Positions 1 to 64,000 of a stretch of DNA of 64,000 bases are shown here, in pieces. The notes under the pieces are model-generated. The model ran no database searches and was not told where the DNA came from. It saw nothing but the letters and a program-made list of their open reading frames with translations. Numbering within the stretch: the stretch's first letter is position 1; each line of letters starts with the position of its first letter. A program made the translations under genes and the position numbers. Origin of the DNA: Gemmatimonadales bacterium (GTDB lineage Bacteria > Gemmatimonadota > Gemmatimonadetes > Gemmatimonadales > GWC2-71-9); contig DASZCN010000060.1 of the NCBI GenBank assembly GCA_035943095.1, forward strand, positions 3,710 to 67,709, written 5' to 3'.

Positions 1-321
1 GCGGAGTGGAAGGCGTGGACCGGCTTGCCGTTCGTGTTTGCGGTCTGGGCCGCGGGACGCGCGGCCGCATCTGCTTCTACTACTTTAGCCCGCGAGGCGC
101 TGCTGGCATCGCGTGCCTGGGGTCTCGGTCACATCGACCAGCTGGCCGCCGACGCCGCACACGCCACGGGCGTGCCTCTCGACGCGTGCCGAGAGTACCT
201 CGGGGGCCTCGATTACGCGCTCACGTACAAGCATCTCGCCGGGTTGACTGATTTCTTCCGCCGCCTCGCGGCGAACGGAATCGTGCCCGACGGGTCACTT
301 CAGTTCCTGCAGGTGGCCTGA
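1..321 (+). CDS. mqnA: Chorismate dehydratase MqnA (futalosine pathway), C-terminal part, truncated by window edge
   Basis: Frame 1 open from base 1: AEWKAWTGLPFVFAVW, typical MqnA C-terminal motif; directly upstream of mqnC. Confidence 0.85.
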   Translation, partial: AEWKAWTGLPFVFAVWAAGRAAASASTTLAREALLASRAWGLGHIDQLAADAAHATGVPLDACREYLGGLDYALTYKHLAGLTDFFRRLAANGIVPDGSLQFLQVA

Positions 322-323
322 CG

Positions 324-1367
324 ATGGTCGATCGATCGAGCCCCGAGTTCCAATCCTTCGTGGAGCTGTACGAGCGCGCGTCGCTGCTCGAGCTGGGGGG
401 CCTGGCCGATGACGCGCGCTGGCGCCTCCACCCCGAGAACGTCGTCACCTACATCATCGACCGCAACATCAATTACACCAACGTCTGCGTCGCGGACTGC
501 AAGTTCTGCGCGTTCTACCGTCGGCCGAAACACGCCGAGGGCTACGTGCTCTCGTTCGAGCAGATCGGCCGCAAGATCGACGAGCTCAAGGCGCTCGGGG
601 GTGTCCAGATCCTCATGCAGGGCGGGCACAATCCGTACATCCCGTTCCAGTGGTACCTGGACCTGATGCGCTACATCAAACGGCACCACCCGATCCACAT
701 TCACGGGTTCTCACCCTCGGAGGTCGATTTCTTCGCGGGACGCTTCGGCATGTCGATCGAGGAGGTGATCCGCGAGCTGGTGGCTGCTGGGCTCGATTCG
801 ATCCCGGGCGGGGGCGGCGAAATCCTGGTCCAGGAGATCCGCGATCGCGTCGCCAGGAAGAAAGCCGGCGCCGACCGGTGGCTCGAGGTGATGGAGACCG
901 CGCACCGGCTGGGGCTCAAGACCTCGGTGACCATGATGTACGGTCTGGGTGAGACGCTGGCCGACCGGATCGAGCACCTGTTTCGCGTCCGGGAGGTCCA
1001 GGCGCGCACGGGCGGCTTTACCGCATTCATCTGCTGGCCGCTGCAGCCGGAGCACACCGAGCTCGAGCACCTCGAGAAGACCGACGCCGTGACCTACCTC
1101 CGGACCCAGGCCATCGCCCGCGTCGTGCTCGACAACGTGCCCAACATCCAGGCATCGTGGGTCACCATGGGACCCAAGGTCGGCCAGGTGGCGCTCCGCT
1201 TCGGCGCCAACGACTTCGGCTCGCTCATGATGGAGGAGAACGTCGTATCGGCCGCGGGCACCACGTGGCGAATGACCCTGCCCGAGATGCAGCGGCTCAT
1301 TGCCGACGCCGGCTACACGGCGCGGAAGCGCCGCCAGGACTACAGCGTGATCGACGAGGCGGCCTGA
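324..1367 (+). CDS. mqnC: Cyclic dehypoxanthine futalosine synthase (radical SAM)
   Basis: NINYTNVCVADCKFCAF (CxxxCxxC), QGGHNP, PGGGGEIL, FGANDFGSLMMEENVV; next to mqnA. Confidence 0.9.
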   Translation: MVDRSSPEFQSFVELYERASLLELGGLADDARWRLHPENVVTYIIDRNINYTNVCVADCKFCAFYRRPKHAEGYVLSFEQIGRKIDELKALGGVQILMQGGHNPYIPFQWYLDLMRYIKRHHPIHIHGFSPSEVDFFAGRFGMSIEEVIRELVAAGLDSIPGGGGEILVQEIRDRVARKKAGADRWLEVMETAHRLGLKTSVTMMYGLGETLADRIEHLFRVREVQARTGGFTAFICWPLQPEHTELEHLEKTDAVTYLRTQAIARVVLDNVPNIQASWVTMGPKVGQVALRFGANDFGSLMMEENVVSAAGTTWRMTLPEMQRLIADAGYTARKRRQDYSVIDEAA

Positions 1368-1368
1368 G

Positions 1369-1764
1369 ATGGCCGACGTGCTCGTCCTGGTCGGCTCCGA
1401 GAGCGACAAGCCGCGCATCGAGCCTGCCTTCGAGATCCTCAACAAGGCGGGCGTTTCGTATGAGTTCCACGTTTCGTCGGCCCACCGCCAGCCCGAGCAG
1501 ACGACAAAGCTGGTGTCCGGTGCCCGGGGGCAGGGGTTCAAGGTGATCATCGCCGGAGCGGGGCTATCGGCCGCGCTCCCCGGATTTGCCGCGTCGCTCA
1601 CTGATCTGCCGGTGATCGGGGTGCCGTTCGCGGTCGGGCCCCTGAACGGCCTCGACGCGCTGCTCGCCACGGCGCAGGTCCCGGGCGGCGTGCCGGTGGC
1701 CTGCGTCGGCATCGACAACGCCAAGAACGCCGCCCACCTCGCGGTCCGAATCCTCAAGGTCTGA
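1369..1764 (+). CDS. purE: AIR carboxylase / N5-CAIR mutase (short 131-aa form)
   Basis: GSESD, SAHRQP, AGLSAALPG, PVIGVP, GVPVA motifs. Confidence 0.88.
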   Translation: MADVLVLVGSESDKPRIEPAFEILNKAGVSYEFHVSSAHRQPEQTTKLVSGARGQGFKVIIAGAGLSAALPGFAASLTDLPVIGVPFAVGPLNGLDALLATAQVPGGVPVACVGIDNAKNAAHLAVRILKV

Positions 1765-1765
1765 G

Positions 1766-2242
1766 ATGCGGGTCGGAATCGGATACGACTCGCACCGATT
1801 CGCCGACCGCCGGAAGCTGATCCTCGGCGGCGTGACGGTCCCGCATCTCCAGGGATTGACCGGGCACTCCGATGCCGACGTCGTGGCCCACGCCCTCACC
1901 GATGCTATACTCGGCGCCGCCGGCTTGGGCGATATCGGCACGATGTTTCCCCCGACCGACCCCCAGTGGCGTGATGCGAACTCGATCGAGCTGCTCAAGC
2001 AAGCCTACCAGCGCGTCGCGGAATCCGGGCTCACCTTCGTGAGCGCAGACATCACCGTGATTCTCGAACGACCCAGGCTCGGGCCCTACATCGACGCCAT
2101 GCGCGAGAAGCTTGCCGCCGCCCTCGCGGCCGGCGTGTCCGCCGTGTCCGTGAAAGCGAAGACGAACGAGGGGATGGGGTGGATCGGCCGGGGCGAGGGC
2201 GTCGCGGTAATCGCCGTGGCGTTGCTCGACGGGCGTCCCTGA
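1766..2242 (+). CDS. ispF: 2-C-methyl-D-erythritol 2,4-cyclodiphosphate synthase
   Basis: MRVGIGYDSH, GHSDAD, GDIG, VKAKTNEGMG motifs. Confidence 0.95.
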   Translation: MRVGIGYDSHRFADRRKLILGGVTVPHLQGLTGHSDADVVAHALTDAILGAAGLGDIGTMFPPTDPQWRDANSIELLKQAYQRVAESGLTFVSADITVILERPRLGPYIDAMREKLAAALAAGVSAVSVKAKTNEGMGWIGRGEGVAVIAVALLDGRP

Positions 2243-2841
2243 GGGACTTCCTGGCGTACCTCGAGGGCCTGCCTCCCGGGCCGCTGTACGGGCTCATCAT
2301 CGTCCTTGCGGCGGTCGAGAATGTCGTACCGCCTGTCCCCGCCGACACCGCCGTGGCGCTCGGTGCGCTGCTCGCCGGGCGTGGGGTCCTGGACGCCTGG
2401 ACCGTGTTCGCCGTCACCTGGGGCGCGAATTTCACTTCCGCGTCGGCCGTGTACTGGCTGGCCCGTCGGTACGGAGCGCCGTTCTTTCGGGGACGCACGG
2501 GCCGGAGGCTGCTTCCCGAGTCAGTCCTGGCACATCTCGAGGCGGAGTACCGGCGGCACGGGGCGTACGGCATCTTTCTCTCGCGCCTGCTCCCTGTCTG
2601 GCGCGCGGTGGTGCCGCCGTTCGCGGGGGTCGCCGGCCTCTCCGCCCCCCAGGCACTCATCCCGCTCGCCTTGGCATCGGCGCTCTGGTACGGCGCGCTG
2701 ACGTTCTTCGTGGCGACGCTGGGCACCAACCTCGATGCCGTCGTCAAAGCGCTAGGTCGGGTGAACGGGGTCCTTGGCGCCGTCGCCGTCCTGGCGCTCA
2801 TATTTGGCGTGTTGTTCGTACGGCGTCGCCTCAAGCGCTAA
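2239..2841 (+). CDS. DedA family membrane protein (start uncertain; CTG at 2239 overlaps the ispF stop)
   Basis: ENVVPPVPAD, FLSRLLPVWRAVVPPFAG DedA motifs; hydrophobic. Confidence 0.8.
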   Translation: MRDFLAYLEGLPPGPLYGLIIVLAAVENVVPPVPADTAVALGALLAGRGVLDAWTVFAVTWGANFTSASAVYWLARRYGAPFFRGRTGRRLLPESVLAHLEAEYRRHGAYGIFLSRLLPVWRAVVPPFAGVAGLSAPQALIPLALASALWYGALTFFVATLGTNLDAVVKALGRVNGVLGAVAVLALIFGVLFVRRRLKR

Positions 2842-2850
2842 CGCGGGCGG

Positions 2851-3333
2851 ATGATGAGCCAAGCTGGCACCGACACCTCGGGCGTGCGAGTCTTCCCGCC
2901 GTTCATCTACGCGGGCCTGTTCGCGGTCGGGTACGCGGTGCACCGGTTCGTGCCCTTGCACCTGTGGCCGGGCAGCCCGCCGCCCGCCGCACGTGCTGCC
3001 GCCTGGATTCTGTTCGTCGTATCGCTGGGCCTGTCGGGGAGCGCGGTGTTTCTGTTCCGTCGGGCGGGTACGACGCCGAACCCCATGCAGCCCACCACCG
3101 CGATCGTCATGCACGGACCTTTCCGGTTCACCCGGAACCCCATGTACGTGAGCCTCGTCGCTTTGTACGTCAGCGTCACGCTCTTCGTGAATTCGGTGTG
3201 GCCGTTCGTGCTTCTTCCGGTGGTGGTCGTGCTGATCCAGCGGCAGGTGATCGTCCGTGAGGAAGCGTATCTCGAGGCGAAGTTCGGCGAGGAGTACCGG
3301 GCGTACAAGGCCCGGGTGCGACGATGGATCTGA
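2851..3333 (+). CDS. Isoprenylcysteine carboxyl methyltransferase / PEMT-like membrane methyltransferase
   Basis: GPFRFTRNPMY and EEAYLEAKFGEEYRAYKARVRRWI signature. Confidence 0.85.
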   Translation: MMSQAGTDTSGVRVFPPFIYAGLFAVGYAVHRFVPLHLWPGSPPPAARAAAWILFVVSLGLSGSAVFLFRRAGTTPNPMQPTTAIVMHGPFRFTRNPMYVSLVALYVSVTLFVNSVWPFVLLPVVVVLIQRQVIVREEAYLEAKFGEEYRAYKARVRRWI

Positions 3334-4226
3334 CGGACGTGCCATTCCGCGTCGAGCAATTCGGGGACTATCTCGCCCTCGAGTCGGGCAGCAGCACGCA
3401 CACGGTGAGCAATTATCTCCGCGATGTCCGGCGGCTCGCGGACTACGCGGCCGCGCAGGGCGCGCGCAGCCCCGAGGATGTGACGAGCGCCCAGCTGCGG
3501 GAGTTCGTCTACGCGCTCAAGGACTTGGGGCTCGCCCCGGCGACCATCCGGCGCCAAATCTCCGCGGTTCGCACCTACTATCGCTTCCTGGTGGGCGAGG
3601 GGCATGCCGCTCGGGACCCGAGCGAGCGCCTGGAGTCGCCGCGCCAATGGCGCCGGCTGCCGACCGTGCTGTCCGTCCCGGAGATCGAGCGCCTGCTCGC
3701 CGCCCCGAACACCGACGAGCCGCTCGCCATCCGCGACCGCGCCCTGCTGGAGTTCGCCTACGCCACGGGCGCACGCGTGAGCGAGCTTGTGGGGCTCGGA
3801 GTACAAGACGTGTTCTACGAAGAAGGCCTCACTCGGATTTTCGGAAAGGGATCGAAGGAGCGCGTGGTCCCCGTCGGCCGCCGGGCGCTCGGCGCCGTCG
3901 CCCTGTACACGCGCGAGATCCGGCCGCGGTTCGACCACGGACGGGGACGCGGCAAAGTCTTCCTCAATGCACGTGGTACGCCGCTCTCACGGGTGGGTGC
4001 GTGGGGCATTATCCGCCGCTCGGCGCGGCTCGCCGGCATCGCCAAGCGCGTCACCCCGCACACCCTGCGCCACACATTCGCGACCCACCTGCTCGAGGGG
4101 GGCGCCGACCTCCGCGCCGTGCAGGAAATGCTCGGCCACGCCGATCTCGCCACGACGCAGCTCTACACGCATGTCGACCGAGAATATCTCCGAACCGTGC
4201 ACAAGACCTTCCATCCCCGCGGCTGA
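3324..4226 (+). CDS. xerD: Site-specific tyrosine recombinase XerD
   Basis: Catalytic set R (ATGARVSE), K (GKGSKER), HxxR (HTLRH), H (LGH), Y (TQLYTH); 300 aa; housekeeping context. Confidence 0.88.
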   Translation: MDLTDVPFRVEQFGDYLALESGSSTHTVSNYLRDVRRLADYAAAQGARSPEDVTSAQLREFVYALKDLGLAPATIRRQISAVRTYYRFLVGEGHAARDPSERLESPRQWRRLPTVLSVPEIERLLAAPNTDEPLAIRDRALLEFAYATGARVSELVGLGVQDVFYEEGLTRIFGKGSKERVVPVGRRALGAVALYTREIRPRFDHGRGRGKVFLNARGTPLSRVGAWGIIRRSARLAGIAKRVTPHTLRHTFATHLLEGGADLRAVQEMLGHADLATTQLYTHVDREYLRTVHKTFHPRG

Positions 4227-4227
4227 C

Positions 4228-4500
4228 ATGTCCCGAGCGTTCGTCAAGGAGGACGCGGGCGGCGGGGCGCCCAAACGGAATTACGGATTGCCCGACCGCG
4301 AGGATCCGGGTTTCGACGCTGCCGCCGCGGCCGCGCTGCTCGAGGCGGCGCGCGTCGGCGAAACGGCCAGTGCGGAGCAGGCGACTGGTTATTACTGGGG
4401 AGAACCGAAGCTGCGCCCCCACGTACAGCGCATTCTCGCGCGCGCCCGCTCGGAACACGACGAACGCTTGGAGCAGCTGGCCGAGCGATTCTTGAGTTAG
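4228..4500 (+). CDS. Hypothetical 90-aa protein beginning MSRAFVKED
   Basis: ATG 1 nt after the xerD stop; GC3-rich codons; N-terminus resembles atypical GreA/GreB-family starts. Confidence 0.7.
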   Translation: MSRAFVKEDAGGGAPKRNYGLPDREDPGFDAAAAAALLEAARVGETASAEQATGYYWGEPKLRPHVQRILARARSEHDERLEQLAERFLS

Positions 4501-4513
4501 GGCGAACGGGCGC

Positions 4514-5413
4514 ATGCCCGAGCTGCCGGACATCCTCCTATACCAGCGCGCCCTCGCCTCCCGGATCGTTGGGCAACCGCTCGAGCGTCTGCGCATCGCG
4601 AGCCCCTTCCTGCTTCGGACCGCCGACCCACCGGTCCCGGCCCTCACCGGTCGGAGGGTCCGGGAGATCCGGCGTCTCGGTAAACGCATCGTCTTCGCGT
4701 TCGATGACGACTACTTCGCGGTGCTCCACCTCATGATCGCCGGCCGCCTCCACTGGAAGTCCTCAGGCGCACGCATTCACGGTCGATCCGGGCTCGCCGC
4801 GTGGGACTTCCCCAATGGGAGCCTGCTGCTGACGGAGGCCGGGACCAAACACCGCGCCTCCCTTCACGTCCTGCGCGGCGCCGCGGCGCTCGCCGTTCAC
4901 GATCCGGGTGGTCTGGACGTGTTCCGCGCGACGCCGGAGCAGTTCCGCTCCGCCTTGACCCGTGAGTCCCACACGCTGAAGCGCACGCTCACGGATCCGA
5001 AGGTGCTCGACGGCATCGGAAACGCGTACTCGGATGAAATCCTGCACGCCGCGCACTTGTCCCCGCTTCGACTCACGTCGCAGCTCACGCAGGAAGAGAC
5101 CGATCGGTTGTTTCGGGCCACGAAGCAAACGCTCACGCACTGGATCGAGCGCCTCGAGACCGATAATGGGAACGGCTTCCCCGAGAAGGTGACGGCGTTC
5201 CGGGAGGGAATGGCCGTGCACGGTCGGTATCGTCAACCGTGCCCGGTCTGCGGATCGCCGATCCAGCGGATCCGCTACGCCGAGAACGAGGTCAACTATT
5301 GCGTCACGTGCCAGACGGGTGGCCGCGTGCTGGCGGACCGTTCCCTGTCCCGCTTATTGAAGGAAGACTGGCCCCGATCGCTCGACGAGTGGGAAGAGCG
5401 CGTCGGGCGCTAG
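4514..5413 (+). CDS. Fpg/Nei family DNA glycosylase/AP lyase
   Basis: N-terminal PELP, RLGK, H2TH GIGNAYSDE, C-terminal Zn finger CPVC..CVTC. Confidence 0.9.
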   Translation: MPELPDILLYQRALASRIVGQPLERLRIASPFLLRTADPPVPALTGRRVREIRRLGKRIVFAFDDDYFAVLHLMIAGRLHWKSSGARIHGRSGLAAWDFPNGSLLLTEAGTKHRASLHVLRGAAALAVHDPGGLDVFRATPEQFRSALTRESHTLKRTLTDPKVLDGIGNAYSDEILHAAHLSPLRLTSQLTQEETDRLFRATKQTLTHWIERLETDNGNGFPEKVTAFREGMAVHGRYRQPCPVCGSPIQRIRYAENEVNYCVTCQTGGRVLADRSLSRLLKEDWPRSLDEWEERVGR

Positions 5414-5416
5414 CTA

Positions 5417-5422
5417 TATCTT
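5417..5422 (+). promoter_or_regulatory. Putative -10 box (TATCTT) of a leaderless transcript
   Basis: TANNNT 6 nt before ATG 5429; no Shine-Dalgarno. Confidence 0.4.
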
Positions 5423-5428
5423 TGCTGC

Positions 5429-5836
5429 ATGGCGAGCCAACCGGTCCGGTTCGAACGGATATTTCACGTGGCAGCAGCAGACATCGATGAGCTGGGCCAC
5501 GTGAACAATGTCGTGTACCTCCGCTGGGTCCAGGACGTCGCCGCGGCGCATTGGGAGTCCGCCACGACGCCGGCGGAACGAGCCGGGGTCGGGTGGGTGG
5601 TGTTGCGACACGAAATCGACTACAAGCACCCCGCTAGGCCCGGCGATGACGTCATCGCCCGCACCTGGGTGGGACCTCCGGCCGCCGCGACGTTCGAGCG
5701 GCATACCGAGATCTCGCGCGCGGCCGACCGGCGGGTGCTCGCCCAGGCCCGATCGCTCTGGTGTCCCGTGAACCCCAAGACGGGCCGGGTGCAGCGCATC
5801 GACCCCGCGCTGCACGACCGGTTCTACATCTCGTGA
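5429..5836 (+). CDS. Acyl-CoA thioesterase (YbgC/FadM hot-dog fold)
   Basis: DIDELGHVNNVVYLRW motif. Confidence 0.88.
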   Translation: MASQPVRFERIFHVAAADIDELGHVNNVVYLRWVQDVAAAHWESATTPAERAGVGWVVLRHEIDYKHPARPGDDVIARTWVGPPAAATFERHTEISRAADRRVLAQARSLWCPVNPKTGRVQRIDPALHDRFYIS

Positions 5837-6060
5837 GGCCTCGTCTCGTCGTAGCGGCGTGCGTGTTTCTGGTCCCGGTCGCGGCGCTCATCTTCGTGCT
5901 GCACCCGGTCTGTGTCCCGCTCACCGCCGAGGACCTGAAGACGTTCAACGTCCCGATCGAGCAGCGCACCGACCGCGATTTCTATCTGAAAGTCTTCCAG
6001 AAACGGGACGGCCAGTGGTATCAGTGCAAGACGTGGATCTCGCGATTCGTTTTCTTCTGA
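5833..6060 (+). CDS. Small hypothetical membrane protein (~75 aa)
   Basis: GTG overlaps the upstream TGA; one hydrophobic segment then a polar domain with two Cys. Confidence 0.6.
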   Translation: MRPRLVVAACVFLVPVAALIFVLHPVCVPLTAEDLKTFNVPIEQRTDRDFYLKVFQKRDGQWYQCKTWISRFVFF

Positions 6061-6061
6061 C

Positions 6062-6067
6062 TAGGTT
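6062..6067 (+). promoter_or_regulatory. Putative -10 box (TAGGTT) of a leaderless transcript
   Basis: TANNNT 6 nt before ATG 6074; no SD. Confidence 0.35.
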
Positions 6068-6073
6068 TCCCGC

Positions 6074-6664
6074 ATGCTGTTCGTCCTGGATAATTACGAC
6101 TCGTTCACGTACAACCTCGTCCAGCTGTTCGGCGAGCTCGGTGCCGAACCGGTCGTGTATCGCAATGATGCGCTCACCGTCGACCAGGTGATCGCCCTGA
6201 AGCCGACGGCCGCGGTGCTGTCGCCGGGTCCGGGGACCCCCGGCCAGGCCGGGATCCTGGTCCCCCTCGTGAAGGCCCTCGCAGGGAAGGTGCCCATTCT
6301 GGGCGTCTGCCTGGGCCATCAGGCGATCGGTGAGGCGTTCGGCGGACGGGTGGTGCGGGCGGAGCGGTTGATGCACGGCAAGACGTGCGAGGTGGTCCAC
6401 GAGGACGACGAGCTGTTCGAGGGTGTTCCGAGCCCGGTCACCGGGATGCGCTACCACTCCCTCGTTGTCGAGCCGAAATCCTTGCCCAAGGATCTCGTGA
6501 TCACCGCCTGGAGCGCAGACCGGCCGAAGGACGCGGAGATCATGGCGATGAAGCACCGTCGGCACGCGCTGTACGGCGTCCAGTTCCACCCCGAGTCCAT
6601 AGGGACCGAGCACGGCAAGCGCCTGCTCGAGAACTTTCTGAGGGTGGCGCACGCGACGGTGTAG
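6074..6664 (+). CDS. trpG: Anthranilate/aminodeoxychorismate synthase component II (glutamine amidotransferase)
   Basis: DNYDSFTYNL, SPGPG, GVCLGHQ, RYHSL, QFHPES; trpG vs pabA cannot be decided. Confidence 0.85.
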   Translation: MLFVLDNYDSFTYNLVQLFGELGAEPVVYRNDALTVDQVIALKPTAAVLSPGPGTPGQAGILVPLVKALAGKVPILGVCLGHQAIGEAFGGRVVRAERLMHGKTCEVVHEDDELFEGVPSPVTGMRYHSLVVEPKSLPKDLVITAWSADRPKDAEIMAMKHRRHALYGVQFHPESIGTEHGKRLLENFLRVAHATV

Positions 6665-6739
6665 CGGACTTAACGCTCGTCACCACCGCCGCTTAGTATC
6701 AGGACTAGACGCCACGGCACGGATTTTGTATGTTCCCCC

Positions 6740-9159
<2,420 letters not shown>

Positions 9160-9160
9160 C

Positions 9161-9973
9161 ATGGCGCCGCATTTCGGGGCTTCCCCGTTCCTCATCGCGG
9201 GGCCGTGCGTCGTCGAATCCGACGACCTGAACCTCCGCGTCGGCGAGGCGCTGGCCGACCTCGGGGCGAAGCTCGGAGTGCACGTCATCTACAAGGCGTC
9301 CTACGACAAGGCGAACCGGTCGCGGCTCGGGGCAGGGCGCGGCCCTGGTCTCGAGCGCGGGCTCGAGGCGCTCGAGCGCGTTCACGCGGCCACGGGCCTC
9401 CCGATCCTCACGGACGTGCACGAAGCCAACCAGGTGTCCGCCGCCGCCCAGATCGCGGAAATCCTACAGATCCCGGCCTTCCTGTGCCGGCAGACCGATC
9501 TCCTCGTGGCTGTCGGGCGCGCCGGGCGCGCCGTGAACGTGAAGAAGGGGCAGTGGATGTCGCCCGAAGGGATGTCCGGGGCCGTGCAAAAAGTCCGCGC
9601 TGGGGGAGCGCCCGAGGTCGCCGTCACCGAGCGAGGCACGTTCTTCGGGTACGGCGACCTGGTCGTCGACATGCGGAACTTCGCCCGGCTGCGCGCCGCC
9701 TGCGGCGTGCCGGTGGTGTTCGACGCCACACACTCGGTGCAGCAACCGGGGCAGGGACCGGAGGGAGCGAGCGGCGGCCTGCGGGAGTTCGTTCCGCCCC
9801 TGCTGTATGCCGCCGCCGCTGCCGGTGCAGACGGGTTCTTCCTCGAGACCCACCCCGATCCGGATCGGGCTCCGTCCGACGGACCGAACATGGTGCCGCT
9901 CGAGGACCTGGCGGGGATCGTGACTGTGGCGTTGGACATTTGGCAGCGAGCCCGGGAGGCGGTCCGTGCGTAG
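9161..9973 (+). CDS. kdsA: KDO 8-phosphate synthase
   Basis: IAGPCVVE, KASYDKANRS, QIPAFLCRQTDL, NVKKGQ, FDATHSVQ. Confidence 0.96.
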   Translation: MAPHFGASPFLIAGPCVVESDDLNLRVGEALADLGAKLGVHVIYKASYDKANRSRLGAGRGPGLERGLEALERVHAATGLPILTDVHEANQVSAAAQIAEILQIPAFLCRQTDLLVAVGRAGRAVNVKKGQWMSPEGMSGAVQKVRAGGAPEVAVTERGTFFGYGDLVVDMRNFARLRAACGVPVVFDATHSVQQPGQGPEGASGGLREFVPPLLYAAAAAGADGFFLETHPDPDRAPSDGPNMVPLEDLAGIVTVALDIWQRAREAVRA

Positions 9974-10012
9974 GCGTCACGGAGCCCGTGCCCCCCACCC
10001 GAGCGTAATGCC

Positions 10013-10585
10013 ATGATCGACGCCGCGCTCGCGCGCCGCCTGAAGCTCGTCGGCTTCGATGTCGACGGCGTCCTGACCGACAACGGGGTCTACATCGGCA
10101 TGGTCGGAGACCATCCTGTCGAGTTCAAGCGGTTTCATATCCAGGACGGGATCGGCGTTCGGATGCTCCGCTCTGCCGGCTTGACCGTGGTGTGGGTATC
10201 GGGACGAGAATCCGCCGCCACCGCCCTCCGGGCACGCGAGCTCGGCGTGGACGAGCTGATTCAAGACTCCGCCGCCCGGAAGCTCCCCGCCTTCGAGGAC
10301 CTGCTGGCCCGCCGCGCGCTCGGCTGGGCGGAGTGCGCGTTCGTGGGCGACGATCTCGCCGACCTGCCCCTACTGGCGCGCGTGGGCCTCCCCATAGCCG
10401 TCGCGAACGGCGTGGCAGAGGTGAAGGAGCGAGCGCGCTTCGTCACCGCTGTGCCGGGCGGGCAGGGAGCAGTGCGCGAGGTGGCGGAGCTGATCCTCAA
10501 GGCCCGCGGCGAGTGGGAGGACCTGGTCAACAAGTTCTTCGTGGAGCGCAGCGATGCCCCGCACGGAGCCCACCGAACTCGTTGA
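10013..10585 (+). CDS. kdsC: KDO 8-phosphate phosphatase (HAD)
   Basis: DVDGVLTD, GDDLAD, GGQGAVRE. Confidence 0.92.
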   Translation: MIDAALARRLKLVGFDVDGVLTDNGVYIGMVGDHPVEFKRFHIQDGIGVRMLRSAGLTVVWVSGRESAATALRARELGVDELIQDSAARKLPAFEDLLARRALGWAECAFVGDDLADLPLLARVGLPIAVANGVAEVKERARFVTAVPGGQGAVREVAELILKARGEWEDLVNKFFVERSDAPHGAHRTR

Positions 10586-11528
10586 CCGCGGGCGTCGCGT
10601 GCTGGCCCTCGAAGCCGCCGCGATCCACCGCGTCGCCGAGCGACTGAGCCCCGCGTTCGCCGCCGCGGTGCGGCTCCTGGCGTCCGCCAAGGGGCGCCTG
10701 ATCGTGTCCGGCGTGGGCAAGTCCGGCCTGATCGCGCGTAAGATCGCGGCAACGTTCACCTCCACCGGAACCCCCGCCTCGTTCCTCCACCCGGTGGACT
10801 CGCTGCACGGCGACCTGGGGCTCGTGGGCCGGGACGACGTGGCGCTCCTGCTCTCGAAGAGCGGGGCCTCGGATGAGCTGTTCGGCCTCGTGGGCCAGCT
10901 CAAGCGTCTGGGTGTCCAGATCATCGCGCTCACCGGAGATCCCGATTCCGTACTCGCGCGGCAATGCGACGTGGCGCTGGACGCGAGCGTGGTCGAGGAA
11001 GCCTGTGCCGAAACCCTCGCGCCCACGGCCAGCACGACCGCCGCCCTCGCCCTGGGCGACGCACTGGCCGTGACCGTCCTCGAGGTCAAGGGATTCCGCC
11101 GGGAGGACTTCGCGGCGCTCCATCCGGCGGGCACGCTCGGCCGGAACCTGCTGTTGCGTGTCGCCGACGTGATGCTCGACCGCGACGTCCCCACCCTCGG
11201 GCCCGAGCGCCCGATGCGTGAGTGCGTCGTGCTCCTGGCGGAGAAACGAGGCACGGTCGCGGTGGTCGACGGGGCGGGAAGCCTGGTGGGCGTCGTGACT
11301 GCGGGCGACTTGACGCGCCTCATGGAGCGGACGGACCGGTTTCTCGATATCCCGGTGGCCGACGTGATGACCCGGACGCCCAAGACCACGACGCCCGACG
11401 TGCTGGCGGGCGCCGCGGTCCAGGTGATGGAACGCCACGGAATCATGGCGCTCCCCGTGCTGGACGGTGGCCGGCGCGTGGTGGGGATGGTGCATCTGCA
11501 CGACCTGATGAAGGCCGGGGCGGCATGA
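10554..11528 (+). CDS. kdsD: Arabinose 5-phosphate isomerase (KpsF/GutQ; SIS + CBS)
   Basis: GVGKSGLIARKIAAT, HGDLG, APTASTT, HPAGTLG, C-terminal CBS pair. Confidence 0.94.
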   Translation: MPRTEPTELVDRGRRVLALEAAAIHRVAERLSPAFAAAVRLLASAKGRLIVSGVGKSGLIARKIAATFTSTGTPASFLHPVDSLHGDLGLVGRDDVALLLSKSGASDELFGLVGQLKRLGVQIIALTGDPDSVLARQCDVALDASVVEEACAETLAPTASTTAALALGDALAVTVLEVKGFRREDFAALHPAGTLGRNLLLRVADVMLDRDVPTLGPERPMRECVVLLAEKRGTVAVVDGAGSLVGVVTAGDLTRLMERTDRFLDIPVADVMTRTPKTTTPDVLAGAAVQVMERHGIMALPVLDGGRRVVGMVHLHDLMKAGAA

Positions 11529-12082
11529 TCCGCCGCGCCGTACTGCCGGTCACGATGATCGTCGCGCTGGCGGCTGGTGGGGCCTGCGACACCGGGATCA
11601 AGCCGACCGCGGTGGTCACGGCGGCCGATTCGGCCGACCAGGTGTTGTACAACATGTCGCACTACGTAACCGCCGACGGTATCCAGCGCGCGCATGTCCT
11701 CGCCGACACGGCGTATTTCTATTCGCCGATGCAGACCGCGGAGCTGCGCAACGTGCACATCACGTTCTTCGACCTGCGAGGCGCTCAGACCTCGACCCTC
11801 ACGTCGCGGGAGGGCACGTACCATTGGCAATCGGGCGACATGGAAGCACGCGGGCACGTGGTCGTCGTGCGCGTGGACAGCGCCACCCTACGGACCGCGG
11901 TGATTCGCTTTAGTCAGGCTAGGAACCAGGTCAGCTCCGATCAGATATTCGTGTTCGACGAGCCGAAAAACGGGGGGCGCCACATCGTAGGGCAGGGCTT
12001 CACTGCCGACCCGGACTTTAAGGTCGTGACGGCAACCAAGATCGTCGGACAGGCCGGCGGCTTCATCCTGCCGAACCAATGA
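11525..12082 (+). CDS. lptC: LPS export protein LptC, possibly lipoprotein-anchored
   Basis: ATG overlaps the kdsD stop; hydrophobic N-terminus ending GGAC; beta-rich; position in the kdsD-lptC-lptA-lptB-rpoN order. Confidence 0.75.
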   Translation: MIRRAVLPVTMIVALAAGGACDTGIKPTAVVTAADSADQVLYNMSHYVTADGIQRAHVLADTAYFYSPMQTAELRNVHITFFDLRGAQTSTLTSREGTYHWQSGDMEARGHVVVVRVDSATLRTAVIRFSQARNQVSSDQIFVFDEPKNGGRHIVGQGFTADPDFKVVTATKIVGQAGGFILPNQ

Positions 12083-13410
12083 TGGCTACCATGTTCGCGC
12101 TAGCGCTCGTTCAGCAACCCGCACCCCCCGTCGATACATCGCGCGGCCGGCCGTGCAAAGTCGTGATCGACTCGGTGGGCCGGCAGGCGCAGCAGGTGGA
12201 GGTGCGAGCGGGGGAGACGAACGTGTTCGCGGGCGGCGGCGTCCTGGCGCACTGTGAGGGCACGGGCACCACGCTCTCCGCCGACAGCGTCGCCTGGTTC
12301 GCGGGCGTTCGGCGGTTCGACATGATCGGCCAGCGCAACATTGTGCATATCCGCGACACCACGCTCACGCTGGACGCGACGACGGCAGCCTACTTTCTCG
12401 GCCAGGAGCGACTCGAGGCGCACAGGAACGTAGTGGCGGTGAACCGCACGACGGGATCCGTGCTGCGCGGCCCCAATCTCAACTATTACCGTGCCGTGCC
12501 CGGTATCCGCGACACGATCGAGATGTATAGCACCGGCCGTCCCACCATCGACTACCACGCCACCGCGGATTCGGGCGAGCCGTACATCATCGTGGCCGAT
12601 CGAGTCCGCTTGAAGGGGAACGATCGGATGTGGGGAGGCGGTCGCGTGACGATCGACCGCAGTGACTTCGCCGCCCAGGGCGATTCGATGCAGCTCGATC
12701 AGCGCGCGGGATTTGGAGTGCTCGTCGGCAAGCCGGCCGTAGAGGGGAAGGGCGCCCGGGCGTACAAGCTCACCGGCACGCGTATCGAGCTGGGCCTGGC
12801 GGGCCGCGAGATCAAGCGCGTCAAGGCACTGGGCCAGGGCGTGGCGACCGGATCGGATTGGCGCCTCACGGCGGACACGATCCACCTCTTTTTAGACCGC
12901 AGCAAGTTGCAGCGGGCCTTCGCCTGGGGTCCGAAGGACTCCGTCAAGGCACACGCCGTGTCCACGACGAACACCATCCGGTCTGACTCCCTGGCGCTCG
13001 ACCTGCCGGACGAAGTGCTCACGGAGGCGCGTGCCTTCGGGCACGCCTTCTCGACGTCCAAGAAGGATTCGACCAAGAACGCCGATGTGGATTGGATCGC
13101 CGGCGATTCGCTCACGGCCCGCTGGACGCAGGTTCCGGACTCCGCCGGCACTCTCAAGAGCAAGATGCACGAGCTCATTTCCCGAAACAATGCGCGCGCG
13201 CTCACCCACATGCAGAGCGAGCACGACACCGCGGGTCCGTCCATCAATTACTCACGGGGGCAGATCATCCGCATCGTCCTGAAGAGGGAGAAGGTGGACA
13301 CCGTGATCGTGACCGGGCACGCCGACGGCGTGCAGCTCGAGCATCGGCCGCCGGCACCGCCCGACACCACGAAGCACAAGACGCCTCCCCCCACTGTGCC
13401 CAACCGATGA
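12079..13410 (+). CDS. OstA/LptA-like periplasmic beta-jellyroll protein (443 aa)
   Basis: Signal-like N-terminus; repeated beta-strand pattern (ADSV/ADRV/ADTI/GDSL); between lptC and lptB. Confidence 0.7.
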   Translation: MMATMFALALVQQPAPPVDTSRGRPCKVVIDSVGRQAQQVEVRAGETNVFAGGGVLAHCEGTGTTLSADSVAWFAGVRRFDMIGQRNIVHIRDTTLTLDATTAAYFLGQERLEAHRNVVAVNRTTGSVLRGPNLNYYRAVPGIRDTIEMYSTGRPTIDYHATADSGEPYIIVADRVRLKGNDRMWGGGRVTIDRSDFAAQGDSMQLDQRAGFGVLVGKPAVEGKGARAYKLTGTRIELGLAGREIKRVKALGQGVATGSDWRLTADTIHLFLDRSKLQRAFAWGPKDSVKAHAVSTTNTIRSDSLALDLPDEVLTEARAFGHAFSTSKKDSTKNADVDWIAGDSLTARWTQVPDSAGTLKSKMHELISRNNARALTHMQSEHDTAGPSINYSRGQIIRIVLKREKVDTVIVTGHADGVQLEHRPPAPPDTTKHKTPPPTVPNR

Positions 13411-14615
13411 CGGCCCAGCTACCGACGCGACATGTGGCCGATCTGGTGGCCGAGCGATACTCCGCACTCCCGCTCGCCGCTGCGGCGCTCGCCCGCGTCG
13501 CCGACGGGCGCGGTGGGGCAACACTCGGCGAGCTGGCGATCGCGTACCGGGAGGAGTTCCTGAAGCTTCGGGCGCGCTCGAGAGGCGCTGGGGGGGGAGG
13601 CCTGCCCGAACTGGGCGCGTTGTCGGTCGAGCAGTTTCGGGCGGAGCTGCGCTCGGTGCTGCCCCGGCTCGCCGTCCTCAGGATTGTCGAGTACCCCGTC
13701 GGTCTGCTGACCGATAGCACGCCAATCACCTTCACCGGCGATATGTGGGCCGAGGTACTCGCGGACCGGGAGGACATCGCAGACCGGTTGCTCGACGCGG
13801 CCGAGCGCGCGGTCGCCCGCGCCGAGGCCGCCAGTGGCGAGCATCCGGTCATCACCGGCGGCAGCCGCCTGGAGGCGCGAGGACTCCTCAAGGTCTACAA
13901 GAGCCGCCCGGTCGTGAACGACGTGAGCGTACAACTCGAGCAGGGCGAGATCGTCGGCCTCCTCGGGCCCAACGGAGCCGGCAAGACGACGACCTTCTAC
14001 ATGATCACGGGCCTGGTGCGGCCGGACGGGGGCCACATCGAATTCGACGGCCGGGACATCACCGACGAGCCGATGTACCGCCGGGCGCGGATGGGCATCG
14101 GTTACCTGGCGCAGGAGCCGTCGGTCTTCCGGAAGCTGACGGTAGAGGAGAACGTCCAGGCAATTCTCGAGACGCTGCCGATCGAGGGCGATGAGCGCGC
14201 GCACCGGATGGAGCGCCTGCTCGACGAGCTGGCGATCAAGCACTTGCGGCGCCAGAAGGGCTTCCAGCTCTCGGGCGGCGAGCGGCGCCGTCTCGAGATC
14301 ACCCGCGCGCTCGTCACCGAGCCCAAGTTCATGCTGCTCGACGAGCCGTTCGCGGGCGTGGATCCGATCGCCGTGCACGACATCCAGACCATCGTGGCCG
14401 GACTCCGGCACAAGGGCATCGGGGTTCTGATCACCGACCACAATGTGGAGCAGACGCTCGACATCGTGGATCGCGCCTACATCATGTTCGAGGGCAAGGT
14501 CCAGGTCGCCGGCAGCGTCCGGGAGCTCGTGTTCTCCGACCGCGTCGCGAACCTGTACCTCGGGCCCACGCTCACCGCCCGACTCCGCGCCCGTCTCGGG
14601 CAGCCCCCGGTATGA
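13407..14615 (+). CDS. lptB: LPS export ABC ATPase LptB with ~153-aa N-terminal extension
   Basis: GLLGPNGAGKTT, YLAQEPSVFRKLTV, LSGGERRR, LLDEPFAGVDP, ITDHNV; ATG overlaps the upstream TGA. Confidence 0.93.
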   Translation: MTAQLPTRHVADLVAERYSALPLAAAALARVADGRGGATLGELAIAYREEFLKLRARSRGAGGGGLPELGALSVEQFRAELRSVLPRLAVLRIVEYPVGLLTDSTPITFTGDMWAEVLADREDIADRLLDAAERAVARAEAASGEHPVITGGSRLEARGLLKVYKSRPVVNDVSVQLEQGEIVGLLGPNGAGKTTTFYMITGLVRPDGGHIEFDGRDITDEPMYRRARMGIGYLAQEPSVFRKLTVEENVQAILETLPIEGDERAHRMERLLDELAIKHLRRQKGFQLSGGERRRLEITRALVTEPKFMLLDEPFAGVDPIAVHDIQTIVAGLRHKGIGVLITDHNVEQTLDIVDRAYIMFEGKVQVAGSVRELVFSDRVANLYLGPTLTARLRARLGQPPV

Positions 14616-16072
14616 AGACAGGCCTCCAGCAGCACGCCGCGCTGTCGCAGCAGCTCCGGATCAATCCGCGGCTGTACCAGGCGATGGATCTGTTGTACAT
14701 GCCGCTGCTCGACCTCCAGCAGCACTTGAAGCAGGAGCTGCTCGGCAATCCGTTCCTCGAGCTGCTGGAGCCAGAGGACGAGACCGAGGTACCCCTCGCG
14801 GAGGAGGCCAAGGAGGACGCGAAGGAAGCCGAAAAGAACGACGAGCCGGATTGGGAAGACATCCTGCTCGACGACGGCTCGGACTCGAGCGCACCGCCGC
14901 GCGACCTGAGCGAGGCCCGCGAGTACGTGGAGCCGGTGCCGGTCGAGACCAAAGACCTCGCCGATCACCTGCGCGAGCAGGTCCGGCTCCTGGATCTGAC
15001 CCCTCGCCAGCAGCTGCTCGCGGAAGAGTTCATCGGCAACATCGCGGAGGACGGCTACCTCGGGGCCACACTCGAGGAGATCGCGCGCGGCGCGAATCAG
15101 CTGCTCGAGGAGCACGCCGTCGAGTCCGAGCAGGACGTGCAGCCGCAGCTATACACGCCTGCCGAGGCCGAGGAGATGCTCCGCATCGTCCAAAAGCTCG
15201 ATCCGCCCGGCGTCGGCTCCCGCGATCTGCGCGAGTGCCTGCTGCTGCAGCTCGAGGCGCGGGGCGAGACGGAGACCCTCGCGTACCGCCTGGTGCGGGA
15301 GGCGTTCGAGGACTTGAAAGCGCACCGCTGGAGCGACCTCGGCAAGCGCTTCGGCCTCGACGCGGCCGAGGTGCAGAAGGTGGCTGACGACCTGGCCAAG
15401 CTCGATCCCAAGCCCGGGCTGCAATACTCGTCTGCGAACGAAGCGTACATCATCCCAGACCTGCTCGTGGAGAAGATCGACGGCGAGTACAAGGTCTTCT
15501 TGAACGATTCAGGGCTGCCGCGACTCCGCATCTCGAAGACCTATCAGGACATCGCGCGCGACAAAAAGAAGTTCCAGGGCGAAAACAAGGACTTCATCAA
15601 CCAGCGCATGAACAGCGCCCACTGGATGATCCAGGCGATCGAGCAGCGGCGCCAGACCATGCTCAAGGTCATGAACTTCATCGTCGACCGGCAGCGGGAG
15701 TTCTTCGAGAAGGGCGTCGAGTACTTGAAGCCGCTCACGCTGCGCGAGGTGGCCGACGTCATCAACATGCACGAGAGCACCGTCAGCCGGGTGACCAACG
15801 AGAAGTACGTCCAGACGCCGCGCGGCCTGCTGCCGCTCAAGTTCTTCTTTTCGAGCGGGCTCTCGACCACCACGGGTGAGGACGCCAGCGCCCGCGCGAT
15901 CCGCGCCCAGATTCAGAAGATGGTGTCGGACGAGGACCCCAAGAATCCCCTCACCGACCAGCAGATCGTCGAAATGTTCGCGCAGAAAGGGGTCAAGATC
16001 GCGCGCCGGACCGTCGCCAAGTACCGCGACCAGCTGAGCATCCTCCCGGCCCGCATGCGAAAGCGTTTGTGA
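14612..16072 (+). CDS. rpoN: RNA polymerase sigma-54 factor
   Basis: Q/L-rich region I, PLTLREVA, HESTVSRV, RpoN box ARRTVAKYR. Confidence 0.97.
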   Translation: MKTGLQQHAALSQQLRINPRLYQAMDLLYMPLLDLQQHLKQELLGNPFLELLEPEDETEVPLAEEAKEDAKEAEKNDEPDWEDILLDDGSDSSAPPRDLSEAREYVEPVPVETKDLADHLREQVRLLDLTPRQQLLAEEFIGNIAEDGYLGATLEEIARGANQLLEEHAVESEQDVQPQLYTPAEAEEMLRIVQKLDPPGVGSRDLRECLLLQLEARGETETLAYRLVREAFEDLKAHRWSDLGKRFGLDAAEVQKVADDLAKLDPKPGLQYSSANEAYIIPDLLVEKIDGEYKVFLNDSGLPRLRISKTYQDIARDKKKFQGENKDFINQRMNSAHWMIQAIEQRRQTMLKVMNFIVDRQREFFEKGVEYLKPLTLREVADVINMHESTVSRVTNEKYVQTPRGLLPLKFFFSSGLSTTTGEDASARAIRAQIQKMVSDEDPKNPLTDQQIVEMFAQKGVKIARRTVAKYRDQLSILPARMRKRL

Positions 16073-17025
16073 GCCTCGCCACCGGCGCCGCGACGCCAGA
16101 GGTGAGCGTCCTCGTCCCGGCCAAGGACGAGGCAGAGAATCTCCATGAGTTCGTCCGCCAGGCGCGCGAGGCGCTGTTGCCGCTGCCGTACACCTGCGAG
16201 ATCGTCGTGATCGACGATGGCAGCCACGATGGCACTGCGGAGGCGCTGCGCGATCTCTCGGCAAAGCATCCGTTCGTGCGGGTCGTGACCCATCGCAGCC
16301 AGCGCGGCATCGCGGATGCCCTGGCGTCCGGCGCCGACGCCGCGCGCGGCCGGATCCTCGTGTTCTATCCCGCCGACCTGCAGTACCGGCCGAGCGACAT
16401 CCCCGCCTTGGTCCAACCGATCCTCGAAGACTCGGCCGACCTCGTGACCGGGACGAAGCAGGGCCATTACGAGAAGCGCTTCGTCTCGTGGGTCTACAAT
16501 GGCCTGTGTCGCTGGTTGTTCGGGGTTCGGGTCGCCGACTTGAATTCAGTGAAGGCGTACCGTCGGGAGGTGATGGACGGCCTGACGACGCGGCCCGACT
16601 GGCACCGGTTCATGGTGGTCATCGCGGCGACGCAGGGCTTCCGCCTCGCGGAGCGCCCGGTGCCGTTGCAGCCCCGACGGGCCGGAAAGTCGAAGTTCGG
16701 CATCGGCCGCATTCCAGTAGGCGTGCTGGATCTCATGTCCGTATGGTTCCAGCTGCGATTCGGCCGCAAGCCGATGTTGTTCTTCGGTGTCTCAGGAGCC
16801 GTGCTGATCCTGTTGGGTTTCCTGGTCGGCGTGTACGCGCTCATCGAGCGCTACGCGCTCCACCAGGGCAACCGGGCGTTTCTTTATCTGGTCCTGCTGT
16901 TGGTGCTGGCCGGCCTGATCCTGTTCGGGTTTGGCTTCGTGGGGGAGATGGTTGCCAGCATGCGCGAGGAGGTCCGAGCGCTCGCGCGTGAGGTCGAACA
17001 TCTGAAGGATCGCCCTACCTCGTAA
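16069..17025 (+). CDS. GT2 glycosyltransferase, polyprenyl-phosphate sugar transferase type (GtrB/ArnC/CsbB-like)
   Basis: VLVPAKDE, IDDGSHD, C-terminal two TM helices. Confidence 0.85.
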   Translation: MSLATGAATPEVSVLVPAKDEAENLHEFVRQAREALLPLPYTCEIVVIDDGSHDGTAEALRDLSAKHPFVRVVTHRSQRGIADALASGADAARGRILVFYPADLQYRPSDIPALVQPILEDSADLVTGTKQGHYEKRFVSWVYNGLCRWLFGVRVADLNSVKAYRREVMDGLTTRPDWHRFMVVIAATQGFRLAERPVPLQPRRAGKSKFGIGRIPVGVLDLMSVWFQLRFGRKPMLFFGVSGAVLILLGFLVGVYALIERYALHQGNRAFLYLVLLLVLAGLILFGFGFVGEMVASMREEVRALAREVEHLKDRPTS

Positions 17026-17041
17026 TACTCTTCCAGACGTC

Positions 17042-17076
17042 GAGGGGGCCTCGGTCGACGCCCTCCTCATGTTTCT
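17042..17076 (+). terminator. Possible intrinsic terminator after the kds-lpt-rpoN-GT2 operon
   Basis: GAGGGGGC/GCCC(T)CCTC stem with bulge followed by ATGTTTCT; weak U-tract. Confidence 0.25.
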
Positions 17077-17091
17077 GAATGAATCGCTGTT

Positions 17092-17132
17092 GCTGATGCG
17101 CATCAGCCCCGAGTGGTCGATGTAGCATCGAC
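17092..17132. promoter_or_regulatory. Two related palindromes: GCTGATGCGCATCAGC (17092-17107) and GTCGATG-TAG-CATCGAC (17116-17132)
   Basis: Perfect 16-bp palindrome and a 7-bp inverted repeat sharing a GATG..CATC core, upstream of a DNA-binding protein gene. Confidence 0.45.
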
Positions 17133-17181
17133 GCCCTACCGATATGAAACGGCGCGTCGCACATTTGCCCACGAACGTGCG
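17130..17181 (+). promoter_or_regulatory. Upstream motif copy A: GACGCCCTACCG ... GCAC-ATTTGC ... ACGTGCG
   Basis: 11/12 match to 18690-18701; both start 102 nt before the respective start codon. Confidence 0.5.
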
Positions 17182-17231
17182 GGCGCGCGGATTGCTGCGC
17201 GACACTTGGATTGCCGGACAAGGGGTCGCGC

Positions 17232-18617
17232 GTGCCGCCATTACCGCTTACCACCCTGCTTCAAACCGCGTTACCGGAGCTTTCAACCCGGACGCGAGCC
17301 ATCCTGAGCACCCTCGGCTGCTACAACGGCGACGTGCCCGCGGCGGGCGAGGTGGCCACCCTGATCGGCATGCGCAGCCGGTTTCAGCTCGCCCGGACGC
17401 TGCGGCAGGAAGGGCTCCCGCCCTTCGAGGAGCTGGCCGGGTGGGCGCGCGTTCTTTACTGGCTGTTTGAGGCCGAGGGCACGGGCGTCTCGCTGCACCG
17501 CTTGGCCCGGCGCGCCCGCCTCGATGCGGCAAGCGCCTACCGGCTCGTGCGTCGCGTGACCCGGATGCGGTGGTCTGAGCTCCGGCGCATGGGCATCGCT
17601 GCGGCAGTGGAGCGCCTCCGGGAGCGCTGCCACGGCAGACCCGTGAGCCGCTGCGCCTGTTCGCGACCACCGGCGCCGGCGAGGCGCGCGCCCAGAGTCC
17701 GTACGCCCGAAGCAACCAGTCGCCGATGCGCGCCGAGCAGCCCTCACCATCCCGCCGGTACCCTCGTGCCAGGGCTCCTTGTGAACGGTGCGCCCTTCGA
17801 CGTCGCGATCGGCCCAGATGGGACCGCGTACGTCACATGCGTGCGCGCCGCTCGCCTCGAGCGTGTAGCGCTCGAGCCGTTTCGGTCGATTGGTCGCGTA
17901 TCGACGGGCCCGGTGCCGACCCGGATCGTGTTCAACGCAGCGGGTACGTTCGCCTATGTGACGAATCAGTTCGCCGAGGAGGTGGGCGTCATCGACGTTG
18001 AACGCGGGGAGCAGGTAGCGTCGATCGACGTGCCCGGCCATCCGTTGGGAGCCGTGCTGGCGCCCGACAACCGCACGCTGTTCGTCGCGACCAATCTCGA
18101 CCGTCTGCATGCCATCTCTCTACACTCCGGAAGAATGAGGTCCTCCGTCTCCGTGCCACAGGTATGCACGGAAATCGCGCTCGACGCGAGCGGACACCGG
18201 CTGTTCCTCCCGACCTGGAACGCAGGACGCATCCTGGAGTTCGAGACGAGTACCCTCCAGGTGATGCGACGCTTCGACGTCGGCGGAAAGGTGCAGGGAG
18301 TGGCGCTGCCGTCGGACGGCCGGACATTGTTCGCGGCCAACGAGGACGGCTGGCTGGATGTGATCCAGTTGAGTAGTGGGGTTCGCACCCGCCTGCAGTT
18401 CGGCACCACGACTTTCGGCGTGCGGGTGAGTCCCGACGATGCCCTCGTGTACGTTACCCTGCTCGGAGCGGGGCAGGTGGTGGTACTCGACCGGTGGACG
18501 CTCCAGGTGGTGACTACGCTCCACCCTGGGGGCCAGCCCCGGCGCGTCGATTTCGACTCCTCGGGCCGCTTCGCGCTCATCGCGAACGAGGCCGGATGGG
18601 TGGATCTGGTGCGGTAG
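17232..18617 (+). CDS. AraC-type HTH domain fused to a YVTN/YncE beta-propeller
   Basis: GTG 17232 with AAGGGG SD (ORF opens at TTG 17211); two HTH-like motifs (AAGEVATLIGMRSRFQLARTL; SLHRLARRARLDAASAYRLVRRVTRMRWSELR); YVTN-type blades (AYVTNQF). Confidence 0.75.
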   Translation: MPPLPLTTLLQTALPELSTRTRAILSTLGCYNGDVPAAGEVATLIGMRSRFQLARTLRQEGLPPFEELAGWARVLYWLFEAEGTGVSLHRLARRARLDAASAYRLVRRVTRMRWSELRRMGIAAAVERLRERCHGRPVSRCACSRPPAPARRAPRVRTPEATSRRCAPSSPHHPAGTLVPGLLVNGAPFDVAIGPDGTAYVTCVRAARLERVALEPFRSIGRVSTGPVPTRIVFNAAGTFAYVTNQFAEEVGVIDVERGEQVASIDVPGHPLGAVLAPDNRTLFVATNLDRLHAISLHSGRMRSSVSVPQVCTEIALDASGHRLFLPTWNAGRILEFETSTLQVMRRFDVGGKVQGVALPSDGRTLFAANEDGWLDVIQLSSGVRTRLQFGTTTFGVRVSPDDALVYVTLLGAGQVVVLDRWTLQVVTTLHPGGQPRRVDFDSSGRFALIANEAGWVDLVR

Positions 18618-18689
18618 TTCACGCCGGTTATGACGTTTTGTGCGCCGGCTCTCACTTCGGCGCCGCGCCACGACTAAACTCGAGGCAGG

Positions 18690-18736
18690 GACGCCGTACC
18701 GCACAGTTGCGGTCCGGCACTTGCGTAGTACGTGCG
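18690..18736 (+). promoter_or_regulatory. Upstream motif copy B: GACGCCGTACCG ... GCAC-TTGC ... ACGTGCG
   Basis: Counterpart of 17130-17181. Confidence 0.5.
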
Positions 18737-18791
18737 ACAGTCATAGTCAACGTATGGCGGTATCGTAACGCGCAGCAGGATCGGAGAGCGT

Positions 18792-20012
18792 ATGAAGCGT
18801 CCTCGGTGCTTCTTCATTTCTGTTCTGGCGGTCGTCGCGGCCCTGGCCTCTGCATGCAGTAGCGCGACTGCGCCTACGACGCCCGTCGACCCCGTCCTTG
18901 TCGGGATCTTCCTCGCGCCGCGCGATACGAGCATTCCCCAGAAGCACAGCGTGCAGCTGCGCTTGACCGCGCTCGACTCGGCCGGCAATGAGATTGAGAA
19001 CGTGAGCGTGCGGCCTACCTATACGACCAACAACCCCGCGCTCGTATCCGTGAGCCCGCAGGGGTTGGTACAGTCGCTCGGCCCGGCGGGCCACGCAACG
19101 ATCACGGCGCACATCGGCGACTTCGGCGATACGGTCAGCATCTTCGTATTCGACTCGAGCCTGGCCGGCCGCGTGCCGCTCACGAGCCGGGCCTATGCCG
19201 TCGCGATCTCCTCCGCGGGGGTCGTCTACGTCGGTCAGCCCGACTTAGGACGCCTGATTCGGGCTGATCTTCCCAACATGGCGTTTACGACCTCAGTCAC
19301 GGTCGGGGATACCCCAACCGAAGTCGCGTTCAATTCGACCGGGACGAAAGCCTACGTTACGAATCAATTCAGTCAGAACGTGGGTGTGATCGACGCGGCG
19401 TCCAACACCCAGACGGCGACCGTGCCAGTCGCCGGCAATCCGTTCGCCGTGATCGTGGCGCCGGGAGACAGCATCGTTTGGGTCACGACGACCGCCGACA
19501 GCCTCTTCGGCATCAATGCGTCGTCCTTGCAGATCATACACCGGCTGCAGCTACCCATCATTTCCAATGGGTTCGCCATACGGGACTCGCTGCTCTACGT
19601 GAGCACCCGGGATGCGGGGATCGTGACCGAGATCAACCTGAAGACGACCACGGTCTTGCGCACGTTGGCCGTGGGTGGTGCGCCGCAGGGGATCGTCGTC
19701 TCTCCCGACGGCACCCAGTTGTACATCGCCAACGAAAACGCCACGCTCCAGTTCTGGAGTCTGACGAGCAACAGCTCGCTTGGCACGACCTCCCTGGCGG
19801 GCCGGGGTTTCGGATTGGCGCGGCGTCCGACGGATGGAAACCTCTACGTCACGACGCTCGAGGCCGGACAAGTGCAGGTCGTCGATCCGACGAGCCACGC
19901 GATTGTGCAGGTGATCAATGTTGGAGGGATCCCGCGCCGGATCGCGTTTACGGCCGACGGGCGCACGGGCGTGGTGGCGAATGAGGCGAGCTGGGTCGAT
20001 TTCCTCCGCTAG
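18792..20012 (+). CDS. Predicted lipoprotein: Ig-like (Big_2-type) domain + YVTN/YncE beta-propeller
   Basis: GGAGAG SD; signal peptide ending LASAC22; TTNNPALVSVSPQGLV..GPAGHATITA Ig-like motif; AYVTNQF blades. Confidence 0.85.
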   Translation: MKRPRCFFISVLAVVAALASACSSATAPTTPVDPVLVGIFLAPRDTSIPQKHSVQLRLTALDSAGNEIENVSVRPTYTTNNPALVSVSPQGLVQSLGPAGHATITAHIGDFGDTVSIFVFDSSLAGRVPLTSRAYAVAISSAGVVYVGQPDLGRLIRADLPNMAFTTSVTVGDTPTEVAFNSTGTKAYVTNQFSQNVGVIDAASNTQTATVPVAGNPFAVIVAPGDSIVWVTTTADSLFGINASSLQIIHRLQLPIISNGFAIRDSLLYVSTRDAGIVTEINLKTTTVLRTLAVGGAPQGIVVSPDGTQLYIANENATLQFWSLTSNSSLGTTSLAGRGFGLARRPTDGNLYVTTLEAGQVQVVDPTSHAIVQVINVGGIPRRIAFTADGRTGVVANEASWVDFLR

Positions 20013-21196
20013 GTTTTCGCGGCGGCGTAGCATTCCTCCCACTGGGCCACGATGCTCTCCCAGCTGAAGTCGTTGCGCACGTGCTCCCGCCCCGCGCTGC
20101 CGAGCCGGACAGCGAGACCCCGCTCGGCGGCGAGGCGCCGCAGCGCCGCCGCCAGCGCCGCGGGATTACCGGGCGGCACCAGTAGCCCGGTTTCCCCGTC
20201 CACGATGATGTCCGGTATCCCGCCGATGTCGCTTCCGATCACCGGCACGCCGTAGCTCATCGCCTCGAGCAGCACGACACCGAGCCCTTCGGTGTCGCTC
20301 CGCGAATCGAGGATCGACGGGAGCGCGAAGGCGTCCGCCGCCCCGTAGGCGGCGCGGAGCTCCGCCGCCGACACCCGGCCGCGTAGCGTGACCCGGTCGC
20401 CCAAGCCGCCCTCGCGCACGAGCGCCTCCAGCCTGGCCCGCTCCGGTCCATCGCCGATCACATCGAGCCGGACATCCAAGGTCGGCGACAGTCGCCGCAC
20501 GCCCTCGATCAGCTCGGCGACGCCCTTGCGCTCTACCAGACGCCCCACGAACAGGACGCGGAAGCCACCATCTCGCCTCGCAGCGGGGGAGGGAGGCGCC
20601 ACGGTGGGAAGTCCCACGGTGTAAGGGATCACCCGCACCGGGACGTCGCTGACGCGCTTGATCTCACGGGCCGTGTATGAGGAGATCGCGACCACCTGGT
20701 CCGAGGTGTTCAGCGCCCAGCGGACGAGCCAGCGGAGCCAGGGGAGTGAACCCTGCACCCAACGCAGCTCCACGCCGTACCACAGCGTCACGAGTCGCGC
20801 GCCACACGTTGCTCGTGCTACCGCGCCAAACAGCGCGTGCGGCATCGGCCAGTGCACGTGCACCACGTCGTAGCGGCGGCGGCGGCAGAGGCGCCAGACC
20901 GCCAGCATCCCGCCGGCCACGTAGAAGGCCGGCATCAGCTGGTAGCGCCACGAGCGCCGCATGCGGTCCGGTGCGGCCTCGTCATGGGTCAGATCTTCCC
21001 ACCGCGCCGGGAAGTAGCGGAACCGGTGCACCGGAATGCCTTCGTACAGGGCACCGCCTCCGCCGCGGTAGGCCGAGCAGAACACTTCCACGTCGTGCCC
21101 CGCGGCTTGCAATCGCTTGAGGAGCTCCACCAGCCAGGGCGCGATGACATCGCCCTCGTGGCGCGGGAACGCGGTGACGATGTGAAGGATGCGCAC
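20009..21196 (-). CDS. GT4 (GT-B) glycosyltransferase
   Basis: GTG start MRILHIVTAFP; FVGRLVERKG, EGLGVVLLEAM, GGIPDII. Confidence 0.9.
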   Translation of the reverse strand: MRILHIVTAFPRHEGDVIAPWLVELLKRLQAAGHDVEVFCSAYRGGGGALYEGIPVHRFRYFPARWEDLTHDEAAPDRMRRSWRYQLMPAFYVAGGMLAVWRLCRRRRYDVVHVHWPMPHALFGAVARATCGARLVTLWYGVELRWVQGSLPWLRWLVRWALNTSDQVVAISSYTAREIKRVSDVPVRVIPYTVGLPTVAPPSPAARRDGGFRVLFVGRLVERKGVAELIEGVRRLSPTLDVRLDVIGDGPERARLEALVREGGLGDRVTLRGRVSAAELRAAYGAADAFALPSILDSRSDTEGLGVVLLEAMSYGVPVIGSDIGGIPDIIVDGETGLLVPPGNPAALAAALRRLAAERGLAVRLGSAGREHVRNDFSWESIVAQWEECYAAAKT

Positions 21197-21204
21197 GGCG
21201 GTGA

Positions 21205-21212
21205 AGTATAGT
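21205..21212. promoter_or_regulatory. Overlapping divergent -10-like boxes (TATACT on -, TATAGT on +)
   Basis: AGTATAGT between divergent genes; TATACT lies 8 nt before the GT4 GTG. Confidence 0.4.
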
Positions 21213-22287
21213 GCGCCTGTGCGTGGGGGGGGGAGCGCGTTATCTTTACCGGCCGCTCGATCACCGTGTCCACTCCACCCGGTCACACACGCTGACCTCG
21301 CCATCGCCGACGGACCCAGCCACCCGGCGCGCCCGAGTCATTCGCGCCGTTAAGGCGGTGCTTCAAGTCTTCGCGATCGGGGCCGCCGTGTGGGTGCTGC
21401 TCCGCCTGGCACGACCCAACTGGCACGCGATCACCGCCGTGCCGGTCACGATCCACTGGGGCACGCTCGCGCTTGCATCCGTCGTCTGGCTCGGGTCGTT
21501 TACTTTCCTCGTGCAGCTCTGGGCCGCGAGTCTTGCGTGGTGGAACGAGCGCCTGCGGGGCATTGGGGCGCTCCGGATGTTCGTCCTGAGCAATCTGGCG
21601 CGTTACATCCCTGGTGCGATCTGGCAGTTCACCGGGCTCGCACTCTTCGCGATAGAGGAGCGCGTATCACCGCTCGCCGCCGCGGCGGCTGTGCTCCTCC
21701 AGCAGCTCGTGCTGCTCGCCACGGGGCTCCTCATCGCCCTCGCGTTCGCGCCGGCCATGTTGGGCCCGTTCGCGGCAGCGCTCCCGCTTTGGTTGCTGCT
21801 CACGGTCGTCGCCGCCGGGCTGGGATTGCTCCTGTGGTTATTCCCGGTCGCGCTGCCGGCGCTGCAACCGCGTCTCGAGCGGGTCCTCAAGCGCCGCCTG
21901 CCGCTGCCCAAGCCCCGATCGAGGAGCTTCCTCCGCTACCTGTTGGGCTCCGCGCTCGGATGGGTGGGCTACGGGATCTCGTTTTGGCTGTTTGCGCGGT
22001 CGTTGCTCGGCGACGGGGCCCCCGGCCCGCTCGTCGCGGCCACGGCGTTCGTCACGAGCTATGTCGCAGGAATCATCGCGGTGTTCGCGCCTGGCGGCAT
22101 CGTCGTACGCGAGGCCGCCCTGGTCGCGGCGTTGGCCGGCTCCATCGGCGCGGACCGCGCGTTCCTCGTCGCCGTGGGCGCGCGCTTGTGGCTCGTGACG
22201 CTCGAGATCATCGGCGCTCTGGTCCTCATCGCCTCGGGCGCCGGTCGGGGGGTCAATCAGGGCTTCCGCAGCACGAAGACGAACTGA
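21211..22287 (+). CDS. UPF0104 / lysylphosphatidylglycerol-synthase-TM (flippase-like) membrane protein; true start probably further downstream
   Basis: SNLARYIPG, APGGIVVREA motifs; multiple TM segments. Confidence 0.8.
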   Translation: MRLCVGGGARYLYRPLDHRVHSTRSHTLTSPSPTDPATRRARVIRAVKAVLQVFAIGAAVWVLLRLARPNWHAITAVPVTIHWGTLALASVVWLGSFTFLVQLWAASLAWWNERLRGIGALRMFVLSNLARYIPGAIWQFTGLALFAIEERVSPLAAAAAVLLQQLVLLATGLLIALAFAPAMLGPFAAALPLWLLLTVVAAGLGLLLWLFPVALPALQPRLERVLKRRLPLPKPRSRSFLRYLLGSALGWVGYGISFWLFARSLLGDGAPGPLVAATAFVTSYVAGIIAVFAPGGIVVREAALVAALAGSIGADRAFLVAVGARLWLVTLEIIGALVLIASGAGRGVNQGFRSTKTN

Positions 22288-22916
22288 TATCGCAGCGGCG
22301 GCACCAGGGAGACGAGGCGGAGCAGGAGGCGCAGGAGGATCCGCCCGGGTCGAAAATTCTTCAGGATGGCGGGCCCGGAGTCCGTCCGCACGTCGACGAC
22401 CTCAAACCCCGCCGCTCTGAGCACGCGCTCCCACCCGCCTCGCGTCGCGCGGAATTCCAGCGGTTGCTGTGTGCGCACGTAGAAGTTTGGAACCACCACC
22501 ACGGCGAGGCCGCCCGGCCGTAGGACTCGAAACGCCTCATGCAGTCCGCGATGGAGATCGGGGAAGTGCTCGAGCGATCCGAACGAGAAGACCCGATCGA
22601 ACGCGCGATCTCGGAAGGGGAGCGACGTGCCGTCGCCCTGGACCCACCTGGCCCCGGGGGTCGTGCGGTGGGCCAGCGTCAGGGCGCGTCGCGAGAAGTC
22701 CAGGCCGACCGCCAGTTTCCCCCCCCCGCGCGCCAGCGAGAGGCGAGCACCCCAGCCCACGCCCGAGCCGAGGTCGAGGAACGCCGTGCCGGTGAGCGGC
22801 TGGAGCGGGCGCAGCGCCCGCCACACGCGTTCGAGATTCGGATGCTCGACATCCTCGTCGAAATGGTACTCTGCCTCGTAGAATTCGCGCGGGGCGGGGG
22901 GGCCGGGGGGGGTCAT
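22257..22916 (-). CDS. Class I SAM-dependent methyltransferase
   Basis: LDLGSGVG, GLDFS, GDGTSLPF..RAFD, RVLRPGG; ATG 22916. Confidence 0.88.
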   Translation of the reverse strand: MTPPGPPAPREFYEAEYHFDEDVEHPNLERVWRALRPLQPLTGTAFLDLGSGVGWGARLSLARGGGKLAVGLDFSRRALTLAHRTTPGARWVQGDGTSLPFRDRAFDRVFSFGSLEHFPDLHRGLHEAFRVLRPGGLAVVVVPNFYVRTQQPLEFRATRGGWERVLRAAGFEVVDVRTDSGPAILKNFRPGRILLRLLLRLVSLVPPLRYQFVFVLRKP

Positions 22917-23030
22917 GGGCCGCGGAAAGCTAGTGTCGGCGCCCCGCAACGGCCATGCTTGCTCACCTTCCGCCACTCCGAATAGCTTTCGCCGCCCTCG
23001 CTGCCCAACATCGCAACGCAGAGGATAGTC

Positions 23031-25394
23031 TTGGACGAGGCGTGCCAACCCAAGCGACCGACGTTGATAGCCACGGCCGTCTTCATGCTGTGGCCGTTGC
23101 TGCTCTCCCTCCCCATGCTCGCCGGGATGTGGCTCGCGAGCCCCTTGAGCGACCAATACAATGCCAGCGTCCCGTTCCAGGCCTGGAGCGCCGAGTGGTT
23201 CAAACGCAGCGGCCACCTACCGCTCTGGAACCCCGAGCTGTTCGGTGGGCTGCCATTCGTCGCGGCCGGGAGCGGCGACATCTTCTACCCGACCTGGTTG
23301 CTTCGATTCCTCGTGCCCGCCACGACCGCCGGTAACCTGAGCTTTTTCGCCCATTACGTGCTCGCCGGCCTGTTCACGTACCTGCTGCTCCGGCGTCTGC
23401 ACGTCGGGTGGATCGGCTCGGTGATCGGCGGTCTGTCCTACGAGCTGTCGGGACTGATCGCGTCCTACCCATCGCCGGGGCATGACGGCAAGCTGTTCGC
23501 TTCCGCGATGCTGCCGCTCATGCTCCTCGGGCTTGTGCTGGCGCTCCGCGACCGACGCTGGGAGGGCTACCCGCTCCTCGGATTGGCGACGGCGCTGACG
23601 CTGCTCGGTCACTTCCAGCTCGCGTACTACTCGCTCATCGTCGCGGGGCTGTTCGCCCTGTACCTCACGGTCGAGGAGGGCGGGACGAGCAGGGGAGGGG
23701 AGCGGGTGCTCCGGCTCGGCACGGCGCTCGCCGCCGTGCTGATCGGATTCGGAGTGGCCGCGATACAGATCCTGCCGTTCTTCGAGTACATCCCGTTCTC
23801 GCCACGCGCTCAGGGTTACCACGGGTTCGAGGGATCCACGTCGTATGCGATTCCCTGGAGTCACGTGCCCGAGTTCTTTATCAAAAACTTCGTGGGCTCC
23901 TCGCCTCAAGGCACGTATTGGGGGACGAATCCCATCAAGCTCCACTCGGAGTATTTGGGCCTACCGGTGGTCGCCCTGGCCGTGCTCGGCGCGATCGGGT
24001 GGGCGCGGGAGCGGCGGCGGCTCGTGCTCTGGGTGGGTGGCATCGGGCTGCTGTTTCTCCTCATCAGTCTCGGCGCCGCCACTCCCTTCTACAAGGTGTG
24101 GTGGGCACTCATGCCGCTGGTCAAGAAGACTCGCGCCCCGGGAATGGCCTTCTTTGTGGTCGCCCTTGTGACGGCCCTGTTCGCGGGGCTTGGCGTTGAC
24201 CGCGTGCGCACCGCCGGACACCCGCGCGCAATGACCGTCGCGTTGATTATCGGCGGCCTCGTTTCGCTGCTCGGCATCACCGGCGCACTCGGCCACCTCG
24301 CGGAGGGTTTCGCAAGCGGCATCCAGGCCGCGACGGGGCGCGCGGTGGGGGCCGCCGCGACGGCCGACGCGTCCGCGATCCTCTGGGGTGCCGCGACGAG
24401 CGGACTCGCCCTGGCCGCTGTCGCGCTAGTCCTCGGCTATGGGTCGCACCGTCTCACTCCCCGGCTGCAGGCGCTCGCGCTGGTCCTGATCGTCGGCACG
24501 GACCTCTGGCTCAACGCGCGCCCGTTCTGGAGCTACATGAAGCCGTACGATCGGGACTCGCTGATCGACCTTCTCACCGCGACGCCCGCGCCGTACCGAG
24601 TGATCGATCTCGGTCCGACGTACCGCGGCTCGGTCCTCGCCACGTTCGACATCCCTCAGGTCTTGGGATACCACGGCAACGAGTTACGATACTATGACGA
24701 GCTCCTCGGCGGGCAGGGCGAATGGAGGAGCATCGGGTTCCTGCCACTCTGGGACTTGCTGGCGGTTCGCTACGCGATCGCGCCGGCCGAAGCGAGAAGC
24801 ATCGACTCGATTCCTGGATTCCGTCGCGTCCTCGACACCGTACCGATCCTGAACGGCGACGGGAGGCGCGCCCGCTTGTTCGAGCGCATCGCGCCCACGG
24901 CGTACGCGCGCGTGGTGCCGGGAGCCGTCAAGGCCGACTCGGCAACGATCATCCCCACGCTCGTCGACCCGCGCATGGACTACTCGCGGATCGTGATCTT
25001 CAGCAACGATCAGCCGGTGACGCCCGAGCCCCTGAAGCAAATGCCCCCACCGAGCCCGGCGCGGGCCGCCGTAAGCGCCTGGGAGCCTGGACGCATGACC
25101 GTCACCATCGATCCGCCGCCCCCACAAGCGGGCTACCTGCTGATCGCGGAAAACTGGTATCCTGACTGGCGGGCGAGCGTGGACGGCCGACCGTCTCCGG
25201 TGCTGCGAGGCGATTACAGCTTCATCACGGTCCCCGTGCCCGCGGCGGCGCAGCATGTCGAGCTCACGTTCCGCTCCGAGCTGTACGAGCGGGGCAGGGC
25301 GATCACCCTCGTGTCGTTGGCGGTGTTGCTCCTCAGCGTCTTGGTGACGGTGGCCCGCGGCGTGCGCTCCCCCCCCCCGGTTCGACATGGGTGA
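23031..25394 (+). CDS. YfhO-family multi-TM GT-C type glycosyltransferase
   Basis: GAGGA SD + TTG; LWNPELFGGLPF, SPGHDGK, C-terminal ENWYPDW..VDG, V.VPAAAQHVELTF; many TM helices. Confidence 0.8.
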   Translation: MDEACQPKRPTLIATAVFMLWPLLLSLPMLAGMWLASPLSDQYNASVPFQAWSAEWFKRSGHLPLWNPELFGGLPFVAAGSGDIFYPTWLLRFLVPATTAGNLSFFAHYVLAGLFTYLLLRRLHVGWIGSVIGGLSYELSGLIASYPSPGHDGKLFASAMLPLMLLGLVLALRDRRWEGYPLLGLATALTLLGHFQLAYYSLIVAGLFALYLTVEEGGTSRGGERVLRLGTALAAVLIGFGVAAIQILPFFEYIPFSPRAQGYHGFEGSTSYAIPWSHVPEFFIKNFVGSSPQGTYWGTNPIKLHSEYLGLPVVALAVLGAIGWARERRRLVLWVGGIGLLFLLISLGAATPFYKVWWALMPLVKKTRAPGMAFFVVALVTALFAGLGVDRVRTAGHPRAMTVALIIGGLVSLLGITGALGHLAEGFASGIQAATGRAVGAAATADASAILWGAATSGLALAAVALVLGYGSHRLTPRLQALALVLIVGTDLWLNARPFWSYMKPYDRDSLIDLLTATPAPYRVIDLGPTYRGSVLATFDIPQVLGYHGNELRYYDELLGGQGEWRSIGFLPLWDLLAVRYAIAPAEARSIDSIPGFRRVLDTVPILNGDGRRARLFERIAPTAYARVVPGAVKADSATIIPTLVDPRMDYSRIVIFSNDQPVTPEPLKQMPPPSPARAAVSAWEPGRMTVTIDPPPPQAGYLLIAENWYPDWRASVDGRPSPVLRGDYSFITVPVPAAAQHVELTFRSELYERGRAITLVSLAVLLLSVLVTVARGVRSPPPVRHG

Positions 25395-26109
25395 GCGCGC
25401 CCTGGTGGTCGTTCCCACCTACAACGAAGTGGGGAACATCCCGCACCTCGTGCCCCAGGTGCTGGCCCAGGATACGCGTCTCGAAATCCTCGTGGTCGAC
25501 GACGATTCCCCGGACGGCACAGGGCGGCTGGCTGAGGCCCTGGCGGCCAAGGAGCCCCGCCTGCACGTCCTGCACCGGGACGGCAAGCTGGGGCTCGGAA
25601 CGGCCTACCTGACCGGATTCCGCTGGGCGCTCGAGCGGGGGTACGACTATATCTTCGAGATGGATGCCGACTTTTCACACGACCCCGTGCACCTAAAGGA
25701 CTTTCTGAGCACGATTTGCCAGGCCGACCTCGTGCTCGGGTCGCGCTATCTGAACGGAAAGGTGACGGTCGTCAACTGGCCGATGGGGCGCCTGGTGCTA
25801 TCGTATTGTGCCAACATTTACGCCCGCTGGCTGACTGGGCTCCGGATCTGGGACTTGACCGGGGGGTTCAAGTGCTTTCGTAGGACCGTGCTCGAAGCGA
25901 TCGACCTGTCACGGGTCCGCTCGAACGGGTACGCCTTTCAGATCGAAATGAGTGTGAGAGCATGGCGCAAAGGGTTCACGCTGAAGGAAATCCCGATCGT
26001 GTTCGTCGACCGAACCGAGGGGCAAAGCAAGATGAATCGGGCGATCGTCCGGGAAGCGGTATGGATGGTACCGCGGCTCAGGCTAATGGCCTGGTTCGGC
26101 CGCATCTAG
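25387..26109 (+). CDS. Polyprenol monophosphomannose synthase (Ppm1/Dpm1-like GT2)
   Basis: VVPTYNE, VDDDSPDGT, GLGTAY, MDADFSHDP, DLTGGFKCFRR, GYAFQIE. Confidence 0.9.
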   Translation: MGERALVVVPTYNEVGNIPHLVPQVLAQDTRLEILVVDDDSPDGTGRLAEALAAKEPRLHVLHRDGKLGLGTAYLTGFRWALERGYDYIFEMDADFSHDPVHLKDFLSTICQADLVLGSRYLNGKVTVVNWPMGRLVLSYCANIYARWLTGLRIWDLTGGFKCFRRTVLEAIDLSRVRSNGYAFQIEMSVRAWRKGFTLKEIPIVFVDRTEGQSKMNRAIVREAVWMVPRLRLMAWFGRI

Positions 26110-26942
26110 TCGGTACGACGATCTACAAAATGACGGGGTCGGGGAACGACTTCGTCATGGTGGATGCACGCCACACGCCTCCGAGCGACTGGTCGCCTCA
26201 GGACATCCGGGCGGTGTGCGCCCGCGGGACCGGCGTCGGCGCCGACGGCCTCGTGTTCGTAGGACCCGGATCCGCGCAGGACACCGTGCGCATGATCTAT
26301 TTCAACTCAGACGGCTCGCGTGCCGCGATGTGCGGGAATGCGGCCCTGTGCAGCACCCGCCTCGCTGCGCGCCTGGGGCTCGCGCGCGCACTACACATGA
26401 CCCTCGAGACGGACGCGGGCACGTACGTCAGCCGGTGCGACGGAGAACACCACGAAGAGCGCGCCGAGCTGCATCTCGCGCCGGTCACGAAACCGACGCC
26501 GGTCGAGGGACTCGCGAGTGCCCCCGGCGAGCGCAACGTCGTGTTGGGAACCGTCGGGGTGCCTCATCTGGTCGTCTTGGTGGACGACGTGGACCAGGTC
26601 GACGTGATCGTCCGCGGCAAGGCGCTCCGGTCCGACCGGGCGCTCGGACCCGCCGGCGCGAATGTCAACTTCATCTCAGCCGGACCCGCCCGCCGGGCGT
26701 CGGAATGGCGCATGCGCACTTACGAACGCGGCATCGAGGACGAGACCCTGGCGTGCGGAACCGGGGCCGTAGCGGCGGCGTGCGCCCTGGCGGAATGGGG
26801 CATGGCGCAAGCGCCGTTGACGTTCTGGACGCGGAGCGGCAGACGCCTCGAGGTCCGCCTGCGGAAGGCATCCGCCGACGTTTATGACGACGTGTGGCTA
26901 GGCGGGGAGGCTCGGCTCGTTGTACGGGGTGTGATTAACTGA
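26106..26942 (+). CDS. dapF: Diaminopimelate epimerase (start codon uncertain)
   Basis: YKMTGSGNDF, GVGADG, NSDGSRAAMCGN, GVPH, ERG, ETLACGTG. Confidence 0.92.
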   Translation, partial: LVGTTIYKMTGSGNDFVMVDARHTPPSDWSPQDIRAVCARGTGVGADGLVFVGPGSAQDTVRMIYFNSDGSRAAMCGNAALCSTRLAARLGLARALHMTLETDAGTYVSRCDGEHHEERAELHLAPVTKPTPVEGLASAPGERNVVLGTVGVPHLVVLVDDVDQVDVIVRGKALRSDRALGPAGANVNFISAGPARRASEWRMRTYERGIEDETLACGTGAVAAACALAEWGMAQAPLTFWTRSGRRLEVRLRKASADVYDDVWLGGEARLVVRGVIN

Positions 26943-26971
26943 GGTGCTTCTCCACATTCCTATGCCATTCA

Positions 26972-26999
26972 GCTTAACATAACATATCTTATACGAAGT
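26972..26999 (-). other. dif site (XerC/XerD chromosome dimer resolution site)
   Basis: - strand ACTTCGTATAA-GATATG-TTATGTTAAGC: 11-6-11 layout; XerD arm 9/11 identical to E. coli TTATGTTAAAT; XerC arm 9/11 to B. subtilis ACTTCCTAGAA; gene strand switches here. Confidence 0.85.
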
Positions 27000-27018
27000 A
27001 TCACAAGGCAAAAGGGCG

Positions 27019-27684
27019 CTATTTTGGCCCGCTCGACCGTCCCTTCGTCAGCTCCCCTATCCTCACTTTTGCCTCCCCAGCGGCGCTCGTCGAGTCCAGT
27101 TTCGCAGCGATGGTCTGGTACGCCGCCAGCGCCTTGGTGGTGTCGCCGGCCGCTAACCACGCGCGCCCTGCGTCGGACAGGAACTGCGCCCGGAGGAACG
27201 GATACGGAGCGTCGTCGGCCGCGGACTGGTACGCTCCGGCGGCATCCTTGGGGCGCGCCGCGTTCTCGTACGCAGCCCCGAGCAGCCCGTAGGCCTGGGA
27301 TTGGAACTGTCGGTCGGCCTTGGGTGCGTACCGCTGCAGGACGTCGATCGCCTGTTGCGTCTGACCCTGGGCGAGCCGCACCTGTGCGAGCAGGATAATG
27401 CCCTCGTCCGCCGCGCGGGTCCCCGAATAATTCTCCACCACTTGCGACAACACGCTCGCGGCGAACGGATAGTTCTTCGTTTCGAGGGCCAGGCGACCCT
27501 GCTCGAGCTGCCGGCTAGCGCTCTTCTCCGCCGTTCGCGACGACAGCAGGCTCCACCCGAAGAGTCCCGCGGCTACGAGGAGCCCGAAGCCCGCGTACGC
27601 CGACCACCGCCGGTGGGCCTTGAGCCACTCGACGACCCCAGCCCACGCTGTCGAACCCTCCGCCGCCGTTACCGTCGTTGCCAT
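27019..27684 (-). CDS. Membrane-anchored TPR protein (YfgM-like)
   Basis: ATG 27684 with GAAGGG SD; N-terminal TM after W..LKAHRR; TPR-like helices. Confidence 0.75.
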   Translation of the reverse strand: MATTVTAAEGSTAWAGVVEWLKAHRRWSAYAGFGLLVAAGLFGWSLLSSRTAEKSASRQLEQGRLALETKNYPFAASVLSQVVENYSGTRAADEGIILLAQVRLAQGQTQQAIDVLQRYAPKADRQFQSQAYGLLGAAYENAARPKDAAGAYQSAADDAPYPFLRAQFLSDAGRAWLAAGDTTKALAAYQTIAAKLDSTSAAGEAKVRIGELTKGRSSGPK

Positions 27685-27695
27685 GTGCCCCTTCG

Positions 27696-27785
27696 GGAGG
27701 TCGTGGAGGTCGAGGTTGGGGAGGTTGAAGGAGGTTGGGGAGGACCTCCCCCGACCTCCACCAACTTCCAGAACCTCCCAAACCT
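27696..27785. repeat. Periodic GGAGG(T) repeats followed by inverted (A)CCTCC repeats (imperfect ~90-nt hairpin)
   Basis: GGAGG at 27696, 27705, 27720, 27730, 27739; CCTCC at 27745, 27755, 27774; CTTCC at 27765; ~9-10 nt period. Confidence 0.85.
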
Positions 27786-27794
27786 GCTTTAGTG

Positions 27795-27868
27795 CGCCCC
27801 TGGGGTGACTCGAACACCCGGCCAACGGTTTAGGAAACCGCTGCTCTATCCACCTGAGCTACAGGGGC
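27795..27868 (-). tRNA. tRNA-Arg (anticodon CCT); CCA not encoded
   Basis: Acceptor GCCCCTG/CAGGGGC; anticodon arm GCGGT-TTCCTAA-ACCGT; T-loop TTCGAGT. Confidence 0.95.
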
Positions 27869-27890
27869 TAAGCTCAGTAACTTAGCGACT

Positions 27891-28427
27891 TTACGCGTAG
27901 TGCAGCAAGGCCTCGATCCGCTCGTCCTTAAGCCGCTTTCGACCCTTCAGAAAGTCGAGCTCGATGAGAAACGTGAACCCGACGACGTGCGCGCCGTGGT
28001 TCCGCACCAATCTGGCCGCCGCCTCCGCCGTCCCGCCGGTCGCGAGTACGTCGTCCACGATCAAGACCCGATCTTGTCCACCCACTGCGTCACGGTGCAT
28101 TTCGAGGGCATCCGTGCCGTATTCTAGCGCGTACTCGACCCTCCCGCGCGCCGCAGGCAGCTTGCCGGGTTTCCGAATCGGCACGAGGCCCGCTTCGATC
28201 GCCAGCGCGATCGGGGCGCCCAACAGAAACCCGCGCGATTCGATCGAAACGACGCGCGTGACTCGGGACGTGCGGAACGGCGCCGCCATGAGATCGACGG
28301 CGCGACGGAACAACGCCGGGTCGAGCAGGAGCGGCGTGATGTCCTTGAACAGAACCCCCGGTTTCGGAAAATCCGGGACGTCCCGGATGGCTCCGTAGAT
28401 CTCGTCGACCGCGCTCGCTTGGGTCAC
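27891..28427 (-). CDS. apt: Adenine phosphoribosyltransferase
   Basis: PDFPKPGVLFKDITP, IRKPGKLP, LEYG, VDDVLATGGT. Confidence 0.96.
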   Translation of the reverse strand: MTQASAVDEIYGAIRDVPDFPKPGVLFKDITPLLLDPALFRRAVDLMAAPFRTSRVTRVVSIESRGFLLGAPIALAIEAGLVPIRKPGKLPAARGRVEYALEYGTDALEMHRDAVGGQDRVLIVDDVLATGGTAEAAARLVRNHGAHVVGFTFLIELDFLKGRKRLKDERIEALLHYA

Positions 28428-28441
28428 CGACGGCCCCCCAA

Positions 28442-28714
28442 CTACCTGATGTCAAAGTTCTTCGGAAGCGTCTCTTCATGTGGAAAGTCACTTGCGTCCA
28501 CACGCTCGACCTGTGCGGCCGCAGGTCCGCGGGCGAGTGCCTGCGCGAGTTGGGCCAGGGCCGCGCCCGACCCGGCGGCAACCACTTCCACAGAGCCGTC
28601 GTGGAGGTTGCGCGCGAAGCCGCGGAGGTGGAGCGGTTCGGCCTGCCGCAGGACAAACCAGCGGAAACCCACACCCTGCACGCGCCCGCGGATTAGGAAG
28701 CGCTTGGCGGCCAT
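28442..28714 (-). CDS. acyP: Acylphosphatase
   Basis: [19 protein letters not shown]. Confidence 0.93.
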
Positions 28715-28721
28715 TCCAGCG

Positions 28722-29432
28722 CTATTGCTCGTGTGTCTGGACGGGCCCCCGCGGCCCCCCCGGCCCCCCCGGTCCCTCCGGGCCGGCAGCCCCCGCCGCT
28801 CCCGTCGCCCCGGCCCGCCGGCGGTGCCACCAAACGTAGACCGCGGTAATCACCGCCAGGATCGGCAGTAACACCAGGATGGCGCGCCCGGCGTACCGCT
28901 GCGCCTCGCGGTTCAACACCTCGAGAATGACATCCTCACGGCTTCCGATGAACCATCCGATGCCCGTCAGGATGGAGCACCATACGAGCGCGCCGAGCCC
29001 GGTGAACAGCACGAACCTGCCGAGGTTCATCCTCGCGACTCCCGCCGGAATCGAAATGAGGTGGCGTACGACCGGAAGCATGCGTCCGAGGAATGTGCTG
29101 ATCTCACCGTGCGCCGCGAAGTAGCGCTCCGATCTGTCGAGCCCCTTCTCCGTGATGAGCACATACTTCCCGAGGCGCAGGAAGAACGCCCGACCCAGCC
29201 ACCGGGCGAGCCAATAATTGCCGAGCGCCCCAAGCATGCTCCCCAGCACGCCGCAGAGCACAGCCAAGACGAGGCTCATCTCGCCCTTGGCGGCGAGATA
29301 GCCCGCCGGGGGCATGACCAGCTCACTCGGCAGCGGCAGGATCGACGACTCCACCGCCATCAGGGCGATGATCCCGGGGTATCCCATGCCGCGGAACAGA
29401 TTCAGGAGCCAGCTGACGAACGATTCAAGCAT
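28722..29432 (-). CDS. DedA family protein with Gly/Pro-rich C-terminal tail
   Basis: [33 protein letters not shown]; ATG 29432. Confidence 0.88.
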
Positions 29433-30120
29433 CGAAGCCGTGCTCCCCGACGAGGGGGACAAATCGGGCGGAGCCCAGGGATGTCTGCCGGAGCTCTGGC
29501 GTGCGCCCGATCCGCTCGACCAGCGTGAGGACCTGCGCGCCGACTCCCCGTTGACCAAGCGGGATCAGGAGCCTGCCGTCCGGCGCCAACTGCTCCACGA
29601 GGGGCGGCGGGACCTCCGGGCCGCCAGCGGCGACGAGGATTGCGTCGTAGGGCGCGTAGGCGCTCCACCCCAGGGTTCCGTCGCCCAGGAGCACCGATGC
29701 GTTGACAACCCCGGCCTCCCGAAGCGCCCCTTGGGCCGCTAGCGCGAGGGCCTCAACCCGCTCAACCGAGAAGACGGTGCCCGCCAGCGCCCCAAGCAGC
29801 GCCGTCTGGTAGCCCGAGCCGGTGCCGATCTCGAGGACCCGCTCGGTGCCGGTCAGTCGCAGCGCCTCCAGGTAACGGGCCTGCATGAACGGCTGCGAGA
29901 TCGTTTGCCCGTTGCCGATCGGGAGCGCGGAGTCGTCGTACGCGCGGTGCCGCACCGCGGGTGCCACAAAGAGGTGCCGTGGCGTCTCCGCGAACGCCTT
30001 GAGCACGGCTAGATCGCGGATACCGCGACTGCGCAGCGTCTCGACGAGCCGCACCCGGTAGCCGGCGTAGGTGTCGGCGGGCCCCCCCCCGCCGCCCCCG
30101 GTCAGTCGCCCGTGAGCCAT
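29425..30120 (-). CDS. pcm: Protein-L-isoaspartate O-methyltransferase
   Basis: PRHLF, QTISQP, LEIGTGSGYQTA, GDGTLGW, FVPLVG; follows surE. Confidence 0.93.
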   Translation of the reverse strand: MAHGRLTGGGGGGPADTYAGYRVRLVETLRSRGIRDLAVLKAFAETPRHLFVAPAVRHRAYDDSALPIGNGQTISQPFMQARYLEALRLTGTERVLEIGTGSGYQTALLGALAGTVFSVERVEALALAAQGALREAGVVNASVLLGDGTLGWSAYAPYDAILVAAGGPEVPPPLVEQLAPDGRLLIPLGQRGVGAQVLTLVERIGRTPELRQTSLGSARFVPLVGEHGFDA

Positions 30121-30851
30121 TGGCGCACCACCTCGATCAGTCGATAGTTCGTCATGTCCATATGGAGCGGGGTCACGGAGATGTAGCCGTCGCTCGTGGC
30201 CCGGAAGTCCGATTCCGCCCCACCGGTCCACGTGATATGACCACCGCCAATCCAATAGATGTCCTTGCCCCAAGGGTCCTTCATGAGGGCGATCTCTTCG
30301 CTGAACACCCGACTGCCGAGGTGTGTCACCTTCACGCCCTTTACCTGAGCGCCCGGGATGGCGGGGAGATTGATGTTCAGGAGGGTTTCTTTCGGGAAGT
30401 CCTTGACGGCGGTGATCCGCTTGAGCAGGGCGCGCAGGCCATCCTTGTGCGTCTCGAGCATGTCCAGGTCCGAGCCGGCGAATGAGACGGCGATGCTCGG
30501 GATGCCCCCCACCAGGCCTTCCATGGCGGCGGCAACAGTGCCCGAGTAGAACACGTCCTCCCCCATGTTCTGACCGTGGTTGATCCCCGAGATCACGAAA
30601 TCCGGCTTCTGGGGCATGAGCATGCCGATCGCGAGCAGCACGCAGTCGGTCGGCGTCCCGTCCAGCTGGAAGCTGCCGTCGGGCCGGCGCGTCGCACGAA
30701 GCGGGCGGTGCAACGTGAGCGAGTGCGACGTGCCGCTTTGCTCGCGGTCCGGAGCGACCACGGTCACCTGTCCCAGCGACCCACACACGTCTCCCAGCAC
30801 CGCGAGTCCGCGAGCGAGAATACCGTCGTCGTTCGAGATGAGAATGTTCAT
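30102..30851 (-). CDS. surE: 5'/3'-nucleotidase SurE
   Basis: ILISNDDG, SGTSHS, GTPTDC, SGINHGQN, YSGTV, SVTPL. Confidence 0.96.
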   Translation of the reverse strand: MNILISNDDGILARGLAVLGDVCGSLGQVTVVAPDREQSGTSHSLTLHRPLRATRRPDGSFQLDGTPTDCVLLAIGMLMPQKPDFVISGINHGQNMGEDVFYSGTVAAAMEGLVGGIPSIAVSFAGSDLDMLETHKDGLRALLKRITAVKDFPKETLLNINLPAIPGAQVKGVKVTHLGSRVFSEEIALMKDPWGKDIYWIGGGHITWTGGAESDFRATSDGYISVTPLHMDMTNYRLIEVVRQWLTGD

Positions 30852-31561
30852 GGAGCTCGGAGCTCAGGCCCCAGGAGGATCTCCCGGCTGTACCGCGTGA
30901 ACACGCGCGCGAGGCGCCAGGTGTCCGTCCAGCGCCGAAAGTGACTGGGCCGACCTTCGTACACCGTCGGGATCGGCTGCGAGTGCACCGCAAACCCTCG
31001 CGCCAGCGCCGCGAGGAGGAACGCGGTCTCGTAATCGTAGCCCCGCTCGCTAGGCCGGATCGCCTCCGCGATACCGCGGGACAGGGCACGGAAGCCGGTC
31101 TGGGCGTCCGGCACGGTCACGCCGCCGATCCGCGAGGCGAGCGTCGCGGAGAGCCAGTTGGTGCAACGCCTCCCCCACGGCATGGCGCCGGTGCGGACCC
31201 GGGCGCCGAGGACGAGGTCCGCCCCACCAAGAGCGACTGCCGCCGCGAGGCGCGGGATCTCCTCCGGCGGATGCTGTCCGTCGCCGTCGAGGGTAACGAT
31301 GACGCTCGCGCCGTCCTGGAGCGCCGCGGTGATGCCGGTCTCGAGCGCGGCGCCCTTACCGCAATTCCGTGGATGCGTCAGTACGGTCGCCCCTTTCCCC
31401 CGTCCCCGTTCTCCCGTCCCGTCGGTTGAGCCGTCGTCCACAAGGTACACGATCGCGTCCGGCACGGCGCGGCGCGTCCGGGTCACGACCTCGGTGATGG
31501 TGGCAGCAGCCTGGTAGGCGGGGATGACGACGGCGACGGCCTGGTCAGCGCCCTCCGGCAT
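30848..31561 (-). CDS. GT2 glycosyltransferase
   Basis: VIPAYQ, VDDGSTD, GKGAAL, DGDGQHPP, DAQTGFR. Confidence 0.88.
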   Translation of the reverse strand: MPEGADQAVAVVIPAYQAAATITEVVTRTRRAVPDAIVYLVDDGSTDGTGERGRGKGATVLTHPRNCGKGAALETGITAALQDGASVIVTLDGDGQHPPEEIPRLAAAVALGGADLVLGARVRTGAMPWGRRCTNWLSATLASRIGGVTVPDAQTGFRALSRGIAEAIRPSERGYDYETAFLLAALARGFAVHSQPIPTVYEGRPSHFRRWTDTWRLARVFTRYSREILLGPELRAP

Positions 31562-31919
31562 TCGGCGCGTTTCCTTCGAGAACGGCGAGGACGGCCTTGA
31601 GCTCCGCGCGCAAGTCCTTCACCGTCTGAGTCGCGAGCGCGCGTCTCGCCTCCGGCTTGAGCTCGCCCGAGCGCCGGTATTGCTCGATCTTCTGCCGCGC
31701 GCCTTCGATCGTGTACTTCTCGGTATACAGGAGATGCTTGACGAGCATGATGAGCTCGATTTCGCGGCGCTGATACACGCGGTTCCCCGACCGGTTCTTG
31801 GCTGGATTGAGGAATCGAAACTGGCTCTCCCAGTACCGCAGCACGTGCGGCTTGAGATCGGTGAGCTGGCACACTTCGCCGATCGAGAAGAACTCCTGCA
31901 CCGGATGCGGCGAGCTCAT
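31545..31919 (-). CDS. MerR-family transcriptional regulator
   Basis: FSIGEVC...KPHVLRYWE..F..L.P....GNRVY. Confidence 0.9.
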   Translation of the reverse strand: MSSPHPVQEFFSIGEVCQLTDLKPHVLRYWESQFRFLNPAKNRSGNRVYQRREIELIMLVKHLLYTEKYTIEGARQKIEQYRRSGELKPEARRALATQTVKDLRAELKAVLAVLEGNAPNAGGR

Positions 31920-32929
31920 TGCCCTCCCCACTGCTCGGGCTTCAGCTCCCGCTCCATCAGGTCCACCAAGGCCTGTTGCGGAGATTTGCCCTGGAACAGT
32001 ACAGCAGCCACCTCGCGTGCAATCGGGAGCTCCACACCGTGCCGCTCGCCGAGCGTCACAGCCGAGCGAGCGGTGTTCACGCCCTCGGCGACCGATGCGC
32101 GACTAGAGAGCGCGTCTTCGAGGCGCTTGCCGCGTCCCAGCTCGACCCCGAGCGTGTGATTGCGCGACAGCGGCCCCGTGGCCGTGAGCACCAAGTCCCC
32201 CATGCCGGCCAGCCCCGCGAACGTCGCGGGCTCCGCCCCCAGTGCCACGCCGAGCCGAGTGATCTCCGCCAAGCCCCGGGTCACGAGCGCCGCGCGTGTG
32301 TTGTAGCCCATACCCAAGCCTTCCAGGATCCCCGCGGCGAGCGCGATAACGTTCTTGAGAGCCCCGCCGAGCTCCACACCGATCACGTCCGTGGCGGAAT
32401 AAACGCGGAAGTGCCCGACGGAGAATACCTGCTGCACCTGCTGGGCGTCGCCGTGGTCCCGCGCTGCCGCCACGACCGCCGTCGGCTGACGCGCGTACAC
32501 CTCTTGAGCGAACGACGGCCCCGAGAGCACGGCGATCCGCGTGCCCTTTGCGAGCACGTCCTGCAAGACACACGACAGGGTCGCGAGGCGCTCCGGCTCG
32601 AGACCCTTCGACACGCTGACGACCAGGGCACGCCGATCGATCACGGCACTCGCCCGCGTCATCACTTCGCGCACGGCGTGCGACGGTGCTGCCGACACGA
32701 CGACGTCCGCACCGCGCACTACCGTCGTGACGTCCCTCTCGGCGGTGAGGGACGGCGCGAGCGCTGCACCGGGGAGAAAGAGGTGGTTCACGTGCTCCCG
32801 ATTCACGCCGTCGACCACTTCGGGCTCGCGCGCCCAAAGGGTGACCGCTTCGCACTCGCCCTTGCGAGCCAGCAGGTCCGCCAGCGCCGTGCCCCAGGCG
32901 CCACCGCCCACGACCGCGACGCGCGTCAT
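31916..32929 (-). CDS. gpsA: NAD(P)H-dependent glycerol-3-phosphate dehydrogenase
   Basis: VGGGAWGTALA, SKG, SGPSFA, GGALKNV, GDLVLT, SRN. Confidence 0.96.
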   Translation of the reverse strand: MTRVAVVGGGAWGTALADLLARKGECEAVTLWAREPEVVDGVNREHVNHLFLPGAALAPSLTAERDVTTVVRGADVVVSAAPSHAVREVMTRASAVIDRRALVVSVSKGLEPERLATLSCVLQDVLAKGTRIAVLSGPSFAQEVYARQPTAVVAAARDHGDAQQVQQVFSVGHFRVYSATDVIGVELGGALKNVIALAAGILEGLGMGYNTRAALVTRGLAEITRLGVALGAEPATFAGLAGMGDLVLTATGPLSRNHTLGVELGRGKRLEDALSSRASVAEGVNTARSAVTLGERHGVELPIAREVAAVLFQGKSPQQALVDLMERELKPEQWGGQ

Positions 32930-33552
32930 GGAGCGGACACGCCGACGCCTCTGCGAGTGCGGAACCGGTTCTCCGTTCCCTCACGCAAGCGCCGGACGTT
33001 GTGCCGGTGCGAGTAAACGATGATCACGGCCAGCGCAACGGCGGCCCATAACGTGTGGGGCTGATTGCGGGTCGTCAGCCCCACCCACACGGGGAACAGC
33101 ACGGCGACGCACAGCGAAGCGACCGACACGTACCCCGAAAGCCAGAGCGCTATGATCCAGATGGGGATGGAGATCGCGACGGCGAGGGGCGCCAAGGCGA
33201 GGAACATTCCGGCCGCCGTCGCCACTCCCTTACCGCCTTTGAACCCCACGTACGGGGAGAAGATATGCCCCAATACCGCCGCCAGTCCCAACGCGACGGT
33301 GAACCACGCCGGACCGTCGGCCCAGGGGCCCAGGATGACGATCGGGATCGCGCCTTTGGCTACGTCGATCAGCGCCACCGGGATCGCGTATCCCCACCCG
33401 AGCACGCGGTAGACATTCGTCGCGCCAAGGTTCTTGGAACCCTGGTCGCGCAGGTCGATCCCCCGCCCCAGCCGGCCGGCCACGTAGCTCGTGGGCGTGG
33501 CCCCGACGAGATAGGCGAGAATGAGCATGACGGCGAGCCCGTAGTCGTTCAT
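32926..33552 (-). CDS. plsY: Glycerol-3-phosphate acyltransferase PlsY
   Basis: GSKNLGATNVYR, DVAKG, GH..SP...FKGGKGVAT, HRHNVRRL. Confidence 0.96.
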   Translation of the reverse strand: MNDYGLAVMLILAYLVGATPTSYVAGRLGRGIDLRDQGSKNLGATNVYRVLGWGYAIPVALIDVAKGAIPIVILGPWADGPAWFTVALGLAAVLGHIFSPYVGFKGGKGVATAAGMFLALAPLAVAISIPIWIIALWLSGYVSVASLCVAVLFPVWVGLTTRNQPHTLWAAVALAVIIVYSHRHNVRRLREGTENRFRTRRGVGVSAP

Positions 33553-34880
33553 CGGCGGGCCGTCTCCCGCCTACGGCGGAACTTGAGGTTCACCGGCGAG
33601 CCCGTGAACTGCCACGCGTCACGGAAGCCGTTCAGGAGGTAGCGCGTGTACGCCTCCGGGATCGCGTCGGGCCGGTTGGACACGATCGCGAACCGGGGCG
33701 GTGCCGTTCCGATCTGAGAGGCGTACAGGAGGCGCACCGACTCACCCACAGGCTGAGGCGGCTGCTGGCGGTCCACCAGACGCTCGAGCACACGGTTCAC
33801 CTCGGCCGTGGGAACCCGTTTGGCGCGCTCCTCCGCCACCTCGAGGATCAAGTCAGGAAGCTTGGTCACCCGCTGCCCGGTCTTGGCGGAGACGTACAGG
33901 AAGGGGATGAACTCCAAGAAGGGAGCGCGCTCCCGGAGCTCCCGCTCGCCCCGCACCGCTGTATTCGAGTCCTTCTCCTCGACCAGGTCCCACTTGTTGA
34001 CCGCGATGATGAGTGCGACGCCTCGGTCCCAGGCGTCGTTGGCGATTTTTAGATCCTGGACGTGCATGCCGTCCTTCGCATCCACGACCAGGACGCAGAC
34101 GTCCGCGTGCTCCACGGCGCGGGAGGTCCGCAGGGTGGAGTAGAACTCGATGTCGTCCTCGACCTTGCTGCGCTTGCGCAGTCCGGCCGTGTCGATAAAC
34201 ACGAGCGCCCGGCCGTGCCACAGGAGCGGCGTGTCGATCGCGTCGCGCGTCGTGCCCGGCTCGTCTGCGACGACCAGGCGCTCCTCGCCGAGCAGGCGAT
34301 TCACGAGGCTCGACTTGCCGACGTTCGGGCGCCCCACGACGGCCACCCGGATTTCGGCCTCCTCTCCCGCCGGCGCCGTGCCGGGGAGGCGCGCCACGAT
34401 GGCGTCGAGCAGGTCCCCTGAGCTCGTGCCGATGCCCGCGGAAATCGGAAGGGGATCGCCGAGGCCAAGCTCGTAAAAGGCGAGATGCCGCGTGTCTTCG
34501 GGTAGGTGGTCCGCCTTGTTGGCGACGAGGATCATCGGGCGGCGGGCCTTGCGCAGGTACGCGGCGATCTCCAGGTCCGCAGGGTGCACTCCCTCGGTCA
34601 CATCGACCAGGAACAGCACCAGATCGCTCTCGGCCACGGCCGTTTCGACCTGCGTACGCACCGCGCGGCTGAGCTGGTCCTGGGCGCCCGGCACCATTCC
34701 CCCGGTGTCCACGAGCCAAAAGCGCCGCCCGTTCCACTCGAGCGTGCCGAAGTGCCGGTCCCGCGTCACGCCCGGGCGATCATCCACGATCGCCTCGCGC
34801 CCGCCGATCAGGCGGTTGAAGAGGGTGGACTTCCCGACGTTGGGACGACCGATGATGGCGACGGTGGGGGCCCCTCTCAC
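33549..34880 (-). CDS. der: Ribosome biogenesis GTPase Der (EngA)
   Basis: Two GRPNVGKS P-loops, DTGG/DTAG, NKWD, C-terminal KH-like domain. Confidence 0.97.
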   Translation of the reverse strand: MRGAPTVAIIGRPNVGKSTLFNRLIGGREAIVDDRPGVTRDRHFGTLEWNGRRFWLVDTGGMVPGAQDQLSRAVRTQVETAVAESDLVLFLVDVTEGVHPADLEIAAYLRKARRPMILVANKADHLPEDTRHLAFYELGLGDPLPISAGIGTSSGDLLDAIVARLPGTAPAGEEAEIRVAVVGRPNVGKSSLVNRLLGEERLVVADEPGTTRDAIDTPLLWHGRALVFIDTAGLRKRSKVEDDIEFYSTLRTSRAVEHADVCVLVVDAKDGMHVQDLKIANDAWDRGVALIIAVNKWDLVEEKDSNTAVRGERELRERAPFLEFIPFLYVSAKTGQRVTKLPDLILEVAEERAKRVPTAEVNRVLERLVDRQQPPQPVGESVRLLYASQIGTAPPRFAIVSNRPDAIPEAYTRYLLNGFRDAWQFTGSPVNLKFRRRRETARR

Positions 34881-36157
34881 GCGGCGACCTCCTCTTCCGC
34901 CAGCGCATCGGTGAAATCGTGGGAAAGGCGGATCGGCATCGGGAGGCGCTCCGCGAGCCCGTGTGCCTCCACGTCGTCCATGAACATGAGGTCGTCGTTC
35001 ACCGCTTCCGCAGGCAGGAGCGCGAGATCGAGATCGGGCCGCATGACCAGGGCACGTTCGATGGCCGCCGCCGGTAGGAGCCCCGCGGTCGTCACGCTGG
35101 GCCCGAACAGCGTGTTCTCCACGACGACCAGCTCGAACCGCGCCCGCGTCGCCAGGGTGAGCTCGTCAATCACCTGTGGCATCAGCCCGCCCATGGCGAT
35201 GCCGGTGACGATGCCGATGCGCCTCCCTGTCAGGTCCGGCAGTCGTCCCACCCCGGCGGCGATCCTGGTCTGCAGGAAACGCACCGAGCCCACGCCGTTC
35301 TCCCGCTGCTCGAACTCGCCGTACCACTCGGGAGAAGGCAACGGCTCCCCCGCCTGGAGGTACAGGTCGTCCGCCCCGAAACACCATGGGGCCCCCCGCT
35401 CCCCCAGGGCACGGGTCGCAATGCGATCGACTATGCCGAGCGCCGCCCGGCACTCCTGTGACGTGGGCGCGCGCACCAGATGGCGTTTCGAGAATTCCGT
35501 GAGCGCCACGGGAACCACAGACACCGACAGTACTCCGGGACCGATCGCGTACAAGTCCGAGAGCGTGCGCTCGAGCTGCACTCCGTCGTTCACGCCCGGC
35601 ACCAGAACCACCTGCGCGTGGAACGCGATTCCCCGCTCCGTGAACCCCCGCAGCTGCGGCACGATGTGCGGCGCCTCGGGGTTGCGTAACAGCCAGCGGC
35701 GGATCGTGGGATCGGTGGCATGCACCGAGACGTAGAGCGGCGAAAGTCGGTATTCGACGATGCGCTCGACGTCCCAGGCCTTGAGGTTCGTCAGCGTCGC
35801 GAAATTGCCATACCGGAACGACAGCCGGTAGTCGTCGTCGCGGATGTAGAGCGGTGTGCGCAACCCGTTCGGATTCCCGTCCACAAAGCAGAAGTCACAG
35901 TGGTTCGCGCAGCGCCGAATCCGCGGCGGCTCGAGCGTGACGCCCATCGGAAATCCCTCGGGGCGCTCGATGTCGTACTCGATCTCCGCTCCGGTCGGGA
36001 GCCGGGCGCGGAGCAGAAACCGCTCGTCCGCCGACAGGAACTCCCAGTCGAGAAAGTCCTCCAGCGCCCGGCCGTTGATGGCCAGGAGCTCCGTTCCAGG
36101 AAGGAGCCCGAGCTCGCCCCCGATGGAGTCCGGTGCGACCGTTTGAACGCGAATCAC
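34877..36157 (-). CDS. DUF512-domain putative radical SAM Fe-S protein with N-terminal PDZ-like region
   Basis: CANHCDFC, DDDYRLSF.YGNF.TLTN, SPLYVSVHAT, ENGVG, VTTAGLL. Confidence 0.85.
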   Translation of the reverse strand: MIRVQTVAPDSIGGELGLLPGTELLAINGRALEDFLDWEFLSADERFLLRARLPTGAEIEYDIERPEGFPMGVTLEPPRIRRCANHCDFCFVDGNPNGLRTPLYIRDDDYRLSFRYGNFATLTNLKAWDVERIVEYRLSPLYVSVHATDPTIRRWLLRNPEAPHIVPQLRGFTERGIAFHAQVVLVPGVNDGVQLERTLSDLYAIGPGVLSVSVVPVALTEFSKRHLVRAPTSQECRAALGIVDRIATRALGERGAPWCFGADDLYLQAGEPLPSPEWYGEFEQRENGVGSVRFLQTRIAAGVGRLPDLTGRRIGIVTGIAMGGLMPQVIDELTLATRARFELVVVENTLFGPSVTTAGLLPAAAIERALVMRPDLDLALLPAEAVNDDLMFMDDVEAHGLAERLPMPIRLSHDFTDALAEEEVAA

Positions 36158-36246
36158 GTCGTCTGCTTCACCTTCAAGGACTTTATGAAGCCTGGCGTCG
36201 CAACTCTAATGCACGCTATGACTTCCGACAGTCCACGTAATATGAC

Positions 36247-37872
36247 TTATGAAGCCCGGTAGCGCCAGCCGGCGATTCCCCGACCGTTCACCTTCAGGTC
36301 GAATGCCTGGCTCTGCCGTGGGGGAAGGGCGGGAATGTCCTGCGTCTGTCTGGCGACCGGTTGGCCGGTCGTGTCGAGCAAGTCCAGGGTGATCCGGAAG
36401 GGCCGGGATGGCGCCGCTTTGAGATTCACGGCGACCAGGGATAACGCCGCCCCGTCACTGTCCGGGACGAAGCTCGGGACGGTGACTTCGACGGCGAGGC
36501 CGGTGTCGGCCCGTGCAACATACGCCTTCGCCGAGTCCCGGGCGCGCCGGAAGTCCCAGCCTGCGGCGACCAGTCTGAGCGACGCCCGGCCGAGCGGGTC
36601 GAGCGCCAGCAGCCGCTGGGCGGTCGGGAGGAGGGAGGCCGAGTCGCGGAGCTGATAGTAGGCCGTCGCCAGGGAAAAGAGCGCATCCCTCCGATACGGA
36701 TTCTTGGCCAGGCCCAGCGCCAGCGCCCGGGCGCCGGGTCGGTACAGGCCCTGCCCTACCATCCGCGCCCCCGGACCGAACAACGCCTCGGGATCGAGAT
36801 CCTTCGCATGGGCAGCAAGGGAGTCGAATGCCGCGGCGGCCTGGACGGCGTGACCGCTTTGGGCGAACAGAATCGCGAGCGACGTCGCGGCCTCCACGTC
36901 ACCAGGGTAGACCGCCAGATAATTGACTAGCGATTGGACGGCTGGCGCGAACGCCGCCGTGAGGGTGCTCGAGTCCGCCGCCAGCTGCTGCAGTGCGGCA
37001 GCCAGGTTGGCCCGCTGGCGAGCGACCGCTTGGGCTCGCGCGGTGGAATCCCGAGTGAATAGCTGCTGGTCAGCGGGCGCGAGGTGCGCGCTCCGAGCCC
37101 TGCGCGATTGCGAAGACGCCAGGAGTCGCGCCAGCACCGTCGAGTCGCCCGTGATCCCGCGTTGGATCGAGTCGAGGCTGGCGCGCACCCCACCCGAACG
37201 CTGAGCCGCCGGGTGGCCTTGCACCTTGCGCACCGCCAGGTGCCAGGCGTTCCCGAGCGCCTCCCGCTTATCCTGTGCGAAGTTCGGGTCCTCTCCCGCG
37301 GTCCGGGCGGCGAGCGTGTAGTAGGCGGAGGCTGAATCGTCGTTGCCACGGCTGGCGTACAGGCCCGCGACAGTGGCGAACGTCTTGGGGTTCGTGGGCT
37401 CCAGGCGGGCCGCCACGCGCAGCAAGGCCAGCCCCGAATCCTCCTTCCCCTCCTGCCAGACTGAGAGCCCGGCGTTGAGCAGCTTCCCCCACAGATCGTT
37501 GCGGTAGGTCGCGATGTCGTCGCCGCATTTCGGAGCGAGCGTCCCGGCCCGGGTCAGCGCGGTATCGGCGCCCGTGGCGTCGCCAAGCTCGACGTAGTAC
37601 CGCCCCAGGTAGTACCAGGCCGCGGCGTTGGCGCCCTGGTTGTCCTGCACGATTGCCTCGGTGAGGAGTTTCCTGGCCTGGCCGAGCTGTTGATCGCGCT
37701 GCTCCGGCTTGTCCATCGCCGCCCGGAGTGCCAGCATGCCATTGTTGACCTTGGAGGGGCCTGGCGGGAGCTCACAGGGGGGTTGGGGAGGCACCCAGCC
37801 ACCCTGCGCGCTGAGCGGAACGGCCGAGAGGCCGCCGGCGAGGGCGAGCAGCGTGAGCCTGACGGCACGCAT
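36247..37872 (-). CDS. Secreted TPR protein with C-terminal beta (FxLYD-like) domain, paralog 1
   Basis: Signal peptide ending SAQ; AAWYYLGRYY; TPR helices; C-terminal ..QDIPAL..IAGWRY. Confidence 0.8.
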   Translation of the reverse strand: MRAVRLTLLALAGGLSAVPLSAQGGWVPPQPPCELPPGPSKVNNGMLALRAAMDKPEQRDQQLGQARKLLTEAIVQDNQGANAAAWYYLGRYYVELGDATGADTALTRAGTLAPKCGDDIATYRNDLWGKLLNAGLSVWQEGKEDSGLALLRVAARLEPTNPKTFATVAGLYASRGNDDSASAYYTLAARTAGEDPNFAQDKREALGNAWHLAVRKVQGHPAAQRSGGVRASLDSIQRGITGDSTVLARLLASSQSRRARSAHLAPADQQLFTRDSTARAQAVARQRANLAAALQQLAADSSTLTAAFAPAVQSLVNYLAVYPGDVEAATSLAILFAQSGHAVQAAAAFDSLAAHAKDLDPEALFGPGARMVGQGLYRPGARALALGLAKNPYRRDALFSLATAYYQLRDSASLLPTAQRLLALDPLGRASLRLVAAGWDFRRARDSAKAYVARADTGLAVEVTVPSFVPDSDGAALSLVAVNLKAAPSRPFRITLDLLDTTGQPVARQTQDIPALPPRQSQAFDLKVNGRGIAGWRYRAS

Positions 37873-38008
37873 GGGGAGCGGGGCTAGAAATGGCGCGGGA
37901 ACGCGCCGGTGTCAACAGCGGGGCGGCTGAGGCTACGAAAGCGTCAGGAAATGGTGCGAGAAGCCGGGAGCCACAAACCCTGAAGAGTCTGGGGGCATCC
38001 AAGGTGGC

Positions 38009-38374
38009 ATGGTCACACCAGACATGCCGCCCCGGACGCCATCCGCGCAGCTCGTCCCCGTCACCCCCCCGAAGGTCTACGCGAAGTGGTGGCGACAGGT
38101 GGTGAGGGATTGCCATTGCACGCCAGCGGTTCCCTTCGAGCGGCTGTCCTGGTTCAGCGTGAAGGGACATTCCTTCCCGTGCATCAAGGACGATTGCGTC
38201 GGGGCATTTGTCTGGAACGACTCAGCAGGTGTCCCGCCCACGATCCTATTAGCAAAGTGGGCGACCGGCGACCCGAGGATCGTGCGCCATGAAATGCTGC
38301 ATGCGGTACTGGGGGGAGACCTAACGCACCGCAACCCGCTGTGGCGATTCTACGACGTGAAGTTGGGCCCGTAG
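38009..38374 (+). CDS. Small hypothetical protein with HExxH (RHEMLH) metallopeptidase-like motif
   Basis: Only + strand ORF accepted on the right arm; HEMLH..H; four Cys; abuts the tRNA-Gly 3' end. Confidence 0.6.
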   Translation: MVTPDMPPRTPSAQLVPVTPPKVYAKWWRQVVRDCHCTPAVPFERLSWFSVKGHSFPCIKDDCVGAFVWNDSAGVPPTILLAKWATGDPRIVRHEMLHAVLGGDLTHRNPLWRFYDVKLGP

Positions 38375-38395
38375 CAGATCAATACTGAGTCGAAG

Positions 38396-38467
<72 letters not shown>

Positions 38468-38476
38468 GAGAAGCGG

Positions 38477-38506
38477 AATGTCACAGCGTATCCCGCTCCT
38501 TGTCAA
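38477..38506 (-). promoter_or_regulatory. Sigma-70-like promoter for tRNA-Gly
   Basis: - strand TTGACA (38506-38501), 18 nt spacer, GACATT (weak -10), ~9 nt before the tRNA. Confidence 0.45.
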
Positions 38507-38520
38507 CTATTTCCGATCAA

Positions 38521-40113
38521 TCACGACCGCTTGTAGCGCCACGCGGCAATCGCCGGCAGGTCGGCCGTCACCTTGAACGACTGGTTCGCGCCGGCGGCGA
38601 GCGCGGGCACGTCTTGTGGCTTTGATGCCACGACGGTACCGGTCTTGTCCAAGAACTCGAAGGTGATCGTGATCGGTGCCGAGCCCTTGGAGCGGAAGTT
38701 GGTGAACAGACCGCTCACCTCGGCGCCTTTGTCCGTCGCGATGAAATTGCCGACGGTGACCTCGATCGGCAGCGAATCCGCAAGCTGGAGGTAATGGAGG
38801 ACGGAGTCCTTCTGCCCGAGCAGCTGAAAACCACCGGCGATCTTGGCCAGGGTCAGACGGTTCATCGGATCGGCCCCATACAGCCGGCGCGCCAGCGGGA
38901 GCACCTTGGCGGTGTCGCCGATCATGTATGAAATGCCGGTCAGGTTGTACAAGGCGTCGCGCAGATAGGGATTCTTCGCGAGCCCAGCTTCGTACATCTT
39001 GACCACAAGACGATACTGCGGGTCGGCAAACGCGTGAAACTTGTGCATCGTGTCGGCGGCGGCCGGCTGGCATCGCACGGAGATCTGCCGCACCGTGAGC
39101 GCGGGCGTCTTCTTCTTCTGTACTTTAGCGCAGGTGGAGTCCATGGCCGCCGTGTCCGGGCTCGAAGGAATCACGCTGAGTACCGACTGCGCGGCCGCAA
39201 ACAGATCGTCTGGCGTGGCAGAATCGGAGTGCGCGATGAGCGCATTGTAGAGCGCCATGGCCGAATCCCGCTGGTTCTGGAGCGCCAATATCCCCGCCAG
39301 GCTCGCCATCGCTTGCACATCGTTGGGATAGGCGGCGAGGAATTCCTTATAGGCGCTGGCGGCCTCGTCGTAGCGCTTGGCCGAGTGATACACGCGAGCC
39401 ACGTTGAGGAACGCGCCCCGACGTTCGGTGGCATACTTCGGATCGGACGCGGCGGGCACCGCCAAGCGAAAGTACTTCGCCGCGGAGTCCAAGCGGGTCG
39501 CGTACACGAGCGAATCGGTGTGGTATTTCGTCGCATCCGTGCGCTTCAAGCCCGTGTCGGGCTCCTCGCGACCCACGAACAGATTCGCGAGGTAGATCAG
39601 GCCCAACGGCTCGCCCTGGTACATCTGATTCGCGTGCCGGAACGACACGATCGCCGAGTCCGTGTTTCCCGCTTGCCACGCCTGCACGCCGGCGTTGTAC
39701 ATGGGCACCCACGCCTGGCGACGGTACAGTCCGATGTCCTCCTTGCATGTAGGCGCCAGCGCCAACGCTTTGATGAACGCAGAATCCGCGCCCGCACCGT
39801 CCTGTACCATCAGGTAGTAGCGACCCAGGTAGTACCAGGCGGCCGGATTCTTCTCCTGTTTGCCCGTGGTCACCGCCTGCGTCAGCACACGCTCGGCGTC
39901 CTTCAGGTCCTTGGCCTTCTGATCGGCGAACTTCGTGGTGAATGCGCTTTTCAGCGACTGCATACCGCTGTTTACCAGCTGGTGACCGGGCTTGATATCA
40001 CACGCGGCCGGCAACCAGATCTGCTGCGCGGACGCCGAGGCCGGCGCCAGCAACACCAGGCAGCCGACCACCAGCACGCTCCCCCCCCCACGGATAGCCT
40101 GCGTTAGGCTCAT
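38521..40113 (-). CDS. Secreted TPR protein with C-terminal beta (FxLYD-like) domain, paralog 2
   Basis: ATG 40113; signal peptide ending ASAQ; NPAAWYYLGRYY; C-terminal ..QDVPAL..IAAWRY. Confidence 0.8.
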   Translation of the reverse strand: MSLTQAIRGGGSVLVVGCLVLLAPASASAQQIWLPAACDIKPGHQLVNSGMQSLKSAFTTKFADQKAKDLKDAERVLTQAVTTGKQEKNPAAWYYLGRYYLMVQDGAGADSAFIKALALAPTCKEDIGLYRRQAWVPMYNAGVQAWQAGNTDSAIVSFRHANQMYQGEPLGLIYLANLFVGREEPDTGLKRTDATKYHTDSLVYATRLDSAAKYFRLAVPAASDPKYATERRGAFLNVARVYHSAKRYDEAASAYKEFLAAYPNDVQAMASLAGILALQNQRDSAMALYNALIAHSDSATPDDLFAAAQSVLSVIPSSPDTAAMDSTCAKVQKKKTPALTVRQISVRCQPAAADTMHKFHAFADPQYRLVVKMYEAGLAKNPYLRDALYNLTGISYMIGDTAKVLPLARRLYGADPMNRLTLAKIAGGFQLLGQKDSVLHYLQLADSLPIEVTVGNFIATDKGAEVSGLFTNFRSKGSAPITITFEFLDKTGTVVASKPQDVPALAAGANQSFKVTADLPAIAAWRYKRS

Positions 40114-40115
40114 GC

Positions 40116-41300
40116 TCACTCCTTGGATTTGGCGACGAGCGCCTCGGCATCGCGCTCGGCGACGCGGGCGACTTCGAGCGGCGGCCGGCCCAGCGCCCGG
40201 GCGGCCGCGAGCACGTCGTCGTACTCTGGTTTCACGCGCACTCCGGTTGCATCGGCCTGCTCCAGCACCTTCACTCGCACGGCGACCTCCGGCGTGAGCT
40301 GGACCGTCACCTGACGCCGTGCCAAGGTCGCCCGCTCGGCCACCCAGCGGCGCACGCCGGCCGTCGTGCTGTGGCGAAACAACGCCGCGGTCACCCGCTC
40401 GGCCAGCCCTTCCGGCGCGACCACCTCCACCCGGAACCCGGACCGCCCTTTTTTCATCTGCACCGGCCAGGTTTGAACATCGAGCGCGCCCTCGGCCACG
40501 AGGGCCTGCCGCAGCGGCTCCACGTACTCGGGGCTCATGTCGTCCAGGTCGCTCGCCAACAGCACCACTCGCCCGGCCTCGGCCGCCTGCTCGGCGACCA
40601 GAATACGCAGTGCGTTGGGGTAGTGCGCGGGGTTGCGCTGCCCTGCCCCCCACCCGCTCTTCAGCAAGCGCCACTGCCGGGGCGGCGACCCGGCGGACAA
40701 CACGCGCACCAGTGCCGCGCCGGTCGGCGTGGTCGCTTCGCCTTCCACCGGCCCGCCACTGGCGAGCTCCAGGCCCTCGAGCAGTATCGCAGTCGCCGGT
40801 GCGGGCACCGGGAGCCGGCCGTGCGCCGCTTCGACCCAACCGCTCCCTGTGGCGACCGGCAACGTGTAGACAGCCTCCACCCCTAACTGCTCGAACCCCT
40901 CGATCGCGCCGACGATGTCGAGAATCGCGTCGACCGCCCCCACCTCGTGCAGGTGTACACGCTCCGGCGCGACGCCGTGCACGCGACCTTCAGCTTCGCC
41001 GATCAGCCGGAACGCCCGAAGAGCTCGCTCCTTGACCCAATTCGAAACGGGCGCTTGCTCGACCAAGCGCAACAGCTCGTCCACGTGACGCCCGTGCGGC
41101 CGATCGGGGATCGTGAACTCGACTTGCTTGCATGCCACCCCGCCACGGATAGCGTCCCGCGCTGCAACCCCCACGCCGGCCAGCCCCAAGCGCGTCGGTA
41201 ACCCTTCAAGCCACGCCGAGGGCACGCCGAGGGATAAGAGTGCCCCCAACGTCATGTCGCCGGATATCCCGGCTGCCGGGTCCAGGATCGCGATGCGCAT
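40116..41300 (-). CDS. larC: Nickel pincer cofactor biosynthesis protein LarC
   Basis: GISGDMTLGALL, AEGRVHG...VHLHEVGAVDAILDI, PVPAPAT, TPTGAA, MKKGR, PEYDD. Confidence 0.92.
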   Translation of the reverse strand: MRIAILDPAAGISGDMTLGALLSLGVPSAWLEGLPTRLGLAGVGVAARDAIRGGVACKQVEFTIPDRPHGRHVDELLRLVEQAPVSNWVKERALRAFRLIGEAEGRVHGVAPERVHLHEVGAVDAILDIVGAIEGFEQLGVEAVYTLPVATGSGWVEAAHGRLPVPAPATAILLEGLELASGGPVEGEATTPTGAALVRVLSAGSPPRQWRLLKSGWGAGQRNPAHYPNALRILVAEQAAEAGRVVLLASDLDDMSPEYVEPLRQALVAEGALDVQTWPVQMKKGRSGFRVEVVAPEGLAERVTAALFRHSTTAGVRRWVAERATLARRQVTVQLTPEVAVRVKVLEQADATGVRVKPEYDDVLAAARALGRPPLEVARVAERDAEALVAKSKE

Positions 41301-41328
41301 CGTTCCCAAGCTCTGAAATATTAACGGG

Positions 41329-42480
41329 TTAGGATCGGTAGAGCCACCCTGCGCCCGTGTTGAACAGCACCACGTGCTCTTCCGGCTCAAGGGCTCCCTG
41401 CGCCTTGAGTTCGACCGCTCCAGCGAGCGCCGCTCCGCCCTCCGGTGAGGCGTCGATACCCTCGAGCGTCTGCAGATCACGCGCGGCCGCGGCGAGCTGG
41501 CTGTCCGTCACGCTCACCGCGCCTCCGCCGCTGTCCCGCAGCGCGCGCAGCATCAGGCGATCGCCGAGCGGGCTTGGCACGCGGAGGCCGGCGGCGATCG
41601 TGGATGGGTCAGGCCAGGACGTACATGCCTCCGCGCCCGTTTGGAACGCCCGCACCACGGGCGCGCACCCCGCGGCCTGGACCGTGTACATCCGCGGGGC
41701 CCGCCCGGTCACCCAGCCGGCGGCGACGAGCTCGGCGAAGGCCTTCCACATCCCGATCAAGCCCGTGCCACCGCCCGTCGGGTAGACAATGGCATCCGGC
41801 AGCGTCCACCCGAGCTGCTCTGCGAGTTCGAGGGCGAGAGTCTTCTTGCCCTCGATGCGGTACGGCTCCCGCAACGTCGACACGTCCACCGCGCCGGTTT
41901 CCACCGCGTACGCTCGGGCCGCCTTTCCGCAGTCTCCGATGTGTCCATCCACCAACGCCAAATCACCGCCGAAGGCACGAATCTGCATGAGAATGGTTGG
42001 GGGCGTGCTCACCGGTGCGTACACGCGCGCCCGGATGCCGGCCTGAGCCGCGTACGCCGAGAGCGCGACGCCGGCGTTGCCGGCGGTCGGGACGACGAAC
42101 GCTTTCGCGCCTGCCCGCGCGGCGCGGGTTACCGCGGCGGCGAGGCCACGCGCCTTGAACGAGCCGGTCGGATTCACCGCCTCGTCTTTGACACGCAAGT
42201 TCCGGAAGCCGTGCTTCCCGCCGGCACGGGGCACCGAGAGCAACGGCGTGCCTCCCTCACCGAGGGTGACCGGCACTTCCCCGTCCGCCAGCGGCAACCA
42301 CTCGCGGTACCGCCACATCGTCCAGGATCGCTCCCGCAGCCGCTCCTTGACCGCCGGGGGGGGTCCGGCGCGATAGCGCACCAGGTACGGCTGGCCGCAC
42401 TTCCCGCACACGCCGGGCAACCCCTCCGCCCCACGGACCGCGGAGCACGCGGAGCACTCGAGCGACCAGGCGAGCGTCAC
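41329..42480 (-). CDS. thrC: Threonine synthase (PLP-dependent)
   Basis: N-terminal CxxC..CxxC; LGEGGTPL, NPTGSFKARG, TAGNAG, EGKKT, PTGGG, NTG. Confidence 0.82.
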   Translation of the reverse strand: MTLAWSLECSACSAVRGAEGLPGVCGKCGQPYLVRYRAGPPPAVKERLRERSWTMWRYREWLPLADGEVPVTLGEGGTPLLSVPRAGGKHGFRNLRVKDEAVNPTGSFKARGLAAAVTRAARAGAKAFVVPTAGNAGVALSAYAAQAGIRARVYAPVSTPPTILMQIRAFGGDLALVDGHIGDCGKAARAYAVETGAVDVSTLREPYRIEGKKTLALELAEQLGWTLPDAIVYPTGGGTGLIGMWKAFAELVAAGWVTGRAPRMYTVQAAGCAPVVRAFQTGAEACTSWPDPSTIAAGLRVPSPLGDRLMLRALRDSGGGAVSVTDSQLAAAARDLQTLEGIDASPEGGAALAGAVELKAQGALEPEEHVVLFNTGAGWLYRS

Positions 42481-42481
42481 G

Positions 42482-44290
42482 TCAGATCGGGGCGTGGAGC
42501 CGATCGAGGATACGCTCGGCCAGGCGGACCGAAAATCCTGGCAGCGCGGCGATCTCGGCCGGCGTGGCGGTCTTGACGCCCGCGAGTGACCCGAACCGTT
42601 CGAGCAAGACGCGCCGGCGATTCGGGCCGATGCCGGGGATGGCGAGCAATTCGGAGGTGATGGTGCGTCGCGAGCGGCGTTTGCGGCTGTAGGTCACCGC
42701 GAAACGGTGGGCCTCATCGCGAGCTCGCTGCAGCAGCTTCAACGACGGGCTCCGCCGCGAGAGCGCGAGCGGCTGAACGCGACCAGGCAGGAAAATCTCC
42801 TCTTCCCGCTTCGCGAGGCTCACGATCGGGAGCTGCTCCTGGCCGACCGCGCGAGCGGCGTCCAGCGCCGCACCGAGCTGGCCCTTCCCGCCGTCGATCA
42901 CCAGGAGGTCGGGCAGCGGCTTTTCCTCGGCGATGCGCCGCGTGAGATAGCGCGTCACCACCTCGTGCACAGCGGCAAAGTCGTCCTGCGGCGCGCCCCG
43001 GATCCGGAAGCGCCGGTATTCGGCCTTCTTGGGCCGCCCCGCCTCGAACCACACGAGCGAGCCGACCGTGTCCCGGCCCTGATTCGTCGAAATGTCGATG
43101 CAAACGAACGCGCGGGGAACAGTGGCGAGCCCCAAGTCCCGACCCAGCGCAAACACAGGATCGGCCGCCCGCTCGTCGATGTCGAAGCTCTCGATCTTGA
43201 GGCTATCCAGCAGGTGGCGCGCGTTCTGGTCGGCCAGCTCCGCGAGCTGGGCCTTGGCCCCCCGCAGTGGCGTGCGCCATTCCACGTCGGGCACGAGGGC
43301 TGCCAGCGAGGCCAGATCCTCGGGTGGGAATGGCAGCAGTACGATTCGGGCGCGACCTTCGAGAGGTACATAGCAGCGGACCAGGAACGCCGACAACACG
43401 GCACCCTCGGTTTCGTGCTCTGCGCCCTCCAAGAACCAGTGCTCCCGCGCGATCAGCTTGCCATCACGCACGCGCAGCACGACTCCGCACGCGTCGTCGC
43501 CATCCCGCGCGATGCCGATCGCGTCGGCATCCCCACCCCCCACGAGCTCGACCGCCTGCGGCTGCTCCAGCTGGTCCAACCACTTGAGCGCGTCGCGCAC
43601 CTGGGCCGCGCGCTCGAAGTCCTGCTGGCGCGACGCCTGCTGCATGCGTTCCCGGAGGCGGGTGCGCACGTCCACGGTCTTTCCTTCGAGGAACAGGAGC
43701 ACGTCCTCGATCATGCCGCGGTAGTCCGCCTCGCTCTGGAGGCCGACGCACGGCGCCCGGCAGCGCTCGATGTGGTAGTCGAGGCAGGGCCTTTCCGGCG
43801 CGTCTCCCGGCAGGTTCCAGTGACACGAGCGCACCGTGAAGATGCGCCGGATGATGTTGAGCGTCTGTCGCAACGTGGCGACGTCCGTGTAGGGACCGAA
43901 GTAGCGGGCGCCGGGGATCGACACGCGCCGCACCACCAGTACACGCGGGAACGGTTCCGCGAGAGTCACCGCGATCCGGGGATAGCTCTTGTCGTCGGTC
44001 AGCCGGATGTTGAAGCGCGGCCGATGCTCCTTGATGAGGTTGTTCTCCAGCAGGAGCGCCTGCGGCTCGTTCGACACGATGATCGTCTCGACATCGGCGA
44101 TTTGCGCCACCAGGGCCGCCTGCTCGGGCGTCCCCCCTGCGTCCGGGCCGAAGTAGCTCGGGACGCGCGCGCGGAGGTTCTTGGCCTTCCCAACGTAGAG
44201 AATCTCGCCGGCGCCGTTCCTCCAGAGATACACGCCCGGCTTGTCGGGAAGGGCTTCTAGCTTGCGCGAAAGGTGGTCAGGGATTGCCAT
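42482..44290 (-). CDS. uvrC: Excinuclease ABC subunit C
   Basis: PDKPGVY..YVGKAKNLRAR (GIY-YIG), UVR domain, DIS..QG, IDGGKGQ, RDEAHRFA, HhH. Confidence 0.96.
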   Translation of the reverse strand: MAIPDHLSRKLEALPDKPGVYLWRNGAGEILYVGKAKNLRARVPSYFGPDAGGTPEQAALVAQIADVETIIVSNEPQALLLENNLIKEHRPRFNIRLTDDKSYPRIAVTLAEPFPRVLVVRRVSIPGARYFGPYTDVATLRQTLNIIRRIFTVRSCHWNLPGDAPERPCLDYHIERCRAPCVGLQSEADYRGMIEDVLLFLEGKTVDVRTRLRERMQQASRQQDFERAAQVRDALKWLDQLEQPQAVELVGGGDADAIGIARDGDDACGVVLRVRDGKLIAREHWFLEGAEHETEGAVLSAFLVRCYVPLEGRARIVLLPFPPEDLASLAALVPDVEWRTPLRGAKAQLAELADQNARHLLDSLKIESFDIDERAADPVFALGRDLGLATVPRAFVCIDISTNQGRDTVGSLVWFEAGRPKKAEYRRFRIRGAPQDDFAAVHEVVTRYLTRRIAEEKPLPDLLVIDGGKGQLGAALDAARAVGQEQLPIVSLAKREEEIFLPGRVQPLALSRRSPSLKLLQRARDEAHRFAVTYSRKRRSRRTITSELLAIPGIGPNRRRVLLERFGSLAGVKTATPAEIAALPGFSVRLAERILDRLHAPI

Positions 44291-45873
44291 GTCCGGACGG
44301 CATCGGGATGCTTGAGCGCCAGCGTCGCCGCGGCGTAGACGATCCCAAAGGTAACGAGGGTGAGACCCCCGCGCGGCACCGGACTCATGCCCGACGCAAG
44401 ATGCGATGCGCCGAAAGCGAGGCCGCCCGCCGCCGCCCCGGCCAGGAGGGTGGCTCCGAACGCCCGCCAGTCCGCGCCGCGGAGCACGCTCCCGATGCGC
44501 CCGTTCAGGTCGCGCAGGTGGAGCGTGGTGCTCACGAACGCGCCGATGGAGGACCCGAGCGCGATACCCGGCGCGCCGAGCCACCGCATCAGCACCCACG
44601 CAAGGCTCGTCGAAATCACGAGGGAGAAGGCGGCGATTTTCACGGGCGTGCGCGTATCGCGCATGGCGTAGAAGCCCGAGGCGAAGAGCTTCACGGTCGA
44701 CTGGGCCACGAGGCCTACGCCGTAGGCCGCCAGCACACTCGCGACGAGCGTGGTGGCCTGCGCCGTGAACCGGCCGGTCTGGTACAGCGCCGCGACGATC
44801 TCGCGGCTCAGGACGATGCACGCGATGGACGACGGAACCACGAAGAACACGATACGGCGGAATCCCACCGCGATTCGGTTGCGCAGCTGATCGTTCGGCG
44901 TCGTGCTCCCCCTCCCGCCAGAGCCTGCGCCCGCCGCGTCGCGCGAAAGCTCCGGCAGCGAGACGGCCGTGACCGAGACGCCGAACAGGCTGATCGGCAG
45001 TTGCTGGACCAACTGGGCATACCCCAGCGCGGACACGCCTCCCGCACCGGTGAACGAGCCCAGGAAGGTGTCGATCAAACCGGACACTTGAGCGACCCCA
45101 GCGCCCAGCAGCAACGGGAGCCACGCCACGATGACGTTGCGCACGCCTTCGGGCGCTGTGGAGAACCGCACCGGAATGCCGCGGAGCAATCGCCAGCAGG
45201 TCGGCAGCTGGACGGCGATCTGCAGCACGCTTCCCCCCACGGTTCCCCACGCCAGTGCGAGCGACAGGCGGTGCAGCTGTGTATCGACCGGGAGCGTGCG
45301 ATTCGCGAACCAGGTCCCCGCGGCCACCATCGCAACGATCCCCGCGACGTTCCACAGGGCCGGTGCAGCGTACGGAAGGAAAAAGCGCCGGTGGGTGTTC
45401 AAGATCCCGAGACACCACGCGGAGACGACCATCAGCCCCGTCATGGGGAACAGGATGCGTACCAGCGTGATGGTCAGCTGGCGGCGTGGCTCGTCGAATC
45501 CCTTGGCAATGACCGTGGTGATAGCAGGGGCGAGCCCGATGCCCAGGAGCGCCAGCACGCCGGAGGCCAGCAGGAGTAACCCCAAAACGGCGCCCGCCAG
45601 GGCCCGGGCGGTGCTCTTGTCGGGACGCTCGTTGAGCGCAGCATAAACGGGAATGAACGAGGCGGAGAGGGTGCCCTCGCCCAACAGGTTGCGGATCGTA
45701 TTCGGGATGCGGAGCGCCGCGCGAAACGCGTCGGCGGGGACGCTATCGTTGCCGAAGTAGTACGCGAATACGCGCTCGCGCACGTATCCCAAGACGCGCG
45801 TCAGAAAAATCCCGGTGGCCACTTGCGCGGCATGGCGCGCACCACCGCCTCCCGCTGCCCCCCGGTTGGGCAC
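44257..45873 (-). CDS. murJ: Lipid II flippase MurJ (MviN)
   Basis: RVLGYVRE, DAF..A.RIPN..R.L.GEG.LS.SFIP, QLPISLFG, FYAMRDTRTP. Confidence 0.95.
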   Translation of the reverse strand: MPNRGAAGGGGARHAAQVATGIFLTRVLGYVRERVFAYYFGNDSVPADAFRAALRIPNTIRNLLGEGTLSASFIPVYAALNERPDKSTARALAGAVLGLLLLASGVLALLGIGLAPAITTVIAKGFDEPRRQLTITLVRILFPMTGLMVVSAWCLGILNTHRRFFLPYAAPALWNVAGIVAMVAAGTWFANRTLPVDTQLHRLSLALAWGTVGGSVLQIAVQLPTCWRLLRGIPVRFSTAPEGVRNVIVAWLPLLLGAGVAQVSGLIDTFLGSFTGAGGVSALGYAQLVQQLPISLFGVSVTAVSLPELSRDAAGAGSGGRGSTTPNDQLRNRIAVGFRRIVFFVVPSSIACIVLSREIVAALYQTGRFTAQATTLVASVLAAYGVGLVAQSTVKLFASGFYAMRDTRTPVKIAAFSLVISTSLAWVLMRWLGAPGIALGSSIGAFVSTTLHLRDLNGRIGSVLRGADWRAFGATLLAGAAAGGLAFGASHLASGMSPVPRGGLTLVTFGIVYAAATLALKHPDAVRTWQSLTTFRAS

Positions 45874-45875
45874 CG

Positions 45876-46151
45876 TCAGGACGGTCGGTTCTTCTTGGTG
45901 GGATCTTCGAGCAGGCGCTGAACGAACTGCAGCTCCTCACGCATCCCGGCGAGCGAGCGGTTGACGTCCTCGAGATCGGTCTCGAGGGCCTCCAGCCTGC
46001 GCTCGAGCTGCCGCAAGCCCTGTCCGCCGCCGTCTCCCCCACCCTGACCTTCGAGCCGTCGTGCCACAGAGCGCCCGAGGGGAGAGTCGACCAGAATGGC
46101 CGTGATAGGAATCATCAGGGCCACGAGCAAGATGACGACGAAGACCCACAT
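45876..46151 (-). CDS. Small membrane-anchored coiled-coil protein (PspB-like architecture)
   Basis: N-terminal TM; heptads LRQLERRLEALE..V..L..M.EEL.F..RLL. Confidence 0.7.
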   Translation of the reverse strand: MWVFVVILLVALMIPITAILVDSPLGRSVARRLEGQGGGDGGGQGLRQLERRLEALETDLEDVNRSLAGMREELQFVQRLLEDPTKKNRPS

Positions 46152-46157
46152 GAGAGG

Positions 46158-46163
46158 ATCTTA
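46158..46163 (-). promoter_or_regulatory. Putative -10 box (TAAGAT) of a leaderless transcript
   Basis: TANNNT 6 nt before ATG 46151; overlaps the bshC stop; no SD. Confidence 0.4.
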
Positions 46164-47588
46164 CGAAGCGCCCGCCCAGCGCGCCACCTCTTGCTCGAGT
46201 CCGTCGAGCAGCGCCGCTCCGTAACGGATCAGGAACGACGGCAGCGTGAGCACACGCTCCTGCGGCTGACCATCCGGGTACACCGCCGCGCGGGCCCGGG
46301 CAATCTGTCGCACCAGCGTCTCACCCTCGAGTCGCTTGAGACTCGCGATGAGCTTCTTCTCGATCGTCTGCGCGCCCGAGAGCGCCGCGTTGCGCGCCGA
46401 TTCCACCGTGCGCTCGAGCGTGGGATCGACCTTCCTCGCCGACACGAGCAACCGGCCGTACTGCTCCTCGATGCTCGCCCGCAGGGTCCCAAGCGTCGCG
46501 ACCGCCTCCGGTGGCAGGTCGTTGCGCACGAGCCGCGCCTCGAGCTCTCCCGGCTTGCCATCGAACGCCGCCAGATCGATCCCATGGCGCTCCATGAACT
46601 TCTCGACGCGCGCCTCGACCAAAACGCCCGACCAGCGCGGGACGGGCTGCTGACGGGCGACGCCCAGGGTCGCGTACAAGGGCGCGGCATCGGGGAGATA
46701 CTCGAGCTCGGCGGGGCCCGCGGCGTACGCCACGGTGGGCAGAAGCGCCGCCTCGACCGCCGGCCGAAGCAGCACGTTGGGGGACAAACGGTCCGGAGCC
46801 TCTGACGCGATGCGCTCGAGGTCGACCCGCGCGAAGCGCTCGCCGCTCCGCCGTGCGACGAAGCCGTCGCCTTGGCGCTCGAGTCGGTCCCGGCCCTCGC
46901 GGCCTTCGACGAACACCGGCGTGTAACCGTCCGCCAGCGTGACATCGAGGCCCTTCAAGACCCACGGGGCAGCCGCGCGCTTGGCCGCCGCGTCGTGGAC
47001 CCGCAACACGACCAACCCTCGCGGGCCGAGCAGCGCGTGGATCGCGGCCGCGAAGGCGTCGGCGAGCGACGCTTCCGGTTCGTAACATCGCGCCAGACCG
47101 TCAATGACGCCCGCTTTGAACTCGGTCTCGGGCGTGCCCTCCCGCAGCTGCGCCAGCGCCTCGACGATCTCTGGCCCGCACCGCTCTCGCGCCAGCGGAA
47201 GGAGTGGCGCATCGGCCGGGCGCTCGCGCAGCACGATGCGGGTGAGCTCGCCGCTCGCGTTGATAAACGACGCGTGATTCGCCTCGGCGAAGTCGTGGTC
47301 GTCCCCGGCCACCCAGAACACCGGCACGACGGGGGTGCGCCATTCCGTTTCGAGTCGTCGTGCCAGCGCAATGCTCGAGAGCGCCTTGTAGATCGTGTAG
47401 AGGGGGCCCGTGAAGAGGCCGGGCTGCTGGCCGGTGGTGACCACGAGGACGTCCCCGGCCGCGAGGCGGTCGCGCGCCGCTCCGGGTAGCGCGGCCGCGA
47501 TCACGTCCGGCGCTACGCGCCGCGGCGCGAGCTTCCGTTGGGGCAACGCGAGCGCTGCAATCGGCGTCGTGACGATGCGTGGTATCAC
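46161..47588 (-). CDS. bshC: Bacillithiol biosynthesis protein BshC
   Basis: VTTGQQPGLFTGPLYTIYKA, FWVAGDDHDFAE, SPNVLLRP, P.VAY.AGPAEL.Y, PQERV; GTG 47588. Confidence 0.9.
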   Translation of the reverse strand: MIPRIVTTPIAALALPQRKLAPRRVAPDVIAAALPGAARDRLAAGDVLVVTTGQQPGLFTGPLYTIYKALSSIALARRLETEWRTPVVPVFWVAGDDHDFAEANHASFINASGELTRIVLRERPADAPLLPLARERCGPEIVEALAQLREGTPETEFKAGVIDGLARCYEPEASLADAFAAAIHALLGPRGLVVLRVHDAAAKRAAAPWVLKGLDVTLADGYTPVFVEGREGRDRLERQGDGFVARRSGERFARVDLERIASEAPDRLSPNVLLRPAVEAALLPTVAYAAGPAELEYLPDAAPLYATLGVARQQPVPRWSGVLVEARVEKFMERHGIDLAAFDGKPGELEARLVRNDLPPEAVATLGTLRASIEEQYGRLLVSARKVDPTLERTVESARNAALSGAQTIEKKLIASLKRLEGETLVRQIARARAAVYPDGQPQERVLTLPSFLIRYGAALLDGLEQEVARWAGAS

Positions 47589-48184
47589 CCGGCGCTCTCC
47601 CCCCTTCCCCCGACTTCGCCAAACACGTCCGCTTGAAACGCGAGCACTTGGGCAGCGGGTTCCCGCCATGCGTCGGGCGGCAGTCCCGCCTTGCGGCAGG
47701 CGGCCGCAAGGAACGCCTCCGGTCCCCACCCCTGCTCCGCGGCGACCTGCGGCAACAGCAGGCCGATGTGTCGTTCGCGGCGCACGATCACGCCGTCGCG
47801 GCCCACCACGATGCGTGCCGCGTCGACCGGCGCCGGAAGCAGCACGGGCTCGAGGAGTACAGAGATCTCCACGGTAATCAGCGCGAGCTCGTCGGGCTCG
47901 ACGGCAGCGAACCGCGGATCGTCGCGTGCGGCGGCGATCGCCATCTCCTGCACTACCGGGCCGAGCGCCCGATCGGCCACGATGTGGCCGATGCAACCGC
48001 GCAACGCGCCACGCTCATACAGCGTCACAAAGGCCCCGCGCTTCAACCCGGCACCAGGCACCGCCGGGATCGGTGGCAGGGGCCGGCCGGCGAGGTGTGC
48101 CGCGAGCGTGGCGCGGGCCAGGCCGCACAATGCCGCCCGATCGGCTGCCGTCAGCTCAGGATCCGCGGTGATAGGGTTCTCCAC
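47585..48184 (-). CDS. AMMECR1-domain protein (AmmeMemoRadiSam protein A)
   Basis: GAFVTL..LRGCIG, EISVL, GRDG, LLLPQVA, CRKAGL. Confidence 0.9.
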   Translation of the reverse strand: MENPITADPELTAADRAALCGLARATLAAHLAGRPLPPIPAVPGAGLKRGAFVTLYERGALRGCIGHIVADRALGPVVQEMAIAAARDDPRFAAVEPDELALITVEISVLLEPVLLPAPVDAARIVVGRDGVIVRRERHIGLLLPQVAAEQGWGPEAFLAAACRKAGLPPDAWREPAAQVLAFQADVFGEVGGRGESAG

Positions 48185-48581
48185 GACGGATCGTGTACGC
48201 GCGATACAACTGCTCGTACAGTACCACGCGCGCGAGCTCGTGCGGCAGGGTCAACCGGGACAGGCTCCAGACGCGCTCCGCCTGTCGGAGCACGGGCTCC
48301 GGGAGCGCGTCCGCACCGCCGATCGCGAGCGCCACGTCGCGGCCGTCCATCTCCCATCGCGCGGTCCACTCAGCGAGCTGTCCCGACGTCCATTCCTCTC
48401 CCGACCGGGACAACGCGACGAGGCGCGAGCCCTCCGCTACCGCTTCGAGGACTCGCGCCTCATCCTTCACTTCCCGCTCCTCGACTCGCGCGTAGTGTCG
48501 CAGGCGCTCGAGGTATTCGTCACAGGCCGCCCGGAGCGCCGCGTCTCGGACGCGGCCCACCGCGACCACGCGATAGAGCAT
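48156..48581 (-). CDS. rlmH: 23S rRNA (pseudouridine1915-N3)-methyltransferase
   Basis: IGGADAL, LSRLTLPHELARVVLYEQLYRA..I..GEPYH. Confidence 0.93.
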   Translation of the reverse strand: MLYRVVAVGRVRDAALRAACDEYLERLRHYARVEEREVKDEARVLEAVAEGSRLVALSRSGEEWTSGQLAEWTARWEMDGRDVALAIGGADALPEPVLRQAERVWSLSRLTLPHELARVVLYEQLYRAYTIRRGEPYHRGS

Positions 48582-49912
48582 CAGGCATACATCCCACGCA
48601 ACTTGTGCATCGCCGCCACGCGGCCGACGGCAACGATATACGAGGCGATACGCGTGTTCACCTTGTACTTCTCCGCCGCCGCCGCGACTTCGTTGAACGC
48701 GCGCACCATTATGCTCTCGAGACGGCGGTTGACGGTCTCTTCATCCCAGAAGTAGCCCCCGCGGTCCTGCACCCACTCGAAGTAGCTCACGGTAACGCCA
48801 CCCGCGTTCGCGAGGATGTCGGGAATCACGAAGATGCCCTTTTTCTCGAGAATCTCGTCCGCGGCGGCCGTCGTGGGACCGTTCGCGCCTTCGCAGATGA
48901 TCTTCGCTTTGATCTGGGGAGCGTTCTTGCGGGTGATGACGTTTTCGGTCGCGGCCGGCACCAGCACGTCACAATCCACGGTGAGCACGGCCTCCCTGCT
49001 GATCTGGGCCCCCTTGGGGTAGCCCGCGATTTGCCGCTTCTCTCGCACCCACTGGAGCAGGTCGGGTATGTCGAGCCCCTGGTGGTTGTGCACGCCGCCG
49101 GACTTGTCGGACACTGCGACGATGATTGCGCCTTCCCTGCCCATCAACTCCGCCGCCACCGAGCCGACGTTGCCGAACCCCTGGACCGCTACCCGCGCGC
49201 CCTTGAGGCTCATCCCGAGCTTCCCCAACGCCTCGCGGGTCACGATCATGCATCCCCGGCCCGTCGCCTCGCGGCGCCCCAGCGAGCCCCCCATCTCCAC
49301 CGGTTTCCCCGTCACGACCGACGTGACCGTGTGCCGATGGTGCATGGAATACGTATCCATGATCCACGCCATCACGCGCTCGTTCGTGTTCACATCCGGG
49401 GCCGGAACGTCCGAGTCGGGCCCTAGGGTCTCGATGATGCTCGAGGTGTAGCGGCGCGTGACCCGTTCCAGCTCCGCCATCGACATCGTCGTCGGGTCGC
49501 AGACGACACCACCTTTGGAGCCCCCGAACGGGATGTTCACCAGCGCGCACTTCCACGTCATCCAGGCGGCGAGGGCTTTCACCTCTTCGAGGGTGACGTT
49601 CAGGTCGAACCGGATGCCCCCTTTGGCCGGCCCGCGCGACGTGTTGTACAACACCCGGTACCCCGTGTAGACCTCCACCTCGCCGGAGTCGCGGAGCACC
49701 GGGACGGACACGATGATCTGCTTTTCGGGGTTGCGGAGGACCTTGTAGAGGCCGGGATCGAGGTTCAACAACTGGGCGGCGTGGTCGAACCGCTCCATCA
49801 TCGCCTCGAACGGATTTTCTTCGGCGAGGAATGTGTCCTTGTCCGGCCTGATCCCGTGCTGAGGCTGGGGAGAGGAACTCGGCGGCGGTGGTTGGGTGGC
49901 TGGTTCGCTCAT
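48581..49912 (-). CDS. gdhA: Glu/Leu/Phe/Val (glutamate) dehydrogenase
   Basis: [56 protein letters not shown]. Confidence 0.93.
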
Positions 49913-50967
49913 GGCGTTCGCGTGGAATTCGAGGTCTCAGGTACGGCCGGCCGGGAGACGGCGAGGACGGCGTCCACCGCCTGTTCGAGCGCCCGGCCGC
50001 TCCGTTCCCATCGGACGGCGAGCACCGCGACGAGCGGCTCGGGCGTTGTCCCGGGCCAGCGCGCGCGGAGCTTCACGGCGTCCTTTTCAGTGACTACAAC
50101 ATAATCGCCTGCGCGAGCGGCCCGCGCGAGTCGCTCGACGTCGGTCTGGGTGTACACGTGATGATCTTGATGCGCCACGAGTTGCACGATCGCCCCGCAC
50201 GCGCCCAGCTGTGCGGCGAAGCTCGACGGATCCGCGATTCCCGCCGCTGCCACCACGGCGCGCCCCGCGAGCACGTCCAGCCCGTGCCGGGCACCGGACT
50301 GCATCCCTTCGAGGTGGCTGAGCTCGAGCGCGGCGATGCACATCGGGACACGTGGGCGTACGCCGGCGAGCCTCTCGGCCACGGCTGCCGCCGTGCCGGG
50401 GGCGGCGCTCTTCCGCGTCACGACGATCAGGTCCGCCCGACTCAGGGCATCCCAACGTTCCCGCCACGGGCCGGCGGGGAGCGGCCACGGGGAGCCGCCA
50501 GCACTCTCGGCACTCACCACCGCGATGTTCAGCTCCCGCGCGACCCCCGTCAATTGGTAGGCGTCGTCGAGCACGCAGATCTGAGCGCCCTGCGCTTGCG
50601 CCGCGCGGGCGCCCGCCACGCGATCGGGATTCGCCACGACCACCGCGCGAGGGGCGAGGCGCCGATGTACGAGGGGCTCATCCCCACCGTAGCCGCGCAG
50701 CAGGATCGCCGGCCTGCGACCGTGCGCCGCGCAATACTCGGCGATCCAGGCTGCGAGAGGCGTCTTCCCCGTCCCTCCGACGGAGAGGTTGCCGACGGCG
50801 ATCGCGGGCAGGGCAATACGCACCGCGCTCCGCTCAGATCGACGGACCGCCCGGATTTGCATCACCGCCCAGTACAGCCCCGCGAGCGGTATGAGGGGGA
50901 GTCGGGCCAGTCGCGCACCGGCGGATCCCCCCCAGATCCAATGAAGCGCACGGACGAGGCCGCTCAC
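49909..50967 (-). CDS. lpxK: Tetraacyldisaccharide 4'-kinase
   Basis: [39 protein letters not shown]. Confidence 0.94.
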
Positions 50968-51581
50968 TTCTCCCCGCCGTACGTCACGTTTCCCAACTCG
51001 CGTTCAGCCACCGCCAAGCCGCGACGGATCGCTTCTTTCCCTTCGCTCACGCCGAACGGTGCACTATAGACGATGTCCACTGTTGCGAACGGCCGGGGGA
51101 CGCAGAACCGGTCCCACGACTCGATCCACCAGGCTGACGAAGCACGGGCGCCGGAGGGAACCACCAACGCGTTCGCGTGCTGTGCGGCGGCCAGCGCGCC
51201 CGGCTTCATGCGCTCCGCGGGACCGCGGGGGCCATCAGGGGTGAGGGCGACCTCCGCGCCGTTCTTGAGCGCGCGCACCAGGCCCAGCAGGCCGACTTCC
51301 CCTCCTCGCTTGGAAGACCCGCGCACGACCCGGTACCCCCAGCGCTCGGACAGCTCGGCCAGGTATCCGCCGTCGCGATGACGGCTGATCAGCAGAGCCA
51401 TGCCCTCGTCGCGCCGGTGATACAAGAGGGGCAGGATGCGGCTGTGCCAGAGGATGTAGATCACCGGCCGACCCGTGGCTCGCGCGGCCGAGACATGCTC
51501 CCATCCGTGTATGCGGTAGCGCCACGTAGCCGCGAGCAGCCGTACGAGACCGGCCGCCACCGCCGTCACCGTCCCTTTCAC
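50964..51581 (-). CDS. DUF374 lysophospholipid acyltransferase family (LpxJ-like late acyltransferase candidate)
   Basis: WH, LISRHRDG, RGSS.RGG, TPDGPRGP; between lpxB and lpxK. Confidence 0.82.
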   Translation of the reverse strand: MKGTVTAVAAGLVRLLAATWRYRIHGWEHVSAARATGRPVIYILWHSRILPLLYHRRDEGMALLISRHRDGGYLAELSERWGYRVVRGSSKRGGEVGLLGLVRALKNGAEVALTPDGPRGPAERMKPGALAAAQHANALVVPSGARASSAWWIESWDRFCVPRPFATVDIVYSAPFGVSEGKEAIRRGLAVAERELGNVTYGGEK

Positions 51582-52696
51582 CCCGCGAGCTCGAGCGCCA
51601 GTGCGGCCACTCGCTCCGAGGCGCCAGGAGGTCCCAATCGGTCGCGCACCAGAGCCAGGCCTTCTCGTTGGCGCCGGGCGGCCGGGTTGTCCCGATCGAG
51701 TAGCGGCAGGACCGCCTCAGCGAGGGCCGTGGGGGTCACCGCTCCCTGCAGCAGCTCGGGGCTCACTTCACGACCGGCGATCAGGTTCACGAGCCCGACG
51801 TGTGGAACCTGCAGCATGCGAATCGCGATCGCGAACGAGACTGGATTGAGGCGATAGGCGATGACCATGGGCACGTCGGCGAGCGCCGCTTCGAGCGTTG
51901 TCGTGCCGGACTTGCAGAGCCCGGCATCCGCAGCGGCGAACACGCCGAGCGGGTCGCCACTGTGGACGCGGATGGCTTCTCCCGCCGGCGCGGGATACTC
52001 AGCCTGCGCGGTGCCGGCGACTACCAACTGCACATCGGGGCGCGCGGTGCCCACGCGGAGCGCGGCATCGCGAAACGCGGGCCAAAGCCGTTTCACCTCC
52101 TGCGCGCGGCTCCCCGGAAACAGACCAAGCACCGGCCGTCTGGGGTCGAGCCCGATCGCCCGTTTGGCGTCCGCGCGCGGCGGTGGCGGCGGTCGATCCC
52201 GCAGCGGGTGCCCCACGAAGGTGGCGGCCACGCCGTGCTCGAGGAAGAATCGCTCTTCGAACGGGAGAATCACCGCGAGGCGGCGTACCGTGGCCAGCTT
52301 GCGCACGCGGCCCGGCGCCCACGCCCACATCTGGGGCGCGATGTAGTAGAGCACAGGAATACCGGCCGCGCGCGCCTCGGCCGCCACACGCAAATGGTAG
52401 CCGGGGTAGTCGACCAGGATCACGAGATCGTAGCGTTTGCCGCGGAACGCGTCGCGCACGCGCCGGAGGAGGCGCAAGTGCGCGGGCAGCTTCCACAACG
52501 CCTCCACGAATCCGACGACGGAGAATCCCTCCATGCGGTCCAGCACCGTCGCCCCCGCGGCCGCGAGCCCCGGCCCGCCGAAGGCGTCCACGGCAGCGGC
52601 GGGGACCTGGCGCTTCAGCGCCGCAACGACCGCGGCGGCGTGCGCATCCCCCGACGGTTCCCCCGCCGACACATAGATGCGCGGCGCGCGGCTCAC
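51578..52696 (-). CDS. lpxB: Lipid-A-disaccharide synthase
   Basis: AGEPSGD, DYPGYHL, PQMWAW, ILPFE, FVGHP, PGSR.QE, SGTTTLE; GTG 52696. Confidence 0.95.
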   Translation of the reverse strand: MSRAPRIYVSAGEPSGDAHAAAVVAALKRQVPAAAVDAFGGPGLAAAGATVLDRMEGFSVVGFVEALWKLPAHLRLLRRVRDAFRGKRYDLVILVDYPGYHLRVAAEARAAGIPVLYYIAPQMWAWAPGRVRKLATVRRLAVILPFEERFFLEHGVAATFVGHPLRDRPPPPPRADAKRAIGLDPRRPVLGLFPGSRAQEVKRLWPAFRDAALRVGTARPDVQLVVAGTAQAEYPAPAGEAIRVHSGDPLGVFAAADAGLCKSGTTTLEAALADVPMVIAYRLNPVSFAIAIRMLQVPHVGLVNLIAGREVSPELLQGAVTPTALAEAVLPLLDRDNPAARRQREGLALVRDRLGPPGASERVAALALELAG

Positions 52697-53664
52697 GGCC
52701 GCGCGGCGGCGAGTGGCGAGGCCTGGACGGCGTCGGCGACCCGAAAGGCGAGCGCCAGGGCCTGTGCCCCCGCGGCGCCCGACACGACGACTTCTTCCTC
52801 GCCACGCACCGCGCGCAAGAAGCTCTCGAGCTCGAGCTTGAGCGGCTCCACTTCCGGCGCCTCGAGCCGCACGTGCTCCACGATCTGCTCGAGCCTCGTG
52901 GCCCCGAGGCCTTGCCAACCGTCCTTCAGGCGGAAGAAGTCACCGCACCCCTGCACGAGGTCGAGCGAGCAATAGCCCGTCAGTTGAAAGATGCGCAGCT
53001 TGCGGGTCCGCTCGCGCGAGACGCGGCTCGCGGTGACGTTCGCGATCGCGCCGTTGGCGAATTCGATGCGGGCGTTCGCGATGTCCACGTGAGGGGTGAG
53101 GAGCGCGACGCCCGTCGCCCGCACGTCCGCCACGGGCGCCTGTACGAGCTCGAGCGCGAGATCGAGATCGTGGATCATCAGGTCGAGAATGACGGCGACG
53201 TCGGTGCCGCGCGGCTGGAACGGGGCCAGCCGGTCGATCTGTAAAAAGCGCGGCTCGGCCAAGTACGGGGCCGCAGCGCGGACCGCACGGTTGAAGCGCT
53301 CCACATGGCCGACCTGGAGCACCACGCCCTGCGCCGCCGCGTGTCGCACGAGCGCATCCGCGCCCTCGAGCGTCTCCGCGAGCGGCTTCTCCATCAGGAG
53401 CGCGATGCCTCGCTCCAGCACGGCGAGGCCGACCTCTGCGTGCACCGGCGTCGGCACGGCCACGGTCACCGCATCCACGCTCTGGAGGAGTGCCTCGAGC
53501 GACGGGTGCGCCGCGGTGTCGAGCTGTGTCGCCACTTCGGCCGCGCGCGCGGGGTTCTTATCGTAGATGCCGGCGAACGCGACGCCCGCCATGCGCCGCA
53601 GCAGCCGCGCATGATGGAAGCCCAGGGCCCCGGTCCCGACCACCCCCACGCGCAGCGCGCTCAC
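52693..53664 (-). CDS. Gfo/Idh/MocA oxidoreductase, GnnA-like (UDP-GlcNAc 3-dehydrogenase candidate)
   Basis: GVVGTGALG, EKP, GHVERFN, DLMIHDLD, SRVS; sits between lpxA and lpxB. Confidence 0.8.
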   Translation of the reverse strand: MSALRVGVVGTGALGFHHARLLRRMAGVAFAGIYDKNPARAAEVATQLDTAAHPSLEALLQSVDAVTVAVPTPVHAEVGLAVLERGIALLMEKPLAETLEGADALVRHAAAQGVVLQVGHVERFNRAVRAAAPYLAEPRFLQIDRLAPFQPRGTDVAVILDLMIHDLDLALELVQAPVADVRATGVALLTPHVDIANARIEFANGAIANVTASRVSRERTRKLRIFQLTGYCSLDLVQGCGDFFRLKDGWQGLGATRLEQIVEHVRLEAPEVEPLKLELESFLRAVRGEEEVVVSGAAGAQALALAFRVADAVQASPLAAARP

Positions 53665-54428
53665 ACCATCACTCCGCGTTGCGAGCCCTCGATGAACTTG
53701 AGGAAATTCTCCACCTCGGGAATCTGCGGCAGCTCGGCGCGAGCCTTGGCAATGCCCTGCCCCACAGTCATGTCGGAATTGAACAGCAGCCGGTACGCGC
53801 GCTTCAACGCCAGCTTGACTTCAGGAGAGAACCCGGCGCGCTGCAACCCGACCGAGTTGAGTCCGTAGAGATGCACCGGGTTGCCGACGGCTTTGGTGTA
53901 GGGCGGCACGTCCTGGTTGACGCGCGACCCACCGCCCACGAAGGAGAAGGTGCCGATGCGCACAAACTGATGGATCGGCACGAGCCCGGAGATGATGGCC
54001 CGATCCTCGATCGTCACGTGGCCGGCCATCTGCACGGCGTTTGCGACGATCACGTCGTTCCCGATGAGGCAGTCGTGAGCCAGGTGGACGTACGACATCA
54101 GGAAACAACGCTGGCCGACAGACGTCTTGCCGGTCGCCGCGGTCCCGCGGTTGATCGTGCAATACTCGCGGATCACGGTCCCGTCGCCCACCTCGACCCA
54201 GGTATCCTCGCCCTTGTATTTCAGGTCCTGCGGGTCGTTGCCGAGCACGCTGCCGTATCCGACCTTCACACCGGTGCCGAGCTTGACGTTTCGCTCGAGC
54301 ACGGCGTGGGCGGCGATCTGGCAGCGCTCGCCCACGGTGACGCGGGGGCCGATGATGGCGTACGGACCGACGGTGACGTCCCCGGCGAGGTGGGCCGTGG
54401 GATCGACGAGCGCGGTCCGATGAATCAC
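53661..54428 (-). CDS. lpxA: UDP-N-acetylglucosamine O-acyltransferase
   Basis: IHRTA.V, PQDLKY.GE, IREY.TI.RGT, HLAHDC, IHQF.RIG, GLNSVGL.R.GF. Confidence 0.96.
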   Translation of the reverse strand: MIHRTALVDPTAHLAGDVTVGPYAIIGPRVTVGERCQIAAHAVLERNVKLGTGVKVGYGSVLGNDPQDLKYKGEDTWVEVGDGTVIREYCTINRGTAATGKTSVGQRCFLMSYVHLAHDCLIGNDVIVANAVQMAGHVTIEDRAIISGLVPIHQFVRIGTFSFVGGGSRVNQDVPPYTKAVGNPVHLYGLNSVGLQRAGFSPEVKLALKRAYRLLFNSDMTVGQGIAKARAELPQIPEVENFLKFIEGSQRGVMV

Positions 54429-55714
54429 CGATCGACCACCGAGGCCATCATCTCCGCCTCCGCCACCACCTGCCCATCCACGTAGCCGACGCCCTTCATC
54501 TTGCAGGTCTTGCCGCGGAACTGAAGCATGTCGAGCTCGAATCGGATCTGATCCCCGGGCACAACCGGCCGCCGGAACTTCACGTTGTCGAGCGACATGA
54601 AGTAGACCACCTTGTCCTCGACGTTCTGGCCCTCGAAGTAGCCCATCAGCAGCATGCCCCCCACCTGGGCCATCGCCTCGATGATCAACACCCCCGGCAT
54701 GATCGGATGCCCGGGGAAGTGCCCCTGAAAGAACGGCTCGTTGATGGTCACGTTCTTGATGCCGACGATCCGCTGCTGCCCCTCGATCTCGATGATGCGA
54801 TCCACCAGGAGGAAGGGATAGCGGTGCGGCAGGACGTCCATGATCCGGCCGATGTCCATCTTGGGTGGCCCGGTGCGGCGCGCCGCGCGCGCCACCGCCC
54901 GCGCCAAGACGATATTGCCGCCGTGGCTCGGCCGCGTCGCGATGATGTGCGCACGCACACGGCCGCCGGTCAGTGCCAGGTCTCCCAGGATGTCGGCGGC
55001 CTTGTGGCGCACGAACTCGTCGGGCCAGCGCAACTGGCCGCCGTTGGCGAGGCCGCGCTCGTCCAGCACGATGGCGTTGGCGCTGGACGCGCCCTTGATG
55101 AGGCCTTTGGCCTGGAGCGCCGCCACCTCGGATGTGAACCCGAACGTGCGCGCCGGCGCCAGATCGCGCGCGAATCCCTCAGGCGTGACCGTGAAGCTGC
55201 CGGCCTGGCGGCCGATGAGCGGGTGCGGCCACTCGATGGTCACGGTCAGGCGAAGCTCCTTGTCCGGGGCGACCACGTAGGTCGAGTCGCCCTCGCTGAC
55301 CGTGAACGGGGCCGGCACGGTGAGCACGAGGGGCTCGCCGTCGGTCTCCGTGGGGCCGGCGCGCTCCAGGGCTTCGAAGTACGGCTGGAAGCTGCCATCC
55401 AGAATGGGTGGCTCGGGACCCGAGACTTCGACCGTCAGGTCATCGATCTCGAGCGCCGCGACGGCGGCGAGGAGGTGCTCTACGGTGTGGATCGTGCTCT
55501 CGCCGCGCCCGATCGCCGTGCGGCGCTCCACCGCCTCGACTTCCGAGAGGAGCGCCGGAACCTCGGGCTTCCCGCTGAGATCGACGCGCCGGAACACGAT
55601 CCCCTGGCCCGCCGGGGCCGGCACGAACGCCACCTCGGTACGGGCCCCCGTATGCAGTCCCGTGCCCGAGACGGCCGTCTTCTTCCGGATCCCGCGCCTA
55701 CCGCCCTGTGCCAT
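54425..55714 (-). CDS. lpxC: Bifunctional LpxC / FabZ fusion
   Basis: GTGLHTG, TVEHLLAA, PILDGS, EFVRHK..D.LGDL; then LPHRYPFLLVDR, FFQGHFP..PIMPGVLIIEAMAQ. Confidence 0.95.
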   Translation of the reverse strand: MAQGGRRGIRKKTAVSGTGLHTGARTEVAFVPAPAGQGIVFRRVDLSGKPEVPALLSEVEAVERRTAIGRGESTIHTVEHLLAAVAALEIDDLTVEVSGPEPPILDGSFQPYFEALERAGPTETDGEPLVLTVPAPFTVSEGDSTYVVAPDKELRLTVTIEWPHPLIGRQAGSFTVTPEGFARDLAPARTFGFTSEVAALQAKGLIKGASSANAIVLDERGLANGGQLRWPDEFVRHKAADILGDLALTGGRVRAHIIATRPSHGGNIVLARAVARAARRTGPPKMDIGRIMDVLPHRYPFLLVDRIIEIEGQQRIVGIKNVTINEPFFQGHFPGHPIMPGVLIIEAMAQVGGMLLMGYFEGQNVEDKVVYFMSLDNVKFRRPVVPGDQIRFELDMLQFRGKTCKMKGVGYVDGQVVAEAEMMASVVDR

Positions 55715-56780
55715 CAGTTCGCCGAACGAGCGCCTCCAGGTCGTCCACGATCTGCGCGAGCCGGTACAGGGCGCCCTGGGCCCGCAGGAACTCGCGGTGG
55801 TTGCGCGCCGGATATCCGGACACGGTCGCCCCCGGATCGATGTCGCCGATCACCCCGCCCTGCACGGTCACGCGCGCACCCTTTCCGATCGTGACGTGGT
55901 CGGCCAGGCCCGCCTGCCCCGCCAGGAAGACATCGTCCTCCACGTGGGTACTGCCGGCGATGCCCGCCTGGCCCGCGATAAGGCAGCGCGCCCCAATCCG
56001 GCAGTTGTGCCCGACCTGCACCAGGTTGTCGATCTTGGTCCCGGGGCCGATGACCGTATCATCCACGCTGCCGCGGTCGATGGTCGTGTTGGCCCCGATT
56101 TCCACGTCGTCCCCGATGATGCAGCGGCCCACCTGCGGGATCTTGCGCGGCAATTCACCGACCTTTCCCGGCACGTACCCGAACCCGTCCGCCCCGAGCC
56201 GAACTCCGGCGTGCAGGATCACGCGGCTGCCGACGATCGTGCCGCTATAGCACACGACGTGTGGGTAGAGCTGCACGTCGTCGCCCAGCACCACTCCGTC
56301 CCCCAGCACCACGCCGGCGCCGATGCGGACGTTGCGGCCGAGTCGCGCGCCCTGGCCGAGCACGGCGTACGGACCGATCGCCACCGGGTCCTGCCACGTC
56401 GCGCCGGCGCCGATCACGGCCGTGCGGTGCACGCCCGGCTCCCAGGCGGGCTCCGGGTAGAGCACCGGAATGACGGAGAGCAGCGCCTCGTGCGGGTCGC
56501 GCACCAGCACGCGGCACGCCGGGCCAGCGGTGCCCTCCGGAATGAGATCCGGCTTGCAGAGCACGATGGCCGCGCTAGACCGTTGAAAATACTGGAGATA
56601 GCGTCGCGCGGCAAGAAACGACAGGTCGTCCGGGCCCGCGCGGTCGAGCGGCGCCACGCCGGACACCGTTACGTCCGCTGGACCCCTGAGCTGGCCGTTC
56701 GTGAGTGCCGCGACCTCGCGAGCACTGATGCGCCGGCCGGAACCCGCGGCGCTCGTGCCGCTGTCCGCTCCGCTGCTCGT
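55698..56780 (-). CDS. lpxD: UDP-3-O-acyl-glucosamine N-acyltransferase (start probably ACG at 56780; first canonical start GTG at 56666)
   Basis: DLSFL..RY, G.DGFGY, KIPQVG..IIGDDVEIGANTTIDRG, KIDNLVQVGHN; conserved N-terminal segment lies upstream of 56666. Confidence 0.93.
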   Translation of the reverse strand, partial: TSSGADSGTSAAGSGRRISAREVAALTNGQLRGPADVTVSGVAPLDRAGPDDLSFLAARRYLQYFQRSSAAIVLCKPDLIPEGTAGPACRVLVRDPHEALLSVIPVLYPEPAWEPGVHRTAVIGAGATWQDPVAIGPYAVLGQGARLGRNVRIGAGVVLGDGVVLGDDVQLYPHVVCYSGTIVGSRVILHAGVRLGADGFGYVPGKVGELPRKIPQVGRCIIGDDVEIGANTTIDRGSVDDTVIGPGTKIDNLVQVGHNCRIGARCLIAGQAGIAGSTHVEDDVFLAGQAGLADHVTIGKGARVTVQGGVIGDIDPGATVSGYPARNHREFLRAQGALYRLAQIVDDLEALVRRTDGTGR

Positions 56781-56790
56781 CCCGCGCCCC

Positions 56791-57321
56791 TTACTTGGGC
56801 TGCTTCAGCCGCTCGATCACCTTGGCGGTGATGTCGAGACTCGGGTCGGCGAAGAGGATGCTGTTGTTGGGCGCGTCCATATCGAAGATGAACGAATAGT
56901 TTCCCTCGGCGCGGATCCCCTGAACCACGCCGAAAATGCGGGCCTGGATCGGCTGAAACAACTCCTGCTGGCGCTGCTGGAACCGGCTCTCCAGGTCGGT
57001 TTGCTTTTGCTGGAGGCGCTGCTGGGTCGTCTGCAGCTCCCGCTGTTTCGCCTGCTTCGCCGTCGACGACAAGGCGATCGACTGCTGGTCGAACGCCTTC
57101 ATGGCGGAATCCCACTGCTGCTGCATGCGTTGCAGGGTGTCCTGGATCGCCTTGCGCTCCTTGCCCAGCGCCGAATCCGCCGCCGGGTATCCCGGCGTCT
57201 GCTCCAGGATCGCTTGCGACTTGATGTAGCCGATCTTGAGCGCGCTTTGGGCCTGCCCGCGAGCCACGGCCGGCGCGCCCACAACGAGCAGCCACGCCCC
57301 TGCGATTACCACACGCCTCAT
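56791..57321 (-). CDS. skp: Periplasmic chaperone Skp/OmpH
   Basis: GGAG SD + ATG 57321; signal peptide; KIGYI, long Q/K-rich helices, DIT..VI..L; between bamA and lpxD. Confidence 0.9.
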   Translation of the reverse strand: MRRVVIAGAWLLVVGAPAVARGQAQSALKIGYIKSQAILEQTPGYPAADSALGKERKAIQDTLQRMQQQWDSAMKAFDQQSIALSSTAKQAKQRELQTTQQRLQQKQTDLESRFQQRQQELFQPIQARIFGVVQGIRAEGNYSFIFDMDAPNNSILFADPSLDITAKVIERLKQPK

Positions 57322-57380
57322 AACGGTCTCCCAAGAAGAAATGCTACGGTCCAGGTGCCCGAACGAGCCGGGCGCTCCGA

Positions 57381-59788
57381 TCAGAAGAAGTTGCCCAGCT
57401 TGAAGTGCAGCTTGAAGCCCGGCGCCGGCCGGCCGAAGGTATCTGTGCGATCGAAGCCGTACGCCCAGTCGATGCCGATCGGACCAAGCGGCGAGATGAT
57501 GCTCACGCCCAACCCGGCGCCGCGGAACAGGCGCGTCGGGTTGAACTCTTCGGCGCGGGCCCACACGTTGCCCGCGTCGACGAAGGCGTTGAGGTAGAAC
57601 ATCTGCGAGATGCGCGCCCCGATTTCTCCGGTGGTCGCAAAGTATGCCTTGCCGAACGAGCTCGCGCTTGCCTGCCCGTTGCTCGCGGTGGGATCGTAGC
57701 CGCGCGGCGTGATCGAGAACTCGTCATAGCCGCGGAGCGGGATACCGTACTGCACGCCACCCATGGTGAACAGCTGATCGAAGAAGGGCGAGTTACCGAA
57801 CACGAGGCCGGATCGCGTGGACAGCCCCATCACGAACTTGACCGGGGACGTGCTGGCCGCGCCCCCGAGCTGTCCGAGCGGCGCGTACCAGCGGCCCTCG
57901 AGGTCGAGCCGCTGGAAGTTGCCGGAGCCGCCCAGCGGGCCGCCTGACTGCGAAATGCCGATCGAGTGCATGGTTCCCGCGGTCGGGAACGGGAGATCAA
58001 TCCGCGTGTCGCGGAGCAGGGAGACGCCGATGGTCGAGCGGATGCAATTGTTGCAGCTCAACGCTGCGAGTCCCGTGGTCGCACCTTCGAACGTCTGGTC
58101 GTCGATGGCGTACGAGACGAACATCCGCGTATACCGGTCGTTGAACACCGGGAACCCGAACTGCAGGCTCGCGCCCTCGCGCTTCAGCGTGCCGAGATCG
58201 GCGATCGTATACCGCAGCCGGGTGTTGTGCACGTCGAATGTGCCCGAGATGCGCGACTCATGGATCGCCGGATCGGTGTAGCTCACCTGGAAATCGCTGA
58301 TGTTCTGGCCGAACTGCCACTGGAAGTGACCTTTTTTCCCCTTCCCGAACAGGTTGGGCTCGTCGAGGCCGAGGAACCCGCCCACGCCCGTGCCCTGCCC
58401 CACGGAGGCGCCGAAGTTGATGTTGCCGGTGTGTTTCTCGGTCACGCGGAAGATGACGTCGATGTCGCCCTGGTCGTTGGCCGGCCGCGTATCGGGAAAC
58501 GGCATCGGCTGCTGGAAGAAGCCGAGGTTCGAGATGTTCTGATACGACCGGATGAGCGCGTCCTGCCGGAAGACGTCGCCGGGCAGGAGGACGATCGCCT
58601 CGCGAATCACGCGCTCGTGCGTGATGTCGTTGCCCGAGATCTCGATCTTGTTGACGATAGCGGGCTGGCCCTCGTTGATGGCCCAGCGCAGGTCCACGAC
58701 GGGCTTGCCGTCGGCGCCCGTGCGGCGGATGACCTGGGGCTGGATATTGGCGTAGATGTAGCCGTTGTTCCGGTAGAGCGTGTAGAGATCGTTGACGGCG
58801 TTATCCCAACGCTCCTGGCTGAAATAGACCGGGCCCTGGGCGGTCCCGCCCAGGCCGAGGAAGCCGGTGCGGTCCCCGCCCTTGAACGGAAACAGCTGCT
58901 GGAGCTCCTCCGTCGAAAAGCGCCGGTTGCCGACGATCTCGAACGCGCCCACGCGGTAGGGCTCTCCTTCGCTCACCCGGACCTGCAGCGTGGCCTTGCC
59001 CGTCGCGTCGTTCACGAGAATCGTGTCGCCCAGTACCTGAAAGTCCACGTACCCCCGGTCCCCGTAGAACTTCGGGAGCCGCTCCTGCACGTCGGCGCGC
59101 AGCTTCTCGTCGTCGTACTCGCCCGAGCGGAACCACCAAAAGCCCTCGGGGCGGGTCTTCATTTGACCCACGAGCTGATCCATGGGGAAGTGCCCGTTGC
59201 CCTGCACCTGCACCTGCGCCACGGCAACACGCCGCCCCTCGTCCACATCGAAGATGATGCGGACGCGGGACGAATCGTTCTCGTAGACGGGGACGACCTT
59301 GACCTGCGCGAGGTAGTAGCCGTCGGCGCGATACAGCGAGTCGATGCGCCCGCGGGCGCGGGTGACGGCCGCGGGGTCGAGCGGGCGGCCTTCCGCGAGC
59401 TGCGCCTTGTCCCGGACGCTTCCTTCGGACACGCGGTTCACGCCGCGCACCGCCCACTTCACGAGGATGGGGCGCTCGTGCACGCGCACGATCAAGAGCT
59501 GGCGACCGCCCGCGGTGTCCTGGGTCACCCGGACGTCGTCGTACTGCCCGCTCGAGTACAGCGCCTGGACCGCGCGCTGGACGTCGCGGTAGCCGAGCGC
59601 CTTCCCGGGGGCGAGACCGCTCTGATCGAGCACCTGCTTGCGCTCGACGCGGCGCAGCCCGATCACGACGATCGAGTCCGGCGCCACGGCCGTGGCGGAG
59701 GCGGTCGGTGCCTCGCCTCCCTGCGCGCGCGCGGCGCGCGGCAGGAGCACTGGGAAACTCAGGAGGATGACTGCGGAAAGCCGGCGGA

Positions 59789-59792
<4 letters not shown>
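57381..59792 (-). CDS. bamA: Outer membrane protein assembly factor BamA
   Basis: POTRA repeats (I.ISGN..T...VIRE), IPLRGY (VRGF-equivalent), PLGPIGIDWAYG, C-terminal F. Confidence 0.93.
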
Positions 59793-62272
<2,480 letters not shown>

Positions 62273-62294
62273 CTCCCCCCCGTACTCCCCAGCC

Positions 62295-63368
62295 TCACGC
62301 CGCCTCGGCCTCGAGCATACGGCGAACGTAGGTGGCCCGGACCGTCGGCAAGTCAGGATCGCCGGTTTGCCGCCCGTCCAACGCCGCCAGATGCGCGGGC
62401 TGAGTGAAAATCATCAGCTTGTTGAGTGTGTATACACTCAAGCCCGGAATCAGATTCAGCCCGACCCCCAACCGTACGCCACTCAATAGGTTCATCGTCT
62501 CTTCGAACGTCAACTTGCGCGCGTACTTGAGCAGTCCGTAGGCCCGCCACGTCTTGTCCGCCACCTCATCGGGCGCGGTCCGGAGCAGCACGTCGCGCGC
62601 CTGCTCCTCGTACTCGATCACCTGGCGTACGATCTTGCCGAGGTGGTCGAGCAGCTCATCCTCCGACTTGCCGAGGGTCGTCTGGTTCGACAACTGAAAG
62701 AAGTTGCCGACGATCTCGCTCCCCTCCCCGTATAAACCCCGATGGGTCAGTCCGACCTGAGCGAGCCCCTGCAATACCTTGCCGACTTCCTTTGTCAAAA
62801 CAAGGCCCGGCAAGTGGATAAGTACACTCGCGCGAAGCCCTGTCCCGGCGTTCGTCGGGCAGGAGGTAAGATAGCCAAATTCCGGGTGAAACGCGAAGGG
62901 CAAGAGCGCCCCGAGGTCCGCGTCGAGCGCCTCCAAGTCCGCGTAGGCGTCCTCCAACGCGAATCCCGAACGCATTCCGTGCAATCGCAAGTGGTCTTCC
63001 TCATTCACCATGACGCCCACGGTACCCTGCACCATCAGCGCGGCACCAGGCCGGGGCCGTACCTCACGGTCCAGCGCCGCCAGCTCCTTGGACACGAGAT
63101 GGCGCTCGTGCAACAGCTGCCGGTCGGCACGCTCGAGCTGATCCAGTCGGATGGTCACGGCGCCCCGGAGCAGGTCGCTCGCCGCGCCAGCCTCTTCCAC
63201 CCGCGTGAGGACCGCCGTGCGGTCGGTGTCCTTGGCGCGCTGGCTGAAGACGTATCCTTCGAGGTTCCGCGCCAGGCGGATCCGCGTGGACAGGACGATG
63301 CTGCCTTTCGGCCCGGACGCGTCCAGCCAGCCGATACCGCCGTCCGGGAGCAACGAGAGGTCGATCAC
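62295..63368 (-). CDS. mcsB: Protein-arginine kinase McsB
   Basis: STRIRLARN, NEEDHLR, CPTNAGTGLRAS..HLP; GTG 63368; between mcsA and clpC. Confidence 0.93.
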   Translation of the reverse strand: MIDLSLLPDGGIGWLDASGPKGSIVLSTRIRLARNLEGYVFSQRAKDTDRTAVLTRVEEAGAASDLLRGAVTIRLDQLERADRQLLHERHLVSKELAALDREVRPRPGAALMVQGTVGVMVNEEDHLRLHGMRSGFALEDAYADLEALDADLGALLPFAFHPEFGYLTSCPTNAGTGLRASVLIHLPGLVLTKEVGKVLQGLAQVGLTHRGLYGEGSEIVGNFFQLSNQTTLGKSEDELLDHLGKIVRQVIEYEEQARDVLLRTAPDEVADKTWRAYGLLKYARKLTFEETMNLLSGVRLGVGLNLIPGLSVYTLNKLMIFTQPAHLAALDGRQTGDPDLPTVRATYVRRMLEAEAA

Positions 63369-63862
63369 TCGAGCACCCGAATGCGGTCGCGCAGCTCGGC
63401 CGCGAGCTCGAAGTTCTCGCTCTCGACCGCTCGCCGGAGCTGCTCCTTCAAATCGAGGAGGCGGAGTCGCGGATCGGCCGAGCCTTCGGCACCCGGGGCG
63501 ATATACCGCTCGCCGACGTGCTGGCTCGAGCCGTGCAGCCGGCGGAGCAGATCGCGCAGGTGCGGGCCGAACGATTCGTAGCACTGCGCGCACCCGAGGC
63601 GGCCCGACTCCCGGAAATCCTTGAGCGTGCTCCCGCACGCCGAGCAGCGGAGCCCGTCGGCCGGCGTGGGAAGGACGTTGCCGCCCTTCCCGATCATCCC
63701 CTGGAGGAAGCCCCCGAGCGGCGTCTTCAGCACCGCCGCGCCGGTCTCGACGCCCCTCTGCTGGGCGCACTGCTCGCACAGGTGCAGCGTGACCTTCGTG
63801 TCGTGCTCCACCGTGGTCAGGTTCACGACCGCGTCGCGCTCCTTGCAGTTATCACACAGCAT
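63365..63862 (-). CDS. mcsA: McsA (CXXC motifs + UVR domain)
   Basis: CDNC, LCEQCA, CSACG, GRLGCAQCY, HVG, ENFELAAELRD.I. Confidence 0.93.
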   Translation of the reverse strand: MLCDNCKERDAVVNLTTVEHDTKVTLHLCEQCAQQRGVETGAAVLKTPLGGFLQGMIGKGGNVLPTPADGLRCSACGSTLKDFRESGRLGCAQCYESFGPHLRDLLRRLHGSSQHVGERYIAPGAEGSADPRLRLLDLKEQLRRAVESENFELAAELRDRIRVLE

Positions 63863-64000
63863 CAGGGTATCGCGTCCACCGAGGCCACCGCCGCCAGGCG
63901 ACCATCCTCGAGCATCAGGATCCGATCCGCCCGGCCTGCGAGCTGCCGGTTGTGAGTCACCACCACGACCGCCGTCTCGTACTCCCGCGCGAGCCGGAAG
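63862..64000 (-). CDS. ABC transporter ATP-binding protein, LolD-like, C-terminal part (truncated by window edge)
   Basis: AVVVVTHNRQLAGRADRILMLEDGRL; TGATG overlap with mcsA. Confidence 0.7.
   Translation of the reverse strand, partial: FRLAREYETAVVVVTHNRQLAGRADRILMLEDGRLAAVASVDAIP

Follow-up and report, generated by a model that had tools for sequence, protein, structure and literature searches.

A predicted one-component regulator of soil Gemmatimonadales that joins a divergent AraC/XylS-type domain to a YVTN beta-propeller paralogous to that of an adjacent lipoprotein

We analyzed a stretch of 64,000 nucleotides of Gemmatimonadales DNA (the window), in which two adjacent genes on the plus strand each encode a YVTN beta-propeller. 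Gene A (17232-18617), supported by the ORF call, its homologues, and an AF2 model, encodes a fusion protein of 461 aa that is predicted to be cytoplasmic. Gene B (18792-20012), supported by the ORF call, Pfam, TIGR02276, and its paralogy to A, encodes a predicted lipoprotein of 406 aa. Directly after rpoN, and upstream of A, lies a gene (16069-17025, plus strand) for a GT2 glycosyltransferase of the polyprenyl-phosphate type, as judged from its full-length likeness to ArnC, AglJ, and PgfS. The region downstream of B (20009-25394) encodes a GT4, an LPG_synthase_TM-type membrane protein, a methyltransferase, and a YfhO-type membrane glycosyltransferase, which were assigned from Pfam matches at orthologous loci, NCBIfam, and the synteny map; the GT4 and methyltransferase genes are on the minus strand.

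The GT2 gene is the conserved upstream neighbor of the fusion, and the order lptB-rpoN-GT2-fusion-lipoprotein(s)-GT4-flippase-like-YfhO is kept throughout the family. The first-pass annotation of this DNA had regarded the pair as an insertion that interrupts a glycosyltransferase neighborhood and as richer in A/T-ending codons than its flanks, and neither view held. The GC3 values of A and B (0.81 and 0.82) are within the normal range of the genome (median, 0.835; 5th percentile, 0.76), most flanking genes being at 0.84-0.91 and the methyltransferase gene at 0.75, and no signal of foreign DNA was found in the GC or GC3 of the pair. The pairing of the two genes was found again in other genomes, where one to three propeller lipoprotein genes follow the fusion at most loci of the rpoN-GT2 context. 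A locus of another context (L004) carries a double-propeller lipoprotein gene directly 3' of the fusion; paralogues of the fusion in a second context mostly have neither the box described below nor an adjoining lipoprotein gene. Both genes are resident, conserved members of a neighborhood for envelope glycosylation.

Gene A starts with a GTG codon, read as M, and stops at 18617. Its product begins with MPPLPL, as do the orthologues that start with ATG, and the full-length homologues share 45-78% identity at 98-99% coverage. The AF2 model (overall pLDDT, 88) consists of a helical domain (residues 1-134), a disordered linker (residues 136-168), and a propeller (residues 178-461). The linker, delimited by pLDDT, alignment, and hydropathy as residues 135-177 (17634-17762), is rich in Arg, Pro, and Cys, in agreement with the first-pass annotation; residues 136-168 have pLDDT values below 50, and both length and sequence vary among homologues, with alignment columns 135-240 unconserved. 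No hydrophobic segment was found in the linker by a hydropathy scan, and Kyte-Doolittle 19-residue means gave no membrane-like segment anywhere in protein A and, in agreement with the first-pass annotation, no signal peptide. The top mean was 1.3 for protein A and at most 1.7 for 32 homologues, always within propeller strands, versus 2.16 for the signal peptide of gene B. Pfam detected no kinase or receiver domain in protein A. The sequence thus places the propeller of protein A, by prediction, in the cytoplasm.

The N-terminal domain (residues 1-134; 17232-17633) was assigned from AF2, Foldseek, and hhalign as a divergent bipartite helix-turn-helix domain of the AraC/XylS type. It is modeled with a pLDDT of 91 as eight helices: seven (19-30, 38-44, 50-59, 65-84, 88-94, 99-110, and 114-134) form the fold of AraC/XylS proteins, in which a long central helix connects two HTH motifs, and one (5-13) is an extra N-terminal helix. 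The best Foldseek matches were the AraC DNA-binding domain 2k9s, 3mkl, AraT, MarA, ToxT, and Rns, with approximately 105 aligned columns and a TM score on the target of approximately 0.7; the E-values were weak (0.1-3), yet the ranking was consistent. A comparison by hhalign of the family alignment with seven canonical AraC domains that this genome encodes gave a probability of 93% and an E-value of 3.4e-7, and the match ran end to end (104 of 112 columns). No match to Pfam HTH_18 (PF12833) or HTH_AraC (PF00165) above threshold was found in protein A, and the AraC assignment therefore needed the fold search and the profile-profile comparison. Among 21 homologous N-termini, HTH_AraC matched seven (best E, 3.3e-5) and HTH_18 four, below the cut-offs wherever scores were listed; in several relatives, these sub-threshold matches cover most or all of the profile. 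Pfam and NCBIfam gave weak and mixed HTH matches (IclR, Cro/C1, and AraC) on the N-terminus, which do not decide the family, and nothing significant emerged when PDB sequences were searched with a profile of the N-terminus. Helices 50-59 and 99-110 are the predicted recognition helices. They are the best conserved part of the protein and contain the invariant residues R50, R55, Y103, R104, and R108. Most members of the domain family are stand-alone proteins of 140-200 aa. The model and profile evidence indicate that the domain is a very divergent AraC/XylS-type fold. The two-HTH AraC-like domain that had been proposed thus stands with respect to the fold, including its modeling with AraC, MarA, and ToxT ranked first, and does not stand as a Pfam HTH_18 or HTH_AraC match.

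The C-terminal part of protein A (residues 178-461; 17763-18614) is a YVTN propeller, as the first-pass annotation had read it, with 27 strands that form seven blades in the AF2 model and a TIGR02276 (YVTN repeats) score of 51 bits. Gene B scored 86 bits, and the curated cut-off is 27.85. The best structural match of the A propeller was 1l0q, an archaeal S-layer YVTN propeller (24% identity; E, 1.7e-20), and many protein-binding WD40 domains are among its other structural neighbors. Neither protein reached the cut-off (400) of the YncE equivalog NF052280, the scores being 43.8 bits for A and 63.9 bits for B. The two propellers are clearly paralogous, as had been noted from short stretches: they share 37% identity over 278 residues (E, 9e-51) and are each other's closest relatives within the genome. 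Positions conserved in the fused and the exported propellers alike occur in the NE.GW and GG.PR stretches, and both families retain E336, R437, N452, E453, and W456. Most of the shared positions are glycines or hydrophobic residues of structural appearance, and no catalytic or ligand motif was recognized in the propellers. Seven residues are conserved in the fused propellers only. The net charge of the fused propellers is close to zero (median, +1; -3 for the window protein).

The product of gene B begins with the predicted signal peptide MKRPRCFFISVLAVVAALASAC, which ends in LASAC, with the codon of Cys22 at 18855-18857; the orthologues keep a Cys behind the hydrophobic stretch of the signal peptide, and the lipoprotein prediction of the first-pass annotation was confirmed to this extent. 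An Ig-like region (approximately residues 35-120) is followed by the YVTN propeller (approximately residues 128-406). In regard to the domains claimed for this protein, the propeller was recovered, whereas the Ig-like domain reached only sub-threshold Pfam matches (Big_2, E 0.036; Big-like, E 0.007).

The full-length fusion occurs in more than 120 protein clusters and in approximately 50 species genomes, all of soil Gemmatimonadales, and independent assemblies from JGI, ENA, NCBI, and Logan contain the same architecture down to 45% identity. It is therefore genuine and not the product of a frameshift or an assembly error, and the family is confined to soil Gemmatimonadales as far as sampled. 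All 57 fused propellers fell into one clade of the tree (support, 96); they form a single old clade, which indicates that the fusion arose once. The A propeller is thus predicted to have arisen once, long ago, from a stock shared with the exported propeller lipoproteins, and is not a recent copy of that of the adjacent lipoprotein, as the first reading had it. NCBI and JGI name the relatives of protein A "YncE family protein" or "DNA-binding beta-propeller fold protein YncE", and our literature search found no paper describing an architecture of an AraC-like domain and a YVTN propeller.

An asymmetric 18-bp box, TTATGACGTTTTGTGCGC (18628-18645, plus strand), starts 10 nt past the stop codon of A and is a candidate operator on the basis of a PWM, its conservation, and its co-occurrence with the fusion. 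The family consensus is TTATGACNTTTGGNGCG plus an optional C, in which approximately one helical turn separates the conserved blocks ATGAC and TGGNGCG. In 16 of the loci listed, the box is located 4-62 nt after the stop codon of A. The window box scored 31 bits on the PWM built from orthologous sites and was the sole strong match in the 3.44-Mb genome, the runner-up (18.8 bits) being inside a coding region; a candidate on contig C12 was rejected on account of its weak score and its position inside a coding frame. When the loci of relatives (791 kb) were scanned, all of the approximately 44 matches of at least 15 bits were in fusion-bearing loci, a co-occurrence that is somewhat biased because the PWM was built from such loci. 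All but one were on the coding strand, and each of the approximately 29 sites examined precedes a long ORF, which is either a lipoprotein gene or the fusion gene. The box is absent from close relatives without the fusion (best scores below 12 bits), where the lipoprotein gene abuts GT2; the RpoN proteins of these relatives are 83-90% identical to that of the window, versus 75-78% for most box-bearing loci. The link between fusion and box is not universal, since the box is absent at the fusion-bearing rpoN-GT2 loci L043, L055, L059-L061, and L066.

A tentative promoter of gene B (18652-18680, plus strand), identified from aligned instances, consists of a TCACTT -35-like element that adjoins the box, a 17-nt spacer, and a TAAACT -10-like element. 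The relatives have TTGCNN at the -35-like position; the aligned instances show CTTGC 6-7 nt 3' of the box, followed in most cases by a TAnnnT hexamer, commonly approximately 19 nt on. The putative promoter is poor, its spacing varies from 17 to 19 nt, and its assignment is presumptive, as a generic sigma-70 consensus scan of the region upstream of gene B found no promoter. The search for transcripts of the locus found none, the sequence being present only in DNA runs of the source metagenome. The motif GACGCCNTACCG, which had been noticed in the first-pass annotation, occurs as an exact match 102 nt upstream of both start codons in the window; it is missing from every relative, including a genome of the same genus, and was therefore rejected as the conserved regulatory element. 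A structured RNA in the A-B spacer was discarded, with no Rfam match and folding no better than that of shuffles (z = +0.47). A match before A that resembles a sigma-54 site (17181-17196) is no more frequent than expected by chance and did not recur in the few upstream regions of relatives that were read.

Protein A is probably a one-component transcription factor that regulates the paralogous lipoprotein gene or genes. Its divergent AraC/XylS-type domain would most likely recognize the box TTATGACNTTTGGNGCG, and one such domain may contact two successive major grooves via ATGAC and TGGNGCG, as expected from blocks approximately one helical turn apart. The flexible linker would tie this domain to the propeller. 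The position of the box directly upstream of the -35-like element before the lipoprotein gene or genes suggests that A would switch gene B, and this layout is like the class II arrangements of MarA, SoxS, and Rob and the araI arrangement of AraC. The signal, bound by the propeller, may be a small molecule, a protein partner, or a lipid-linked sugar that derives from the neighboring glycosylation genes; its binding would lead A to activate gene B or, with lower probability, to repress it. Control of B by A, as first proposed, is suggested indirectly by the operator-like box, which precedes B-type genes in genomes with A and in no others; that A binds this box is inferred, as are the direction of the effect and the kind of signal. 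The further proposal, that the A propeller is a cytoplasmic sensor for the same molecule as its exported paralogues bind, seems doubtful to us. Such a molecule might come from the adjacent GT2, GT4, and YfhO genes, either as their product or as a lipid-linked intermediate. If this were true, the cell would set the level of its surface propeller lipoproteins through an internal copy of the domain with which they bind, a propeller counterpart of the relation between LacI and periplasmic binding proteins, with the sensor and its target still adjacent.

There is some chance, to be taken seriously but well short of an even one, that A regulates via DNA with its propeller serving as a platform for protein-protein interaction or oligomerization, like a WD40 scaffold, and not as a sensor of a shared ligand; it might dock on RNA polymerase, a cytoplasmic glycosylation enzyme, or the unexported lipoprotein precursor. 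The WD40 domains among the structural neighbors, the lack of a recognized catalytic or ligand motif, and the structural look of the shared positions agree with this, but the five residues shared with the exported propellers (E336, R437, N452, E453, and W456) fit a shared binding function better. Because such a platform changes only the input, the regulatory reading of A would stay intact. It is less likely that the box serves an alternative sigma factor as a promoter element, or is bound by a different regulator, with A acting elsewhere or not on DNA. The box with CTTGC loosely resembles the sigma-54 elements TGGCACG-N4-TTGC, rpoN is located two genes upstream, and some fusion-bearing loci have no box. 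However, the TGG-to-TTGC spacing exceeds the sigma-54 consensus by 3 bp in every instance counted, and to our knowledge sigma-54 tolerates no change of spacing; a sigma-54 promoter was rejected on these grounds. Moreover, a general sigma element should recur, whereas the box occurs once in 3.44 Mb and not where A is absent.

We consider it quite improbable that the N-terminal helical domain is an accessory without DNA binding and A a cytoplasmic enzyme or binding protein of the YVTN/lactonase-like class, or that the propeller itself binds nucleic acid. The database names of the relatives refer to YncE, and no Pfam HTH exceeds its threshold. Positively charged patches of YncE reportedly mediate DNA binding (Kagawa et al. 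2011, pmid 22120742, as cited in PMC13578688), and the propeller of E. coli YncE is reported as nucleic-acid-binding. The Foldseek and hhalign results, the invariance of the Arg-rich predicted recognition helices, and the stand-alone occurrence of most of the domain family, like MarA and SoxS, argue against these possibilities, as do the near-neutral fused propellers and the score of 44 bits against the YncE cut-off of 400. Finally, an assembly or frameshift artefact, or a recent foreign cassette, for which the origin of the window in a metagenome-assembled genome of 148 contigs and a GC3 slightly below that of most flanking genes could be cited, is refuted by the clusters and species genomes from independent assemblies, the conserved gene order, the GC3 normal for the genome, and the single clade.

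Protein A as a probable regulator would add a predicted sensor fold, the cytoplasmic YVTN propeller, to the repertoire of bacterial one-component regulators and an unrecognized branch to the AraC/XylS DNA-binding domains. If true, several hundred MarA-like, domain-only AraC relatives are unrecognized by current domain databases, and the public label "YncE family protein" hides the likely regulatory role of the fusion proteins. The genome comparison suggests that a constitutively co-transcribed envelope gene came under separate, predicted regulation once a paralogue of its product joined a DNA-binding domain. The host organisms are uncultured, which limits the biological pay-off.

Among known systems, Rob of E. 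coli has the same order as protein A, an N-terminal AraC-type double HTH followed by a separate effector domain; the C-terminal domain of Rob is GyrI-like, whereas protein A has a seven-bladed YVTN propeller and an extra N-terminal helix. MarA and SoxS are domain-only proteins, as are most members of the N-terminal domain family of protein A. Class II marboxes are asymmetric, are approximately 18-20 bp long, and abut the -35 element, and the candidate box of A is alike. Compared with Rob, MarA, and SoxS, protein A is too divergent in sequence for the Pfam models, and within the sampling its family occurs in Gemmatimonadales only. In LacI/GalR and LysR regulators, the sensor domains share homology with periplasmic solute-binding proteins, as RbsR does with RbsB. 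Protein A shares this logic of a cytoplasmic sensor fold paralogous to an exported protein encoded nearby; the sensor and DNA-binding folds differ, and protein A involves no transporter. The best structural and sequence relatives of the A and B propellers are 1l0q from the Methanosarcina S-layer and E. coli YncE, which, unlike protein A, are exported and have no DNA-binding domain; the Ig-like and propeller layout of gene B resembles the propeller and PKD layout of 1l0q. The hybrid two-component systems (HTCS) of Bacteroides combine a Reg_prop double propeller, YYY, TM, kinase, receiver, and HTH_AraC in one polypeptide (PMC3243724). Like protein A, for which it is predicted, they couple a beta-propeller to an AraC-type output and control neighboring envelope or glycan genes (PMC3243724). 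Pfam found none of the HTCS domains (Reg_prop/YYY sensor, HisKA/HATPase, and receiver) in protein A. HTCS proteins use periplasmic Reg_prop propellers, a transmembrane phosphorelay, and a C-terminal AraC domain, whereas protein A, which has no membrane segment, kinase, or receiver, is predicted to combine a cytoplasmic YVTN propeller with an N-terminal DNA-binding domain.

ORF A (17232-18617) and ORF B (18792-20012) lie on the plus strand, flanked by a GT2 gene (16069-17025) and, convergent with them, a GT4 gene (20009-21304). The GTG at 17232 was preferred as the start codon of A because the resulting N-terminus, MPPLPL, is that of all ATG-started orthologues; the product has 461 aa. ORF B encodes 406 aa, with an N-terminal signal peptide ending in LASAC. 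The C-terminal regions of A and B were 37% identical over 278 residues (E 9e-51), both exceeded the curated TIGR02276 (YVTN repeat) cut-off, and the two propellers are mutual nearest relatives within the 3.44-Mb genome. No 19-residue window in A or in 31 homologues reached membrane-like hydropathy, whereas the signal peptide of B did. These results indicate that the first-pass annotation described a real pair: two ORFs with paralogous YVTN propellers, A without an export signal and B with a lipoprotein signal peptide.

The full-length model of A (pLDDT 88) consists of three parts: residues 1-134 form a helical domain, residues 136-168 a disordered linker that is rich in Arg and Pro and varies in length among homologues, and residues 178-461 a propeller of 27 strands in seven blades. 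The best structural match was 1l0q, a YVTN propeller from a surface-layer protein of Methanosarcina (24% identity). E336, R437, N452, E453, and W456, among others, are conserved in both the fused and the exported propeller families. Public annotation names A-type proteins "YncE family protein"; the near-neutral net charge of the fused propellers does not favour YncE-like DNA binding by this part of A.

The N-terminal domain of A was not recognised by Pfam and NCBIfam, which gave only sub-threshold, mixed matches (in homologous N-termini, Pfam HTH_IclR in 15 of 21, HTH_AraC in 7, and HTH_18 in 4), and a profile of the domain found no significant match among PDB sequences. The AlphaFold2 model from 21 homologous N-termini (pLDDT 91) contains eight helices, the last seven of which match the AraC/MarA domain in length and order. 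Foldseek against the PDB placed the AraC DNA-binding domain (2k9s), 3mkl, AraT, MarA, CdpR, ToxT, and Rns in the top ranks, with approximately 105 aligned columns, a TM of approximately 0.7 on the target, and weak E-values of 0.1-3. Seven canonical AraC domains found by PF12833 in the same genome were aligned as a comparison profile, and hhalign matched the A-type profile to it end to end over 104 columns (probability 93%, E 3.4e-7). Most of the invariant residues, namely R50, R55, Y103, R104, and R108, fall within the predicted recognition helices (50-59 and 99-110). Judged by fold and profile, the domain is a true, very divergent AraC/XylS-type domain, predicted to bind DNA; the two-HTH AraC-like domain proposed earlier is upheld in this respect, but misses the Pfam and NCBIfam thresholds.

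When 1.84 billion representative proteins were searched with an HMM of the N-terminal domain, 577 clusters matched at E ≤ 1e-3, mostly stand-alone proteins of 140-200 aa, with fusions of 455-486 aa in the minority; stand-alone copies also occur in genomes of the window's genus. Since stand-alone members predominate, the family resembles MarA and SoxS, one of its branches carrying a propeller fusion. Two loci from the window's genus and family, L016 (1495-1950) and L018 (1399-1950), encode 150-183-aa proteins with the AraC-like N-terminal domain only; the next gene in L016 encodes a large multi-pass membrane protein, ArnT/PMT-like by eye only.

An assembly artefact joining two genes does not account for A: at the 90% level, its homologues in NCBI, JGI, ENA, and Logan assemblies form more than 120 protein clusters and cover 98-99% of its length at 45-78% identity. 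Scanning species-representative genomes gave approximately 50 full-length fusion copies, two in some genomes, all in soil Gemmatimonadales MAGs except for one contig, L033 (QHWT01000129.1). The exception bears the label Acidobacteria gp6, yet it has the GT2-fusion-lipoprotein cluster of Gemmatimonadales, with a GT2 83% identical to that of the window; it is probably mis-binned. The pair had also been described as interrupting a glycosyltransferase neighbourhood and as looking richer in A/T-ending codons than its flanks. However, the order lptB-rpoN-GT2-fusion-propeller lipoprotein(s)-(methyltransferase)-GT4-LPG_synthase_TM-YfhO recurs even in relatives with RpoN only 75-78% identical, which bears out the conserved pairing and not an insertion, and the GC3 values of A (0.81) and B (0.82) are within the normal range of the genome (median 0.835). 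Nor is the propeller of A a recent copy of its neighbour's: in a tree of 142 propeller domains, all 57 fused propellers fell on one side of a branch with a support of 96, requiring one change of state, which gives the fusion a single, old origin.

A second group of paralogues, outside the rpoN-GT2 context, follows a gene of the isocitrate/isopropylmalate dehydrogenase family. A paralogous double-propeller lipoprotein directly follows the fusion in at least one such locus (L004). Lipoproteins of 620-675 aa with two tandem YVTN propellers were observed after the fusion at L004:5335-7362, L032 (~6482-8368), and L081 (~5661-7517). Tandem fusion genes occur in L043 (5001 and 6510) and L066 (~5050 and 6436), both loci without the 18-bp box described below. 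At L104:4860-4990, a poly-G-rich stretch after GT2 precedes an apparent propeller C-terminal strand (...IANEAGWVDFVR, stop), which may be a degraded or mis-assembled propeller copy.

Comparison of orthologous loci past the stop codon of A revealed TTATGAC(G/T)TTTGG(G/T)GCG(C), followed 6-7 nt on by CTTGC. The 18-bp box in the window (TTATGACGTTTTGTGCGC, 18628-18645) begins 10 nt past the A stop and 164 nt before the B ATG. A PWM built from 15 orthologous instances found one strong site in the whole genome, the window box (31 bits); the next-best match (18.8 bits) was rejected because it is inside a coding frame. In 791 kb of relatives' loci, every match of ≥15 bits sits in a fusion-bearing locus, on the coding strand in all but one, although this co-occurrence is biased by derivation of the PWM from fusion-bearing loci. 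All box sites examined precede a long ORF, in most cases that of a propeller lipoprotein; some loci have one box for each lipoprotein gene, and in three the box precedes the fusion gene itself. Several fusion-bearing loci (L043, L055, L059-L061, and L066) lack the box, and most second-context paralogues lack both the box and a neighbouring lipoprotein. Fusion-less loci gave no match (best scores <12 bits), including L079, L080, and L085, with RpoN 83-90% identical to that of the window (closer than most box-bearing loci), and L078 (~76%). Because these loci have no box and hardly any spacer between GT2 and the lipoprotein gene, the arrival of the predicted regulator coincides with the gain by lipoprotein genes of their own box-bearing upstream region.

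Approximately 10 bp separate the two conserved blocks of the box, a distance that suits a single bipartite AraC-type domain, and the box is the predicted operator of A. In most instances the TTGC element is followed by a TAnnnT hexamer, commonly after ~19 nt (17 nt in the window), so that the box would abut the -35-like element of a putative promoter. No sigma-70 consensus promoter or terminator was found between A and B. Only DNA sequencing runs, and no RNA data, contained the locus. A sigma-54 promoter reading of the box was rejected because TGG and TTGC are 3 bp too far apart, as was a structured RNA in the spacer, which matched no Rfam family and folded no better than shuffles.

Other elements were also noticed. 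The window has exactly two copies of GACGCC[C/G]TACCG (17130-17141 and 18690-18701), located 102 nt upstream of the A and B start codons, respectively; no related locus contains this motif, a same-genus genome included, and it may be lineage-specific or due to chance. A sigma-54-like GGGCGCG-N4-TTGCT (17181-17196) with correct GG/GC spacing ends 36 nt before the A start codon; similarly good matches are no more frequent in the window than chance predicts, and this one was not seen in the few upstream regions of relatives that were read. Most second-context paralogues (L035, L036, L039, L041, L042, L044, L047, L049, L050, L052-L054, and L057) have a strong hairpin (GCGGCGGATGGGGAACAA.CCC.TCCGCCGC) within the first 120 nt past the fusion gene and, between this hairpin and the next gene, the conserved sequence ACGACCTACCGTC[GA]CAT ... 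CCCATATTCCGCCCACTTATGATGGAGTTG; the two may represent a terminator and another conserved regulatory element.

The GT2 aligns full-length with the polyprenyl-phosphate glycosyltransferases ArnC, AglJ, and PgfS, and the large membrane protein belongs to the YfhO type and is faintly similar to PgfM1 and PgfM2. Outside the membrane, GT2-plus-YfhO pairs (CsbB/YfhO and PgfS/PgfM) add sugars to envelope polymers or surface proteins. A pathway of this kind could have the propeller lipoproteins as its substrates or partners, which we regard as a lead. The LptB-like ORF (13092-14615) has an apparent long N-terminal extension; relatives at this position are ABC_tran proteins of 398-401 aa, which suggests that the extension is conserved.

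From the earlier interpretation of the locus, the fusion, the AraC-type domain, and the conserved pairing are retained, and the insertion and the recent propeller copy are not. No description of the architecture of A was found in the literature searched, and A comes with a specific, testable operator prediction, the 18-bp box. A would work most like the Rob/MarA-type AraC regulators, sharing with Rob the N-terminal position of the AraC-type domain, yet it misses the curated family thresholds. The combination of propeller and AraC domain is common to A and the Bacteroides hybrid two-component systems (PMC3243724), the membrane and phosphorelay parts of which are wholly missing from A. In its putative sensor, paralogous to an exported protein, A recalls the logic of LacI/GalR regulators and periplasmic binding proteins.

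Follow-up and report, generated by a model that had tools for sequence, protein, structure and literature searches.

An AT-rich 28-bp sequence on the minus strand (26972-26999), lying in a short gap between two convergent genes, is very probably the functional dif site, present once and at the terminus region, of the chromosome of an uncultured Gemmatimonadales bacterium from soil. The source genome is a draft of 148 contigs (3.44 Mb, 67% GC, 95% completeness). The window, by which we mean the whole 64,000-nt stretch of DNA analysed here, corresponds to C60:3710-67709 within a contig of 72.7 kb, and positions given without a contig name are window positions. The site and the features next to it were the following.

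25962-26942, plus strand: dapF (diaminopimelate epimerase; PF01678, 130 bits), left neighbour of dif, conserved by synteny
26972-26999, minus strand: dif site, with XerC arm ACTTCGTATAA (26999-26989), central region GATATG (26988-26983) and XerD arm TTATGTTAAGC (26982-26972)
27019-27825 (maximal ORF), minus strand: gene for a YfgM-like TPR protein (TPR_21 and other TPR families), right neighbour of dif, conserved by synteny
27794-27868, minus strand: tRNA-Arg (CCT), overlapping the 5' end of the TPR-gene maximal ORF

The site has the 11+6+11 architecture of dif with an inner ATAA/TTAT palindrome, and the gap that holds it spans 76 nt, from the dapF stop codon (26940-26942) to that of the TPR gene (27019-27021). 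As the tRNA-Arg gene overlaps the 5' end of the TPR-gene ORF, the true start of this gene should be located downstream of the ORF start. The original prediction, made from the sequence of the window, had given the sequence, strand, coordinates and convergent gap of the site correctly. It had also described the site as a combination of a Bacillus-like XerC arm and an E. coli-like XerD arm, and this was borne out by 2/11 mismatches between the XerC arm and that of B. subtilis and 2/11 between the XerD arm and that of E. coli, the two reference sites having been quoted as they are printed in Kono et al. 2011. The same locus was also present in metagenome-assembled Gemmatimonadales/Gemmatimonadota records including QHTX01000148.1 and DATNOH010000146.1, which are contigs of two congeners.

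Uniqueness of the site in the assembly

Every position of the assembly, on either strand, was compared with four reference dif sites at the 22 positions that make up the arms. The best score genome-wide belonged to 26972-26999 with 4 mismatches, followed by two sites with 6 mismatches that were without the ATAA-N6-TTAT core, 24 sites with 7 and 177 sites with 8. Extrapolation from these genome-wide mismatch counts gave an expectation of roughly 0.05-0.1 sites by chance at 4 mismatches or fewer. The 28-mer itself was single copy in the assembly, and the degenerate core [AT]T[AT]A-N6-TTATG with its flanks had exactly one match assembly-wide. Uniqueness of the 28-mer had been proposed as a check on the site, and a better dif match elsewhere as grounds for abandoning it; the assembly contained the 28-mer once and no better match. 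By mismatch statistics alone the site is a modest outlier, and it is the comparative evidence that is decisive.

Conservation and synteny in related genomes

The 28-mer was found within 3 mismatches in 26/41 related genomes, while a control search with the reversed pattern returned 0 matches. Substitutions among the relatives were confined to the 6-bp spacer (GATATG, TATATG, GAAATG, GATGTG, TCTATG and TAGATG) and to the outermost bases of the XerD arm, as would be expected of a Xer site. The junction between dapF and the TPR gene, whose conservation in relatives the original prediction had put forward for checking, was assembled in 19 congeners. Each of these (19/19) carried dif there with invariant arms and a variable spacer, so that, counting the genome under study, all 20 loci of the genus have dif in this junction. 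This arrangement was found again in more distant Gemmatimonadales, in which DapF identity was 41-47%. A second family featured the variant A[G]TTCGTATAA-N6-TTATGTAAACT or TATGCGTATAA, and the consensus at the level of the phylum was A[C/G]TTCGTATAA-N6-TTATGT[T/A]AA. The same arm pattern was also present elsewhere, in Bacilli, Methylophilaceae, Acinetobacter and others.

When the loci were stacked, the flanks held 0.26 bits/column on the XerC side and 0.67 bits/column on the XerD side relative to approximately 2 in the arms. The conservation figures for the arms are partly circular since the loci were retrieved by an arm match; the weight is carried by the contrast of the arms with their syntenic flanks, which is not circular.

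Five congeners had no match to the 28-mer. These were considered as counter-examples and rejected, since the junction is missing from their assemblies: three were without dapF and in two the contig ended inside dapF. Among the relatives, none was found that kept the gap between dapF and the TPR gene and had lost the 28-mer. The copy number was one per relative apart from genomes G003 and G028, with two matches each. Integration by Xer-exploiting mobile elements (IMEX) was considered for both and rejected. G003 is a mixed bin in which both copies are fully syntenic at 79-86% identity, and the second copy in G028 is a 127-bp contig-end overlap that includes dif.

Contigs ending less than approximately 2 kb from dif or inside dapF were common among the metagenome-assembled genomes of the genus and the order, including G002, G005, G009, G012, G013, G020 and G028 (loci L004, L008, L015, L016, L187, L188, L192 and L193). 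These breaks could reflect variation between strains, the integration of elements at dif in some members of the population, or just assembly noise.

Strand asymmetries on the contig

Gene strand, GC skew and the polarity of GGGNAGGG, the KOPS word of E. coli, all switched at dif, as expected of a terminus within the window, which the original prediction had proposed. Genes were called with a crude procedure based on long ORFs with a GC3 > GC1 > GC2 pattern. There were 17 plus-strand and 3 minus-strand genes to the left of dif and 5 plus-strand and 19 minus-strand genes to the right (Fisher p = 5e-5). The direction of the strand bias was therefore as predicted, while the exact exceptions that had been claimed, two genes on the left and one on the right, were not matched by these calls. 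The cleaner count is plausible since the crude caller miscalls at least xerD, and some of the plus-strand calls to the right of dif may be false.

On the left of dif GC skew was -0.001, close to zero rather than positive, and on the right it was -0.039. Over the 72.7-kb contig, mean-centred cumulative skew reached its maximum at 26946, 26 nt from dif. An inflection near 26985 had been predicted for the full chromosome, and at the contig scale that a 148-contig draft offers the change point agreed with it. The plateau around the change point was broad (26143-40331), and 30 of 2000 permutations of one-kb blocks reached the observed range. Occurrences of GGGNAGGG were distributed 12 plus to 2 minus on the left and 3 plus to 12 minus on the right of dif (p = 7e-4), giving a leading to lagging ratio of 24:5 on this contig.

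Terminus signals in related chromosomes

Longer sequences from relatives had the same asymmetries centred on dif. In G032, a genome of the same order with identical arms, dif is located on a 714-kb contig. In 20-kb bins the skew was positive in 10/10 to the left (+0.013 to +0.049) and negative in 9/10 to the right, the cumulative skew peaked at dif, and the coding strand went from approximately 111 kb plus and 16 kb minus on the left to mostly minus on the right. The motif GGGAAGGG was distributed 22:0 on the left of dif and 0:22 on the right, or 44:0 over 400 kb (L166-L185, G032:C2:115975-516002). The ratio of leading to lagging GGGNAGGG in this genome was 95:8, the most polarised among 42 composition-matched control motifs (median 64%). 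This strong polarity in Gemmatimonadales suggests that the FtsK gamma domain of Gemmatimonadota reads GGGNAGGG, as in E. coli.

The closed Longimicrobiales chromosome OZ220481 (2,856,470 bp) contained the homologous site ACTTCGTATAATATATATTATGTTAACT at 1,258,131, and its dnaA gene at 2.731 Mb was 51.6% of the circle away from dif. Skew in this chromosome was +0.080 in the 20 kb before dif and -0.062 in the 20 kb after it, and reverted between 2.72 and 2.74 Mb. For G041 (64% GC) gene-strand figures were left out, the first GC3-filtered caller having been too strict.

A putative replication origin

Five DnaA-box-like elements were clustered at C116:15950-16200, an AT-rich gap that precedes an rpoD-like gene. 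Around this gap the polarity of GGGNAGGG diverged, with 0 plus to 5 minus on the left and 4 plus to 1 minus on the right, and the GC skew changed from -0.013 to +0.014. Because of the diverging polarity and the change in the sign of the skew, C116:15950-16200 is a plausible and indeed probable oriC. The dnaA gene is located at C105:34826-36207 and not beside the C116 cluster. The region adjacent to dnaA on C105 was considered as an alternative origin and was rejected as there was no polarity switch, which indicates that oriC is probably elsewhere.

Recombinases and FtsK

Five tyrosine recombinases were encoded in the genome, two of which are candidates for the proteins that act at dif.

3324-4226, plus strand: xerD (300 aa; PF00589, 163 bits; TIGR02225 XerD, 343.4 bits against a cut-off of 329.6), approximately 23 kb from dif
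C118:4910-5827: XerC-like paralogue, with XerC as its best model (327.6 bits against a cut-off of 335.15, 7.5 bits short)

The xerD gene that had been reported 23 kb away was thus confirmed above the XerD equivalog cut-off. XerD and the XerC-like paralogue both had the complete catalytic set of R, K, H-x-x-R, H and Y. An FtsK protein with a gamma domain was also encoded (FtsK_gamma, 93.6 bits). Searches with the models of single-recombinase systems gave 94-105 bits for XerS against a cut-off of 267, and scores below the cut-off for XerA.

Two other proteins were recorded. The third tyrosine recombinase was an integron-type integrase at C97:36232-37305 on the plus strand (TIGR02249, 433 bits). 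A minus-strand gene at C119:13646-15601 encoded a 651-aa protein in which the DnaA-type AAA+ ATPase module occurs twice (two PF00308 matches, 329 bits) and which has neither the N-terminal domain nor the domain IV DNA-binding domain of DnaA; a tyrosine recombinase was located on the same contig.

By homology to E. coli and B. subtilis, XerC would bind the ACTTCGTATAA arm and XerD the TTATGTTAAGC arm. When sister chromosomes are joined as a dimer, FtsK bound at the septum would pump DNA towards dif, guided by polar motifs of the GGGNAGGG type that converge on the site. XerD would then be activated by the gamma domain of FtsK, and strand exchange in two successive steps across the 6-bp central region would resolve the dimer. 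We infer protein binding, the order of strand exchange, the dependence on FtsK and the fusion of forks nearby from these parallels. As dif, the site marks the terminus region, at which the replication arms meet.

Alternative explanations for the site

The possibility that the 28-mer is an attachment site of a Xer-exploiting mobile element, such as an IMEX attP/attB remnant, or a plasmid-type site resembling pdif, cer or psi was suggested by the occurrence of the same arm pattern on small plasmid-like Acinetobacter contigs, sometimes in two copies, which we take to be pdif-type sites, and by the two relatives with two copies. Those two relatives are explained by the mixed bin and the contig-end overlap described above. 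The single copy in the genome under study lies in a gap between housekeeping genes (dapF and yfgM-like) whose synteny extends over three families, which argues that no element has been inserted, and skew, gene strand and KOPS polarity all switch at the site. The closed chromosome OZ220481 likewise has exactly one site, at its skew maximum. Sites of the cer and psi type are plasmid-borne, and on their XerC side they carry accessory DNA of approximately 150-180 bp to which PepA binds together with ArgR or ArcA; here the XerC-side flank was unconserved, the additional motif described below was on the XerD side only, and the locus was chromosomal. We therefore regard a mobile or plasmid origin of the site as extremely unlikely. 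A chance AT-rich quasi-palindrome, or a transcription element such as a bidirectional terminator or an operator, would be in keeping with a convergent gap, where terminators are common, and with the modest outlier status of the site by mismatch statistics. However, there was no G+C-rich hairpin and no T run, the arms were fixed and the spacer free across lineages in which the flanks were randomised, and the same arms were located at the skew switch of a closed chromosome with different neighbour genes. Such an explanation has next to no probability.

It is also very unlikely that the site is a dif served by a single recombinase of the XerS, XerH or XerA-like kind rather than by a XerC/XerD pair. 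Systems of this kind have one dedicated recombinase, which usually lies beside an atypical site. The XerC candidate does fall slightly under its equivalog cut-off, and xerD and dif do share one contig. Against this, the genome encodes two distinct Xer paralogues with full catalytic sets that score best as XerD and XerC respectively, while the XerS and XerA models remained under their cut-offs. The arms of the site are asymmetric and each is separately conserved, and its length is 28 bp rather than that of the 31-bp difSL form. The reading of the 28-mer as a XerCD-type dif at the terminus was favoured by every one of the proposed checks that was run.

A DnaA-box-like motif on the XerD side of dif

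A second conserved element was located between dapF and the XerD arm.

26948-26956, plus strand: 9-mer TTCTCCACA conforming to the DnaA-box consensus TTNTCCACA, separated from the XerD arm by exactly 15 nt and from the dapF stop codon by 5 nt
26946-26957, plus strand: extended conserved block GCTTCTCCACAT (dif strand: ATGTGGAGAAGC), confined to the XerD side

An exact match to TTNTCCACA was present within 60 nt on the XerD side in 31/43 Gemmatimonadota dif loci, in one orientation throughout, and on the XerC side in 0/43. The offset from the arm was 15-16 nt in 29 of the 31 loci; the remaining two were at 6 nt and, when taken as a match to TGTGGA.AA, at 16 nt in f2 loci. The 5-mer core was found on the XerD side in 38 of the 43 loci and on the XerC side in 4. 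In 93 loci of other phyla that share the XerC arm the counts were 1 and 1, with exact TTNTCCACA on the XerD side in one of the 93. The intervening 15 nt between the XerD arm and the box were unconserved. Position 3 of the box was variable (C, G, T or A), and the relatives had TTCTCCACA, TTGTCCACA, TTTTCCACA or the perfect TTATCCACA at the same offset. In Longimicrobium, where dapF is not the neighbour, the motif was retained beside dif in 2-4 copies with a 10-nt period, some of them inverted, and 2-4 copies at a 10-nt period were likewise found in some Gemmatimonadaceae-type genomes.

The 9-mer is not a genome-wide repeat, with 21 copies in the assembly relative to approximately 30 expected, and TGTGGA[AG]AA was not enriched genome-wide either (17 observed, approximately 16 expected). 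One copy of the 9-mer was located directly upstream of dnaA and the variant beside dif recurred in the putative oriC cluster on C116. The DnaA protein of the genome is canonical, with the helix-turn-helix of domain IV present. The 9-mer beside dif matches a DnaA box in its sequence and would be a candidate for binding by DnaA.

Several other readings of the motif were considered and rejected. A KOPS- or SRS-like FtsK word was discarded because TGTGGAGAAGC points away from dif on its strand and is not enriched in the genome, the polarised word being GGGNAGGG. GTGGN direct repeats of the MraZ type were discarded as the genome is without a MraZ gene. An element belonging to the 3' end of dapF was discarded because the motif persists beside dif in Longimicrobium without dapF. 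Windows dense in TCCACA/TGTGGA on C29 and C96 were G+C-rich, seemingly coding-type sequence and look like chance occurrences.

These observations raise the possibility, which we put forward tentatively and as less than probable, that dif in Gemmatimonadota is a composite site that comprises the 28-bp XerCD core and, 15-16 nt beyond the XerD arm, a TTNTCCACA box that reads towards dif. DnaA, or another factor recognising the box, would then bind on the side where FtsK activates XerD, and the bound factor might gate or time dimer resolution or sense the completion of replication. A full-text literature search found no description, within the searched library, of DnaA boxes joined to dif. This fixed-distance companion is the only part of the locus that might surprise a specialist.

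Relation to known systems

The dif site described here is an ordinary, standard XerCD-type site, and its lack of annotation is usual for dif sites. It is not new in kind since dif was predicted for Gemmatimonas aurantiaca in 2011. In that survey dif was predicted in 641 organisms from 16 phyla, and the site of G. aurantiaca T-27, then the sole Gemmatimonadetes genome, was given as AATGCGTATAATACATGTTATGTAAACT, within 0.011% of the skew shift point (Kono et al. 2011). The published T-27 sequence comes from the same phylum and order and is identical in the inner arms (CGTATAA ... TTATGT.AA), while it differs at 2 positions of the XerC arm and 3 of the XerD arm. In the same study Gemmatimonadetes were best seeded with the Firmicutes profile (Kono et al. 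2011), which fits the Bacillus-like XerC arm of the present site. The authors also cautioned that dif marks the terminus region, or the convergence of polarity, and not necessarily the point of fork fusion (Kono et al. 2011).

The E. coli system of dif, XerC-XerD and FtsK is closely paralleled in the 28-bp 11+6+11 layout, the 2 mismatches in the XerD arm, the single copy at a skew switch, the presence of a XerD equivalog, a XerC-like paralogue and an FtsK gamma domain, and the convergence of GGGNAGGG on the site. Unlike E. coli dif, the present site has a Firmicutes-like XerC arm that differs from the E. coli arm at 4 positions, the spacer GATATG, and a DnaA-box-like motif 15 nt outside the XerD arm. 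To our knowledge, E. coli dif is not accompanied by a motif of this kind. Relative to dif and CodV-RipX of B. subtilis, the XerC arm ACTTCGTATAA has 2 differences from ACTTCCTAGAA, whereas the XerD arm has 3 mismatches and the polar motif is the E. coli KOPS-like GGGNAGGG and not the SRS motif of SpoIIIE, which is GAGAAGGG.

The 9-mer beside dif also invites comparison with DnaA-box loci outside the origin, namely datA and DARS1/2 of E. coli and the clusters of B. subtilis, with which it shares its fit to TTNTCCACA. Those loci are clusters that are mostly located near the origin or in mid-replichore, and in the searched library none is described at a fixed distance from dif, whereas the present locus has one box, and some relatives 2-4, with a constant spacing of 15-16 nt to the XerD arm.

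Significance for the genome and the phylum

The site fixes the terminus in a fragmented metagenome-assembled genome and provides an anchor for ordering its contigs into replichores; taken together with the putative oriC on C116, it places both ends of the replication arms. The 2011 prediction from a single Gemmatimonadetes genome is extended to a whole uncultured genus and to the order, and strong polarity of the E. coli-type KOPS word GGGNAGGG is shown for Gemmatimonadota. Were the box on the XerD side to prove a genuine protein-binding companion of dif, chromosomal Xer recombination would have an accessory element not described before. Should the composite site prove true, it would provide a physical link between the replication initiator and the end of the chromosome cycle.
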